DNA of 61,748 nt, counting the filler, from Sphacelaria rigidula (Eukaryota): assembly GCA_964200075.2 (NCBI GenBank). It is 7 parts of 7 records of this genome, joined end to end, with 100 filler letters (N's around TTAATTAATTAA, not from the genome) between each part and the next. Parts side by side here need not be neighbours in the genome. Positions count along the whole stretch, not along the records: positions 26,509 to 35,243 come from CAXNAA020010234.1; 6 more parts are not named here. One strand, 5' to 3'. Every line of letters begins with the position of its first letter. Position 1 is the stretch's first letter. Shown here piece by piece: positions 1 through 61,748 of this stretch. A program made the position numbers and the translations under genes. The notes beneath the pieces were generated by a model. The model did not search any database. It was not told the origin of the DNA and saw only the letters and a list, made by a program, of their open reading frames with translations.

Positions 1-346
1 CAAGATTGGATCATGACATACAGGGGAAGTACGAATAAGAGACTAGTTCTGTTATTTGAGGTATACCCGATCTAGTGCTTGCAGTACAAGTCTACTGGGG
101 GTACACGCCTTTTCGCGTGCCGAAAATATAGGTCATGACGTATGATTTTGTATGAACGATTTCCCGCCCCACTTGATTCAGTTGTGTGTCAGTTCTGATT
201 CAGTGGTGGTTTCATCATGTGTTTGTTATGTGTGAGTGGGCAAATACGAGAGTGAATCAATTACATTAATGATATCTGGTCTCAACTGGCCATGGCAGGC
301 CTACAACTTCCCGCGACAATGCACTCGGTGCATGAGTCTTCCTATT

Positions 347-1663
347 AACGCTGTCATGTATTCCACAGCCAGGGCTGGTTCTCCCGTCTAGCTTAGACGT
401 CGTCCGCGACGCCAACATCCCTACAGCACGCATGAACAGCACACACGAGTGATGTAGGCTGATTTGTTTCCCGAGACAGCGCTCCCTTGATTCACGGTGA
501 TTTCACAGCAGTACGCACAGATCTAAGAGAAGACGGAAGAGGAAAACCCCTATCATACTGCACGCGCTGGATTCACTTCTCTTCTTGTAGAGCTGCAGCA
601 AAGTCGTGACACCATGGGTGTTTGGGAGATTCTGTGTGGCACAGGAAATTTGCTTGGTGCTGATACGGAGCTTGGTATGGACAGTTGGGCACGTATCATC
701 AACCATACAGATTCACAGTTGTCGCGGCTCCAACATCTTGTTCTTGTTCTTTGGGTCCTTCTTCCACTCGTGCTATCGTGCTCTCGTGCAGTGTCTAGCC
801 TCACTCCCTAGGAGTGGGGAATACTGGGGCTGCCGGTCGGCGCCCGCGCATGGTCAAGGCCTTCACCGGGGACGAAGTTGGTGACTGCCGTTCGGAGGTC
901 TTCTGGTACACTCGCCGGTAAGTTGCGAGTGGGGCCTTTCGCTGGTGTTCCCGATGGGCCGCGGCGATCGGTGAAGATCGGGGCCGGTACATCACTCATG
1001 AGTGTGCTGCACCGGCCCGGATCTTCACCAGTCGCCGCGGTCCATCGGGAACACCAGCGAAAGACCCCACTCGCAATTCACCGGCGAGTGTGCCAGAGGA
1101 CGTGCGGGTGGCAGTCACCGACTTCGTCCCCAGTGAGGGCCTTGACCATGCGCGGGCGCCGACCGGCAGCCCCAGTATTCCCCACTTCTGGGAAGTGAGG
1201 CTGGGCATCACACGAGAGCACGAGAGTACGAGTGGAAGAAGGATCCGAAGAACAAAAACAAGATGTTGCATTCGCGACAGCTACGAAACTGGCTCTACCA
1301 AGCTCCTTATCAGCACCAAGCAAATTTCCTGTGCAACACAGAATCTCCCAGACACCCATGGTGTCACGATTCTACTGCAGCTCTACAAGAAGAGAAGTGA
1401 GTCCAGCGCGTGCAGCATGAGAGCGTTTTTCCTCTTCCGTCTTCTCTTAGATCTGTGCGTACTGCTGTAAAATCGCCGGAAATGAAGGAACCGCTGTCTC
1501 GGGAAGCAAATCAGCCTACACCGCTCGTGTGTGTCATTCATGCGCGCTGTTCATGCGTGCTGTAGGGATCTTGGTGTCGCGGACGACCTCTACGCTAGAC
1601 GGGAGAACCAGCCCTGGAAACGGACCAGGACCACTACCTGGCCGTGGAATACATGACAGCGTT
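347..1663. repeat. 1.3-kb spacerless imperfect palindrome (foldback)
   Basis: Left arm (from AACGCTGTCATGTATTCCAC at 347) is the reverse complement of the right arm (ending GTGGAATACATGACAGCGTT at 1663). Centre is CACTCATGAGTG at 993-1004. Arms differ by substitutions and small indels. Mirror-image ORFs appear on both strands. Confidence 0.92.
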
Positions 1664-1944
1664 TCCCGATCGGTGCTGGATATCCTTGCATCCTGGCCAA
1701 GCTCCCGCGCCTGTCAGCTATTTTTTCGTGCTGGTGAACAAGGGATTCGACGTGACATGTCTCAACAAGGCAGTGAGAGCAGACGCGTGAACTGCGGTGT
1801 ATCCCTTTTGTTATGGATGGGATGTGGGTATTCCGGGTTGCCTCTTTGAAGGACTAGGTCGATGAGAGCTCTGAGGTACGTTGGTGGAGGTCAGTGTACC
1901 CCTGATAAATATGGAAAAACGATCGAAAATATGTTATTTCAAAA

Positions 1945-2135
1945 TAACCCTTACCCTAACCCCAACGAAGGCACATCGAGAACCCTCGGGTAAGGGGGGT
2001 GCAATGTGTTCCCTAGGCGAAGTGCGCGCTGCGAGACCTCAAACCGGCGCCTGCGGCGCTGGTTTAGACCGAAATGCGTTCTGCGAACGCTAGGAGCACA
2101 GCCCCGATAAAAACTGCGGATGTCGATGTCCACGC
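1945..2135 (+). mobile_element. Telomere-repeat-core MITE, copy A (core only; termini degraded)
   Basis: TAACCCTTACCCTAACCCC, then GAGAACCCTCGGGTAAGGGGGGTGCAA, GGCGCCTGCGGCGC and GAAATGCGTTCTG, in the same order as the copies at 11339, 36104, 37212 and 40660. Confidence 0.65.
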
Positions 2136-5100
2136 CAAAACCAAGTCAGAAAGTCTTATACCTACCAACTGGTAAACTCTGCTGCGTTTGTGTGTAGGTG
2201 AGAAGTGCCTTATATGCTGGGCAATGAACTCTGTAAATGATAGGGCTGTGAACCAGACCAGTTTATATTGTCGATTAAACTTGAACTGGCGGCGAGGGCG
2301 CCAGTTTATCCAGTTTATTGAGGGTTGCCATCACCGGCTATCTTTACACAAATTTTAGTGCGGTGATTTTATAACAAAGATGCTTACGCCATTATATATC
2401 ATTTGACTGTACAATTCAGGCCTGGACTTTACAGTTGCAGAGGAATATGAAGTATCAACTCAGACGGAGGGCGCTCCGAAGGCGTCGACGGGATTTGTTT
2501 GCGTCAATGACGCGTTAAGTAGCGGTGCACACCTTCTTGCTTCGTCTTCCGTGTTTTGGTGGACTTGTACAGCATAGGTCTGGCGTTGTGTGGTAGTACC
2601 ATAGCACATGAAGAACGGGTGTGTCCTGCGCCAGTCACCAGCTGACAAATTCAGCTGTTTTCTCTTTTTATTTTGTTCCGTCTGCTTCGTTGGTACCTCG
2701 TGGTTCTGCAGTTTTCCGTTTACTTAGGTCGTAGCGTGGAGGTCGACGGCTGGTCCGTCGAATGAGGAAAATGAAGGGAGAAAAAATAGTTGTGACCTAT
2801 ATACGGCGAGACTTTTGATGCGGAACTGCCGAGCGACAAACCCCAATTGCCATCTGCCAGTTTCATGATGAATAGCGTTTTAAACACGATGGAGCACATG
2901 CTCACGACACCTCAAAGTGATACAGCGGATATATGCCAAGGATTGTCGTTTCATTGCACGACATCCTCAAGCAAAAATATATAACAAACGGTAACCCGCG
3001 ACTACAAAATGCAAAGCACACCGTGGCTTGCTTCAACTCCATGCGTGTTTGTCGGCCCGGACGTCACAAAAATTGCGCTCTTATTCCCCCGTGCTGCCAG
3101 CCTTGGCTTCCTTCTTCCCCTCCTCTGCTCCTCACGGAGAGTCTCTGCTGCTGCATGTTACAGAGTAATGATTTTCGAATCGCTCGCCACTTTGAATGGG
3201 GCTTTGATCTCACATTTTTCACAACTACTGTATCCACATTCTTGATGGGAAAAAAGCCAAATCCCACGAGGCCCCCTCATCAGGGGTGGAGCTCACGGCT
3301 TCGTCTCTCGCCGCCGATGTTTTCCCCAGTTAATCGGCGAGTTCGATTAACTGGGAAAACATGGATCGATGTACTGGCCGCGCCAGCGGCCGGCCAGTTA
3401 AAACCTTTCTGGCCGGAGCTGCCAGTTCACAGCCCTCGTGGTCGAACATTGCCAGCACCATCGCCCCGGATATATGAATTTCAACGTCCGTTGTCAGTCG
3501 CAAGGGGCTGGCATGACTTCCTACCGACAGCTATTGTGGGCAACAATAGACTCGCGACAAATAAGACAATGCATCATCGCCGTAGCAATGGAGTGGCCAA
3601 GTCGTCTATCAATACATCCTTCGAAGTGCCAGGCTACTGCTCCCTTGTGCTGTACGCCGTTTGTTCGAGACGGTTGCTTGACACAAAGCGAGACTTCAAC
3701 CGTACAAAGCAAATGCCATCGTATACCGGGATAGCTGCTACTTCAGGATTGCGGGTAAGTGCCGTTAATAACCGGCTATATTTTTCATCCATTTTCATCC
3801 ATTCTCATCCATTCTCATCCAAAAATTGATGAAAATGGATGAAACATGAAGCCCGCTAATAACGGCCCTAAGCATCTGGACAGCACTCGTGGTCTGTTTT
3901 CGTAGGGGTTTCCCTATCTGCCTACAAAACCATGGTGTGCGTAGGATACACTGATTGCCAAAGCAGTCGTCTCTTCGACGGAACCAACCTACACGTAAGA
4001 GGAGCATGCGGGGAGGGAGGGTCAGGTTGATGCGTTGCGTATAATATATGGGGGATGCGATGCGTCCACAATAGAAAGTCGCTTGCTGTTCGCTCCTTTG
4101 CTATCACGCGAACCTTCGATCACACTAAACGCTGTACGCTACACGACACCATCCTTGCACCCTATACTTCCTTCAGGTAGTCTTGCACCGAAGGGTATGA
4201 TAATGCCATACCCTTTTTGTCTTGCACTCAACTTGAGGTAACCTTGCACTCAACCCTACTGTACCTCCTACCCATCCTCTACCTGATATATCTTTCCAGT
4301 TGGGAGATTCCACGCAAAGCCCTTGATAGCTTCGCTGACTTCAGCGCTTATGTCAGCAGTTCTCAATAAACGTAGCTGCTCGTATTCGTTACAAGTGCAG
4401 CATCCTCCTCCCTTTTACCCTACCTTGCTGAGCTCTTTTGCAGTTCAATGTATCGCCGGCCGTCGCTTTTTCACTCCGATACCGCTTGCAAACCCACTTG
4501 TTGACGATAAGTAGCGCCTTAGATGCAATGGTGGCGCGCTTTCCCGGTCTTTATCCTGGGTTCGCGCGTATTCGATTCGGTGGACCCACCGCTCGTCAAT
4601 GACCGCCCATTATGCCACTTCGTCGAGTGCACCTCGCCATACTTGTCTGCGGTCTGTACCCCGCTCAGTGCAAAAATGTCGTGCTGCCTTCTCCCAGGCC
4701 TACAACAACTCGATGTCGAACATGCTTGAATGCGAAGGTTATGGCATACACTTTGCTCGAATGCCACCGCCCTGTGGTGTTCTCTGCGGGCAAGAGCCTC
4801 AAGGCAGGACACGTGGGTTGCCAAACACATACCTAAGCACACCTGGCGATTCTTCATTGGTCAATCGAGCCTGAGGCAGCGAGAGAATGCCGCTCGATCC
4901 CATTCATGGGGAGGCAGGTCTTCGGGAGTTATAGTCCAAGTCCCAGTCCTACAACACCCGGTAGACATTCAGTAGATTCTCAACTAATTTCACCGCATAT
5001 GATTTTCTGGGCTCTGTGGTTGGCTGAAAAAAACCCGGATTCGGGGAAACTCTTGGCGTTTAAGCAGAGCAGAACAGAATTTTCCGAAAGTAGTGGTCAT

Positions 5101-8100
5101 CGCCAGCAGAATATTCTATGCATTGGCAGAGTGCGGTGTAATTTCGGGACAGCTGTCACAAGAAAAGCTTCACGGCATTTATCCAATTTGGGGTACAGTA
5201 CAGGATTCTACAGCGCCCAGTTTCGCTACGTAAACATCTCACACACCTTACCCAGTAACGTGTAGCCTTCACTGCTCCTACAGTACTGCTGCTACCGTTA
5301 CTTCCATTGCAGCCCGTGCTGCTGCTCCTCCCCCTGCTGCTGCTGCTGCTATTGTTGAGGCCGTTATTCAGCAGACGGGAAGACCTGCCCTTGGCTCACG
5401 TTCCAGTCCGTAGGTGAGCATCACTTCGCCAGTAGTGCAACCCGGCTGCCGTGCGCTGTTCAGAAGTCGAGCTCACTCTGCAAAGGCAGTAAGCACGGCA
5501 CAGTGCAATGCTATTCAAGAAAATGAAGATGCACACAGTTCCTTATGTACTGTACTTTTCATTAAAACATGTCCGGAGGATATCGTCTAGCTAGATGGGT
5601 CTTCTGTGGACCTCATCGGCTGGCTTTTTTTCGGTGACGCAAATAGGGCAGGGTGAAACCAGAAAATCAGACCCGCCCACAGTACGGTGTCTATATCGTC
5701 GATCGGTAAAACGGTGCTGGGTGCGTGCTGATGAACCCTTACCCTTGCGACATCGGCGAAGATGGAGAGACCCCCCCCGTGGACAGTGCGGGTGATGCTG
5801 TACAGTTCGCATGTCCACCGGGGCGCTGGACAAGCACTGTAAAAATACAGTGCATTGACAACACAGTTGCCGTTCCGTGATGATACTGCTCCGTATAGGT
5901 GAGGGCCTACTGTGGTACTGTGTGCGTGGTATAACGAACCCTTGCAGCCCCCGGTAGACAGAACGGGCGAGACAACAATCCTGTAGGCGAGATGTCGATC
6001 AGGATGTTGATTGAGTAAAGTACAATACATTCAAGGTACAAATATCATCGTTATTGTTATTATTTTACTTTGTGTAGGCCATCGCGGAGAACGCGTTCTA
6101 TTCGATGTCACCGTGGCGCAGGCAGCATAAGAAACGAACCGTTCCACCAAGGAAATGTTGTTGGGCAATGAAACTCGGATGGAATGTCCTGTTTCAGAAT
6201 ATCTGGGCCATAGACAGAAAGTTTTACATGCGCTAGGGCTAGCGCATTATCCTGTGGTGGGCCGCTTCGATGGAATGGGACTCGTGGACCGTGTCGAGAA
6301 CGACCCACAACACCAACAAACAAGACGGTACACGCCGAGAAGGACACGCTCAACCCTTTGACCGCCGTCACCTGGGTTGTGCATGCACTTTTCAAGTGAA
6401 AATGATGCCGAGACAACAATAGATATTGAGACTCTGATCTGACGTCAAAGGGTTACTCGTTCTGTACACCGTAGGGTCTTGTGCCGTTGTACTGTCTGTT
6501 GTACGGTAAATGTAGACGCGAACTCGATGGTCACGTGCATTCCTCGTTTTCGGTACTTGTATACACCGACGATTGCACTACCTCAGCCAATCGCCGCGCG
6601 CCATGGTCGCAACGGTTGCATGCTCGCAAACAACACAGAATTATATCTCGAATTACCGCCAGATCCGGGTCCGAATTCCAGCCAGGCTGCGCTGAGCGCA
6701 GAATCAGCAAGGGTACAGTACGTCGTCGTACTCGCACGTAGTAAATATCCTAGCTTCGCGTAGAAAATTATGCGCGCCGCGTACCCGGCGACACATGGCA
6801 CTTACTGATTGTGCAGTGCGGTACAAGATGCCAGCGCACGGGTTCGTGGTGTAAAATGCTGTACAATTTGACGAGATGGCAATAGTCTGCACCCATACAC
6901 AACCGCCGCCCCCCAGTGGTGGGTCCGAAGGCACAACTGACACCATTAGGGCGGGAAATGCGGCTTTGATTCCTCCTAGATGCGTCCATTGATAGTTCGG
7001 TTTATTTTCTCAATATTATCGTATTTGCCTTATTAGAAATGTTACAAGGGCAGGTCGAGTAGAGTATACTCAATTGCGGGGTATTTGGGAAGTCGTGCTT
7101 GAAATACACAAATTGGGGGTAGGGTTTCAGAGATCGCTTTCCAGTAATTTTTTGGGTGCGTCTCCCAACACTCTACCCTATTTTGAGTACCCTAAGAACG
7201 TCTTTCAAAATACCCCACAATTGATTATACTAGAGAGTTTCGGAAACACAAATCAGAACTCAGGGATAAGGAAAAACTCAGGGATTATTAAGAAAGTTGG
7301 GATTTAAGGCCAGGACATGACGAATTCCTTTAGGTAAACCCCGAAAACTGAACCCTGAGAAGAGACATGCGCAGCAACTCAGGTTCAATTTTCAAATTTT
7401 CAAAAAAAAACTGAGTTGCTAGACACCCCAAAGCGTTGGTGCCAAACCCAGGGCTATGAAACGGAACTAGATACCCTGCCCCACAACGACCAAGGTTACA
7501 GAACACAGCCGTAGGACAAATATCACAAGTGAGGCAGTGGCCGATGTTTTGAACGCCCGCGACAGCACTGGTGATGGCAGCTCGTTCACAAGGGCGACCC
7601 AAAACTACGAGGAGCACTTGAAGATGAACGGGGGAGCCGAGACACCAGTCGAGCTGGCTTATGATGATGAGAAAGGGCGGGAGTCGGCCGCTCAAGCAGC
7701 TGCTGTGAGGACTTGACGAAATGGCAACCCAACGTGAAGCTTGCATTAGCTCGCGCAGTCACACCACCTTTGGGTGGCCATTTTGTCGAGATACCCGTAG
7801 CGGCTGCATGGGTGGCCCAGTTCAGCCCTTCCACGTCATCTTCAGCCAGGTCGACAGGTGTCTCTCTGTTCCCCCTCTCGCCTTCACGCAGCGAGGGTTA
7901 CGGTGTGGGCTGAACCTTTATCGAGAACTACGTTCTCAAAGTATGCAAACGGACACACATAGGCATGTGCACACTTGTACTACAGACAACAGTAGGACAG
8001 TAGTACAGACAGTCTGAGAGGTACAGTACAGAACACTTCCTACCGAAAGTATACAAAACTGTCTACAGACAGTGCAACAACAATGGAGTAGTAGTACCAC

Positions 8101-8244
8101 CCTCAACTGTCTCAACTCAATAGTGCTCTACCAGACACCGGCATGTGCAGCACTTGTGAGTGACCAGCGGGCGCCGAGGTGCACTGCCTGTGTGCCCAAC
8201 GCTGTCTACTGTGCCGGGTTGGCATCCGGAGGCTGTGTTTACGA

Positions 8245-8476
8245 TACCATGTGTGAGTTGCCGTCTCATCTATTCTGGACGCCGGTCTACACCTTTCACC
8301 TTTCGGTATATGTGGGCGCACCAGTCGGGGTCACACAGGAGGAAGGTCAACACAGGAGGTTTTCTCCTCATGTGTTCGTTTGTAGTACTCCATTTTTCTT
8401 CTGCGGTGCTTGCCTTTATTTTTTATCGCGAGAGGGGTTCAGCGGCCACTTTCCTTCGTCGATAGTTGAGTCGAAT
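8245..8476 (-). mobile_element. tRNA-derived SINE, 5'-truncated copy
   Basis: GGTCTACACCTTTC..TATATGTGGGCGCACCAGTCGGGGTCACACAGGAGGAAGG..ATCGCGAGAGGGGTTCAGCGG is the reverse complement of the body of the 38487 element. Confidence 0.8.
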
Positions 8477-8736
8477 ATACTGCTGTCGCTTATTCAACGG
8501 GACGGGGATAGCACAAACATATAAAATGATGGTAGGATAGGACGAGGGGTATTTTGGGTCGTTGCTTGCACTAAATTCGACTTCGAACCGATTTTAGGAG
8601 CAACCATCTCCGGAACGCGCGTGTCACCGATAAAGAACGCTAATTCGTACAGTACTGTACTGCTTGAGGCCGTTTTACCCAAATACAAGCGCACGGCGAG
8701 TGAGTCAGGTTGTCCGGGTCATCTATGAGTCTTTTT

Positions 8737-8836
8737 NNNNNNNNNNNNNNNNNNNNNNNNNNNNNNNNNNNNNNNNNNNNTTAATTAATTAANNNNNNNN
8801 NNNNNNNNNNNNNNNNNNNNNNNNNNNNNNNNNNNN
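8737..8836. other. Assembly gap with TTAATTAATTAA linker (similar at ~17573, 26409, 35244, 44079, 52914)
   Basis: Identical N-run/TTAATTAATTAA/N-run blocks; scaffolding artefact. Confidence 0.97.
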
Positions 8837-9442
8837 AAAAAAGAGTGGTTCTAAATATTTTTTAAAAAATATTTTTCCTCTAGCTGGTTTTCCCAAAAAA
8901 AACAATCTTTGGGTGGGGGGGGGGGGGGGGGGGGGGGGGTAGCCTGCTGTATCCCAGTTTATTGCCGAGGCGTTGGTGGGTGCGGTCAGCCAACGTCTAC
9001 AAATATCCTTGGCATGGAGATCGATGAGATGGCGGACATGCCGCTCCCCCAAGCTCATCACTTACCATGATTACGTTTATGGGATCATGTTCCGTGTCGT
9101 GGGTCTCGAGTACCCACCAATAGTCCGGGCAAGTTTGGCGAGGCGTGAGATCAAGTCGCCACTTTGGCTGCAGGCTGTCGCAACCGTGCGCTCGTGCGCT
9201 CGTGTACATACATGTTTGTGGGGGTGGCCGGCATCCGGGGTTATCGGGACAGTAGAGCGGGCAAGGAGTAGAGGCAGATACACGAGCTTCGCAAAGCTCA
9301 CCGACGTTGTCGGTTTTGTCAGTTCCTCGAAAATATTCTTCAATAATACTCCGGAGTATTTTTGAAAAAAAAACAATTTTAAAGAAACTTCCCTCCGGGA
9401 GGGGGGTTCCGTGTCCGTAAATCTTCTCCCGACAAACCTTTG

Positions 9443-9592
9443 GTGTAATGCGTGAGAGGACCGTGTGCTTAGGGGACCACATTATAGTTCGAAACCCTAA
9501 TCCCAACACTAACCCCGACCCCAAGCCTAATCATGAGGATGTTCGAACTCCGGTGCGAGGCTTCAAGGACGCGGTCCTCTCGCGCGTAACAC
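9443..9592. mobile_element. ~150-bp MITE with GTGTAATGCGTGAGAGGACCG TIRs and internal degenerate CCCTAA repeats
   Basis: 5' GTGTAATGCGTGAGAGGACCG pairs with 3' CGGTCCTCTCGCGCGTAACAC; internal AACCCTAATCCCAACACTAACCCC. Relatives at 12302-13021 and 52844. Confidence 0.8.
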
Positions 9593-9904
9593 TTGGGTTT
9601 ACATATTTCTTGGAGAGTCGAGGGCGTTCTCGTGAAAAAATGATCGGTACTTCATTATACAAAAACTTATTTTATGAAAACTTATTTTATGAAAACAATC
9701 ATCAACTGGCTCCATTTTGTTTGGTACATCATGACCTAGCGTGGTCCAATACAACACTTCGAAACGCAGGTACCAAAAGTGGGCCGGTAAGTGGCCCGTA
9801 AAATACTGTCTCTAATGACTACCGGCCCAGCTTCCAAATCGCCCCCACTCTCATCTCGATTTTGAGGCCCGGACTTTCATATTTAGTACGAGCTGGTTGG
9901 CGCT

Positions 9905-10380
9905 GATCACCAAAAAAACACGCATCGGCAAAACCTCGCGCCGTTTCGAGGGGTTAGACCCTGAATTTTTCACAGATGTTCCATGGGTTACTTCGCAACT
10001 TTCGAAGAACGAGGTTTTCTTAGCTTCGACTTTTTACTGTTCTTCGGGGGTTCCCATATTTTCGGACAACATCAATCGATTCGGACACCCTTGAAACGGT
10101 AAAAAAAACAGTCGTTCTTCCAAAGTTGCGTAATCACCATAGAACAGCTGTGCAAGATTTCAGAGTCCAACTCCTTGAAACGGCGTGAGGTTTTTCGCTG
10201 TTGTGCGATATACCTTGGCGTACCGGTGATATCGGTGAAACCGCTAACTACTCGATTTTTGTACCAAAACGGCGTTTTTGGGCCTTTCTCGGCGTGAAAA
10301 TGAAAATTCAAGCATCAGTTGATCGAGTTTTGCGACGAAATTTTGTGGGGCCCCTCTTTTGATTATGCGGCGACAAAACG
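9905..10380. repeat. Dispersed repeat with internal inverted arms (probable non-autonomous DNA transposon)
   Basis: AAAACCTCGCGCCGTTTCGAGGGTTAGAC (~9930) is inverted relative to CCAACTCCTTGAAACGGCGTGAGGTTTT (~10170-10195). Homologous to 41590-42285 and 43885-43937. Termini not resolved. Confidence 0.7.
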
Positions 10381-10928
10381 TGGGCGAAAAAATGGCATCA
10401 CACACAAATCCGACTATGTCGCGCTCTCTACCTGCCCACAGCGGTCACTATGTTATATATGATGTATCATTGCCGCGGCAGACAGTAGCTCGACCCTTTG
10501 GGAACCCAGTGACGATTCTTGTTGTATATCGGCACAGTTGTCCTGGAACAGTCTCGACGAGCTCAGCAAGGCATTCCAGGACTTCGAAATGCGGCCTCGC
10601 TCGATTTCGGCGTGTAAAAAGCGACGTAAAGGCTCGATAAAGCCAGTTTTCCATATTTTTGATTTTTGCCCCAAAGAGAGCGGCCTCACGTGGAGCTTAC
10701 TAGGGTTCGACCTCAGGAGGAACTCATCCTCAATTTGTCCAATCTTGTGTCCCTTCAACTGCATCAATACAATGCAGGTAGTACATCAGTATCTATCGTA
10801 TCTACACTGATTACAGATTGACAAGTCCGCTTCACGAATTTCGAAGTCGTTTTTTGATCAAGAGCATGATTGCAAATTCGCTTGAATCCAAATAACGAGA
10901 ATGAAGGAATTCGACGGAATCAACTCCA

Positions 10929-11045
10929 GACACTTCCTACGATAGCCCCCCCCCCAAAAAAAAAGTGCATGGTTTTGGGAGGCAAAATCTTCACGTAAAT
11001 TGAAATGGGAAAAGCCGAGCACAACGAGAAGCTTGGAATTCCCAC
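10929..11045 (+). mobile_element. Partial (one-ended) copy of the MULE-like MITE at 44587
   Basis: GACACTTCCTACGATAGCCCCC..GGAGGCAAAATCTTCA..AATTGAAATGG..CGAGCACAACGAG matches 44587-44700. Confidence 0.75.
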
Positions 11046-11338
11046 GCTTGTCTCCACCGCACTTCATTTTTTCACCGTAAAAAAATGCATGCTACTGCAG
11101 TAAGAAACGCACAAGTCGCGACAGAAATGAAAAGAGTGGGGAACGAAGCAAGCGCCCACAAGCGAAACGTTAACTGTTCACCCGCCGTGGGCCGCTTCGA
11201 AAAATAGACGTGCTGCTTCAAGTTCGGACGCTTGGTTCGTTTCTTGCTCCCCTTTTTCTTGTCGCGATACGACGGGGTCTCATCTCTTCCGCTTCAAACC
11301 CGCCGTACGCCTTGCTGGTGAGATATACAAATAGGTTC

Positions 11339-11633
11339 ACGGAGGGTTCTCGGGCACATATGATTTCGAACTAACCCAGACCCCAACCTTAGCCCTGACC
11401 CCGACCAAGACATATGAGATCCCTCGGGCGAGGGGGTGCAAATATTGCTCTAGGTAAAGTGTACATCGAGTCGGCACCGCAGGCATCAATTTTGACAGAA
11501 ACGCGGGCGAGCTAGGAACACTTGGGACTGTCAACCCCTCCAAAGATTCTAATATCGGTTTCGAGTCCACAAGCAAGTGCTGAACCGTTCGTACGACCAT
11601 GCGTGAGCTGCACCTGCTACTGAAGGCCTCCGT
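11339..11633 (+). mobile_element. Telomere-repeat-core MITE, copy B
   Basis: Degenerate CCCTAA tract, GAGATCCCTCGGGCGAGGGGGTGCAAA and GGGACTGTCAAC. Only a short ACGGAGG/CCTCCGT terminal inverted match. Confidence 0.65.
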
Positions 11634-11663
11634 TACTCTTGATACAGCGTCACGATGCTCTGA

Positions 11664-12129
11664 GGCCATGTTGTATGGCAACCAATCTGTATTATTAGTA
11701 CAAATATGAGGGTTTCAGCCCGTGTAAATCCGATTTTCTCCCGTGGATTGATTTTACGGACCCCAGTCCGTTGGGCAATGTTGTTCGCCTAGCTCTGAGG
11801 AAACCTGATCAATTCTCCGATTCTCTGGACGCTGACTATTATTTTATCACGTTTCTGCTCAGATCGGGAGTCTCCCGCATCTCCCCTGAATCTGGGACCC
11901 AAATCGGCGGAGATGCGGGAGTCTTCCAATCTGAGCAGAAACGCGGTGAAATAATAGTCAGCGTCCAGAGAATCGGGGAATTGATCAGGATTCCTCAGAG
12001 CTAGGCGAGCAACATTGCCCAACGGCCTGGGGTCCTTAAAATCAGTCCAAGGGAGAAAATCGGATTTACACGGGCTGAAATCCTCATATTTGTACAAATA
12101 CGGATTGGTTGCCATACAACAAGATGGTC
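11664..12129. mobile_element. Palindromic MITE with 3-bp TGA TSD (PIF/Harbinger-like)
   Basis: Near full-length inverted arms (GTTGTATGGCAACCAATCTGTATT / AATACGGATTGGTTGCCATACAAC), centre ~11897. TGA at 11661-11663 and 12130-12132. Confidence 0.85.
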
Positions 12130-12301
12130 TGAGGGTACACGTTATATCAAAATCGTGCGCTTCGGGGAATGTTCTGCCAATTACTTTCACGACAGATGGG
12201 TCGGCTCGACTTGCAGCTTGACCTCGAGGTGAGGCGACAGATGATGGCACACCTGGCCACGGTGTTACTTCGGCAGTAAGGCGGCAGGAGACGTCGTCCA
12301 C

Positions 12302-13021
12302 TGTCATGCATGAGGCCGGATGTTATGGCAAACAGATTTTTGGCCCATGGATTGTTTACCTTATTATGGACATTTGACCCCCTTTTTGAATCCCAAACAG
12401 GGAAAATCGCCAACCCACGTCTTGGACCCTTTGAATCACTCCACAGAGAGGAGCCTAGCCCACTTTTCAGATTCGCTTGGCTCCCGAGGTTTCAAGATTG
12501 GCCGCTGAACAAAAATTAGTGTGCGAAAATCCGTGCGTGCCGACCCCCGCCAGTTTGCCCAATATTCTGTGGAGATCGCCGAAGATTTTCTTGCACACGG
12601 AATTTTGTTCAGCGGCCGATCTCGAAAATTTCAAATCTTGAAGCCAAGCGAATCCGAAAAGTGGGCTAGGCTCCTATCTGTAGGGCAATGCAAAGTGTCC
12701 AAGACGTGTGTTGGCGATGTTCCCTGTTCGGGAGTCAAAAAGTGGCTCAAACGCCATAAAAGTGAACAATCCGTGGGCCAAAAATCTGTGTGCCGTAACA
12801 TCCGGCCTGAGAGGATCGCGTGCTTAGAGGTCCACATCATCTAAATTTCAATATCCTCATCGTTAGGGTTAGGGCTAGGGCTAGGGCTAGTGTTGGTGTT
12901 TGGGTCAGCGGTTTGGTCCCTTCAGCGGCTGGTTTTGTAAAACGTCGATCCTGAGGGGTTTGCAACTCTAGTACACAACGATGCGGTCCTTTCAGCACGC
13001 TGTCCTCTCGCGCATTACACC
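12302..13021. mobile_element. GTGTAATGCG-TIR MITE with TTAGGG/CTAGGG repeats, interrupted by the 12314-12807 insertion
   Basis: Right TIR GTCCTCTCGCGCATTACACC at ~13002-13021; GTTAGGGTTAGGGCTAGGGCTAGGGCTAG at ~12862-12890; left TIR split by the nested element. Confidence 0.8.
12314..12807. mobile_element. Palindromic MITE with 3-bp TGA TSD (PIF/Harbinger-like), nested in another MITE's TIR
   Basis: TIRs GGCCGGATGTTATGGCAAACAGATTTTTGGCCC / GGGCCAAAAATCTGTGTGCCGTAACATCCGGCC. TGA at 12311-12313 and 12808-12810. Removing it restores TGTCATGCATGAGAGGATCGCGTGCTTAGAGG. Confidence 0.9.
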
Positions 13022-13929
13022 ATCTCAACTGGACATCAACCTACGGATTTTCAGACGTCGCCATCATCACTCACACAGCCACGTTGTACTTCGTCCTCGA
13101 GAGTGACAACCGACGTTTTCGCCCTGGTCCGGAAATTTCGCTGACTCGAACGTACCTCGCTCAAAGGGTATACTGTGGGCACCGGCGAAACGTAATGTGA
13201 GACGTGATCGTATTGTGGTACTGTCCGTCAAACTCGCATCACTGATCAGAGACGGTATCAACACCAAAATCACGCTTTATATGTACTCATGTATGCCCTC
13301 AGGCACGTGGTGGGAAAGTTGTACTCACTCACCGTTCTTGGAGGAACTCCGAACACCTCAGTTGAAGTGCGCGCAACGAGTGGTAACTGGCTGTGATGGA
13401 GGAGTGTAGCGGGGAGGGCGATGATTGTGTGAGAGGACGAGCGTGAATGCTCAATTCACCCAGCCCCTCCATGGTACGCAAGCTGCACGGCCGCCGACCA
13501 GCACTCGTCAACGTAACAAATGACGGGGTGATTTTGTGTTCTTGGTTGTATCATGCGCTAGTCGAAGCTACTGCCAGACAGTCGCTGGGGCCCAACGTAT
13601 CTCTTGTTTGTGTCGAGGTTTGGAAAATAAACAGCAGCAAATCACGCTAATTTTTGTGAGTAATATTAGATTCTCCCCAATAGTTCGGTTTTCTGCAGAC
13701 CAACTTCCCTGATGATACTGAATATATCCGAAATTTCGCTAAGCCTTCCGCCGGCTCGTTCCTGTAAGGGCCTGCGGTTGGCAGGTGAGTATGCCCCACC
13801 GAAGGAAATGGCTCTCGGTCTTTGGATGTCACCACTCGTTTACGAGCTATGCCATGATAGGAGGGGGGGTATTCGATTCCACGAAAAATGTTCTCATAGA
13901 TGCGCCAAACGACTCCAAACACTCGCGGT

Positions 13930-14220
13930 GTGTGTTGTGTGTGTGTGTGTTTGTCGTCCCATCTACTCTGGGTGCCGGTCTACACCTTTCGATATTTGTG
14001 GGCGCTCCAGTCAGGGTCACACATGAGCAAGGTCAGCACAGGGCCTTTTTCTTTTTTGTTTGTTTTCAATACCCCACCTTCCTTCTGCGGTACCTGTCTT
14101 TATTTTTCATCGCGAGAGGGGTTCGGCAATCCCTTTCCCTCGTCGACCGTTGAGTCGAATTTTGTCTACCAACTACATAGTCGCTCCGCACTGCTGGGCA
14201 TTGTGTGAGAAAAAATCCCA
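13930..14220 (-). mobile_element. tRNA-derived SINE, 5'-truncated copy with (CA)n-like tail
   Basis: Reverse-complement match to ~38570-38830; (TG)n run at ~13928-13950 at the element 3' end. Confidence 0.8.
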
Positions 14221-14713
14221 CTGCGCTTGTATTTGGGTAAAAGCGGTGTATAACAGTACGAATGAGCGTTATTCATCGGGAGCAAGCGCGTTCGAACGAA
14301 TGTTGGTTGCTTTGAATGACTATTAAAATGGAATTCAGTGAAATAAAACGGTCCGAAATACCCCCCCCTCCCCCCTGTCGTAGCATGACTCTTTCTCAAA
14401 GAGGAATGCAGCGTGCTCATTACAGGAGCTGTACTACTCTGGAAGTTCTTCAGAGAAGGCTGTTCTGAAAGCGAACACGCCGAACCTATCGCTGTTGGTG
14501 CTGACATTGCTCGTTGTCTGTCTGCTAGCAACGATCATGCATGTCTGCGAAAATATAGGAGGGTTATTCATTTGCGAGCTACACACATGTCACACACACC
14601 GCCAGTCCTATGGTCTTTTGTATACAATAATAGTGACCACCCTTGTCTTTTTGTTATTACACCAAGAGATTACAGTATTGCAGGCCTTAGCACATGCTGG
14701 TAGTGCAACATCC

Positions 14714-14907
14714 TAGAGTTTCGGAAAACGATTTCAAGTCATTTCAGAGTGCAAATATCTTAGAATCACACTAATGAAAAATCATTCCTCCCTCCGTCAA
14801 ATGCGGTATCCAATGAAATTTTTTTCGATGAGGTGTTTTTTCATTCTGGATTCTGATCCTTCGATATCTGCACTCTGAATTGACGAAAACGCGTTTTCCG
14901 AAGCTCT
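14714..14907. repeat. Inverted repeat, ~75-bp arms (MITE-like hairpin)
   Basis: AGAGTTTCGGAAAACGATTTCAAGTCATTTCAGAGTGCAAATATC is inverted against GATATCTGCACTCTGAATTGACGAAAACGCGTTTTCCGAAGCTCT. Confidence 0.75.
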
Positions 14908-17672
14908 CCACTTTTTTTACACAACCATATAATATATCGTGGCAAGAGCGAAAGTGGCCGCAAACATTTCCCTCGTTTGCTAGAGTCATACCCTCTGTTC
15001 AGAAGTACTCTCAGAGCGTATTTTAGTTTCGCTTTTCTTCGCTAGGTCTATCATGAGACTACGGCTTGACCCCTGGAGGGGTCGGTTAATGTGCGACAAT
15101 CAATCATCAATCACTTCACCCATTTACATGAGGGGCAATTTTGCTCTAACCGAGAAGTCGATTGCATGTGTCTCGAGTCTGGGGTACTCCCCTTGTGCAG
15201 TACTTCAGACAACCAATCGCGTTGCCAAACGAGAATGCTATGATGAGCGACAGCTTGGGACAACCGCTACAGACACGCAGTGAGCCTTCACCAGCGATGA
15301 CACGCATGACGAAATCGATTGGCAGGCATATTTCGGCTTTGCCAATGCGCCCCGCCCAGATCGACCCGTCCTGCCCAATCCACCCTGAGCTTCAGGCGAC
15401 CTTGATTCCTTTTTCTCGACCCTCTTCTTGTATCAGATCTTCAGAACAAGCCCTCGAGTAATCTGCCCCACCAATGCTCCGACATTTTTGTTTTCAAGTC
15501 TTCATTCTCACGACGGGTGCACGTGCACGCGCTGAAATTCGGTACCATGTATGTCCGCCGAACGAGCTGGTGGCGGGTATGAGGGCGGGCACCTTACCAT
15601 GGTGCCAACCGACACGTGTTACCATCTATCTGCACTATTCCGTTGATCCGTCCCGTGCCGTACTGGACTCGAGTACTGTATTTCACCTCGTATGTATACT
15701 GCTGTATTTAACACGCATCGCGGGGTTGTCTGCCAGAGCTGACCGGCCGGCGTATATCTGGCTGTACAGGCAGATTCACAGAACCCGCGTGTACGATAGA
15801 ACCAGTTTCAAAGCACGTTCGAGCAGATTCGCCGGGCTAAGAAGAAGGAACACACTATTTTCTGATCTTGACCCTCAGACAGCGAGAGTAGGTCATCTGC
15901 TGAATCGGCATCAATTTCAATTGAAAAAAGTATGCATGATCCAGATAGACTACCCTCGCGTTCTAAGGGTTAATAGTTAATAGAGGTATCTCAAACTCGG
16001 CTCCAGGTGTCCTGGTTTGTTTTCCCTTATTTTTTCAAGTGGAAGTGATGCCGATTCATCAGATGATGAGACCCTTTGACCGCCAGGTCAGGTCCTCCTC
16101 TGAATCGCGATCACTTTCAGTTGAAAAAATAGCACACGACTCAGAGCCAGCGAATAAACCAGGATACCGGGAGCCGAGTTTGAGATACAGTACCATTACA
16201 ATAATAAGACGGGATGTTACAAATTGGGAATGGATCTTTCATTGAGGATGAGAAACCAGATCCGGAGAATTAAAATATTCGTATCCACTCCGAATCTTCG
16301 AAATACGGTTCGATTTCTCCACCAACTGACAGCTATTGACAACTGCTACACAAAGTAGGAATTTGGATTTCGATCGCCGACGTATTTGAGTCCTAGGTGG
16401 AAAACCAATTTTGGGGCATTCCGGGTTTCCGAACAGACGCCAAAATGGTTCCGAAATTGGTTTTTCACCTCGATCCCCAACATTTTGGTGTTTGCTTCGG
16501 CTCAAGATTTCTGGTATTATTATGTGTTGTCCCGTTTTTACGTACGGCAGTGTCTCACTAGAATTACCGCAAATTAAAATGCCTGCAACCGGAAACAAAT
16601 CGAACTCAATGCGGTATGTACTGGGTGCATTTTTTGTCCCCATCAACTCATCAACAACTACATACTATTAATCAGGCTAACCCGAAAATCAACGCTGACG
16701 ATTATGTTATTCCTATCCCCTGCGGAGCTATCCACCACTCCCCCTACTATTACGGTAGAGCTACTCCGCACAGTCACCTATCCACTTTTGCACCCTGGTT
16801 TCACCCTTTCTTGAGCGACGGGGCGGCGGGTGGGAAAGTCGATCGACCCTCTGCGAAACGCGCTAGTTCGTGCCTACTTCTCCCTAGTTGTGCTGCATAT
16901 ACCAGTCGGCCGCTGCTAGATGAATGCTTCTTGTTGCTGGTGATAGTATCTGTACTCGTGTGTGCGGCAACCTAGCTGCGATGGCCAACTTTTCTACTGG
17001 CAGCGGCACTGCAGCTGGGAAACAAGGACATACACCGTTGTTATGGATATTGGATAAACCCCAGGCACTGTGGGCAGTGGCTGCGTCTCTCGATATTAGT
17101 CGAGACGTGATGACACTTGCAGCGGATAACACAAGAGAAGTAGGAAGAAACTTCCGTGCTGTAGAGATGATGATGTGACGATTGAATGTGGCGCTGAGGT
17201 GGCCAATACGGCACAGCAACCATACATGGGGATAATTTTGTAGCAAAAAAAATTATTTGCGCGAAGCGCGATCACGTTCGAGCGTTCAAGATCGGCACCC
17301 TGCACAGACTGAGGGCCCGTTCAAAATCAGCCGAGGAACTCAAACATGAAACATGTACTGTTTCACTGTACTGCAGCACAAACACACTCACGTCCGCTCT
17401 CATGTGCTGCAGCTATCACTGTTCTGTGGTGTGTTTGGAGCTTGCGAAGACTTTTTGGTCTCCGCTGAGATTGCTGGATGTGCTGTATTGTTGTGTTCGT
17501 CTGTCTGTAATCTATAGTATCAGTCGGGACGCAGTGCTGGCTACACACTTGACTGTCTGTTGAAAACTTCATNNNNNNNNNNNNNNNNNNNNNNNNNNNN
17601 NNNNNNNNNNNNNNNNTTAATTAATTAANNNNNNNNNNNNNNNNNNNNNNNNNNNNNNNNNNNNNNNNNNNN

Positions 17673-17728
17673 AGGGATGCGAGGTCAATGGTCTTATGAC
17701 TATGGCAGGCATGATCATGAGTACACCC
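17673..17728 (+). mobile_element. Diverged 3' part of the poly(C)-tailed short element (5' end lost in gap)
   Basis: AGGGATGCGAGGTCAATGGTC..GGCAGGCATGATCATGAGTACACCC matches the family, closest to the 35797 variant. Confidence 0.65.
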
Positions 17729-17789
17729 TTTTTACGTGAGCCCGCCTGCCACAAGTCATATTACAGATAATGTACGACGTCCATACATA

Positions 17790-19600
17790 TCGCACGGCGA
17801 CCACAAGTCCCGACGTCATCTCTCTTCGTGACCTCCCGCTCTTCCGCTCCATTCCCACGCGTACATCACCAAAGACGATAGCAATCGCAAGCTTGCCCTT
17901 CTTCATAACGTCCTACTCATCCGCTCCAACTACTACGCGCATCTCACCCAGGGCGACAACAGATCCCAACTTTGTCTTTCTTCATGATGTCTTGCTCTCA
18001 CTACCACACGCACACCACCCAGGGCGACACCAGTCGCAAGTTTGCCCTTCTCCATGACACCCTGCTCGTCCACTCCTGCTACCACGCGTACATCACCCAG
18101 GGCGACCACAAACCTCAAGCTCATCCTCCTCCATGACCGCCCGCTCATCCGCTTCCACTACAACGCGTGCACCGCCCAGAGCGACAACAAACCCCAAGCT
18201 AGTCTCTCTTTACGACGCCCCGTTCATCCCATCCCACTATCCCCTGTGCACTATCTAGGGCGATAACACATCCCAAGCTTGTCCTTCTTCATGTCATCCT
18301 GTTCATTTGCCCGCACTTCCACACGCATACATTGCCGAGGGCGTTCATCCATTCCCCCACCCTAATGTACATCGCCCATAGCGAGCACCCATCCCGAGCT
18401 CGCCTTTCTCCATGTCGTCCCGCTCACCCGCTCCCACTCCCACGCGTTCACTAACCAGCGCGAATACACATGTCAAGTTCGCCCTACTCCATGACGTCGT
18501 GCTCATCCGCCCCCAGTACCCCCGTACACTATCCAGGGCGACAACACATCCCAAGCTCTTTATTCTCTATGCCGTCCCGTTGATTCACCCCCACTACCAC
18601 ACGTGACCACCACTCGGGGTGACAACAAATCCTAAGCTCGTCTCTTTTCCTGACCTCCCGCTCATCCGCTCCTCCTCCCACGCATACCCTCTCCGGGGCC
18701 ACCACGAAGCCCATGCTTGTCCTACTCCATGATGCCCTGCTCATCCGTCCCCAATATCACACGTGCGCCACCCAGGGTGACAGCAGATCTCAACTTTGTC
18801 CATCTCCTTCCGTTCATTCGCCCCCACTACCGCACGCGTACACCACCTAGGGCGACCACAGATCCTAAGCATGTCTCTTTTCGTAATACCGTGCTCTTCC
18901 GCCCTCCTTCCCTCGCTTACATCGCCTAGGGCGACCACGAATCCGAAGCTTGCAAATCCCTATGACGCCTCCTTCATCCAACCCCACTACTACACATAAA
19001 CTATCGCCCTTCTCCATGACATCTTGCTCATCCGCCCTCTCTACCACGCGCACATCATCCGGCTTTACCCTAAATCCCTGGCTAGTCAGACTCCACGAGG
19101 TCCTGCTCATCTGCTCCAGCACAACGCGCACACGACCTAGAGCGACAACAAATCCTAAGCTGGTGTTTCATTATGAGGTCGTGGTCATCCGCCCCCACGA
19201 CCACGCGTGCACCGCCCAGGTAACCCCAGCTCGTCCTTTCCGATGACGTTTCGCTCATCCGCCCTCACTATCTTGCGAATAGTATCCAGGGCGACCACAA
19301 ATCCCAAGCTTGTCTCTCTTAATGACCTCCTCCTCATTCACTCCCACTACCAAACACGTACACCGCCAAGGGCGAGAACAAACCCCGAGCTTGACCTACT
19401 CCATGACGTCCCACTCATCCGCCGACACTGCCATACGCGCGCACAGCCCAGGGCGACAATACGTCACAAGCTTGTCTCTCTCCGTGACGTCCCTCTCATC
19501 TGCCGACACTACCACAACCGGGCATTCTCCAGGACGGCAACAAGCCCCAAGCTCGATTTCCTCCACAAGTAAGCCCCCCTTCCCCCTCCCCGTTTCCACC
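17790..19600. repeat. Degenerate ~79-81 bp tandem minisatellite, about 22 units
   Basis: Recurrent CAGGGCGAC(A/C)ACAAATCCCAAGCT..CATGAC..GCTCATCCGC..CACTAC..CGTACA. Unit anchors at 17950, 18021, 18099, 18178, 18257, 18338, 18457, 18535, 18616, 18695, 18774, 18849, 18928 ... 19369, 19450, 19531. Confidence 0.92.
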
Positions 19601-20069
19601 CCCACGCGTGGGCCACCCACATCCACGGCTGCTTTCAGAATTGACTTTCTCCACAAGTCAGCCTCCAGCCTTCGTCGCCTCCCCCTCTCATGCAGATACC
19701 TCATCAGGGAACAAGATACCTCAGATCCTACTCCTTCCACAGTTAAACCCCTGTCCCATCTCCACCCTGTGAAGTATGACACCTCCGGTACACGTGCAGG
19801 TGCATAATACGCCACCTGTTGGTACAGCGGACAGGATATGACGTTTACGTCAGATTAGGGCATGGAATCTTCTCTAGAGTGAACATGACTACTTGATATA
19901 TGATACATGTGAACGAAGATGCAACGTCGCATTCGGTAACGCACACTGCGTTTGTGAACAATATCTGTCTGGAAGCCTCCAAGCCCCAGAAAAGGAGGAG
20001 GCCCTTGGAGCAGTCCTATGACCCTGTTCTGAGTCCAGGAGGGTTCGTAACCCTCACTCTCGCAAGTGA

Positions 20070-21170
20070 ACTACTCAGGGTGACATCAGATTTCAAGCTC
20101 GCCTTCCCCGACGAGCAAGTCCTTTTCCTTACCCCGCCCCCGCTCTCCCGCGCATTCCAACAAGGGCAACGACAATGCCAAAGTCGCCTCCCCTAACAAT
20201 GAAGACATCTTCCTTAAGGCCTCTTCCTTGCCCAATTCCATTCCCCAAAGTACACCACGCAACATGGAGTTCCAAACTCGACGGGTGCTCCGCAAGCAGG
20301 TCCTCCCCTTCTCCGAATTCCTTTCAAAGCAGGCCCTGCCCCCTCGATTCCCGCCCCCCTCCCTGCGTAAAGCTCGCCTGCTAGAGCGCATCCCATGGGT
20401 GATACCCGGCGTATATCACCCAAGGCGGCAACAAATCCTGAGCTCGTCTCATTGCCTTTCTGCCCATCTGTCCCCCGCACTCTCACACGTACATCACCCG
20501 GGACGACAAGACATGTTGAAGTCGACTTCCTCCACAAGCAAGTGCTACCCCTTTTTCATCTCTTCTCCTGCGTGGACCAAACGAAGCGACAGCAAAACTT
20601 CCAAAGGTAAAGCTCTATGCCGCCCTCATGTTCACTGCCACGCGTGCAGTACCCAGCTTAACAACTAACAAATCCCAGGTTCACCTCCCCAACGAGTACG
20701 TCTCCCTTTCCTTCCCCTGCCCCGACTTTCATGCCTATTCCAACAAGGGCGGCAACAAATATCGAACTCGATCCTCTCAAGAAACAAGGTATTTTCCTCC
20801 CTCGTCGCCATTCCCGCTCGTGCACCACTCAAGGCGACAACAAGCCCGAGGTTCGACGTGCTCAGAAAGTAAGCCTTTTCTCTTCCCGATTTTCCTCGTA
20901 AACAAGCGCTGCCTCCCGTTTCCGCCACCCTGCCCACGTGAAAATCGTCCGCTACAAGTCATACCATCGGTGATGTACGTGGTATATCACCCAGGGCAAC
21001 GACGAATCCCAAGCCCGACTACCTCCACAAGCAACCCCCCCCTTCTTCCGCACCTCCTACGCACATCCCGTCTGACCCTAGGAGTATCACGGGTGATACA
21101 CGGAGTGAAGAGGGTATCACCCAGGGAGGCAACAAGTCCCAAGTTCGATTCCCTGTACGAGCATACCGTC
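20070..21170. repeat. Second, more diverged block of the same minisatellite
   Basis: Repeated CAGGGC(G/A)AC..AATCCCAAG(C/T)TCGAC..CCTCCACAAGCAAG motifs with irregular spacing. Confidence 0.75.
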
Positions 21171-22257
21171 CCACTGCCAAAATATTCCATTCCAACTGCT
21201 GTTCCAGTCTGCTTCATCGTCCATAGGTCAATCAAGTGAGGGCCAACGCACACAACGCCACACTCTCCGTGTGAGAGCAGGTGATTTCTCGATTAAGAAG
21301 TATGTTAACACCCGTGCGGGGCATGTGCGCAGGGGTCACGTACTGCTGTCGGCCGTCCATGTGTTACGATCACGTCATCAACTTATTCGATGCTCACCAA
21401 TCGCCACCCCGCGTCCAAACTTCCAACCTTGCTCTAAGCCGAACCTGCCAACTAGTAAAGGATCTGTATCTATGCATATGGTGATACAATATTGTCTTGA
21501 GTTCCCCTGCTTCATGTTTCTTTTCTACAACCATACCACCAAGTAATCGATATGTTAGGACGCCCACCAACAATTACCACCACCACAACCCCGACTTTTC
21601 AACTCAGGCGGTGCATGCCTCAGCATATGAAACACTCATGTCCACCACGGCGGCAAATACAGGCGCCAAACATCATACTGCACTGCTTGGGAGAAGAGGC
21701 ATCTTCCGGGCTACCCCCAGCACCGAGCTGAACACCGATCGACGACGTGGTAAAGCGACGGGCACAGGGGGTGGGGGAAGGGGGCTCCCGTTGCTGCATT
21801 TTCCTCTCTTTCCTCTATCATCAATCAAGCGCGAGTGTAATCCCTTGACTGCTCGGGTGTGTCAATCTACTAAATCAACGTCACATTCACGTTGGAAACT
21901 AAATTTGGAAAATGGCTGTCAGATTCAGGCGTCCATCCGCTGGCGCCGAAAGGGTTGGCCTTTCCGTCGCCTTTCCCGGGACGAGCACGCGGTCTCAAGG
22001 GCCAATCCATGCGCCCACCTCTTCACCGATGGACACGGTGGGGCGAGAAATACGCGAGGGGGGGGGAGGGCTTCGAAGTATCCGTGCGTCTACCCCCGTG
22101 TCATCTGCCTTCCTGAGTGCCTTAATAATGTACCGTCTTTATTGAACTATTTCCCCGGAACTTGCCTTGCATTTTGCTTCCTTTCAAGATGATTGAATCA
22201 GCACTACTACCCGCCACCCGGCTGTTCTTGATTTTTCTCTCCCCCCTCCATACCACA

Positions 22258-22336
22258 CCATGCTCCGTCTCGAAAGGGATGCGTGGTCAATGGTCAAACG
22301 ACCAAGGCCAGCAACACATGAGAACGCCCCCCTCCC
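22258..22336 (+). mobile_element. ~80-nt poly(C)-tailed retroposon-like element with 17-bp TSD
   Basis: TGCTCCGTCTCGAAAGGGATGCGTGGTCAATGGTCAAACGACCAAGGCCAGCAACACATGAGAACG followed by a C-run. CCCCCCTCCATACCACA is directly repeated at 22241-22257 and 22337-22353. Confidence 0.85.
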
Positions 22337-24081
22337 CCCCCCTCCATACCACATATCCTTCTCATGCTTTTGAACGATCTGGTGAAACAAAAACAGGGCG
22401 TATATAAACATGTGTGTGCGCGCGTAAACACAGCGCTACTGCGCGAATAATATAGAATAGTGCAGGGTACGGAGATTAAGAATGAGGAGGAGATCATCGT
22501 TGCCGTCTAAGGTATTGTACAACTAAAACGGCTTTCATGCGCACTAAAGTATTCCGACGGAGAGACCGGTGGGACAATATTGCCGTTGTGTCTCTTGAAA
22601 GACCTGTTTCCTTCACGAATTCTAGGCCAAATAAAAAAAAAAGACGCAAGAGTTATCCTAGCAGTGACCACTATATCACTCTGTACAGGGTCAACAACGT
22701 CGTATGTTAGCATGTGTCGATGCTTAGGTCCCGCTCGGTACTATCTACTGTAGTGCGGTGAAGAACGCACAGGTTGCGAGAGCACTGATCCAATGCTCGA
22801 TATCGGGGTGTCAGGCAGGTACACGGGCAGATAGAAACCTTGGCTGATTGCTGGAGTCTACGCACCCATCACGAGGAAGCGCACGGGGGGCCGTTGAAAG
22901 TAGAATCTGAATACATGAACACATGGCAAAGATTTACAGCCTGGTTCGTGCAGTATCAGTATTGCAAGCTGGCTCCCGAGTACCGGTCTACCTGTCGGTT
23001 ATTCGCATACTAAGGTGCGCTGTCGGTAACCTGGCTAGTCCTGCCAGCGGTTGGTGGGGGAGGGCTTCGAGTGCCGGAGGTTTCATGTGAATGGGGTCGT
23101 TTCCATGTCGATGCTGCGTAAATCGTGTCATGTGCTGCACTCCGTTGTTGTGGGAGGTCCTTGTACGCTGTGCGAATTCTCATGTGACGGAAAAAAAGTC
23201 GTGCGCGTGCAGGCAGTAACGTATGGAAGTGCCAAACGTTGTAAAGTAGCACATTGCTGCACGGTATAGGGTACTTACTGTACTACCTCTTGAAACCGCA
23301 CGTTGTATTACAATCCCAGTACACTACAGCACAGGACATGGTTGGACCGTCGAGCAGAAAAAATGTCACTGTACAGTGCCATGCGAGCAATACCGCCCTC
23401 GATTTGTTTTTCGCCAGCGGGGTGCTTCCGTTTATTCACCTCGAGTACTTACCTGCCCTCTCTCTCCCCCCTTGGCCACGACTCACGACTCGATTATAAC
23501 TCTCAACTCTCTCAATCGATATATCAAAACGCGGGTGCGAACACTTGTTAACAATAAGACAATGGGCAGAGTCGACAGGACTGCAGTACTTACTCGTAGC
23601 CAAGAACTCAACCAATCGACCAACCAACTCCTCGACTAACCGACCAACCGATCTATTTCGCGTCGAGACTTACCGTCAGAGTCTGCGTGTGTGCTGGTAG
23701 CTCAACCTTCGCCTCCTGAACTTTCCCCCCAGCAAGGGGTCATTTCACCAGGTCCACCATGTACCCTCTTGCTCGCGCCTCTGGGTTCGAACCTCTCTTC
23801 GGTGTTGCCTGTATAAGCATTTACTTACACACACGAATATAGACGCCATTCATTTACGACAACAACAAAAAACAGCGAGTTACTTGTTCCAGCTCAAATG
23901 AACTTCATCTAAGCAAAAGCAAGATGATACATGATTTGTCTGCTGCATACAACACCACCTCAACCGTCCGACAAAAAACATCAGAACACACAGCAACATT
24001 TCGTCGTCCCATATTTCAGGCTTGCTCGAAAATTATCGTCACCATCACCATCATCCATTATGGGTACCTACCTACAACTTT

Positions 24082-24445
24082 GAGTAAGCAGGAGGAAAAC
24101 GATGAAATGAAAGGAAGCTCGGGGGTGGCCAGGGGATGGTGCCGTATCTGAGGCACATGGAATTTTCACCGGGTTGCAATACCGAGTATGTCAGGATTCC
24201 GGGGAGTAACAGTATTTCTACGAATTTGTATTTCTATTTTTTCTTTATGTTGTGTGTTTTTTTTTCTTCGAGTAAGCAGGAGGAAAACGATGAAATGAAA
24301 GGAAGCTCGGGATTGGCCAGGGGATGGTGCCGTATCTGAGGTACCTGGAATTTTCCCCGGGTTGCAATACCGAGTATGTCAGGATTCCGGGGGGTATCAG
24401 TATTTATATTAATTTCTATTTCTATTTTTTTCCTTCTGTTGTGTG
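24082..24445. repeat. Tandem duplication of a 188-bp unit
   Basis: GAGTAAGCAGGAGGAAAACGATGAAATGAAAGGAAGCTCGGG starts at 24082 and 24270; both units end in TTTCTA/T-rich tracts. Confidence 0.9.
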
Positions 24446-25315
24446 TTTTCCTTCTCAGTCCACTATGCCGTTCTGTTGTACCTTTTCTGTGTTCTTCTCG
24501 TTTTGTGTTAAGCGAGTGTTTCAGTTTTTTTTCATTTCGGGTACGTGCGTCTATCATGTGACCACGACTGTATCCCTGGGGAAGTCAGTCAAAGTGAGAC
24601 AATCAACCAACCAACCACTCAATCAATCATCAGCTAAAAATTACCGTCCCGTGCTACTCTCCAACCACCGATGGAAAAAGACACATTGGTCATTGATCAG
24701 CAAAAGAACCGAAACAGATGAAGCGAATCAATCCACGACACACGCCACCCTTGAGAGAAACTAATGTGGAGGATGAAGTAAAAAATAATAAAGTGAATCA
24801 ATCACCTCCTGAGACCCGTGGGAAATCCTGTCGTCGGCGACTTCGTCCTCTCCCTCCTCCTCTCATGCCCTCGCTCCCCCTCTCCATCAAATACACCAGT
24901 GCCCCCCCTACTTGAACAAGGGAACCGATCCACCACAGCGGTGGGGACGGCGGGGGCGCACAAGAGGAGAAGAAGAAGAAAAGTGAAGAGAGAGAGAGGA
25001 CGGAAGTGTAAGGCGTGTGGTACTCAGAGTTCAGGGACATAAGAGAAGAACACAGGAGATCCGTAGCTTCATGACCTCAGTGGTTGACAGAAATACGAAC
25101 AAAGGGAAAAGTAGACCAAGAGATACAATGCAACTACGTTGACGTGTGACGTTTTCAATTTCGTCGATCATGGCTCCGTATCTAATGAACGACCTCATAT
25201 GACGCAACTGAAAGCTAGCCCAAGAATGTGCTTAACAGGTGCTTCACATGACCCCATCTACCAAGATCCTGGAGCGTACCGCGCGTCAGAACAATCCAGA
25301 TTCGTCATACGGTCC

Positions 25316-25350
<35 letters not shown>

Positions 25351-25699
25351 CCCCCCCCCCCCACCCCCCCCNNNNNNNNNNCCCACAATGCCCCCCTCTC
25401 CCAAGATCCTGGAGCCCCCCCCCCGTCAGAACAATCCAGATTCGTCATACGGCCCCCCCCCCCCCCCCCCTCCCTTGACGGTTGCATCGCCTCAGGACGT
25501 GAACGTTCACTATCTCAGCGTTTAGTTTTTGAAACAAATAGAGAAAGGGGAGAGGTTATCATGTCAAGTATTTGAAAAGAAATAGGGAAATAGGGCAGCT
25601 CTCAGCGGTTCCCAACAATCGGTTGTACCGGCGTTGTTGTGTCGGATAACTCCACGGTTGGGACGAAAAAAATCATGATTCAACTCATATTCAACATCT

Positions 25700-26150
25700 A
25701 GACGAATCACTCATACGATGCGTACACAAGTTGTGGATTGTGCATGTTTTGGGTTCGTGATTCGTACGACACCGCTCCAAGTATATAGATTTCCAGTTCG
25801 TGATTCGTGCGGTACACAGTCAAAGGTACACGTTTTCTACCCTCCATTCGTATGGCGTGAATCATATGTATGTTTTCCCCAGTTCCCATTTCATTCAGCA
25901 TAAATCATACGTGCATATTCCCCACCTTCCATTCACACGAGTTGAATCAAGGGTGCATTTTCCCAATATCCATTCATGCTGCATGAATCATACGTACGTG
26001 TTCCCCACCTCCCATTCATTCAAGATGGTTCTAGTGTATGTGTTCCCCGCGTTTCAATCATGCAGGGCGAATCATGCGTATAGCTTTTCCACCCTCTGTT
26101 CATATAATATAAACCATGTGAACATGTTGTTTCCCACCTGTGATTCACGG
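25700..26150. repeat. Degenerate ~42-bp tandem repeat, about 10 units
   Basis: Recurrent GAATCATRCGTAYGTGTTCCCCACCTYCCATTCAT motif. Confidence 0.75.
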
Positions 26151-26639
26151 GGCGCGCCTCTTCGGTGGCGCGGTCCTTTTGCAGGTAGGGTGGGCAAATA
26201 AGAGCAAACAGATCCCGAACCCCTCAAGAGCCAAATCCGCAGTAGACTCAGTTTCAAATTTGTACCAACACCTAACACATCAACTACAGCACAATACACG
26301 CGTCTGCGTGGCCAGCGCGTTTTTTTCTGGGCAGTTCGCCGGCCACCTAGCGATTAACTGCTCCCGTACGAACGCGAGCTTGGGGCGGAAGAACTTGAAA
26401 CAAATAGGNNNNNNNNNNNNNNNNNNNNNNNNNNNNNNNNNNNNNNNNNNNNTTAATTAATTAANNNNNNNNNNNNNNNNNNNNNNNNNNNNNNNNNNNN
26501 NNNNNNNNCGCCCACATGAGAGGCGTGTAGCAGTCCGAAATCAGCTATTACGCCCAAATGAGTCGTGTCGTGCAGCACGAAACCAGCTCTAACGGCGTTA
26601 CTGATCATCCCCTCCGTGCACTTTTTTAGCCGATTCGGG

Positions 26640-28795
26640 GGGTGGCTATCTCGGCAACAGTCATACTGTGCGAGATTTCTCTGCCGGCTTTTCGGTGGAT
26701 AATTCCATGCAGAGCTCCAGGGCCGCGTGGACTACCGTCTACCATCGGGTCTTAGTTGCCTTGGGTCTATATCTGGACCAAGGCGCGCAACTTCCGGTGG
26801 CAGACCCGCATGCTCTGACGCTAGCCCAGCTTGTGGCACGCACCCAAACGGGCCGCAACGATGGTGCCGACAGCTACAACAGAGCCACTCATAGCCTTAT
26901 GTAAGCCTTGCAAGACGCGTTTCACTCCGGTACCTCCACTGATGACGACAACGACAATGACGATGACGAATGGACTCCGGTCAATGCAAACTGTCGGCCG
27001 CACAACAACAACGGCGACAATGATGACCGCCAGGGTGGCGGACGCGTGGGTCGCCGCCACGGTTCCGGATCCTCCGGTGGCGGACGCCGAGGATCTAATT
27101 CTTGACGGACGGTCGGCAGCAAACAGTACCCAAATTGGAAACGTTCGGGATCTGGCTCGTCGGACAGCTCGTCCCGCAAACCCCGTAACCGGAACGAGTC
27201 GACGACTGATCCGCCGTCGGTCAACTCTATCAATGTCAGGCGAGAAACCCCTCGCTTAGCTGATGTTTCCCGCGAGTTATTAGGTTTGTCTGGCATTGAT
27301 GACAAAGATCGACCTTAATCTTCGACCTCGGCCCGCACTTTAGCTGCCGCCGCGGCTAGCCAAGCACAGACCGCAGCCCGCGAGGCTGCAGCAGCTGCTA
27401 AGGCTGAGGCTGCTCGGGTAGCTGCTATCCAGAGAGAGTACATACAGATAGATGTTAAGAAACTTTGGCATATTAACACCATGCCCATAGCGGACAATGA
27501 GGACTCAGGACAGTTTACCTCGAGTCTTATTCACTCCATTCGTGGTACTGTACACAATATTCTGCAGTTTGCGGATCGCACGGGTGATCAGCGCTATGAA
27601 AATCCCGTTTGGGTTCATGGTTGGCAGACGCCGTTACATAAGGCCCTACACCGCGCCATCTCTCGCCGCTCGCCTGACCTTGCCTCTTCACTGACGCAAA
27701 TCATCAATGGGTCCATCGCAGCGATGGATTCGGACCGTGCCTTGGGGCGAACTGGCCCAACGATACTCCGTGATTTGGAGCGGCGTTTGACCGACTAGTT
27801 CGATCGTAGTACCGAGGGCAGCTCCACTCAGCGACTAAGCTCGTCTGGTGTAGCCACGGACGTGCCTTTTTCCGACTACCTTCGTCAGTTTAAGTTGTTG
27901 GCTTCCAGAACTTTGAGAACTGGACGCCAGAGCGGCCCTTCTGATTCTACGTGTCAGTCTTATGTCCGTACGAACGTGTCTCAGCAGTCCCCGGCATTGA
28001 TGCCGTCGTTATTTCCGGGTGTCCTAGCACACCGCGAGGTGCCGTACGCCTCCGTGGACGCAATGTGGACAGCTTTTGTTCACCAAGAAAGCAATCTCAC
28101 TCCCGCCATTGGGGGTGATAAATATTTGTCTCCGCGCTCACAGCCTGCCACTGTCTCCTTCGCGAACACCTACGGGTCTCGCGGACGGAATTCGAGTTCA
28201 TCTCGTGCTACATGGACCCCCGCCTCTGTCGCCGGTTCAGTAATGAGTACTAGAAGTAACAAAGACCCATTCTGCGCATTTTGACGCATGGCCGTACTCT
28301 GAGAAGACATGGGACGATGTTTATCTGACTTCTACAACAGCTTTTGTGACGGATGATCCCCATTTGTGAAACCCGCTTCTGTCTTCTTCGGCTAGACACG
28401 ACGCTTTCAGCCGCCACGCCAATAAATATATCAATTACAATGTACAAGGCCGCAGCATGTGTGACTGTGACAACTCATGCATAAGCGCATTCGATCTCAT
28501 GAACTCTGAACTACAGGTCAATAAACCCGCGTGGCGCCGATGGCAGAAACGAATGCGCGACTATCGTACTCCAAATCGTAATGATCACCACCATTCGAAT
28601 TCTCGCGGCAACTATCGCTTTAATCGAGAGCGCCGACACAACAACAACCATAGTTCTGGCACTCGCCAACGAGATAATACTTCTCGCGCCAATCATGGTT
28701 CCGCTGATAGACACCAGCGAACGGGACCGACACATAGCTCGAACTCCAACACCAGAAACCCTGTTACCTTCACTTTGAATCGCATAAATCCATGA
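26640..28795 (+). pseudogene. gag: gag-like ORF1 of the Gypsy element (disrupted)
   Basis: ORFs 26668, 26908, 27481 and 27862 share one frame separated by single stops (..VATDVPFSDYLRQFKLL..), followed by a frameshifted Cys-containing segment. Assigned mainly by position upstream of pol. Confidence 0.7.
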
Positions 28796-29899
28796 CGCGC
28801 CAACGTCGGCGTCCTAAAGTCTTCGGCACCGCCGACAGCACTTTCGAAGACTTTTTCATCACAGCCCGCGAAACTAGCAACAAATATTTCTCCCTCAGTC
28901 CCCCCGGAATTTTGCAGCAGCACAACTGACGGCCGCTCGAATCTATCCCCGTCTTCACCTCTTCGCATACAGCGTGATAGGAGCACTAATGACAGCCGCT
29001 CGAATCGACCCCCGTCTGCACCTCCTCGCATACAGCGTAACAATTGCGTGAACTCACGACTTAGCTCTACGCTCGGCTCTGAACTTGCTCCTTCAGAACT
29101 GAGTGTAAATCTGAGGTGTGGGAACACCGGCCGCCCGTCCCTGAAACAAAGGCTTCCCTCAGCGACAAGTAGTGCATCTCACTCAACTGGTTCAAGTGTC
29201 GCTGGTCTCAATTTGACCACTTCGGGCCAAGTAACACCCACCTAGCTCGAACGAGATCGTTCTTCGCGTTTATTACACCACGCGAGAGTACCCCTGATAG
29301 GTTTCAAGAATAAGCGTCCCGATTCACCAACGCCTATGACTCCTTAGCCAAGCTTGCCAACGGAAAGTCCACAAGCTTCGCCCGAGCATGCCCCGATGCT
29401 GACCCCATCCACACGGCTGGACGCAGTCGTGTTGCCCCAACAAGTTTGGAAGTTCCCCGACCATCGTCACGGCGAAAGAGGAAGCCCCGTAAAGGTGCCC
29501 CCAAGGAAGCGCGCGCATCATCACGCACACCTCTTTCGAGTGGAAAACCTCTACCTCAATCTCTCCAAAATGCGACGACTTTACGCTCGACGGCTTTATC
29601 AAGCATCACGGGAGAAGCGAATTCACATGTTTCTGACGCCACTGCTTCTTCAATCGACGGCCCTTACAACGCACAATCTGGATCCACCTTGGATGTTGAT
29701 CTCTGCGTACCCAAGACGGTCATCTACGAAATCGCTAAGGATCATTCTAACCGTGCCTCACCTGGGAATCATATACCGTCCACCACCTTTTCTGGTGAAA
29801 AACCTGACCCACCGGCGGATCACTGCCCGTCCGTTTTTGCTGTCAGCCCCGCCGATCCTGACCAATTTACCTTGCCGAAACATGGTCCGGATCTTGTCG

Positions 29900-32800
29900 G
29901 CGGTAAAGTGTCTGTGGACCCGACCACTTTCACTACACGCGTCGCGATCCATTAGGGTCCAAACGCTACCACGCCTACGAAAGGCATATCTCTGTTGGAT
30001 AGCGGCAGCCCGCAAACGTTCATTCGACAGTGAACATGGAAATACATGAAACAAACTGGCGCTGCTACCGCACCTTGTGACACCACCACCCAACCTCGAG
30101 TATGGGGCGGCTTCGGCGATTCTACCGCACCTCTGACAACATGAAAATCCGTACGTCTCAGTGTGCAATTGTTTTACAATACCACTCGTTCTGCCAGCCT
30201 GGCCGTCTGGGCATACATTTTCCCCGACAGCACCATGCATCACGTCATATTATTGGGCAGAGATAGCTGTATGCGGTTTGATAAGCAAACCTACCGCACA
30301 CTTCCACCACTATCACCACAATCCACGTCTCGAGGAGAATTTAACCTTTACCACTTTGGTACACCCCACGGTGCTCTGACCTACCAAAAGAATACTCAAG
30401 CAACCGGAGCTGTTTCCCACCTACGATACAATGGTAGTGTTGGTATTACCTTCTCCGACGATCCTCAACTTTTAGAAGTTGCGCTATGGGATGCCTGCCC
30501 TTACGGGGCATTATCTTGCCGAAATGTAACCCCGTATAGGTGCACCAGCCGACACAGAACATTTTGTCTCGGCGGGACAACAACTTCTCCCTCTCACGGG
30601 ACATGCTAACTTGGAACCCGGCGATATTTTAGGAATCGTCGCCGCTCCCCTGATGCACATCCCACTTGAGAGGTGCGTAACGGAGCCTGCCGAGTCCGAC
30701 GCACAATCTCCGACGGAGTCAGTCCATTGTGTCGATGAACCTTTTTTCGACCTCGCCTCCGAGACTCCACCCCAGATCCACACCGTGGATCCTGCCCAAT
30801 CAAATTCCGATCCTCCTGCTCAAGTGCTCCAACGCTTATCACCAGATTCTCGGAAGAGTTTCTTGCAAATGTGGAACTAACTGCCGCCACACATGCGTGA
30901 TATCAATTTTGACCTTCATTGGCCCGGCTGGGAACCAGCAGTCATCCAAGAACTCAGTGATATCCTGCTACAGTACCAAGACCGATTATTCAGATCCAAA
31001 ACGGATCTTGGGCACTGCAAAACGCTGCTCTTTGAGGTTACACTCCAACCCGGGGTCTCGCCAATATCGTCGCGACCATACCGGACAAACCCAATCCTTA
31101 CCAAAAGAGTGAATGTCATCTTAGATGCATATTTGGGAGCGGGATTAAGACAACATTCCTCTTCTCCGTGAGCCTCGCCACTTGTGATCGTCCCCAAAAA
31201 GGATGAAAACAAACGCATACCCGTGATCTACCAACGGTTGAACCACGTCACTGTGATTGGTAAACTTCCGATCCCCCGCATCGATGAAGTCTTCGACTCC
31301 TTAGGCGAAGGAAAAATATTCAGCACCTTCGACCTCGCTTCTGGATTTTTCCAGAAAGCTATACACCCTGACACAGTCGCACTCACGGCCTTCTGTACCT
31401 CGTCCGGGCTCTACAAGTGGCTTCGAATGCCACAAGGCGCGGCCACTGCCCCGGGATGCTTTCAAAGCTTAATGCCACGCGTCACCGAGGGCCTCGAGCA
31501 CATCATCATGTATCTCGACGACGCCATCGCTTTCGCTGCCTCACCTATTGCACACAGCCGCACTCTACGAGAATTTCTCTCTCGTTTACGAACACATGAC
31601 TCGAAATTGTCTCCATCCAAGCTCGCCTTGGTGCGACTGACTTGGACTTCCTGGGACATTTCATTTCGCCAGTAGGCCTACATCCGGATACAAACGAAGT
31701 CAAGGCGATGACTGACTTACCGATGCCCGCCAACATTTCTCAACTTCGCTTATTGTCGGGCGGACTATCCTACTACCGAAATGTTTTGCCTAATTTATCC
31801 AAACGAATTTGCCCCCTTACTGAGCTACTCAAGAAAAGAGCCGTGTTTACCTTCACCATCGATATGCAGAATATCACCCGCGAATTGCTGAAAACGCTCA
31901 CCGAAAAACCGGTACTCTGTTTCCCTGATTGGGGGGCAGTACAAGATGGCTCTCGCCTTTTCCAACTACACACTGACGCCAGCACAGACGGATTTGGAGG
32001 AGTTTTGAATCAACTACAGGTTGACGGCTCCATTCGACCCATCCTCTACATCAGCCGCGCCACCCTGCCCAACGAGGCCAACTGGAGCCCGCTAGAATTG
32101 GAGAGCGGAGTAATTACCTGGGCCATTAAGCGCCTCCGACAATATCTGTTTCACGTGCCATTTGAGATCTTCACGGATCATGGGGCACTCGGACAACTCG
32201 CCAAGCTTGGCGAACACAACCCGCGTGTGCAATGATGGTTGACATTTCTAACAGCGTACCAGTATACCGTGAAGCACCATCTAGGCAAAACCAACGGAAA
32301 CGCTCACCTGCTTTTCACCCCTGCCGCCTACGGCCGCAGATTTCAGCCCGGTTTGCCGTTTAACAGACCCCGATGAACCTGGGATTTACCCTGTTGGACG
32401 AACTTCAACGCTCGTTTATGCCCTTGACCTACAGTGTCCAGAGACTGGTATGGACATGGGAGGACTTCGCCCTTTACAATATGACGCCGTCCTGGGTGGG
32501 TTAAAACCCACTCCCTCCGATTTTACCGATTCCCGCGCTTCTGGTACTCGCGCGAACCATTTCACGGAGACACCTTCGGTCATCCACCTAATCTCCGATA
32601 ACACGCGCTCCCAGTCTACCTCCGGCACCACGCCCCCGAGTGCCCCGCCGCCACCGATAACATCTACAAATCCCACGAGCCACACAGCACCGGTCCAACG
32701 GACCAGTAAGCAACGCTCCGCGAAAAATACTGCAACATCCACCACGCACCGCGATGAATCTTCGCCGCGCACTGCTACGACCCCGCCGCCCATAACGGCG

Positions 32801-35139
32801 CCGCCTCCAACTACCGCTCCCGAGCACAGAGCTGGGGACTCAGCTCCTGCTCCCGGGGCAGATATTGACGTCGGCATTTCTGCCCCGTCGCCTATTCCCC
32901 CGCTGCCAACCCCACCATGTTTGGTCGGCTCTCCAGCGGAAGGTCAACTACGCGAGTTCCTCGCCCGCTACTCTCACCGTGATTGGGCCCGCCAACAAAA
33001 CGCGGAACCTTTGTGTCGCGCAGCCATCCAGTACTTGCAGCTTGACTGCCCAGTCCCTTTTCCATCCGCCATCCTGGCCCCGGTTGGCACACTGCCACCC
33101 CCAGATACTTCTGACGTATACGAACTCGTGCGCAAAGGCACCACTTTTACTACGGTTGAAAACGTACAACTCCTCGTGCGCCGACCCACGCCTTTGACGG
33201 GCGCACTTTCCGTCGCAACCACGGGACGTCACGCACGACTACTCAATGACGAACCAACGCGCATATATGTCCCCTTATTAATGCGTCCCTGGGTCATGAA
33301 AGGCTGCCACACGGACTTGTCATGTCACCTTGGCGTCACTCGCACCTTAGCGCTCCTGGAACGCTTCTACTGGTGGATTGGTATGGAAATTTCCACCCGC
33401 TTCTAGAATCGGCGATGCCTCAAATGCCAAGCTCGAAAAACTTCACGACAAACAGTACGCTGGCCCGTCATCTCTATGGCACTCCCCAACGCCCCAGGCC
33501 ACCTTGTGTCCTTTGACTACTTTGGCCATCTACCAACCACAGATCGCGGCAACACTTACATGTTACTCTTCACTGACCGCTTGAGCCGCCACGCGTCCAT
33601 GTACGCGGTAACCGCTGTAGATTTCACTGCCGTCGGGACGACCGATATATTGGCCCACGACTACATTAAGTACTACGGTTGTCCGGAACGACTCCTTTCA
33701 TACAATGGTCAGCAATTTTGCTCAGATCTCTCTGATGAGCTTTACAAGCTCCTGGGCATCCGCAAAATTGCTACAAGCGCCTACCACCCTCATGGTAACG
33801 GTGGTACCGAAAGAGTTAATCACACCATGGCTCAGATGCTCTCTATGGCCGTCGATGACCGTCAAAATGACTAGGACCTACACCTCTCGCACATCATGCT
33901 GTCCTACAACAACTCGCTTAACGCCGCCACAGGCCTTTCCCCGAACGAACTCCATCTCGGATGCTACCGTTGGCTGCTCATCACCGTGTTTGAGCAACAC
34001 ACGTTCGACGACCACGAAGGATTAGATCCGGGCCAGATATCCTATCACGAGCTAGCACATTCACGACCACGCAAAGCGTTTATCCTCGTGCGCGAACAAC
34101 ATGCCATCAATGCCTCGTGCCTTGAGAGATCTAACACTGCTCTCTACAACCTCATACACAAACGCCCCAACTGGAAAGTTGGTGATTGAGTTTGGATCTA
34201 CAACAGTAGTTTGTCGACCATTCGCCAAGGCACCAGCAAGACAACCAACGGAAGAAGTTTGAAGACGAAATTGTCCCTCAATTGGGGAGGATCATTCAAG
34301 ATCCTGACAGTCGGACCATCGTCATCACCACCGGATGGTAAACCCGTTGGTGACAAATTGCTCTATATCTCGACTTGCCTCGCGACTTCCAGGGCAAGGA
34401 GACCATACCCGGCGTCTCCGTGCACAGATGCAAAACCTCCACGAACCCGCATGATACAAGTGACATGCCCAAGTACCTACCTGCCGAGCTCACATAGTAT
34501 GTTCTCAACAGCTACTCCACCAAGTCCCCGCCCTACCACGTTACAACAGACGACGTAACGGAACAGCCCCTCCGATTGACCGTGTCCACTATTTCCGGCC
34601 ATCAGATACCCTGTCGTGGTCGAGGTGGTCAAATCGCTGTCATGTGGAAGATGGACTGGCACGGTCTCCGGAGAGCGTCTTGGGAACGCAACTCCGACCT
34701 TTAACTGCACCGCCGTGCAATCCTCGTGTACTGGACGCAGTCCCAACATCAGCATCCTGCTCACAACAAGAAATATCGCAACATGCGTCGTGGCGCAGCA
34801 GCCTGCGAACTTCACCGCGATCAGGGACTACGCTTTGTCGCCGATGGTTACAAACGTGTACCCACCAAGACTTGTAAGACGAAGTTCTTCGCAAACCAGC
34901 GAATACTGCCCAAGGGCAGCTACCTTTGATTCAAAGGCAGCGACAACCTCTGGTGGTTGGGTCAGACCCACTCCGCTAACCTATTTTCGGCCGACACATA
35001 CATCGTGCGCTTCATCGATGACCCTGGACCCATACAGCTCGAGCTCCGGCCAGCACTATATACCACCAGCCCATCTGCACCACGCGGATCCTGGTGCCTC
35101 CAACACCTCAATCCCGAAGGACTTCGCCGCGATCTCTAG
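29900..35139 (+). pseudogene. pol: pol polyprotein remnant: aspartic protease, RT, RNase H, integrase, GPY/F-like region, chromodomain, extra C-terminal module
   Basis: LLDSGS at 29992-30009; SRPYR and FSTFDLASGFFQ; RMPQG; YLDD at 31511-31522; LHTDASTDGFGGVL and ELE (RNase H); H..H..CLKC zinc finger; SFDYFG, TDRLSR, NGQQF, NGGTERVN (integrase core); ISGHQ..W.G..SWE..DL at 34591-34701. Confidence 0.95.
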
Positions 35140-35404
35140 CGCAACATCGACCACACCCACGATGTCCACTCCCCGTTTTGAACCACGCTCCTTCGTCGCA
35201 ACTGTTGCCCCCCCCCCGCCCCCCCCCCGCCCCCCTCCCCCCCNNNNNNNNNNNNNNNNNNNNNNNNNNNNNNNNNNNNNNNNNNNNTTAATTAATTAAN
35301 NNNNNNNNNNNNNNNNNNNNNNNNNNNNNNNNNNNNNNNNNNNTTGTGTGTTGTGCGCGGGGGGGGTGGGGGCGGGGCCGCGGCCCCCCTGGGGGGCGGG
35401 GGCC

Positions 35405-35490
35405 GGGGGGGGGGGGGGGGGGGCACACTTATTTGTCGCTTGCCTTCGTCATTTTGAACATTGACCACGCATCCCTTTCGAGACGGAGCA
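35405..35490 (-). mobile_element. Poly(C)-tailed short element copy
   Basis: G-run followed by CACACTTATTTGTCGCTTGCCTTCGTC..ATTGACCACGCATCCCTTTCGAGACGGAGCACCG. TSD cannot be assessed next to the gap. Confidence 0.8.
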
Positions 35491-35796
35491 CCGTTCCTCC
35501 TCCTAATCGAGACACCTCAATCATTGGGGCGCTCATTACGTGTCTTTCATGCGCATTGCACAAAAATCATTCATCCACCTTATGCCTTTCCTGGTTCGCC
35601 GTCTGTGGTCATCTATCTCCTAGTATAGCGATCGTTTTTTCGCTACTGTCTCATGTCCCCAACGATTTCATGACACATTCGTTTACTTCCCACATTGCCC
35701 CCTTTAACACGTCCTGTTCCTCCTCGTATAGTTCACACTTTGCCACTTCGCCCTTGGGGCAATTCTGTGCATCTAATTCCTCTGGGTGTGTGTGTG

Positions 35797-35880
35797 TGGG
35801 GGGATACTCGCGATCTTGCATGCCGTCATCATCATGACCATTGACTTCGCATCCCTAGAAGCCGGAACGGAGCACGTCGG
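35797..35880 (-). mobile_element. Diverged poly(C)-tailed element variant
   Basis: GGGGGGATACTCGCGATCTTGCATGCC..GACCATTGACTTCGCATCCCTAGAAGCCGGAACGGAGCACGTCG. Confidence 0.65.
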
Positions 35881-36103
35881 GTTTCCGCCAACCGGGGTGG
35901 GGGGGGGAGGTAGGAGGGTATGAAGGAAGAAATAGTAAGAGATGAAAACATACTTCAAAACATGAGGCCTAAATCGTGCGGCCTTGCGAAATAACTCATG
36001 ATATTCATTGTTTTCAGCCAATCATCCCTGCGATTTTGTTTTCTCCCCTTACTTTCGTGCGTCTGGCTACCTGTAGCCGCTTGTGTTGCGCCCGGTAGTG
36101 TTT

Positions 36104-36406
36104 ACCGGCGTTGGGCTAAAATATGTCCATGTTTGATATTACTTGATTTGCGTGTCAACCGCGAGGATCGGAAGTTTGGTGAGGCTGACAGTCCCGCGTG
36201 CTCCTCGCGTACACAGAACGCGTTTTCGTTGAAATTGGCGCCACAGGCGCCGATTTGGGGTCTACCAAGGCCGCGCTCTGCGTAGGGAACGCCATGTACC
36301 TCTCTTGCCCGAGGGTTCTCGGTATGCGTTGAGCTGGGGTTAGGAGTAGGGGTAGCGATAGTCGTAAAATGTGTCAACCATTGACATATTTTAGCCCAAC
36401 GCCGGT
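36104..36406 (-). mobile_element. Telomere-repeat-core MITE, copy C (24-bp perfect TIR)
   Basis: ACCGGCGTTGGGCTAAAATATGTC / GACATATTTTAGCCCAACGCCGGT, with core motifs on the minus strand and a GGGGTTAGGAGTAGGGGTAG tract. Confidence 0.88.
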
Positions 36407-36992
36407 CAACTAGCCTCGTTTCGTCGTGCACTTCGGCTTGGGGTGTCTGTAGTGACTAGTGGGGCGCGCTTCACGACGCGGATGTCACATGACATGAGAA
36501 ACATGAAACATTCCATCATAGGTTGAACTTGTGAGTCGTGCAGTGTCGCAAGCTGACTTTTCAAGTAGGACTATTTAGCGCGGTGGCTGATTCGAAAATG
36601 TATTCACGAATTCCATGCGGTTCTACGTGTTTGGTCGCGGTGCGTCAAATCATCACCGGATCGTGTAGTAGTAATTGAGGTAGTGGAATGACGAGTGAGC
36701 ACAATGATGTTGATGCGTGTACGGAGCGATTCGTTCTGTCTATTTCAGTAAACAACAACTTGGTGTGCTTTCGGGTAACTGTCGCTCTCTCGGGCTATCG
36801 ATCGAGGACCCCAAAAACGCGTCCAGTGATCTCGTGGATAAGAGATTTGTTGAGCATGAAATATGCAACACCATCCTTCGAACTTGATGCGTGTTTGTTC
36901 TTTGTTACTTGTTACCCACACATGGGAATCTACTTGACTTTCTGAATACGCTACAAATTGCCCCCCTCCGTTGCTCTCGCTGTGGAGAACAG

Positions 36993-37094
36993 GTTTGACG
37001 GCAAGGTGACTCTAGATCACGCACACATTATGCGCTTCGTGTGGATGGGCTTGGCCAGCTTCGGCAACGTGGTTGGGTGCATCCTCTCCCTCGA
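36993..37094 (+). CDS. Isolated candidate exon with a hydrophobic segment (FDGKVTLDHAHIMRFVWMGLASFGNVVGCILSL)
   Basis: AACAG acceptor and GTGAGT donor; 102 nt, phase 2-2, open frame. Partner exons not identified. Confidence 0.4.
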
Positions 37095-37211
37095 GTGAGT
37101 TTCACTTGATTTGATTCTTTCGTTCCCTTTCATTTGTGTTCTGAGAAGACTTGAAATTTTGTGTGCTGCTCTTATACGGCATCGGAACTTGGAGCGCTAG
37201 TAGTATCAGTA

Positions 37212-37537
37212 GATCTGACGAAATGTACGTCAACAATGGTTGGTACTCGAGTTTACTTGATTTCGGACTGAAGAAAATTTTGAGAAAATTTATAACTTCG
37301 GGAAGGTGAGCAGTGGTGAGCAGTAGACCCAGCTCGTCCAGAACGTGTTTTGATCCAAAATCGGCTCAAAGGCGTCAACTTGAGCTTTGGCAACGTACCC
37401 TTTGCCTACGAGATATTTTGCACCCCCCTGCCCGAGGATTCTCGGTATGACTTGGTCGGGGTTAGGGTTGAGGTCAGCGGTAAGGTTGGCGGCATCCCCA
37501 TAGTACCAACCATTGTCTACGTACATTTCGTCAGATC
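37212..37537 (-). mobile_element. Telomere-repeat-core MITE, copy D (36-bp TIR, 2 mismatches)
   Basis: GATCTGACGAAATGTACGTCAACAATGGTTGGTACT / AGTACCAACCATTGTCTACGTACATTTCGTCAGATC; core TTGCACCCCCCTGCCCGAGGATTCTCG and GGGGTTAGGGTT. Confidence 0.88.
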
Positions 37538-37659
37538 CCCTCGGTAGCATCAATTTTTTCCTGCCTCTTTTTTTTCTTTTTTTCCTTTCTCTTGTATCTC
37601 GTCTGTGTGAATTTTTTCTGGGTCCAATTTTTATTTTATTGTTTATTTTTACCCTAGCT

Positions 37660-37795
37660 TGGGGTTGTTGGCCTGTAACCATCGAAGGCGTCCGCACCAG
37701 ATGCTCAGTACAGAGTTTTTAATGTGAAGACAACAACAGCTCTTGTACTGAACGCAGATATCGGAACGGTTTTTTATGTGAAGACAACAACAGCT
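37660..37795 (+). repeat. Non-LTR retroelement-like 3' end fragments with (AAC)n tail (also ~40004-40080)
   Basis: CAGATGC(T/C)CAGTACAGAG, GCAGATAT..GGAACGGTTTT and ATGTGAAGACAACAA occur at both loci. Confidence 0.55.
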
Positions 37796-38486
37796 CTTGC
37801 TGTGGAGAGCGTGCTCGCTCCTCAACTCCTCCGGGGTTGAGAAATCTCGATCCCCTAGACAAGATCCACGAGAGTCATTCCCCGCGACGAGCAGCTTGCT
37901 AGCCTGCTAGCCTGGTTCCCAGAGAGGGGGACTCCGTAGGATCAGCAAACCGTGTTGCGCTCCGCATTGGTGAACCCGCATCCACGGCTGGAGCACTCAC
38001 ACAACCCTTGCGGTACGGAGTCTCGCGTTGGGGTCGTGGGTGTCTTCATTTTGTGCTGTTTTATATATAAATATATATATATTTGCCTCCGTATCCGTTT
38101 TGTTTTGTTTTGGATGGTCTTGCTTTGATCTTTGTACATGTACTATGTTTAATTTGCTACGGATATCGCCACGCCCGGTTAGTCTCAATCGAAATTGTAC
38201 CACCGAAGCAGTGTGAGAGCGGAAGATTCACGGTTCGAATCCCGGAATATGCATGTAAATATCTTTTTCCAGCAAGTATCTGATTTCTGACGTTGAAAAC
38301 GTGGGGATTTGAGAAGCAAAAAAAATCTTATTTGATGAGAGTCGAAGCGATGTCAGGGATTTCTGATTTGATCTGCTGTACCAAAATACAAGGCCGGTCC
38401 TGTACCGGCAAAAAAACTGGTAGATGCCGTTAAGGTTTTCGACTCGTCCCGAAAAAGGGAAAGGTGTTTTTGAGAGTATGATGCCA

Positions 38487-38840
38487 GTCGCCCCAGTGGC
38501 TCAGCGGGTAACCTCTTAACCTTCTGACTGTTGGGTCGTGGGTTTGAATCTCGGTGCAGTCACACGATCCGCGATTTTTCCCCACACGATACCCAACAGC
38601 AGAGAGCGACTATGTCGTGGGTACACAAATTCGACTTCACGATCGACGAGGGAAAGTGACCGCTGAACCCCTTTCGCGATAGGAAATAAGGCAAGCATCG
38701 CAGAAGGAAAGGGGAGAACTAGATGAAAAAAGGGGAAAACTTCTGTGTTGGCCTTCCTCCTGTGTGACCCCGGCTGATGCGCCCACATATACCGAAAGGT
38801 GTAGACTGACGTAAAGAATACGTGGCGTGACAACACATGT
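38487..38840 (+). mobile_element. tRNA-derived SINE, apparently full length
   Basis: Pol III A-box TGGCTCAGCGG (38497-38507) and B-box-like GGTTTGAATCT (38541-38551), followed by a ~270-bp body found twice more in the window (8245, 13930). Confidence 0.8.
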
Positions 38841-40659
38841 CGGAGTATATAACGAACTGTCACTCTTACAGAATCCGAGTTTTTTTTTTCTTCTTCACGT
38901 GCCGCGTTTTCTCGTCAGACTAGAACGGAGCACGCAGCGGCAAAGCTTCATCGCGGCCGAGTAAAATCGACAGTGGTGATTAATAAACTCTTGACAGAAT
39001 GGGATACCGAGCTCCGGTTCAATTGAGCTTATTTTATGTTGTTGTGTACGCGCAGTAATACGATACGAGACGGGGAGAAATGATGTGTAAACGGTGCAAA
39101 ATGAGCTATGCGTTACGCAACACACCTTTTTCTCTTGCAACCATTGACCACATATCGTTCAGGGCGTGGAACTGTGAGGAAGGAAGAGGTACAGTAGTGG
39201 ATGATGTTGGATGGTGTTGATATTGCAGACGGCGCGCTGCGTTAGTTGGAAACTGACACCCTTGCACGTACAGAAGTACCACGCGTTCTCTCCCTTTGCC
39301 CTCCATGTTGGTGTAGAGTAAGATCTCATTCCTCCTTGACACACCGGTACCCTACCTTCATGTTTTTGAAACCTCGGTGTGGGGTAACAGACGGTTACCC
39401 CGGTCCACACGAGTACCGCATCTCAATTTTCAGGGCAAATGACAGATCCAGATAACACCCGGACGTGATTCCACCAGACTCAGGTGCCTAGTGTGTGGGT
39501 AGCACAAGCCGGCCAGATTTCCAGCGACATCGTTGGCCAAAGCCACCGTATACCTGTTTCTGGCGGAAAACGGGACAGGCATACGTCGTACCTGAGTCTC
39601 GTCTGGACTCTGGATAGGCGCGCAAGTCGAGAAGTACCTACATGTATAAGGCGGAAAGGAAGGACGAGGTTGCCATCGAAGGCTTGACACTACACAGGCT
39701 TTTCCACGCACTGAACCGTTTTCGACGAGAGATGAGGACAAACAACCATACGACGTTTCCGTCGGAAGATTGGTCGCCTCGAAAGATCCGTATTCTTCGG
39801 TATACCGGGATCCTCTAGGAAGATTCATCTCCCTGTCAATTTTATTGAGCAAAGGACGCTCGGGCCCTGACGCTTGAACGGTTGATGTGATCGGGGAATG
39901 GGGGCTGGGGGATGCTAGGTGTTTGAGGTTCCAGCGTATGAGCCCCCCTGGATAGACGGAGGAAGATAGCTAAGCACGTTGCGGAAATACTCGTGCCAAT
40001 GCATCAGATGCCCAGTACAGAGTACTGCGCAGATATGGGAACGGTTTTCAATGTGAAGACAACAAAACAACGAAAACAACAGTGCGTATGTGTTCTTGTT
40101 GTGCGTGTTTCTGTGTGTGTTTTTCCGACGTCCGTAACACACACACACAGGTACTTCAGCCCAATGGCCTTCGGAGTGATGCAGCCTTCCATACCCGTCC
40201 TGGCCATGGTGAGTACTGGATCCCGTGGAGCATGACCATCGACGGTGCATAACTTTGTTTCGAACAAGTGGATCTCCATGCGTGGAATTACTGATCATCC
40301 TGACTATGAGATAGATGTGTGCTCGAAAAGTACAATAACCGGAAGGTCACCGATTGAGATACACAATGCTGCGCTAAGATCCCGGGCCGTGAGTGGTTCC
40401 TCAATGGATGATGACCGTGGTTGGGATTGAGTGGATCGGTATCGCGCGGGGAGCAAATGTTTTGAGAAAGAGCCGGTCCGTACGTTGCATCCTTCCCGTT
40501 TGGAAAGTCTTGGAGTGGATCATGACGCTGCACCGTGCTTGTAGTTGTTGTGTGGTGTACAGGAGTTGCGTCGGATGTTTTTTTTCCGTGTTTCGGTGGA
40601 TTGGTTGTTGCACATTCTTCCATTAATCCGTTGCAAATCCAGCGAGGTACGTTGACCTC

Positions 40660-40981
40660 AACTGGTTCGCAAATTCCATGGTTGGACACACACACATATA
40701 TATATATATACACACATTGTTAACTCATAATGCTAATGGCAGCCCTAGCCCCCAACCCAAGGGATACAAAGAATCCTAAGGCAAGGGGAATGCAGTCGGT
40801 TGCCTAGACAGAGTTTTCCTTGGCAGAGGTCAGGTTGGCGCCTACGGGACTCACGTGGGGAAATAAGCGGTCTGCGCACGCTGGCGGACACCTGGGACTG
40901 TCAACTCCGAAATATTCGAATACGATCGCCTGCACTGAAACCGAATGTATGTGTTTAACCGTGGGAATTTGTCGATCAGTT
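40660..40981 (+). mobile_element. Telomere-repeat-core MITE, copy E
   Basis: Imperfect TIR AACTGGTTCGCAAATTCCATGGTT / AACCGTGGGAATTTGTCGATCAGTT; CCCTAGCCCCCAACCC, GAATCCTAAGGCAAGGGGAATGCA, GGCGCCTACGG, GGGACTGTCAAC. Confidence 0.7.
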
Positions 40982-41356
40982 CGCGAAGGCTTTGCTGAAT
41001 CCAGCCGTGGTCACATGATAGATATACCGTAGCGAAGGTGGGCGGAAATGATTGATTCCTTGAAGGAAGCTCGGGAAAGGGGGAACATGCAGGGGGAATG
41101 AGAGACAAGTAGAGCAGGAATAAATTACAAAAAAACGAAGGAGGCGAAATGTCGCGAGAAAACGCCTCTCTGAGATGTAGTGCCAGTCCCGAGATAACAA
41201 CGCCCGACGTTCCCTGTCAGGCCTGTCAGGTGAGGGGGTCATACAAAACGCAAGGCAGTGGAAGTATGTTGCGACTCAACTGTGTGGGGGGCTGCACCAT
41301 GTGAGCAGGCACAATCACCCGCCAGCTCTGCAGCGGCGAGGCACGAAGACTACGAA

Positions 41357-41390
<34 letters not shown>

Positions 41391-41589
41391 AGAGAGAGAG
41401 ATGGAGAAACAGAAGATAACGGATCTAGAATAAAAAATAAGCAAGGGAATGCGCCCCCAAACATAACAAGAAACGACGGAGGACCAGAAGCGGGGAGAAA
41501 AAATATGGAAGGGAACCAAGGCAAAAAAAAACGAGGAGAAACGTGTAACGTGAAGGGAAATAGAGCTGCTGTACAGGCTGATTCAGGCA

Positions 41590-42285
41590 TATCACCCAAA
41601 AAACACCCATCGGCAGAACCTCACGCCGTTTCAAGGAGTTAGATTCCGAAATTTTGCACAAATGTTCTATGGGGCATTACCCAACTTTCTAAGGTCGAGG
41701 TTTTTCGACTTTTTGACTTTTTCACTGTTTTTCGGGGGTTCCAGTTTTTTGCGGGAAACATCGATCTAATCGGACCCCCGTAAAATGTAAAGAAAACAAA
41801 ACTAAAAAAAACCTCGTTCATACAAGGTTGCATAATGACCCATAGCACAGCTGTGCGATTTTTTAGGGTCTAAATCATTGAAACTGCGTGAGGTTTTTCT
41901 TTTTTGTGCGATGAACTTTGACGTGCCGTGGTGAAACCGCAAACTACTTGATTTTAGTACCGAAACGGCGTTTTTGGGCCTTCTTTGACGTGAACATAAA
42001 AACTCAAGCATCAGTTGATCGAGTTTTGCGACAAAGGTTTGTGAGATCCTTCCTCCGATTATGCAGGTACAGCTCGCTCACGAAAAATTGAAAATGAGTA
42101 TCGTCTTGTCGGTTTTCTCGGATCCCAAAATGTAGACTACTTCGAAAACCAGGTGGACCCCTGTCGGACCCCCATAAAACGGTAAAAACCTCAAGAAGTA
42201 AAAAAATATGATCCATAGAAAGTTGCGTAATGACACATAGCATATTTTTGCAAAGTTTCAGGATCTAACTCCCAACAACGGCGGC
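41590..42285. repeat. Second copy of the 9905-10380 inverted-arm repeat, with an additional arm
   Basis: Shared AAAAAACAC(G/C)CATCGGCA(A/G)AACCTC(G/A)CGCCGTTTC and TCAAGCATCAGTTGATCGAGTTTTGCGAC. Confidence 0.8.
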
Positions 42286-43496
42286 CAGAATGATATAATG
42301 TATGCGACTATTGGGTAGGTGTTGCGAAAGGCATTTGCTGATGACCCATTTTTGGGTAAAGAGTGTGAACCAGCCAAGAAGAGATTTTCACAAGCAACGA
42401 TAACAATGCAGGGGTATCAGTTTCGTGTCACCCTCCTCCCCCACTCCTTCACTCATCCCTTTTCAGGGGCAAAGCGGGCCGTTGTCTCCATCGGTTCCAT
42501 GCTGAATTCCTCACGGGGTGTTTCTGCTGCTGTTTTACCTGTGGCGGCGGTGCTACGCGGCACTACTGGCGGCTCTCAACGTATCGGTCCCTTATTTGCG
42601 ACGTGAAGGAGACCCACTAAGTTCTTGGCGTCGCCACGCCTCCTCGAAGTCCTTCGCCCCCTTCTCGACCTTTTGGTGCCATCGTCCTCGTTTCGAACAT
42701 GGATGGAAAATAATAACAGGTCGAAGAATACCCCCGCCGTTCGAACCTGTTTTATACACTGTTTGCAACACGATTCCTCCACCCTCTCCTCGGATACACA
42801 CGCACACACAGTGGCATGCATCTGTATATCCTTTATCACAATGAATGCGACTCATTATTTTAATCACTATTTATTATCATTATCAAACTCACTATTAGCC
42901 TGAATGTCTCGCCGCTCCATACTGAAATCAAATCAATCGTGCCCGCTTCATTTCCATACTTTATCCAAATCAAAAATGATCTTTTATGCAACAGTAGTTT
43001 ACACTTCGTAACCACAAGCATGCCGAAATGTATGGCCAGTAAGTAACGGTTCTTCCGGCCGTGGAAACCAAAGCCGTTCAGCGTCAGTAAATCACTGCAT
43101 TACGGCCGTCGGAAAATACAACCAGCCATAATTGCAATAAAAAAAACGGCCGACCGTGACTGCATCGGAAGGAACTCATTCGTTGTGTACAATACGCCCT
43201 TGTGTCCAGGTGCCAACGTAACCTCCGCCGTTCAGGGAAACGATGAATTATTACTCTGGTGTCCAGCCGTTAAGGGAAACGTTTAATCATGGCGAGAAAA
43301 AATGTCAACCATTTGACCGTTAACGGTTAACACTTTGTCGTATACGACCCAACCCGTCAGTCTATACGTGTCTGGAGACCACATGTAGAGCAAAATGTCC
43401 AGCGAAAATGTCGAACAGCCACACACCTGTGGTAGTAGCGTCGATCTCTCTGCGAACTCCACTCCTGGAAGTGGAACAGATGAGGAGACACAAAAC

Positions 43497-43778
43497 TATC
43501 ATTATCGTCATCATTGGTATCATTATTATTATCATTATATCCGTCACATTAGCTCGATCTCTGAAACCCGTGGTCACAGAGTGGAAGGAGCTTACCATCC
43601 ATACCCACTAGTCAAACAGCCCGCAGAGGAAGGCGAGAAATAAAATACCTGCACGAAAAAAGCCACCTACGCCACGAAAGATCCGTGAAAGGCTGGTTGA
43701 ACTCCAGAAGATCTAGTGGAAGCTTGAATGTCCCGGCGTGCGACCTCTCCGTCTAGCTTGCCACGTACTGGTGTATCA
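43497..43778 (-). mobile_element. Non-LTR retroelement 3' fragment with (TAA)n/(TGA)n-like tail
   Basis: Homologous to 58283-58548 (TATCCGTCACATTAGCTCGATCT..ACCCGTGGTCACAGAGTG..TTGCCACGTACTGGTGTAT), abutting (ATT/ATC)n tracts. Confidence 0.65.
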
Positions 43779-44198
43779 TGCACGACATTCATGTGGATCA
43801 TTGACCTGGTTCGAGGCGGTCATCTTCGGTTTTTTGTGCTACAAGCTGGTTCAGATTGAACGCACAGAATTTTGACCCCGGGAATTCCTCACGCCGTTTT
43901 TCCGAGTTAGACCACGAAATTTTGCACACATATTCTGGAAGGCAGTGTCTTAAACTTGAAGAGTTTTTATTAATTCATTTGGGGCTTCGCTCTCGAGATA
44001 GCCGGGATCTGACCCCCCGCGCCCGCTCGCGCCCGGCCCAGCCCGCCGCCAACGGTGCCGCGCCGGGACCCGCGCCCCNNNNNNNNNNNNNNNNNNNNNN
44101 NNNNNNNNNNNNNNNNNNNNNNTTAATTAATTAANNNNNNNNNNNNNNNNNNNNNNNNNNNNNNNNNNNNNNNNNNNNGAAAATGACTGAAAATGATG

Positions 44199-44255
44199 CC
44201 GATTCACCAAAACAAAAATCAGCACTCCCTGGGGGTCTAGTTCCCAAAGGGTTAA
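44199..44255. mobile_element. Possible piggyBac-type terminus (..AAGGG|TTAA), other end in gap
   Basis: GGGGGTCTAGTTCCCAAAGGGTTAA. Similar AAGGGTTAA ends at ~15965-15973 and ~56676-56684. No partner TIR found. Confidence 0.35.
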
Positions 44256-44586
44256 CACGAAGTTTCATTCTTTATATACTTTTTATTTTTTATTTTTCAT
44301 TAATTAGTTGATTTATTTATTCATGTATGGGATTTAGTAATCCCCCCCCGAAAACACCTAGGATTCAAAACATCGGCACAGGGCCTCGCATTTTGTTTTT
44401 GGGCACTCCTGGGTAGCAGACCTACGATGTGAGAGCTCGAAGCGGTAGGAGGTGTCACGTTGCCGTTTGTCGCGGCAAAATCCGAGTTGGACATGCCTCT
44501 CTACTAGTGTGTGCTCAATATACGTGAACGCGCGGTCGATATGACAAAAGTCGGAACTGCAGGAGCCACGCCTTAACTTTTGTTTT

Positions 44587-44845
44587 GACACTTTCTACGA
44601 TAGCTCCCCCCCCCCAAAACGTGACTGGTTTGAGGAGGCAAAATCTTCATGGAAATTGAAATGGAAAAAGTCGAGCACAACGAGCAGGTGGGAGTTCCCA
44701 CTCTTGGGCTCGTTCTCGCCGATGTCGCCCATATGAGGCGCTTCATGCAGCCTGAACCCAAACATCAGGTGCTGTATGACCATTTGTTTCATGGCACTTT
44801 TGGGCTGGTTCTGGGGGGGGGGGAGAGGCTATCGTAGAAAGTGTC
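44587..44845. mobile_element. 259-bp MITE with 18-bp TIRs, MULE-like
   Basis: GACACTTTCTACGATAGC / GCTATCGTAGAAAGTGTC. Flanks TTTTGTTTT and TTTTGTGGT could be a 9-bp TSD with 2 mismatches. Confidence 0.8.
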
Positions 44846-46601
44846 TTTTGTGGTATTAAAAATTCTTATTCACGTTATATCTACATGCTGACTAACGCGG
44901 CGAGCCTGCACTTTCTTCTCTTGCGCACCGCACCCCCTGTGCTAAATCATCCCACGATTGTTTCGAGGAGCGCCACGACTTAAGAGTCGGACTCCTCACA
45001 CGCAGTTCATGCTGACGGGGGTTTTCACCGCGTCATACGTTGTGTTTTCCCCGGGCGTAGGGCAACGAGAGCACAACAAAGCGGCGTGGGTCGCCAAACC
45101 TAGAGGTTCCGCGCGAGCAGAGGTGCCGTAGCAGCGGGGCTGTATCTGCGCTGACTTTCAACGAACACGCGGAAAACAGCGACGAGTGTGGGGCCAGCCC
45201 CAGGAGCGTGACGAGCGCCGACGTTGAAGGGTACCCCTTCGGAGCTGGACGAATAGTGAGTCGGTCGATGTATACGAATTGGCCTGCGTGTGTACGTGTG
45301 TGTATGCATTCATGCCTATTCAAGACGTAGAGAAAAACACCAATAGTACGATTCAGGCGCCATGCGAGGCTACAGAGAAGCCCATTGCTAGGTACAGTAA
45401 GCTGCAAATATTATCTGTTCGGCAACATGGAATTAGGTCATTGATTATGAAAGGATTGATTTGCCCGTATCAAGCAATTGTTTTTTTCTTGGATAATATG
45501 CAGGGGCGGCGTAAAAATCCCGATGACCATTTGCAGTACTCCAACACGACACGGTAAGCACATGTACAGTAATCGGTGAGTATGGTACGCACAATTATGT
45601 AGAGGTGGGGCGATACGTGTATGTTCAAGTATGCCGACTATCGATACAGTACGCACCATATGGGCAGCGCTACACGGTCGTTTATGCTCACCCGAAGCGA
45701 GTCAATGAGCACGCTCTATGCAGACAGATACTAGGGGTGTACCATTACGTACTACTTCGAAGAGACTTCTCGTGTTGTTGACTGCCATTGCAATCAGTAC
45801 AGTGCACTGCGGCATAATACATTGCATGGATGGTGACTACGCAAATATAGGTCGGAATCGTGCTGAATAATACAACGTACTTTGCGGTGTAGTTCACGGT
45901 CAGCCGTTCCTCCTGCTACGTATGCGCTGCCAGGGGAGGTCGGGGCGGGCGTCAGTACGGCATTGGTGTCCATGCTCGCCGATCCCCCCTCACGCGAATA
46001 CAGCATACGTGCTACAAGTTTTATGTTTGCATGGTATCGTGTGGACGCGCGCTTCGTGATGCAGTACATGTTTCCAAGCAGCTCCGAGCCATGCTACAGA
46101 GAGAATTGCCGTCACGCAGAGGGGACAGCTCCTCGGTGACAACGACAACGCATACATTCAGGCACTCATCTCGTAGACGCTTGATGCCAATTCTTCTTAT
46201 TTCCCGCTCGAATAGAGGAAAGAAGACTTGGCTGCCAGCTTTCCACTAGATCCCCGTCCCGCGCACCGGACTCGTCAAGCCTGGTCCGGAACGTGTGAAG
46301 AGAAAGCTGTTGGAGAACCAGAGAGACAGCACGAAAGTCGTGCTCAGATTGACGTGAGAGGTAGCGTATAACAGAGCGCGGGGGGGGGAATACGGATGCT
46401 CGGGTAACGTTTTGTGCGTAGGCCGCGTGGAGCTGTGACTATGATGCGTCTATAAAGGGATGGCGGATGGCTGAATCCGAATAGAGATGATGTCGAGTTC
46501 GAATGTCTCGATTGTTTGATGATACAGTGTGCTAATCATACCATCTGCCTTTTTCCCGCCGTCTGAATTTCGCCGCCTCACGGCGTCGTCTTGTTCGGCA
46601 G

Positions 46602-49600
46602 GAATCGTGCACAAGCTCGAACCTCCTGAGGGTTATTTTCGAGCAAAACACGGCATTACTTGAACTGGTGAGCAAGTTGTCCAGCGTATAGATCGGCAAG
46701 GAGAACGGTAGGGCACAGAAGTGGACGGAAGGGAGGGGGAGCTCCAGCTACTCACACTATCACCGTCAATATAACTGAATAGGGGTGTAGTGCAGACAAA
46801 TAGTGCACAAAGTTCGAAGTTTGCTTGATTGTTAGCAGATCAGTATCTTCGGCCCACCAAGACCCATGACAACATGGGCAGTTTCACCGCGGGTCATGTT
46901 TCCACCTGAGACGGGGTATAGCTATGAAATGAAGCCTGAGGGCGCATCTAGTGTGGGATAAGTGAAAGCTAGTATATCTAAGCAGCTGCCGGAACCCGAA
47001 CAAATGACTTAGTAAGCTCTAGGAAGGAGTCCGAACTTTAGGAATGAGTCCATGCCTGCAAATCACAACTCAGCAAACGGATAAGATGAACCTGAAAGCA
47101 TGGTAACGTCGCGCGTTCTGTCCTAAAACCCGATGATCGACACAGTACCGAGAAAAGTATCCCGATCATGGTTTGAGCACTCTGCTCTGCTATGTACGAC
47201 GCGGGTTCGCGACCGCTCGCTCTGTTTGTTTCGATTTCAGGTCTCGTCCCTTGAACGTAAAGCGGGCGTTGCGCCTAAGACACAGAATGCGTCGAATGAT
47301 CCGGTCAGCAGCGCAGCAGTCAAGCCGCTGGATCCTATGTCAACACTCCCGCCGTCGGATATTGCGAAGCGTTCCGGAAAGATCAACGCGGCAGCCGGAA
47401 CAGCAAAGGTATCAATGGCGGCGGCACAACATGCATCAGCTTCACGAACGGTAACATCAGCAACATCCGAGACGCCGCCCGCCAGTGGAGTAGGGGGACG
47501 TGGAACAGGAGGCGTAGGAAGTGCTGGAGAGGGAAGGTTGGTCTCGCCGTCTTCAGCTGCGGCTGCTGCAAGCACAACCTCACAACAGGTGCGAGCGATA
47601 TGTGCGGGTATGGGGGGGGGGGGGGGCGTCCCCATTTTTTGCTTGCCTTAGTCGTTTGACCATTGACCACGCATCCCTTTCGAGACGGAGCACCGTCGTG
47701 TGCGGGTATGGGGTGGCTGATCCGGGTGTTTTCGCGGCCGGCCTTTGCTGGAGTGTTATCGAGGCCTTACGGATGCCTTGACTGTTCGTAACGTGGACGA
47801 AGATTTTCAGGACAGAATGTTGCTTAAGAAAGTGTGACCACGCGGGGTAGTTCGTTCCCTAAGGCTTAGCGCCTTGAGAATTAGGTTGATCTGCATGGAA
47901 GTTGCATGTCTCCGGAAAAAAATCATCCCCAATACACGCCGCCATACTTCATTCAGGCACTACCCCGTACACTGAATATGGATCCTTACAAAAGCGGAAA
48001 AGCGCTGTACGGTACTCGCAGAAAGTATGCCTTGCATACTAAAGGTCTGAGACCTTTTGCAGGGATACCTACCTTTATACTTCATTTTGGTCCATCTTCT
48101 GTACGTTCTTTCTGCTACTCAGACGAGGTTTAAAACCGCGTTTCCCCCATGTACCTGGTGAGGGTACCTACAATGGTTACGAAGTTTGACTGCCACCGCA
48201 CGCAATCGGCAGTGAATTCGTGGTACGAACGTTTCCTAGTTTCCACCCTTGGAATGGTATGTTTGTCGGGTCCATACACCTCTTCCAGGTCCTGGTAATC
48301 CGCGTGTCGCTGTCCCGTTGAAACATAAAAAAGGTTCTTGGCACCGCCGCGCAAAGTGAAGCGTCCGCGACGTCGATTGCTTCTGCCGAATCAGCGGCAT
48401 CAAATCGTACACCTGACGACAGTTCGGGCGGGTCGGATCCGCTTCTTCGAAAACTTGGCGATATGGTAGATCAGATCAAAGAGGAGTTGGAGAATGCAAA
48501 GGTGGAAGTTTCCCATGTGGAGTCGGAGCTGCGGATGCTGAGGGAAGAGAATATATCGCTGGCGGGAAAGTGAGTGGCAGTGAAGCACGCGTCAACCCTC
48601 TCTTGCTGATGGGGTACAATGGTGATCTCTATTCGCGCCTCGTGAGAATTCTCAATAACCACGGATAAGGCACTTGCTGCGGGCGGTTTTCGACTTCGAA
48701 AATGTTGAGCCAAGGAATGTCGTTGCCATAATGTCCCGACGTAACGCATACACATCGGCAGGATGGTATCGGGAGAATGGCATTCATACTCGCCGATTAG
48801 AGTGCCGTAGGATTGCCAGTATGGATATGACGTGTCTTGCAGCGCACATATAAAGAAGCGGTGCAGTTTGGAGGTGGATATGCTCCCCGCAGCCTTCCTC
48901 GCCAGTTTGTTGTTTTTCACATGGACCAGTTGTCGCCTTTCAATTGAGCTGGCTGGCCAGCATAACATGTCTGGTAGGTTTCGAATTGTTTCATGTAGCG
49001 ATGACGTCTTACCCCCAACATATCTTCCTCGGGTACCCAGTATACCACTTGCTTTGCTGCTATGAGCTGGGATCAAAAACGTCTATTTTGTTTTTGCAGG
49101 TTGAGCGTAGGCAGGAAGGAGACGGCTTCCCTGCATGCTCGCCTCGAGGCGGAGCGGGAGAAAAACAAGGCGATTTCTCAAGCTAACATTTCGTTACAGA
49201 GGAAACTGAAACAGCAGCAAGAGCTATCTCGACAGGGAGCCCAACAATCACTCAAGGTATCGCCTAGGCCTGGTGCCCCCCCTGGCCAACAAGAATCCAA
49301 AAGTATCAGCTTACAGCAGCAAAGATCGTTTCAATCTCCGCAAAATCAGCAACTTTCGTCCCGGCAGCAAACACAGCAGCAGCAGCAGCAGCAGCAGCGA
49401 CAACAACAACAGCAACTGCAACCGCATCAAGCTCAATCACAACAGCAACAGCAACCGCAACCGCACCAGGCTCAGCCCCAACAGCCCCGACTACAGGTAC
49501 AACAGCAGCAACGACCAGATCAACATCAGCGGCAAAACGTGTATCCAACAAGTTCCAGTCCTGCTGACACTATTGGCCAAATGCCAAGGGGTGTGCCGGG

Positions 49601-51392
49601 AGGGAAAATGAGGCGTTTGGACAGCGGCATGCCGATAAATACACGCCACCATCTTACCCCTGCAACAATGCCAATATTGCACGAACAACCACAACCAATA
49701 CGCCAACAACGAGTACCGCAACAAGTACCACAACACATACTGCAGCAGCAGCAGCAGCAGCAGTCACCCACATCGCGTTCGCCACCACCACATGGTCTAG
49801 GGCTGAGAGAACGAGACGATTCATTTAGACACGAACAGCAGCTCCCGATACCGCGTTCAAGCGGAGGACAAATAGCACAGGGGCAGCGGCAAGAAACCCG
49901 CAACGGTTGTGTTGAACAACAGCCACTAATCCAGGTGCCCCCACAGTGGTACCAGACGGAGGGTCAACGGGACGAACAGCATTCATTCCTGTCGACGCTC
50001 CCTGTGCCAAATCCAGAAGTCCAGATGGACCAAGAAACGAGAGACTTGCTTCTCGGAGATCGGCAGCAACGTCAGCATGAGGAACCACCTGTGAATAGTC
50101 AGAACCAGCGCTCAAATGTGCACGCCGGCGCTGCTGCGGGTGAGGGCGGAAGTAGCCCCTTTCATTCGGGGAACCTGAGCAGCAGTCAGAATGTCACTCA
50201 CAACAGTCAGCAACCTTTCGCTGCGGGTAAAACATGCGCAGGGTTGCCACCGGCTGTTACGCTAGTGCCAGAAACCCCGGAAAGGCGGCCGTCCCTTGTA
50301 CTGTCCCCTTCGTCTCAACGGCCACCGGACTACGTAGCGCAGCAAAATCGACCGTTGCCTGTTTTGTCTCCGTCACATCAACAACCTCTGGATCCAGCGG
50401 CACAACAGCCTTACTCCTCGCATTCGCCACACGAACAGCTGGCGCTGCAGTTCACTCCTAATACGGGGGAAGCGGGGAGACTGGGGTTGGGATCGACTTC
50501 TTCTCCAGACTGCTGGCGGCGCCCGTCGGCGCCTCCAGGGTGGGCACAGCACCGGCAGCATGTAGACCACCTGAGCACTTTTTGCAGCCTTCAACAACAG
50601 CAACAGCCGGTACGAGAAAACAAATGTCAACATACGTGATACCCGGGAATAGCGGAATCCAGTCGATGTACACTACTGTGTAGGAGGGATGTACACAGTG
50701 CGCGCATGTTCTCACGTCGCACTCTTGAAATGTAGAAGTAGAGAGGCAAGACGTTTCACAGGTAGACCACAGCACGGTTTCAAACGAAAAAGACAGCGAT
50801 ATACACCCTTATTTAGCTGTTTCTCTAATGCGACGATCTTACGTGGCGATACCAACAAGATATGTCACTCAAGGATCCATATAAAAGAGGTACTTGTACT
50901 CGGAATCTCGGGTTAGATTTGTGCTACTATCCGACTACCCGAACCGTGACAAGTTGTCCCGCTAATTTGCTACCAGAGTAAAAACTCACACAATGCAAGC
51001 AGCCAGGCTGTGCATATTTCCAACATTGGGCTGAGGCAAAAAGGGTGCACGGGGAAGTCTCTGCCTTATGTGATTGGTTCGGGGTAACGCGATTGAGCGA
51101 CAGTCGAGGTGACGTCATCGCCGGCACGAAATTACAGCAAGTCTGTTCAGATCCTTCGCATTTTAGTACCGTTTGACGGCGCGATTGAGACTTCTTCCGT
51201 ATGCATACCCTCTGGCTCGCAACCATACGTCTACAGTACCGGGAAACAATCCCAGCATGATGCGCCGACCCTGTTGAACATTAGCGCGCCAACTACTTAC
51301 GATACTCGTAAATGTTCTTCTGCGTTCGTTCGCAGCACGCTTCACCGAACCTGAAGCAGCTACAGCAGCAGCAACATCAGCAACACCTACAG

Positions 51393-51423
<31 letters not shown>

Positions 51424-51902
51424 AGCAGCATTCACAACAACAACCAGCGGCTCTGCCGGTCTATCTGAGCGGGCTCTCTCCCGCTTACTCTCCCATACCC
51501 GGTGAAGCCGCCGAATTCTTCGACGATGGATTTATCAGCAACTCGCCACCAAGGAGAGAGTCTCTCTCCCCCGCGTCATCTCCTCGACATGGGGAATCGT
51601 TTGTCGGGGGCGTTGTCCACGGTATGCGTCTGGGAGCAATCCAGGAATCATCTTCGAGCCCTGCAGCATGCTCTGCGGGACTAGCCGATATTTTGTCTGC
51701 GCCGACGGCGGCGGGAGTAGCGACCATGGCAACAGGCACTAAGACCGGAGGTTCAGAATCACGCGGAGGTAGTGCGGGAGGCGGTGGCAGCCTCGGCGGC
51801 GACCAACGTGCGGTTCCAGTGAGCAAAATGCGTCGACAGAGCGTTCCTGTGTCGATGGCCATTGCTACGTCACTTGAGAATTCTGCTAGTACGCAGTTCC
51901 AG
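46602..51902 (+). CDS. Multi-exon gene, uncharacterised Gln-rich, low-complexity protein with coiled-coil segment (exons 46602-46667, 47241-47588, 48334-48569, 49100-50609, 51336-51902)
   Basis: All five exons are open and bounded by AG/GT with compatible phases (0,0,2,0). Heptad-like DQIKEELENAKVEVSHVESELRMLREEN..ASLHARLEAEREKNK, then poly-Q tracts. Start and end not found. Confidence 0.75.
47616..47698 (-). mobile_element. ~80-nt poly(C)-tailed retroposon-like element with 15-bp TSD, intronic
   Basis: TGTGCGGGTATGGGG is directly repeated at 47601-47615 and 47699-47713 around a G-run plus CGTCCCATTTTTTGCTTGCCTTAGTCGTTTGACCATTGACCACGCATCCCTTTCGAGACGGAGCACCGTCG. Confidence 0.9.
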
Positions 51903-52843
51903 GTATGTATCGAGGTTGTCATGACAACTATAACAGTACATGTCGGACGTCGGCGCATGAAAGTGAAGTATGAAGGCGCGCAGTTGATGAGTAGGTGATA
52001 CTCGCTACGTGATTTGTGTCTCTGTTGCGCACGAGCGAGTAAACAAGCTTGGCATACGAGTGTTGGAATTCAGGAAATAACAGTTCCGAACATATATACT
52101 CGAGATTAGCGGTGAAATCAGTCACGGTTCATCGCGATAACCATATATACTCCCCCTGATTCTCAATATAAGTGCAACAAGGATTTTTCGATTTTTCGAA
52201 AGATAAGTTCAATATCTCTTGAATCCATGATTTCGTCGTTGTTAGGGGTCGGGTGTGCATGAAATGTAGTGAGACCTCACATGGGTGGATGAAAAAAAAC
52301 CCGCTCAAGGCTAGGGAGGGGATGGTTGCTTGGCGTCCCCTGGTTGGATTTTCAAATACTCAGAATGTGGAGAGTTTCTACTGTATGGTGAGTGTTCCGG
52401 TGTGGCGATCTTGTCATCGATGGACGTCGAACAGGTATGACATGAGCATCGAATATCGCAAGAGTGAACGGGAGAAAAAGCCAACACCTAGAAAGGGAAG
52501 GGGATGGTTGGCAAGCGTCCCCTGGCTGGGGACGTCACGGCGAGTTCACCCCACCACAGCCTTACCCGGCGTGGTCGACACAGCGGCCCCTCTATTGCTG
52601 AACGGGGAAGCGTGCATACTCGCTTCTGGGGAGGGATCTATGTAATGGAGTGCACAGCACAGTTTTTCGGGGCCTTTTGTTATCATTTCGCATCGTCACT
52701 GGACAGCAGCCGAACTCCGCTGAAGCCGTCTGGTAGGCGCCTCGCCGTGGTACGCCGCCTTTGCTGCCAGCGAGCAGTTGCCGAATCGCGGCCTCCTTTC
52801 CCAAGTTGTTGAAATTCTTGCGCTTTGCCCCCGCGGAGCCCCT

Positions 52844-52913
52844 TGTAATGCGTGAGAGGACCGCGTGCTTAGAGGACCGCATCGGAATTTGAACACCCCT
52901 GTGGTTAGGGTTA
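52844..52913. mobile_element. Left end of a GTGTAATGCG-TIR MITE running into a gap
   Basis: TGTAATGCGTGAGAGGACCGCGTGCTTAGAGGACCGCATC followed by GGTTAGGGTTA. Confidence 0.75.
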
Positions 52914-53081
52914 NNNNNNNNNNNNNNNNNNNNNNNNNNNNNNNNNNNNNNNNNNNNTTAATTAATTAANNNNNNNNNNNNNNNNNNNNNNNNNNNNNNN
53001 NNNNNNNNNNNNNAGGAGAACACTGTTTTAGGCTTGAACCTCATCTCGGAGTTAAACCTCAATTCGCACAATTTGTTGTTA

Positions 53082-53366
53082 AATGAGATTTGAGGAGGCT
53101 AGCCAGTATGCGACAACAACCCGAAGGAAGTACCATTCGCAAGTGCCTCCGATCATTTGGGGGGGGAGGGGGGGGGGGTACTCATTTGTTGCTTGCCTTA
53201 GTCGTTTGACCATCGACCACGCCCCATCTCGAAAGGCCAGTAGTCAAACGACCAGGGCAGGCAACAAATGCGTACGCCCTCCCCCCCGAAAATGATCGAA
53301 GGCACTTGCGGACGGTACTTCCCTCGGGTTTTTGTTGCATACTGGCTAGCCTCCTCAAACCTCATT
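53082..53366. repeat. ~285-bp palindrome centred on two inverted partial poly(C)-element copies
   Basis: AATGAGATTTGAGGAGGCTAGCCAGTATGC.. is inverted against ..GCATACTGGCTAGCCTCCTCAAACCTCATT; inner arms are G-run+TACTCATTTGTTGCTTGCCTTAGTCGTTTGAC and its complement. Confidence 0.85.
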
Positions 53367-53399
53367 CCATTGATCAACCTCATTTTATAGAATCCCCTC

Positions 53400-56300
53400 T
53401 TATCAGCTCACTAGCGTTTTGAGGACGTCGCATATTGCTCAAACCTTGAATACGGACAGGATCATACGAAACAGTTCCCATGGAGTACACCGTACCACAC
53501 CACACCACTTCACTTGCGAAAAAAGTACACTTATGCGCAGCGACGAACAGACCAACACTTTCCAAGCGGCCAAGGATTTCAAGCAAAGCTAACAGTGCTT
53601 CTTCGGTTTCAGCAAAATAAAAAAACGTCATCCACCCACACTTTACAATCCAGACCTCGCAAAATGTCAGTCAACACACCTTGGAAATACGCCGTGGCGT
53701 TCAACACGCCCTGCGGAACATGAGTAGGCGTAAACAAACCGTCCGGTGACGATCGTGAAGATTTCCTGAGCCTCCGGTGCCAGAGACACCTGCCAATACC
53801 CCTGGAGCAGGTCCAACTTGCCGAAGCATTGGGCTCCCAGCAACTCCCTCATGTTCTTGGCTTGGCATCACTCCCGGAGACTGTTCCACTTGGGCGTTCA
53901 CCGCCTGATAGTCGCTGACCAAACGGAATGTGTCCCTTTTCGGCACCACCATCGCCGGACTCGCCCACACAGCCTGGATGTTCCTCACCACTAAATCAAA
54001 CACCACCAAAGCTGCGACGCATGAGGCAAGCTACCCGGTCTTCCCCGAATCGTACCGTCTGTGCTTGGCCTTCACCGCATTTGCCTGGGGTTTAAGCTGC
54101 ACTCTCATGGGCTCAACGCGCGCTGGCGGATCACCACGCAGCGCACGGCGAAAGGTATCCACGCGAGGAGCCGAAATATCGCGTAGACAATGTGCGCCAT
54201 CGGCGCTCGGGCCCTTTTGCTCGACCTGCCGCACACTATCCTCAAGCGCACGTTCTCGTGGACCTCTCTCCTCTGCTGGGCCCATGAACATATCCGGCTG
54301 CCGATCGACCCAGCGCTCTACCGCTTCATCAGCAGAAGCCTCCTCCTCATTGGCGCTCTGGAATGACCGTATGGATACGATCACACGCGTTGCAGCAAGA
54401 TAGATGGGATTTTCCACGCCGGTTTGCACCGGCACAGCACGCGGACGTAACTTCTCCAACGCCAGCGGGTATGGATCACCCCCAAGCTCCCTCATTGTCC
54501 CCATCCCAAATAGAACCACGTTGTCCCTGCCGGGCATGACAGCGAACGTAATGGGCTGCAACTGCACAGCCCCCCACGGCGTACGCACGCTAACAGTAGT
54601 AATCGGCACCGTTTTGTTGGTAACCGTCACGGGAGCACCCGTGGCGGTCTGTGCCGTTTGCGGTCCGTTTTCGAACGGAATCTGAAGCTGAGCGCTGCCA
54701 AACTGCGAAGACATCTGTTCTAGCAACCCCACACCGATCGACGTGAGCGCAACCCAGAATCCAGAATAACGCGGGCCATGAATGACCCTACAGAACCAGG
54801 CGAGGATAAATCTGCGCGTCAGCATTCAGCCTTGCGATTGACAGGTACCACGCCTACCGAAGATCCCTGTTCTGTCCCAAGAGTCACCTGACGTCAGGGC
54901 TGCTCTCCAGCACTTGGCATCGATAGCTGCGAATCGTCGGTCCCTCCAGGCTAAGTTGCCGAACATGCAGACGGCGCTGTTATAGCCGTCGCAGCAATAG
55001 GGAATGCGCCAGACACGGATCCTGCCTCGCTGAGGGGTTGTGAGCTATTCGCTCCATCACTCCCAACCGAAGTATTTGCATTTCCCCTGTACACTGTCTG
55101 CCCCGCTACGGACGAACGATAAGATCCAAATGTCACCACCTGATGACGTAGTGGAAGAAACAGCAGCGGAGATACCACCATCCGTCGCCGATTGCTTGCT
55201 ACCACGGCCGCCGCGCCCGCGTGCCTGATTGGCACGGCCCCGTCCACCGTGACGACCGCCCCGAGATCCTGATAAATCTCGTGCATTGCCCTGTGCCGCG
55301 CCTTGAGCGCGAGGCTTGGGGCAGTCCTCGACCATATGTCCGGTGTCGCCGCAGTTGTAACACGCGCGAGTGGACGACTCTCGCAAAGACGGCTCCTGTT
55401 TCTGTTGCTGTTGCTGTTTGCGTCGCATACCGCCTGCACTTGTTGCAGAGCCGCGCCGGCCATGTGCTTCAATGAACTTCCACTGGTCGGCCGCCTCAAA
55501 TATTCTTGTGAACATCACCGTCAGTTTTTCTTTCCAGCCGTCAACAGACGTTAGTACACTTTTAACATACGCCTTGAATTCCGGGGGCGAAATATCGTCC
55601 ACCAAAGCTATGGGAACCGACTCGGCCGGGCCTGGCAACCAACTCCTGTCTTCCGCACGGTACATGATTTGCACCAAGAGGTTCTCTGCAAAAAACCTTT
55701 CCATATATGTACTGACCATCAGAGCACGATCCCTGACAGTTTTCCCCCCGTTTTGCTTCATCGTAAGTACCCTACGCAGGTCTTCTGCAGCCTGCGCAGC
55801 GTCATACGTTCCACCGGTTGTAGTATACCCGGCATGCTGCTTCACAGCATCAAGCAATTCATCGCGGGTCATAACCCGACCGTCCTTGTACATGTCTTCG
55901 AAGCAGCGGTGAATGTAGACAGGAATGAGTTGCCCTATGCTAACTCTCTCATGCCGTATTATTCCTTCTGAATTCGCTAGACTCTACCGCTGTATGTATT
56001 CAAGCTATCTTGCGAGAAAAACGCGTGATGCCTCTTTTGTCCATACTTCTCCATACTTTGGCGGCTGCGGTGGCTCACCTAACACCAGAGGCGCCGCCGC
56101 CGCTTGAGCCATGTCGTCTACGCTTTAAACACTTCACGGAGAGACTCTTGCCTGACTTGTGCGTCCTCCAGCTCACTTGGCGCCCCCCTCTGCTGTGCGC
56201 TTCAAGTTTGTCGCCTCCTGTCTGTGGGCAAAACTGGCTTCAAGCTGCTGCCCAACTTTTCTCCTCAGCCAAAACTCTTCTAACAGAGTACTGGAAGAAT

Positions 56301-56400
56301 ACCTAGGTGTTATAGCCTCTGCCAGACGATCTGGACAAGAGACCTATCCACGAGGGACTCCTCCAGTAGCACTGGCCTCGTGCTCGAGAAATCCTTTCTT
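53400..56400 (-). mobile_element. 3'-truncated, decayed Ty3/Gypsy element (gag with CCHC knuckle, protease, RT)
   Basis: CYNCGDTGHMVEDC zinc knuckle; ILDSG protease motif near 54765; WASPAMVVPK..FRLVSDY..VN; FGKLDLLQGYWQ; VPQGVLNA; WVDD at 53627-53638; KCTFF. No RNase H or integrase. Confidence 0.92.
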
Positions 56401-57369
56401 CTCACTTGTTATTATCACCGAATGATCCTCAATAGACCACATCAAGAGCCAGACAGCAAGGGGCCACACAGATGAGGGTCATCAACCCAGGATCCTCTGT
56501 CCCCTGCGACTGCTCCAATCATGCATGCGATTGTACTGAAACCTATCGCTTGGTATCATTTAGCTACAAGCTATTTCACTATCTCCTAGACCGCGAGGGT
56601 AGTCCATCTGGATCGTGCATCCCTTTTTCATGTGAAATCGATGCCGACTCAACAGATGACCTATTCTCGCCATCTAAGGGTTAACAGGCCCCCACCCCCC
56701 CCTCAACACCCCCCCCCCCCCCCCCCCCCCACAAACCCCCAAAATTCCACTGCGGAAGCCACCAACAATCCCNNNNNNNNNNAGTGGACAAAACACTTCA
56801 CCTTTTCGCGCCACGTAAGGGTTCACCGCCCCCCACCCCCCCGCCCACCCCCCCCCCCCCCCTCCCCTTGAAAAGCCCCAGATGTTTCCGGATTGTTAGC
56901 AGTCGAAATGTCGTCTCCAGGAAATCTCACAGGGCCATTATAGCATATCTCACAAGTGTAGTCTTGAGGTGATATGGGGCCAGTGGCGAGGACCTATTAA
57001 TAACACTCATATTCAGCAATCAGCCATGTACTACTACTACTGCATTTCATTTGCGACAGTGGGATGATCGTGACGTGAGACTAGGTATAATGATTTTGTG
57101 GCTGTTGTATAACATTATTGACTTACGTTCGAAGACCTCAGGAACAGATGTCACACGTAGACAGATCGCACCCTGTAGCACGTGCTGCACAGGGTTCTTC
57201 GCAGTCTTTGTGAAAACCTCTGAACAGCATTTGCAAACCCTAGTACTTCTACCAGCATTTTGTGTAGCGTTTTTCTCGAGACCCTGTTAGCAACCCTGTA
57301 GAGAGGCACTCCCAATTTGAAACGTACACATTTTTTGGTATAAAATCTATAAACTTACTTATTTTGAGA

Positions 57370-57860
57370 ATCTGTTCGAAATAATTCCTCTTTTTGCGCG
57401 ATTTCCAATGGGTCAATCGGGCAAAAAGGAAAATTATTTTGGACAGCAGAAGAAGCTGCTCAAAAATAGATTTTTTTTGCCTAATTAAATTGGGCCAAAA
57501 AAGGATCTATCTTGAACAGCTTCATCTATTACACAAGTCCCATACAGATGTACGGGGTTCGTGGAGCAGATGAAGCTGTTGAGAATAAATCATTTTTTTG
57601 CCCCGTTGAATTGCGCAAAGAAAGGATTTATTTTCAACAGCTTCATCTGCTCCACAAACTCGATACACACACTGGCAGATTTGGAATATATACAGGAGAA
57701 AAGTTCGAAATAATCCCTCACTTTGCCCGCTGATTCGTCCGGAAATTGGGCAAAAAGAGAACTTATTGCGAACAACCTCAACTGTGCAAGTTCCGCACAC
57801 CGCACCGTAATCAGCGGATGGGATCCGAGATGCAGCAAAGATTGTTGAAAATTCATCATT
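57370..57860. repeat. Array of alternating inverted repeats (multiple hairpins)
   Basis: Repeated AAATA..TTTTTGC(C/G)..GGGCAAAAA..TTATT stems and GAACAGCTTCATCT / AGATGAAGCTGTTG in alternating orientation. Confidence 0.7.
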
Positions 57861-58282
57861 TTGCCCCCAATTTATATATCAATTGGGCTGAAGGACAGAG
57901 TACAAATCTCGAACACTGCTTACGAGTGTATGTTCACACGCCTAAGCTTAGATACGATGCTTTGGCTTCAGGCGTGGAAGCTAGAATGATGGTGTATACC
58001 TCACATATCTATGCGCATAATTCATAAAAACCCCGTGGTCCAATGTCCACCGAGACAAACCACGAAAAAATCACTCAACCGATCATGCTTTTGTTTATGG
58101 AGGTTTTTGCTTGATATTTATTTGAAGCACAAAACGTTACGTATCGTTGCCAACAAATCGGGTAGCTCAATGTATACCTCGTCATACTCCCAAGCTCCCA
58201 AACATGAGGTCGATTCCTATCACAGCACTTCTGGACCGTTTCTTCTGCCAGTACCATGCCCATGCTGTATAGTGGAGTATAT

Positions 58283-58548
58283 TGTTATTATCATTATTAT
58301 TATATCCGTCACATTAGCTCGATCTTTCGAACCCGTGGTCACAGAGTGCAAGGAGCATACCACCCATACCCATAACCCAAACAGCCCGCAGAAGAAGGCA
58401 AGAAAAACACAATCTACACGAAAAAAGGGCACCTACACTACGAACGATCCGTATGAGATCGATTGAACTCCAGGAGACCTACTTGTACTGGAATCTAAGA
58501 AATCCCCGCCATCTGACCTCTCCGACTACTTTGCCACGTACTGGTGTA
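58283..58548 (-). mobile_element. Non-LTR retroelement 3' fragment with (TAA)n tail, second copy
   Basis: Homologous to 43497-43778. Confidence 0.65.
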
Positions 58549-58838
58549 TACACAAAGTAGTAACAGCGAGTGAGCCGATAATCGAAACTGTCGCATAGAA
58601 CAGAGACCAATCCCAAAATAGATCTACTGTCTGGAGTGCTGTTCAAAGAGATGCTCTACAGAACCTGCGCACCGGAGACTGAACGACGCTAGTTAGGAAG
58701 ATCCAAAAAAGACAAGAAGAACATACATCCTCTCTGGTGTCCACGATTTCCAAACAGTGCTCCCTGTGCTTCCTTTCGTGATGAAATACTTCCTTCGTTA
58801 TGCACTCTGGTTCTGGTCTGTGGTAACTTCTCGTCCAG

Positions 58839-61203
58839 GAGGCTCACCCGGACCTAACCCGTCCGTCGACGAACGCTCCTCTTCCATCATTGTCGCCGAA
58901 ACCAGTCTACTCGCCGGCACACGTTGCTTTGTATCAAGTTGTATCAGGTTTGCGTGCCAGCTTTCGACAGCAGTGTCAACTGCCTCCGCGCACACACCGT
59001 ATCCCAACCTGCCCACACTCAGGTTATAGACACATTACACTGCCTGTAACGCAGGATATGCCCGCACTCAGGGTGTGTTGACATATTTTACTGCTGCATT
59101 ACATCAGGGGTGGGTGTGCGTGATGAGCACGGCGCTGACCCAACTCTAGTACCACACCTCGGCCTGGGCCAAGGGTGGCAGTGAGAGGGAATCACTCCAT
59201 GAAGGTGATTCCGGCCCTACACCCGCCGAAACGATCTTCCCCACGCCGTACCGACAAGATCGGTTATGGCCTCCGTCGGAGGACGGGAAACGGACGTATG
59301 TTGTATGTGCACTATGAACACTGTACAGCATACTAACACCAACAATGAACAGTACCCGGGTTGACGAAACCCTGGGAAGCGTACTGTGCGGCGCGAAAAG
59401 AATTCCTACAGCCAAATCCCCGCGAGAAACAGTGCACAGTTTACCTGAAACCCTGTGAAGCGTACTGTGCGGCGCAGAATGGCACCCTACAGCCAAATCC
59501 CCGCGAGAAACACTGCACAGTTTCCCTGAACCCTGTAGGCGTGCCCCACAGGGTGCTATCTGTCCACGTGCGGTGCCAGGTAGCTTGCAAGTGTTATCTA
59601 TCCGGTATCACAGAGAAGTGTGACTCGCCCGTATCCATATGTTGAGTAGGTCGTATGGGATGTCTATGTAACGGGGGGCGGAAATTGATAATGTACATTT
59701 CAATTTGGGTTGGTATGAGCGTTGAAGTTTTGTTTTTGCAGTAGAGCGGGTGTAAGAATTGAAACAAACATCGACCGATTCAGTGATAAATATGCAGCTG
59801 GTGGTACATGCCCTGAGATTACTCCGGTGCATACACATAAAATGTGACTATATTATTGCTTACGGGTAAGCTTAATGATGTAGTGAAAATGAGTAAGTGT
59901 AGTCGTATCCAGTCTGCGCTGTCCCCAATGTCTCTCGCTAATATCTCCCATAAACTAATACGCAGTTCACCGGAAACCAAAAGAAGGGGGGTGGGGGATT
60001 TAATTTACGTGTTGGCGAATCACCCGGTGTCACGGTAGTTCCAGCATCGTAACAACGGTAGAATCCAACTCACACCTTGAAGTCAGGCTTGGTTCGAGTG
60101 TCATTCCACATATTTCTGACAGAGCAAATGTAACGGTTTGCGCGAGTACGATCATGCCAATAATACATGCAGTAGTAATCAAAGAGGAGCGCTTGTTTAC
60201 AACAGTTTGAACATATCGATATACATAGAATGAGGTGACACATTTTTACGATTCGAAGTATGAGTTCCTTATGAAGGGATGCTGACGAGGCTTCACATGG
60301 TTCTCCGAGCGTCAGAAGCTGCTTCACATGGCTTGCCATAAGCTATACGACGAGCTGGTTCACTCTGATTCGTCTTTTCCTTACGTGTGTACAATGAAAA
60401 TATACATGGGGTAGTAGAAGTTCCATCACCTGCAGCATGAAATTGCGGGGGCATTCTATCACTTTTTTTGTGGTGGCTCCGCTGGGCTGTCGACGGGGCT
60501 CATCAGAGCCCACCGCAAATTCGATCTGAATATTAGAAACTATTAGCAAGATTCGACGATCCCTGACTGCTTCGCGGTGAAATATTCCCGTCGCGGGGCA
60601 TCATGTTCCTGAGCCCATCAGGGAGTACCCCCTCCCTCCCTTTCTATTTTCGAGTTTTGGACGTGTGGGCGTGGTGCTCACTTTGAAACAAAATGGACCC
60701 ACCGTTAGCTATCAACGTATTCCCCGTCGATGCAGGGTTGACTTGTTGCCGTCTTGTGTCAAATGAGTTGACACTGCCCCGCCATGCTGTAGTAGCTACT
60801 TTTGCCATATTTCACGGAATCTGCGTAGCACTTAAAGCTACTTCGAGTTTTCACCTTCTACTCAGACTGCGCTATACTGTATGGCACTACGTTGGATGGC
60901 AATGTCAGGCGGCCTGTTTCATGTAGGGATATCACTCTGACTACTGCGTAGTACGGTCAGTATTTACGCAGCCCGTTCTTTGTGCGAGTACCCGTTTTAG
61001 CAGTGGGTGGCAATGCGACAACCAGCCATCACCTCGCTCCCGTGCATCACGTTCGGTTTGTGTTCAACGTTCAACGCCCACCCATGCACTCGTATCGACA
61101 GCATCCGAAGCCCGATGCGGCCAACGCTACTACCGACATCGAAGTGCCCCACGTCGTGGCTCATCCGCTTACTGAAGCTGCTGGGAACCGACCGGCAGAT
61201 GAG
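58839..61203 (+). CDS. Candidate downstream exons of the Gln-rich gene (58839-~58940, 59150-59295, 60972-61203)
   Basis: CCAG, CTAG and GCAG acceptors; GTATGT and GTGAGT donors. 59150-59295 ends in phase 2 and 60972 starts compatibly. Donor of the first exon is ambiguous, and linkage across gaps is unproven. Confidence 0.4.
59366..59545. repeat. 81-bp tandem duplication (~2.2 units)
   Basis: GAAACCCTG.GAAGCGTACTGTGCGGCGC starts at 59366 and 59447, with a partial third unit. Confidence 0.85.
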
Positions 61204-61748
61204 GTGAGTGTGCGGCATGACGACGGTGGACCGCTGCTAGCTGTGTCATGGTGACTCGACAATGCAATGCTGGATGCAGGCACTTCCTGATCGCGGACAG
61301 CATACATCGCCATGGTTTCGTAATGTACATACAGTGGTACTTTCATTAAGGTTGGGGACTGGACCAGTATCTACTGAAAGTATTCCTGTACTGGCAGTTT
61401 TCCTGTACTGCGTCAGAGGCTGCCAGTACAGCTAGTACATACCCATATTGCGTACGTCATATATTATGCCTCCTGAACCACATGGAATCCCACCGAAACT
61501 GCGCCGCATGAGAGGCAGGAGAAGAGAGAGGTTGAGAACAGGGCAGACATACACTAGAGGAAGACCACAAAATCGATGGACCAACATGTCACTAGCAGCA
61601 TCAGCCCGCCCGCTTCAGACCCGAGCCGGGGGCCTCAGACCCCTGAACCCGCCGCGGCCTCCAGCGAATCACGATTGTTTAAGTTTTTCTCTGGGTATAC
61701 TCAGAGCTATTTGAAGGAGAAATGTTTTCGCACCCGGGCAGGCATCAT

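Follow-up and report, generated by a model that had tools for sequence, protein, structure and literature searches.

The decayed element and its contig

The window analysed here is a stretch of 61,748 nucleotides from Sphacelaria rigidula (assembly GCA_964200075.2), in which parts of seven records are joined end to end. The copy we describe sits on an isolated 8.7-kb contig (CAXNAA020010234.1), a unit of 8,735 bp at 26509..35243 that is bounded by artificial linkers consisting of 44 N, TTAATTAATTAA and another 44 N. The linker that follows it was read directly at 35244..35343, and runs of N recur along the window at a spacing of 8,835-8,836 bp. Since the element is alone on this unit, the window sequence flanking it is unrelated.

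Searching the window by tblastn with the intact relatives P0264, P0007 and P0006 delineated a decayed Ty3/Gypsy pol on the + strand at 29812..35181. The path of the alignment follows frames 1, 2, 1, 2 and 1, so that at least four frame changes are needed, and the frames followed contain 14 stop codons. Pfam recognized a reverse transcriptase at 31172..31675 (RVT_1, E=3.2e-19), an RNase H at 31951..32232 (RT_RNaseH, E=3.2e-23, residues 118-211 of the ORF at 31600-32235), an integrase zinc-binding domain at 33272..33388 (Integrase_H2C2, E=3.4e-07) and an integrase catalytic core at 33488..33790 (rve), all on the + strand. The catalytic core match of the decayed copy (E=1e-06, 29.3 bits) lies under the 32.6-bit cut-off, whereas rve reaches E=1e-09 in relatives. 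Reverse transcriptase, RNase H, zinc finger and DDE core thus occur in the order of a Ty3/Gypsy (Metaviridae) pol, and the intact relatives have the same domain order by Pfam. Downstream of the core, ORF translations, alignment with relatives and the tblastn path place the integrase C-terminal 'GPF' region (LNWGGSFKILTVGP ... VSVHRCK) at 34190..34434 (+).

A search around the element found no LTR pair; its 3' LTR is absent from the contig, which ends 62 bp past the pol stop. In the contig's upstream 4 kb (26509-30488), scanned in the three + frames at E≤0.1, Pfam gave no match to gag, protease or NADAR, and tblastn likewise found no NADAR domain in the window copy. The copy is dead and cannot itself make protein.

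Reading frame and conservation of the integrase tail

A sequence-only reading of this locus had proposed that positions 34561-35139 encode a Gypsy integrase tail, with a chromodomain followed by a PWWP/Tudor-like module. Our translation of this interval (+ strand) is identical to the peptide it quoted, including the two internal stops (TAA at 34702-34704 and TGA at 34927-34929), and the linker it estimated at ~55 amino acids measures 57 residues between '...ILVYW' (ending at 34734) and 'LPKGSYL' (starting at 34906). The proposal that the TGA at 34927 is a mutated TGG is compatible with the alignment, in which 45 of 50 relatives have Trp in this column. The same frame contains an extra stop upstream (34495-34497), and the TAG at 35137-35139 is premature: the family tail extends to a TGA at 35179-35181, matching the C-terminus of the intact protein P0026. 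Only a frame change near 34363-34369, within the GPF region on the tblastn path, links the tail frame to the rest of the integrase. The tail belongs to the Ty3/Gypsy pol described above, as that reading had it.

The tail can be divided into four segments, all on the + strand. Module 1, the chromodomain, occupies 34567..34755, corresponds to residues 35-96 of the P0026 model (three strands and a helix) and contains the internal TAA. It is followed at 34756..34905 by a less conserved and mostly helical linker (helices 93-97, 101-118 and 133-141 in the P0026 model). Module 2 (LP.G..WYK..D..WWLG...Y.VRFLDDPGP...GSWCLQ), a five-stranded Tudor-like barrel delimited from models, Foldseek, VIA-align and column counts, spans 34906..35109 and includes the TGA. 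Alignment with P0026 places a low-confidence C-terminal tail, which holds the premature TAG, at 35110..35181; in each of the two structural models, P0026 and P0171, pLDDT falls under 50 at the C-terminus.

To search for relatives we used a 255-residue read-through with stops given as X. It matched 88 proteins of similar size (E down to 4e-102) and 24 longer proteins (E down to 1e-71), and among intact relatives the closest shares 73% identity with the tail. In intact polyproteins of 1618-2184 aa the entire tail is kept in frame; the alignments span 95-100% of it, with 40-52% identity in the polyproteins of 1618-1848 aa. A tail profile retrieved 1690 representative proteins at E≤1e-3, of which 294 at E≤1e-30. 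Relatives of the window element bear brown-algal names. Where relatives show both landmarks, module 2 mostly follows module 1 at a spacing of 115 residues, as against 118 in the copy described here. Between divergent intact polyproteins, module 1 is 65-71% and module 2 52-58% identical, compared with 57-61% for the reverse transcriptase, 33-46% for the linker and 28-33% for a spacer outside the domains.

Stops and frame changes abound in the copy, and its own tail yields no Pfam match at E≤1, so that the frame might be taken to be open by accident within degraded repeat sequence and to encode no real domain. This notion, to which we assign a negligible probability, is refuted by the matches to independent intact proteins, the in-frame alignment with full-length polyproteins and the confidently predicted folds.

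Predicted folds of the two modules

The AlphaFold2 model of P0026 (pLDDT 79.8, pTM 0.72) shows, within residues 40-91, strands 40-50, 56-64 and 71-74 followed by a helix (75-91), that is, the three-stranded antiparallel sheet and C-terminal helix of a chromodomain. When module 1 was compared with known structures using VIA-align, all 50 of the matches listed were chromo or chromoshadow chains (Z 7.0-7.9), with an rmsd of 1.2-2.6 Å for domain-sized matches and whole domains mostly covered. Sequence profiles were less responsive. Pfam Chromo (PF00385) was detected in 13 of 50 relatives (best E=5e-06) and missed in 37, in 6 of 16 module-1 fragments (best E=2.8e-4) and in three of a set of nine relatives (E 0.017-0.098); P0045 carries a precomputed PF00385 match. 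A profile of module 1 by itself matched no PDB sequence at E≤10. Judged by its modelled fold, module 1 is a chromodomain, which bears out the first part of the sequence-only reading, with weak support from Pfam.

Its putative binding site departs from the classical one. With the aromatic cage defined as Y24, W45 and Y48 (PMC3350952, accessible sections) and the register taken from an alignment with MPP8, the W45 position is Trp in 48 of 49 relatives. The Y24 position, in contrast to the cage residue, is occupied by Leu (31), Ile (15), Met (1) or Thr (1) in 48 relatives, and the Y48 position by Leu (33), Ile (14), Pro (1) or Phe (1) in 49. A classical (group I) methyl-lysine-binding chromodomain was rejected on these alignment columns, in which two of the three cage aromatics appear replaced, mainly by Leu or Ile. 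Retention of W45 with loss of Y24 and Y48 is instead the group II or chromoshadow-like arrangement, a likeness of residue pattern rather than of demonstrated descent.

Module 2 was modelled from the relative P0171 (pLDDT 84.3). The five strands of this model (45-49, 55-63, 71-76, 82-86 and 103-108) form an SH3-like barrel. The best ten Foldseek matches were all Tudor domains of PHF1 or PHF19 (probability 1.0, rmsd 1.8-2.4 Å over 47-49 columns, 31-32% identity, target TM 0.59-0.66), with no match at E≤1e-3. In an all-against-all VIA-align comparison, module 2 mostly met Tudor, extended-Tudor, Spindlin, Agenet and MRG barrels at Z 4.4-5.6, and nothing at Z≥8; the two top rows (Z 6.2 and 5.6) were the TraI translocation-signal domain, which is not a histone reader. 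In the ESM Atlas the best match scored 0.89, under the tool's 0.9 line, and lower rows contained Spin/Ssty, Agenet and Tudor-knot clusters, which we treat as leads only. Among viral structures (BFVD) no match reached E≤1e-3, and those seen were generic small barrels.

In sequence comparisons, the best PDB sequence for the tail profile was the PHF19 Tudor domain (E=0.015), in which 'DGLYYLGKI' aligned to the family's 'DGLWWLGKI', and a profile of module 2 alone placed an SH3 domain (E=0.12) above PHF19 (E=0.23), with nothing below 0.12. Pfam matches in relatives, all short of their cut-offs, were to Agenet (14 of 50, best E=0.013), SH3_VIII-1_N (5 of 50) and Tudor_2 (1 of 50, E=0.052). The nearest neighbours of module 2 are predicted to be the PHF1/PHF19 Tudor domains, at values of which none, for sequence or structure, is conventionally significant. 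A homologue search with module 2 of P0264 alone returned only six close relatives and is silent on other contexts of the domain.

Module 2 is rich in conserved aromatic residues, comprising W (45/50), Y (45/50), the WW pair (45-46/48), Y (48/48), F (42/48) and W (42/43). For comparison we used what we take to be the cage residues of PHF19. Three cage positions can be aligned. Two of them would be aromatic in module 2, namely the second W of the WW pair (46/48) and the F of VRF (42/48); the third, opposite the cage Trp of PHF19, appears as Ser, Ala or Gly in 45 of 50 relatives.

Another reading of module 2 is a PWWP domain that recognizes H3K36me or H4K20me together with DNA. There is a superficial fit to the motif G..(V/I)W.K ... 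WW.G ... Y.V.F.D, one of 12 module-2 fragments matched the Pfam PWWP profile at E=0.12, and a wide VIA-align scan brought up a single such structure, the Shuguo PWWP (Z 5.2, rmsd 3.0 Å, 57 residues aligned). That score is within the noise of other barrels, however, and none of 50 relatives matched PF00855 at E≤1. Where a PWWP domain has P-W-W-P at the start of strand 2, the family has (L/S/H)-W-W-L-G, with Leu at the second Pro position in 47 of 48 relatives. The helical bundle that should follow the barrel is absent from the P0171 model, where only a four-residue helix within a low-confidence stretch is seen, and in both Foldseek lists Tudor chains came out on top with no PWWP among the matches listed. 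Motif, Pfam profile and nearest structures therefore lend no support to a PWWP identity, which we consider very improbable. From the second part of the sequence-only reading we retain the Royal-family-like SH3 barrel, predicted with confidence, and drop the PWWP assignment. That reading would have been given up had no Royal-family barrel been predicted or had the segment not been conserved in frame in intact relatives; neither applies, because models, Foldseek and VIA-align agree on a barrel and the tail is kept in frame.

A candidate chromatin-tethering cassette

Nowhere is the choice of landing site by mobile elements clearer than where an integrase is fused to a chromatin reader. We propose, with a probability of about 65%, that the tail is the C-terminus of a brown-alga-type Gypsy integrase, made up of a chromodomain, a linker and a Tudor-like barrel, and that it most likely tethers the integration complex to chromatin. 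In this integrase, zinc finger, catalytic core and GPF region would be followed by a conserved cassette of ~210 residues, in which a helical linker, ~55 residues long, joins the chromodomain to an SH3-like barrel of five strands that is closest to the Tudor domains of the Polycomb-like proteins PHF1, PHF19 and MTF2. By analogy with the chromodomains of chromoviruses, the cassette would hold the integration complex at a chromatin feature and thereby bias insertion sites. Binding to chromatin, its ligand and any effect on targeting are what we infer from the observed sequence, its conservation and the predicted folds. Because the chromodomain keeps only the central cage Trp, recognition of methyl-lysine, if it occurs, would fall mainly to the aromatic-rich barrel; module 1 may alternatively bind a protein partner or nucleic acid, or dimerize. 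A stronger version, in which a brown-algal Gypsy family carries a fixed two-reader cassette, with a cage-less chromodomain at constant distance from a Tudor-like barrel, that reads a composite chromatin signal, or else a mark along with a chromatin protein, when choosing sites, is a tentative proposition that we hold to be somewhat doubtful.

The best-surviving alternative assigns the cassette to intasome assembly. Module 2 would then be a generic SH3-like barrel without reader function, either a second DNA-binding or multimerization domain or a protein-protein SH3, and module 1 a chromoshadow-like dimerizer. SH3 domains do match module 2 as well as Tudor domains do (ASAP1 SH3, E=0.12-0.22; SH3_VIII-1_N in 5 of 50 and 3 of 12 relatives), the C-terminal domain of RSV integrase appears at Foldseek rank 38, and the leading VIA-align rows belong to TraI. 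Chromoshadow domains score as high as chromodomains against module 1 (Z 7.0-7.5), and the lack of Y24 and Y48 equivalents is typical of shadow domains according to the accessible text of PMC3350952. On the other hand, the ten best Foldseek matches of module 2, the sole ones with ~30% identity, are methyl-lysine-binding Tudor domains, and its density of conserved aromatics would be typical of reader cages. Comparison of module 2 with the GPF region by hhalign gave a probability of 0.4%, which indicates no profile similarity, and with module 1 a probability of 0.2%; an internal duplication is thus without support. A complex prediction with the two modules as separate chains scored 0.00 in both runs, in which alignments went unused, and is evidence neither way. 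On balance we regard an assembly role as unlikely.

Several known systems offer points of comparison. The Tudor domains of PHF1, PHF19 and MTF2 are readers of H3K36me3. They share with module 2 the five-stranded barrel (rmsd 1.8-2.4 Å, 29-32% identity over 47-55 residues) and a 'DGL-aromatic-aromatic-LGKI' strand, but reside in cellular proteins and have a cage Trp where module 2 has Ser, Ala or Gly, and the statistics of the match are sub-significant. In lentiviruses the integrase is tethered by the PWWP domain of LEDGF/p75, another Royal-family reader that steers integration to marked chromatin, as proposed for the window family. LEDGF/p75 is a host cofactor acting in trans, in contrast to the putative readers here, which lie inside the integrase polypeptide. 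Chromoviruses have one reader domain and the window family would have two. Among them, the plant group II elements (Tekay, Galadriel and Reina) resemble it in keeping W45 and losing Y24 and usually Y48; as of 2012 group II chromodomains were known only from plant Gypsy elements, and the ligand of these cage-less domains was still to be identified (PMC3350952, accessible sections).

Recent work on brown algae has described elements with chromodomains, centromere-specific ones among them (PMC11541908, PMC12477816 and bioRxiv 10.64898/2025.12.07.692804). The Ectocarpus centromeric retrotransposon ECR-1 is likewise a brown-algal Gypsy element with a C-terminal chromodomain proposed to guide integration, but it keeps all three cage aromatics, and the available portions of PMC11541908 report no second module. 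Brown-algal chromodomain lineages are described as having no phylogenetic relationship with either chromoviruses or oomycete Chronos (PMC12477816, in excerpt). Excerpts of the same source describe a separate Ectocarpus Gypsy lineage with a Tudor domain at its C-terminus; this shares with the window family a Tudor-type barrel at the end of a Gypsy integrase, mentions of a chromodomain are absent from those excerpts, and the likeness to module 2 is one of description only.

The tandem proposed here would add a layer to the multiple independent acquisitions of chromatin readers reported for brown algae. If the two-reader interpretation is correct, it would represent the first case of chromatin readers arranged in tandem on a transposon integrase and would place a group-II-type chromodomain outside plants, in a tractable system for finding the ligand of such domains. 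The permanent coupling of a cage-less chromodomain to an aromatic-rich barrel suggests a way in which targeting modules are assembled, and the two separable domains can be tested on histone peptides. The practical weight is moderate, given a published lineage, a dead copy and a function deduced only from predicted folds.

The published lineage in question is the Ectocarpus NADAR-bearing Gypsy lineage (for example Gypsy-12_Ec32), for which a "putative chromodomain" is noted (PMC12477816, 2025, in excerpt). The available text says nothing of a second reader domain in it, and neither do the family notes, in contrast to the predicted tandem of the window family. The sequence-only reading knew of no such module among described Gypsy lineages; this stands for the tandem, which appears undescribed, and not for its parts, since single-chromodomain and separate Tudor lineages were published in 2025 (PMC12477816, as excerpted). 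We found no description of a chromodomain and Tudor-like tandem for any mobile element in the literature, a statement that covers the text of PMC12477816 and not its consensus sequences. The window sub-family probably falls within the NADAR lineage, to which we liken it by description and by its NADAR-bearing relatives. NADAR (PF08719) is present in P0264 (E=1.7e-47) and, as a precomputed match, in P0279, and both are 43-54% identical to the window copy along pol; the ORFs of P0006 and P0007 begin downstream of the expected NADAR position.

The element copy in the window and its tail

The sequence-only reading described 34561-35139 as the end of a Gypsy integrase carrying a chromodomain followed by a PWWP/Tudor-like module. 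Translation of this segment (+ strand) reproduced the quoted peptide exactly, including its two internal stops, a TAA at 34702 and a TGA at 34927. A further stop lies in frame at 34495. The TAG at 35137 in the tail frame is premature, because the reading goes on in step with that of intact relatives until a TGA at 35179-35181. The segment closes, at the 3′ side, a decayed Ty3/Gypsy pol, whose Pfam domains on the + strand follow the order RVT_1 (31172-31675), RT_RNaseH, Integrase_H2C2 and rve. Intact relatives align to the window from 29812 to ∼35172 along the frame path 1, 2, 1, 2, 1, and the frames followed contain 14 stop codons, so that this copy is dead. The element stands alone on its unit (26509-35243) and lacks its 3′ LTR; in a window of joined contigs its insertion site is therefore not readable.

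The tail is predicted to comprise a chromodomain (module 1, 34567-34755), a mostly helical linker and a five-stranded barrel (module 2, 34906-35109). When a 255-residue read-through of the window copy (stops as X) was used as query, it matched 24 longer proteins, the best at E=1e-71. Among them were intact polyproteins of 1618-1848 aa covering 95-100% of the query, bearing out in-frame conservation of the two-module tail. A further 88 proteins of similar size also matched, the best of which, the database protein P0026, was 73% identical over 224 residues. Every sequence of a 29-member tail alignment had WWLG, with RGRGG, DDPGP and several Trp and Tyr positions almost as constant. Landmarks of the two modules were 115 residues apart in most relatives showing both and 118 apart in the window copy. 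Among 1.84 billion proteins the tail profile matched 1690 representatives, mostly fragments, at E≤1e-3, 1073 at E≤1e-10 and 294 at E≤1e-30. Identity between divergent intact polyproteins was 65-71% in module 1, 52-58% in module 2 and 57-61% in RT, compared with 28-33% in the domain-free stretch that separates RNase H from the integrase. Taken together, homologues, near-invariant motifs, spacing and module-versus-spacer identity show that the tail is real and that both modules are under constraint.

Fold and class of the two modules

An AlphaFold2 model of the P0026 tail (50-sequence alignment, pLDDT 79.8, pTM 0.72) placed three strands and a helix in module 1 (residues 40-91). Structural alignment of module 1 to 999 chains gave no match at Z≥8. 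All 50 rows among the matches listed were chromodomain or chromoshadow chains at Z 7.0-7.9, including Chd1, CDY1, Rhino, Chp1, MPP8, CBX proteins, HP1 and ZMET2, with an rmsd of 1.2-2.6 Å for most and the whole target domain usually covered. The module-1 profile had no match among PDB sequences at E≤10, and Pfam Chromo, found in 3 of 9, 13 of 50 (best E=5e-06) and 6 of 16 relatives, lends weak sequence support. The proposed integrase chromodomain is thus upheld by the model fold and its structural matches.

Using the cage definition Y24/W45/Y48 of PMC3350952 and a register from the MPP8 alignment, the W45 position is kept in 48 of 49 relatives, and the Y24 and Y48 positions are L/I in 46/48 and 47/49, respectively. 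‘Group II’ chromodomains of retrotransposons, like chromoshadow domains, show this pattern. Group II chromodomains were described in 2012 as known solely from Gypsy elements of plants (PMC3350952).

Module 2 was folded alone as the natural fragment P0171 (40-sequence alignment, pLDDT 84.3), giving a barrel of five strands, ahead of which lie two helices with a short strand between them. Foldseek against the PDB returned no match at E≤1e-3; the ten best matches were all PHF1/PHF19 Tudor domains at probability 1.0 (rmsd 1.8-2.4 Å over 47-49 columns, 31-32% identity, target TM 0.59-0.66), followed by SND1, TDRD3, PHF20, SGF29, Spindlin and MTF2. Matches of the whole-tail model were alike. Of 48,161 representative chains in an independent structural scan, 18 reached Z≥5 but none reached Z≥8. 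TraI translocation-signal domains took the top two places (Z 6.2 and 5.6), and next came extended Tudor domains (Papi, TDRD1, Tudor, Qin and SND1; Z 5.0-5.6), whose matches also take in the helix preceding the barrel. Later in the scan were Spindlin-4 (5.5), one PWWP (5.2), the RDM15 Tudor (5.2) and PHF19 (4.9, 29% identity).

In sequence comparisons the whole-tail profile had the PHF19 Tudor as its best PDB match (E=0.015), whereas the module-2 profile ranked this Tudor (E=0.23) below an SH3 domain (E=0.12). Pfam matches to module 2 were all sub-threshold, both in 50 relatives (Agenet 14, SH3_VIII-1_N 5, Tudor_2 1, PWWP 0) and in 12 fragments (SH3_VIII-1_N 3, Agenet 1, PWWP 1 at E=0.12). The module-2 profile showed no similarity to the integrase GPF region or to module 1. 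A PWWP identity, as originally suggested, was rejected because 47 of 48 relatives have leucine in place of the motif's second proline and the barrel is not followed by a helical bundle. We read module 2 as a Royal-family-type barrel nearest to Polycomb-like Tudor domains, a class resting on the predicted fold and on consistent, individually non-significant matches.

Related lineages and a possible role in targeting

Two relatives carry brown-algal source names, Nemacystus decipiens and the Undaria gene model Undpi1. An Undpi1 gene model in eukprot (P0022, 1080 aa) is a cyclic-nucleotide-binding protein kinase ending in a fragment of this element's integrase tail, through module 1; a copy of the element, either nearby or inserted, was probably fused into the gene model. 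The related polyprotein P0264 (2184 aa) bears an N-terminal NADAR domain (PF08719, residues 205-354, E=1.7e-47), as does P0279; NADAR-carrying relatives measure 2184-2185 aa. PMC12477816 (Genome Biology 2025) distinguishes four lineages of Gypsy elements in Ectocarpus. Three have putative C-terminal chromodomains, one of them being ECR-1 and one carrying NADAR, with Gypsy-12_Ec32 as the example given for both domains. Gypsy-10_Ec32, the remaining one, bears a Tudor domain at its C-terminus and is termed the first Tudor-bearing transposable element. The NADAR domains of P0264 and P0279 accord with the NADAR-bearing Ectocarpus lineage, although none was found in the window copy. Most probably, then, the family seen in the window belongs to this published NADAR/chromodomain lineage or lies close to it.

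The text and family notes of PMC12477816 make no mention of another reader following the chromodomain. No further case of a Tudor or PWWP domain on an LTR-element integrase turned up in full-text literature searches. Papers on PWWP and LTR-retrotransposon integrase concerned, by title and abstract start, retroviral integration, Ty3 targeting and a Drosophila PWWP protein, and a bioRxiv paper of 2025 about centromeres in brown algae names chromodomains without naming Tudor. The sequence-only reading was right in substance about two Royal-family-like modules conserved in frame on a Gypsy integrase. It erred on PWWP, and its novelty was overstated, because chromodomain and Tudor fusions had each been published for brown algae in 2025 (PMC12477816). 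What seems new is the tandem of chromodomain and barrel, and a group-II-like chromodomain state outside plants.

By analogy with chromoviruses, the cassette would most likely tether the intasome to chromatin and bias integration (PMC3350952, PMC5348765 and PMC11541908, citing Gao et al. 2008). Since module 1 has lost two cage aromatics and the barrel keeps many conserved aromatics, we infer that the barrel is the likelier methyl-lysine reader. Module 1 may serve in partner-protein binding, chromoshadow-like dimerisation or nucleic-acid binding. The whole-tail pTM of 0.72 hints at a fixed mutual arrangement of the predicted modules.

Other features of the window

Identical 100-bp artificial linkers (44 N, TTAATTAATTAA, 44 N) lie at 8737-8836, 17573-17672, 26409-26508, 35244-35343, 44079-44178 and 52914-53013, and their N-runs with the TTAATTAATTAA spacer repeat every 8,835-8,836 bp. 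This makes the window a string of contigs of equal length, apparently ordered by size, and no continuous piece of a chromosome; its adjacent units are not genomic neighbours. Runs of 10 N occur at 25372-25381 and 56773-56782. Long impure poly-C and poly-G runs at 35205-35243 and 35344-35424, and also at 25310-25474, adjoin contig ends by the linkers; they have the look of artefacts from sequencing or assembly, not of biology.

A C-rich degenerate tandem array at 17850-19553 (unit ∼79-81 bp, at least 13 copies, 60-75% identity) coincides with the window's strongest negative GC skew (18001-22000), and a 188-bp unit is present in two tandem copies at 24078-24449 (91-93% identity). On another contig unit, a 308-aa ORF at 55057-55983 (−) with a CCHC zinc knuckle (zf-CCHC, E=4.9e-07) is probably the gag of another retroelement. 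Dispersed repeats of 80-86% identity common to different contig units (10137-10394 and 41840-42090; 10950-11050 and 44606-44706; 43522-43662 and 58287-58427) are further repeat families.

Follow-up and report, generated by a model that had tools for sequence, protein, structure and literature searches.

A C-tailed repeat of about 80 nucleotides in the brown alga Sphacelaria rigidula is very probably the 3' end of an endonuclease-encoding LINE

What kind of element is a unit of about 80 nucleotides that ends in a run of C residues, and what machinery inserts it into new sites? The question is raised by a repeat that occurs several times in a 61,748-nucleotide stretch of Sphacelaria rigidula DNA (GCA_964200075.2), which is referred to here as the window. 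The window comprises seven pieces of ~8.7 kb that are not contiguous and are joined by N44-TTAATTAATTAA-N44 linkers. Its G+C content is 51%.

The 36-nucleotide core of the unit matches the window three times at no more than three mismatches, and none is expected (100 shuffles). A sensitive blastn search of the window finds seven copies of the unit, which are located at the places listed in an earlier note on this sequence:

22248-22341, + strand: copy A
47601-47713, - strand: copy B
35409-35494, - strand: match within copy C
53162-53232, - strand: copy D
53235-53287, + strand: copy E
17673-17728, + strand: copy F, incomplete because the window piece begins there
35784-35882, - strand: copy G, ~68-71% identical

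Inspection by eye reveals no terminal inverted repeats at the ends of the unit, in agreement with the earlier note, and no tRNA-like head was found in it. Rfam yields no match for the whole window at gathering thresholds and none at E <=10 for the focal 201 nucleotides. The single-sequence fold of copy B is not better than those of shuffled sequences (z -0.27), and hairpins predicted near the 3' end by folding an alignment have compensatory changes in 0 of 15 pairs.

The element to which the unit belongs was found in other assemblies. A degenerate 21-nucleotide pattern derived from the conserved core of the unit was used to scan metagenome contigs and contigs of 'prokaryote' genomes. Three of six pattern loci in the metagenome contigs (L002, L003 and L005) and one of three in the 'prokaryote' genome contigs (L009) are true; the other five were dropped as chance matches over the 21 nucleotides alone. 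The four contigs are 87-95% identical to one another, and their similarity runs upstream past the unit over the whole contig, for 1.0, 1.2 and 3.8 kb.

The L002 contig includes an open frame of 1253 codons (P0035) that ends inside the unit. The predicted protein matches RVT_1 (E 7.7e-33), and also Exo_endo_phos (E 3.1e-11) and Exo_endo_phos_2 (E 9.2e-07), which correspond to an N-terminal AP-type endonuclease. The best PDB matches of the LINE protein are the reverse transcriptases of R2 and of LINE-1 ORF2. The whole frame is present in L009, where 1382 codons from stop to stop are followed by C13. The LINE is ~4.2 kb or longer and has a single ORF of about 1330-1380 codons, which encodes the N-terminal AP-type endonuclease and the reverse transcriptase; a Cys/His motif lies close to the C-terminal end of the protein. 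This ORF almost reaches the end of the element, with only the stop codon and 5 nucleotides before the C-run. When read in the frame of the LINE, the unit consists of ...NGAPSRKGCVVNGQMTKASNK, the TGA stop, GTACG and the C-run. No ORF1 was seen upstream of the long ORF of L009 in a cursory look.

The bacterial MAG that contains L009 has one copy of the LINE only. The presence of this full-length LINE inside a bacterial MAG is a small case of eukaryotic contamination.

Because the frames of L002 and L009 end inside the unit, the unit corresponds to the last 22 codons of a LINE and its tail. The earlier note had viewed it as a self-standing element moved by an unidentified reverse transcriptase, and this view is replaced by one in which the codons, stop, GTACG and Cn are the end of a LINE that encodes both an endonuclease and a reverse transcriptase. 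The reverse-transcriptase-encoding element with the same 3' end, for which that note suggested a search, is found in the L002 frame and in the complete L009 frame. Thus, the unit is very probably the 3' terminus of an autonomous APE+RT non-LTR retrotransposon, with the window copies being its 5'-truncated insertions. It follows that the short copies have lost nearly all of the 5' part of the LINE, unless they represent a derivative made of the tail end only. Elements sharing this 3' end form a size series of ~80, ~375, at least 1000-3800 and ~4200 or more nucleotides. Within the window, no endonuclease or reverse transcriptase coding sequence of this LINE is found, solely its decayed C-terminal codons, and an active master copy presumably resides in this genome.

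The nearest named relatives of the LINE protein, with 58-71% identity, come from Ectocarpus sp. CCAP 1310/34 and are listed as unnamed protein products; the rest are distant animal proteins. An Atlas search returned generic APE+RT clusters only, and viral contigs scanned with the LINE protein gave no match.

Comparison with the LINE permits the window copies to be resolved into the following parts:

22241-22257, + strand: copy A, 5' target-site duplication CCCCCCTCCATACCACA, an exact 17-nucleotide repeat of 22337-22353
22258-22326, + strand: copy A, body, comprising two extra nucleotides (CC) and the LINE 3' end, with the TGA stop kept
22327-22336, + strand: copy A, tail region, comprising C6, T and a C-run that runs into the 3' duplication
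22337-22353, + strand: copy A, 3' target-site duplication
47699-47713, - strand: copy B, 5' target-site duplication (in sense, CCCCATACCCGCACA), an exact 15-nucleotide repeat of 47601-47615
47627-47698, - strand: copy B, body, comprising two extra nucleotides (CG), the ~22 C-terminal codons of the LINE and GGACG
47616-47626, - strand: copy B, tail, C11 in sense, or C15 with C4 of the target
47601-47615, - strand: copy B, 3' target-site duplication
35405-35782, - strand: copy C, a ~375-nucleotide 5'-truncated, decayed LINE copy with a C19 tail (35405-35423)
35797-35882, - strand: copy G, an old short copy of ~70% identity, with a C6 tail and then (AC)n
17673-17728, + strand: copy F, a diverged 3' part that ends in CCC and whose 5' side is lost where the window piece begins
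53162-53287, D on the - strand and E on the + strand: copies D and E, two 3' parts with C-rich tails, head to head

The body of copy A is 92% identical to the 3' end of L009, and its translation is identical to amino acids 1235-1252 of P0035 at 17 of 18 positions (tblastn). The body of copy B matches the 3' end of the full-length L009 LINE at 95% identity and amino acids 1228-1253 of P0035 at 73% (tblastn), and its stop codon has been mutated from TGA to TGG. Copy C retains the last ~125 codons of the LINE, with stops and a frame break, and at the protein level it takes the homology back over the last ~140 residues; it matches L002 and L009 at 78% over 340 nucleotides (blastn), and amino acids 1112-1253 of P0035 at 40% identity with E 2e-17 (tblastn). 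This copy begins immediately after the tail of copy G, which itself has the same start point as copy B. Since the window is a composite of joined pieces, copy F is artificially cut. The D/E pair forms the centre of a ~285-nucleotide imperfect palindrome (53082-53366) that includes the 3' flanks of both copies. As a speculation, snap-back synthesis during insertion might have produced this inverted duplication of insertion and flank.

Instead of being random 5' truncations of LINE RNA, the short copies of ~85 nucleotides could form a non-autonomous retroposon of their own, composed of the tail end only and always starting at the same 5' point (CGACGGTGCTCC...), which LINE proteins would copy in trans by recognising the shared 3' end. 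We consider this possible but doubtful. The 5' ends of copies A, B and G, and that of a relic lying antisense and upstream of the L009 LINE, fall within ~3 nucleotides of GGTGCTCC, which is suggestive of a fixed start, but these are three or four copies only. A CG dinucleotide common to copies B and G is absent from five of five long copies; however, the junction bases of copy A are CC, not CG, and truncated LINE insertions commonly carry extra bases at their 5' junctions. The sequence AAACGAC is present in copies A, B, D and E, as opposed to AAATGAC or AAAATGAC in the long copies. Very short, abundant LINE-dependent families are also described for Ectocarpus in passages of a study of its transposable elements (PMC12477816). 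Nevertheless, the entire unit is LINE coding sequence, and it has no promoter, no tRNA, 5S or 7SL head and no Rfam match. A SINE with such a head and an internal Pol III promoter was rejected as a candidate on the same observations (no tRNA, no Rfam match to E 10 and a unit composed wholly of LINE coding sequence).

Whereas most LINEs have a run of A residues at their 3' ends, the LINE whose truncated insertions are proposed here ends in C residues. In all 11 copies, of which seven are in the window and four outside it (five assemblies in total), a C-rich run directly follows (G)AGTACG:

Copy A (window): C6 (+T+C9, merging with the target)
Copy B (window): C11 (+C4 of the target)
Copy C (window): C19
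Copy D (window): C11TC8
Copy E (window): CCCTC7
Copy F (window): CCC
Copy G (window): C6
L009 (outside): C13
L002 (outside): C8
L003 (outside): C11GC5
L005 (outside): CCTC7...

As this tail recurs in four contigs that belong to other assemblies, it is not an artefact of how the window was assembled. The exact lengths of runs in the window are untrustworthy, because N10 gaps lie inside two long C-runs whose flanks are written twice. Cells are not known to add C tails, and the run must therefore be templated by the C-run of the master element. A printed account of a poly(C)-tailed LINE was not found in the literature, which is a weak blank for a term that is hard to search.

The target sites of two insertions can be read from exact direct repeats, CCCCCCTCCATACCACA of 17 nucleotides (22241-22257/22337-22353) around copy A and TGTGCGGGTATGGGG of 15 nucleotides (47601-47615/47699-47713) around copy B, and the clean repeats reported earlier for these copies are thereby reproduced to the base. 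The window was also screened for exact direct repeats of at least 12 nucleotides that are not of low complexity and are 30-1500 nucleotides apart. Tandem arrays hold nearly all of the 63 pairs recovered. Three pairs of at least 15 nucleotides were seen outside such arrays, namely those of copies A and B and one at 22062/23056. Duplications are thus present in both of the copies with two clear ends, and they vary in length (17 bp and 15 bp). No duplication is recognisable for copies C, G, D and E, nor for the full-length copy in L009.

In sense orientation, each duplication starts with a C-run (C6 in copy A and C4 in copy B) that merges into the tail, as had been observed before. Runs beginning with CCCC start at ~440 places over both strands of the window, or ~0.4% of positions, and we estimate the chance that two of two targets would open with a C-run at about 1e-5. 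In L009 and L002 the C-run is followed by a G, and neither copy thus demonstrates a C-run target. In the reconstructed empty sites of copies A and B, the bottom-strand nick is located just 3' of a G-run, at 5'-GGGGGG^A (A) and 5'-GGGG^T (B), and the top strand of both is cut 15-17 nucleotides further on, at CACA^TATC. A retroposed unit with a C tail and duplications of variable length is the footprint of target-primed reverse transcription, which upholds the earlier interpretation of these copies, and both of the targets that can be evaluated start with a C-run, which is what priming on the C tail by a nicked G-run would predict.

The resemblance between the two sites raises the possibility that the element is site-specific or strongly prefers a sequence, such that the endonuclease recognises a motif such as CCATACC...CACA^TATC and the C-run is a part of this motif, as opposed to a partner for the tail. 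An alignment of the A and B empty sites scores 12, compared with a null of 6.6 +/- 1.8, and 81 of 5000 random pairs of C-run sites reach 12; in addition, both top-strand cuts occur at CACA^TATC. However, there are two sites only, and the 3' flanks of the other nine copies do not include such a motif. Also, the pair of repeats is identical within each locus and the loci differ, which rules out that A and B are paralogues and argues for independent insertions into merely similar sequence. We therefore regard a site-specific element as unlikely, although the similarity of the A and B targets beyond the C-run may reflect some sequence preference of the endonuclease.

We infer that the truncated LINE copies were inserted by target-primed reverse transcription. 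In such a process, the endonuclease would nick the bottom strand immediately after a G-run, on its 3' side, and the exposed G-run would pair with the terminal C-run of the RNA to prime cDNA synthesis, a C/G counterpart of the T-run that pairs with poly(A) in L1. Priming of the C tail by a G-run is suggested by two insertions only. The top strand would then be cut 15-17 nucleotides downstream, after CACA and before TATC, to create the duplication, and an early halt of synthesis or joining would lead to 5' truncation. Tails that range from C6 to C19 could result from slippage during the copying of the C-run of the master. Old C tails would themselves be good new targets. Copy C, which starts where the C6(AC)n tail of its neighbour G stops, fits such re-targeting.

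The earlier note also suggested that the repeat explains the many C/G homopolymers of this assembly. The window has 19 C/G runs that reach 9 nucleotides or more, and the suggestion holds for a minority of them, which leads to the following distribution:

22334, 35405, 47612 and 53168: LINE-family tails or tail-plus-target runs (4 of 19)
10946, 44606 and 44813: runs within inverted repeats that belong to another, MITE-like repeat (3 of 19)
Two gap-and-duplication sites, where flanks are duplicated with errors (6 of 19)
8915, 22058, 35208, 35219, 35899 and 46380: runs outside these three groups (6 of 19)

The suggestion is thus supported in part, for the first group. A tblastn search with 121 LINE proteins, to E 0.5, revealed no LINE coding sequence beside the other C/G runs. 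A 177-amino-acid ORF ends 60 nucleotides before the C25 run at 8915; it has no homologue among longer proteins and matches no Pfam family. Two paired "families", at 25248-25474 and 56660-56870, were discarded, being most simply one locus each that is written twice around an N10 gap.

It is highly improbable that the unit derives from a DNA transposon (MITE) or an LTR and that the C/G runs are sequencing or assembly artefacts. In favour of this reading, N10 gaps lie inside runs at 25372 and 56773, with duplicated flanks and A-to-C differences, the inverted repeats of another window repeat contain C10/G11, and a decayed Ty3/gypsy element is present (~27963-34785). Against it, the ends of the unit have no terminal inverted repeats, the duplications of 15 and 17 bp are neither short nor of one fixed length, a LINE ORF terminates in the unit, and a C-run follows GAGTACG in four outside contigs of other assemblies. 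The unit is also absent from the gypsy element. It belongs neither to an LTR or LTR element nor to a DNA transposon, the memberships that the earlier note had named as refuting its reading.

What had appeared to be an exotic 80-nucleotide poly(C) retroposon is more simply accounted for by a LINE that behaves in the ordinary way and differs in the base of its tail. A broader proposal, which we advance tentatively and think may well be wrong, is that these elements form a C-tailed lineage of LINEs in brown algae, and possibly in other marine stramenopiles. Their templated mononucleotide tail would be primed on G-runs exposed by the endonuclease, and would constitute a class of tail so far undescribed for non-LTR retrotransposons. 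Such a lineage would seed genomic C/G homopolymers, re-target its own old tails, and would have spawned a promoter-less derivative of ~85 nucleotides that consists of the last 22 codons and the tail. If the C tail is confirmed genome-wide, these elements would provide a natural test of whether tail-to-target pairing or endonuclease specificity sets insertion sites. Compared with an A-tailed LINE, pairing would be stronger (G:C as opposed to A:T) and targets, being G-runs, would be rarer. For the annotation of brown-algal genomes, the results give a reason to read C/G homopolymers adjoining ...GAGTACG as LINE tails. They also carry a warning that long C-runs break these assemblies, leading to gaps and duplicated flanks.

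Among known elements, mammalian LINE-1 has a poly(A) tail that is added by the cell and is inserted at a nick in TTTT/AA. The LINE described here resembles LINE-1 in that one ORF encodes an AP-endonuclease and a reverse transcriptase, the latter being similar to the solved L1 ORF2p (E about 4e-21). The two also share duplications of variable length, frequent 5' truncation and a homopolymer tail that is complementary to the nicked end of the target. In contrast to LINE-1, the tail is C and not A, and the putative primer is a G-run instead of a T-run. Also, the stop codon is 5 nucleotides before the tail, which leaves almost no 3' UTR, and the C-run is necessarily copied from a template, whereas the poly(A) of LINE-1 is added by the cell.

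A closer setting is provided by Ectocarpus, for which passages of a 2025 paper on transposable elements describe LINE families of the CRE, RTE, RTE-X and Unknown types (PMC12477816). According to these passages, Ectocarpus LINEs are abundant and often 5'-truncated, and some very short families are non-autonomous and LINE-dependent (PMC12477816). The LINE identified here is linked to Ectocarpus by its nearest named proteins. The main-text passages of that paper do not describe the 3' tails of the Ectocarpus LINEs, and its supplementary annotation may record C tails (PMC12477816).

The 3' end itself is best compared with those of stringent-type LINEs, which carry short 3' repeats, such as (TAA)n in the I factor and (TGTAA)n in UnaL2 of eel. 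Slippage during reverse transcription is thought likely for such repeats, as stated in part of one published account (PMC3747384). Unlike the repeats of these elements, the repeat unit here is the single base C, and the predicted hairpins are without covariation. Like them, the short 3' repeat belongs to the element itself, and short derivatives share the 3' end of the LINE.

Both insertions of the LINE unit (the ~80-nt 3' end of an APE- and RT-encoding LINE) that carry exact flanking duplications, copy A (22241-22353) and copy B (47601-47713), have a top-strand cut at CACA/TATC (22257/22258 and 47698/47699, respectively), and CCATAC is present in both targets. The likeness of the two targets was equalled in score by 81 of 5000 random pairs. 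The shared cut and the CCATAC sequence may reflect a target preference. An exact 15-nt direct repeat, GGGGGAGGGCTTCGA, also occurs at 22062-22076 and 23056-23070, with 979 nt between its copies that include copy A. This pair may be a duplication from another insertion, or may have arisen by chance.

An imperfect palindrome of ~285 nt lies at 53082-53366, with arms that are ~88% alike. At its center, two LINE-unit 3' parts (copies D and E) stand head-to-head, and the arms take in their C tails and ~85 nt of 3' flank. The palindrome is an insertion and its flank, duplicated in inverted orientation.

The window is made of seven pieces of ~8.7 kb each, which are separated by linkers of the form N44-TTAATTAATTAA-N44:

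8737-8836, linker
17573-17672, linker
26409-26508, linker
35244-35343, linker
44079-44178, linker
52914-53013, linker

Truncation of features at the piece ends, for example of the LINE-unit copy F at 17673, is artificial, and distances across pieces are meaningless. Immediately downstream of copy F is a diverged, C-rich tandem array (17800-19510) of ~79-nt repeats, with 13-16 copies that are 60-80% alike. The terminus of piece 6 (52903-52913) is GGTTAGGGTTA, two units of a TTAGGG telomere-type repeat, located exactly at the cut point of the piece.

Long C-runs also adjoin the following gaps:

25372-25381, N10 gap (within 25248-25474)
56773-56782, N10 gap (within 56660-56870)

At both loci, the lead-in to a long C-run is present twice, with one copy on each side of the gap, and the second copy has numerous A-to-C differences. 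The doubled lead-ins appear to be errors of assembly at places where long C-runs do exist, which makes the C-run lengths there unreliable. Elsewhere, a G25 run (8915-8939; C25 on the minus strand) is located 60 nt past the end of a minus-strand 177-aa ORF, which matched no Pfam family and had no homologue among longer proteins.

Other repeats and retroelements are found in the window:

44587-44845, ~259-nt MITE-like element whose terminal inverted repeats are GACACTTTCTACGATAGC + C10/G11
27963-34785, plus strand, decayed Ty3/gypsy retrotransposon with RVT_1, RNase H, and integrase zinc-binding and core domains
55060-55983, minus strand, 308-aa open frame with a gag-like CCHC zinc knuckle

In the MITE-like element, the C10/G11 homopolymer belongs to the inverted repeat, and a related 5' part of the element is found at 10927-11050 (82% over 100 nt). 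The Ty3/gypsy domains are spread over several broken frames, and the ORF of its integrase region (32285-33403) has at most 64% identity to unnamed metagenome proteins. The 308-aa frame is probably a remnant of another retroelement.

Outside the window, contig L009 (5259 nt, the whole contig) is filed under a bacterial MAG, and appears to be eukaryotic contamination in that bin. It is made up of a full-length eukaryotic LINE, and a diverged antisense relic of the LINE 3' unit lies ~600 nt upstream of its ORF.
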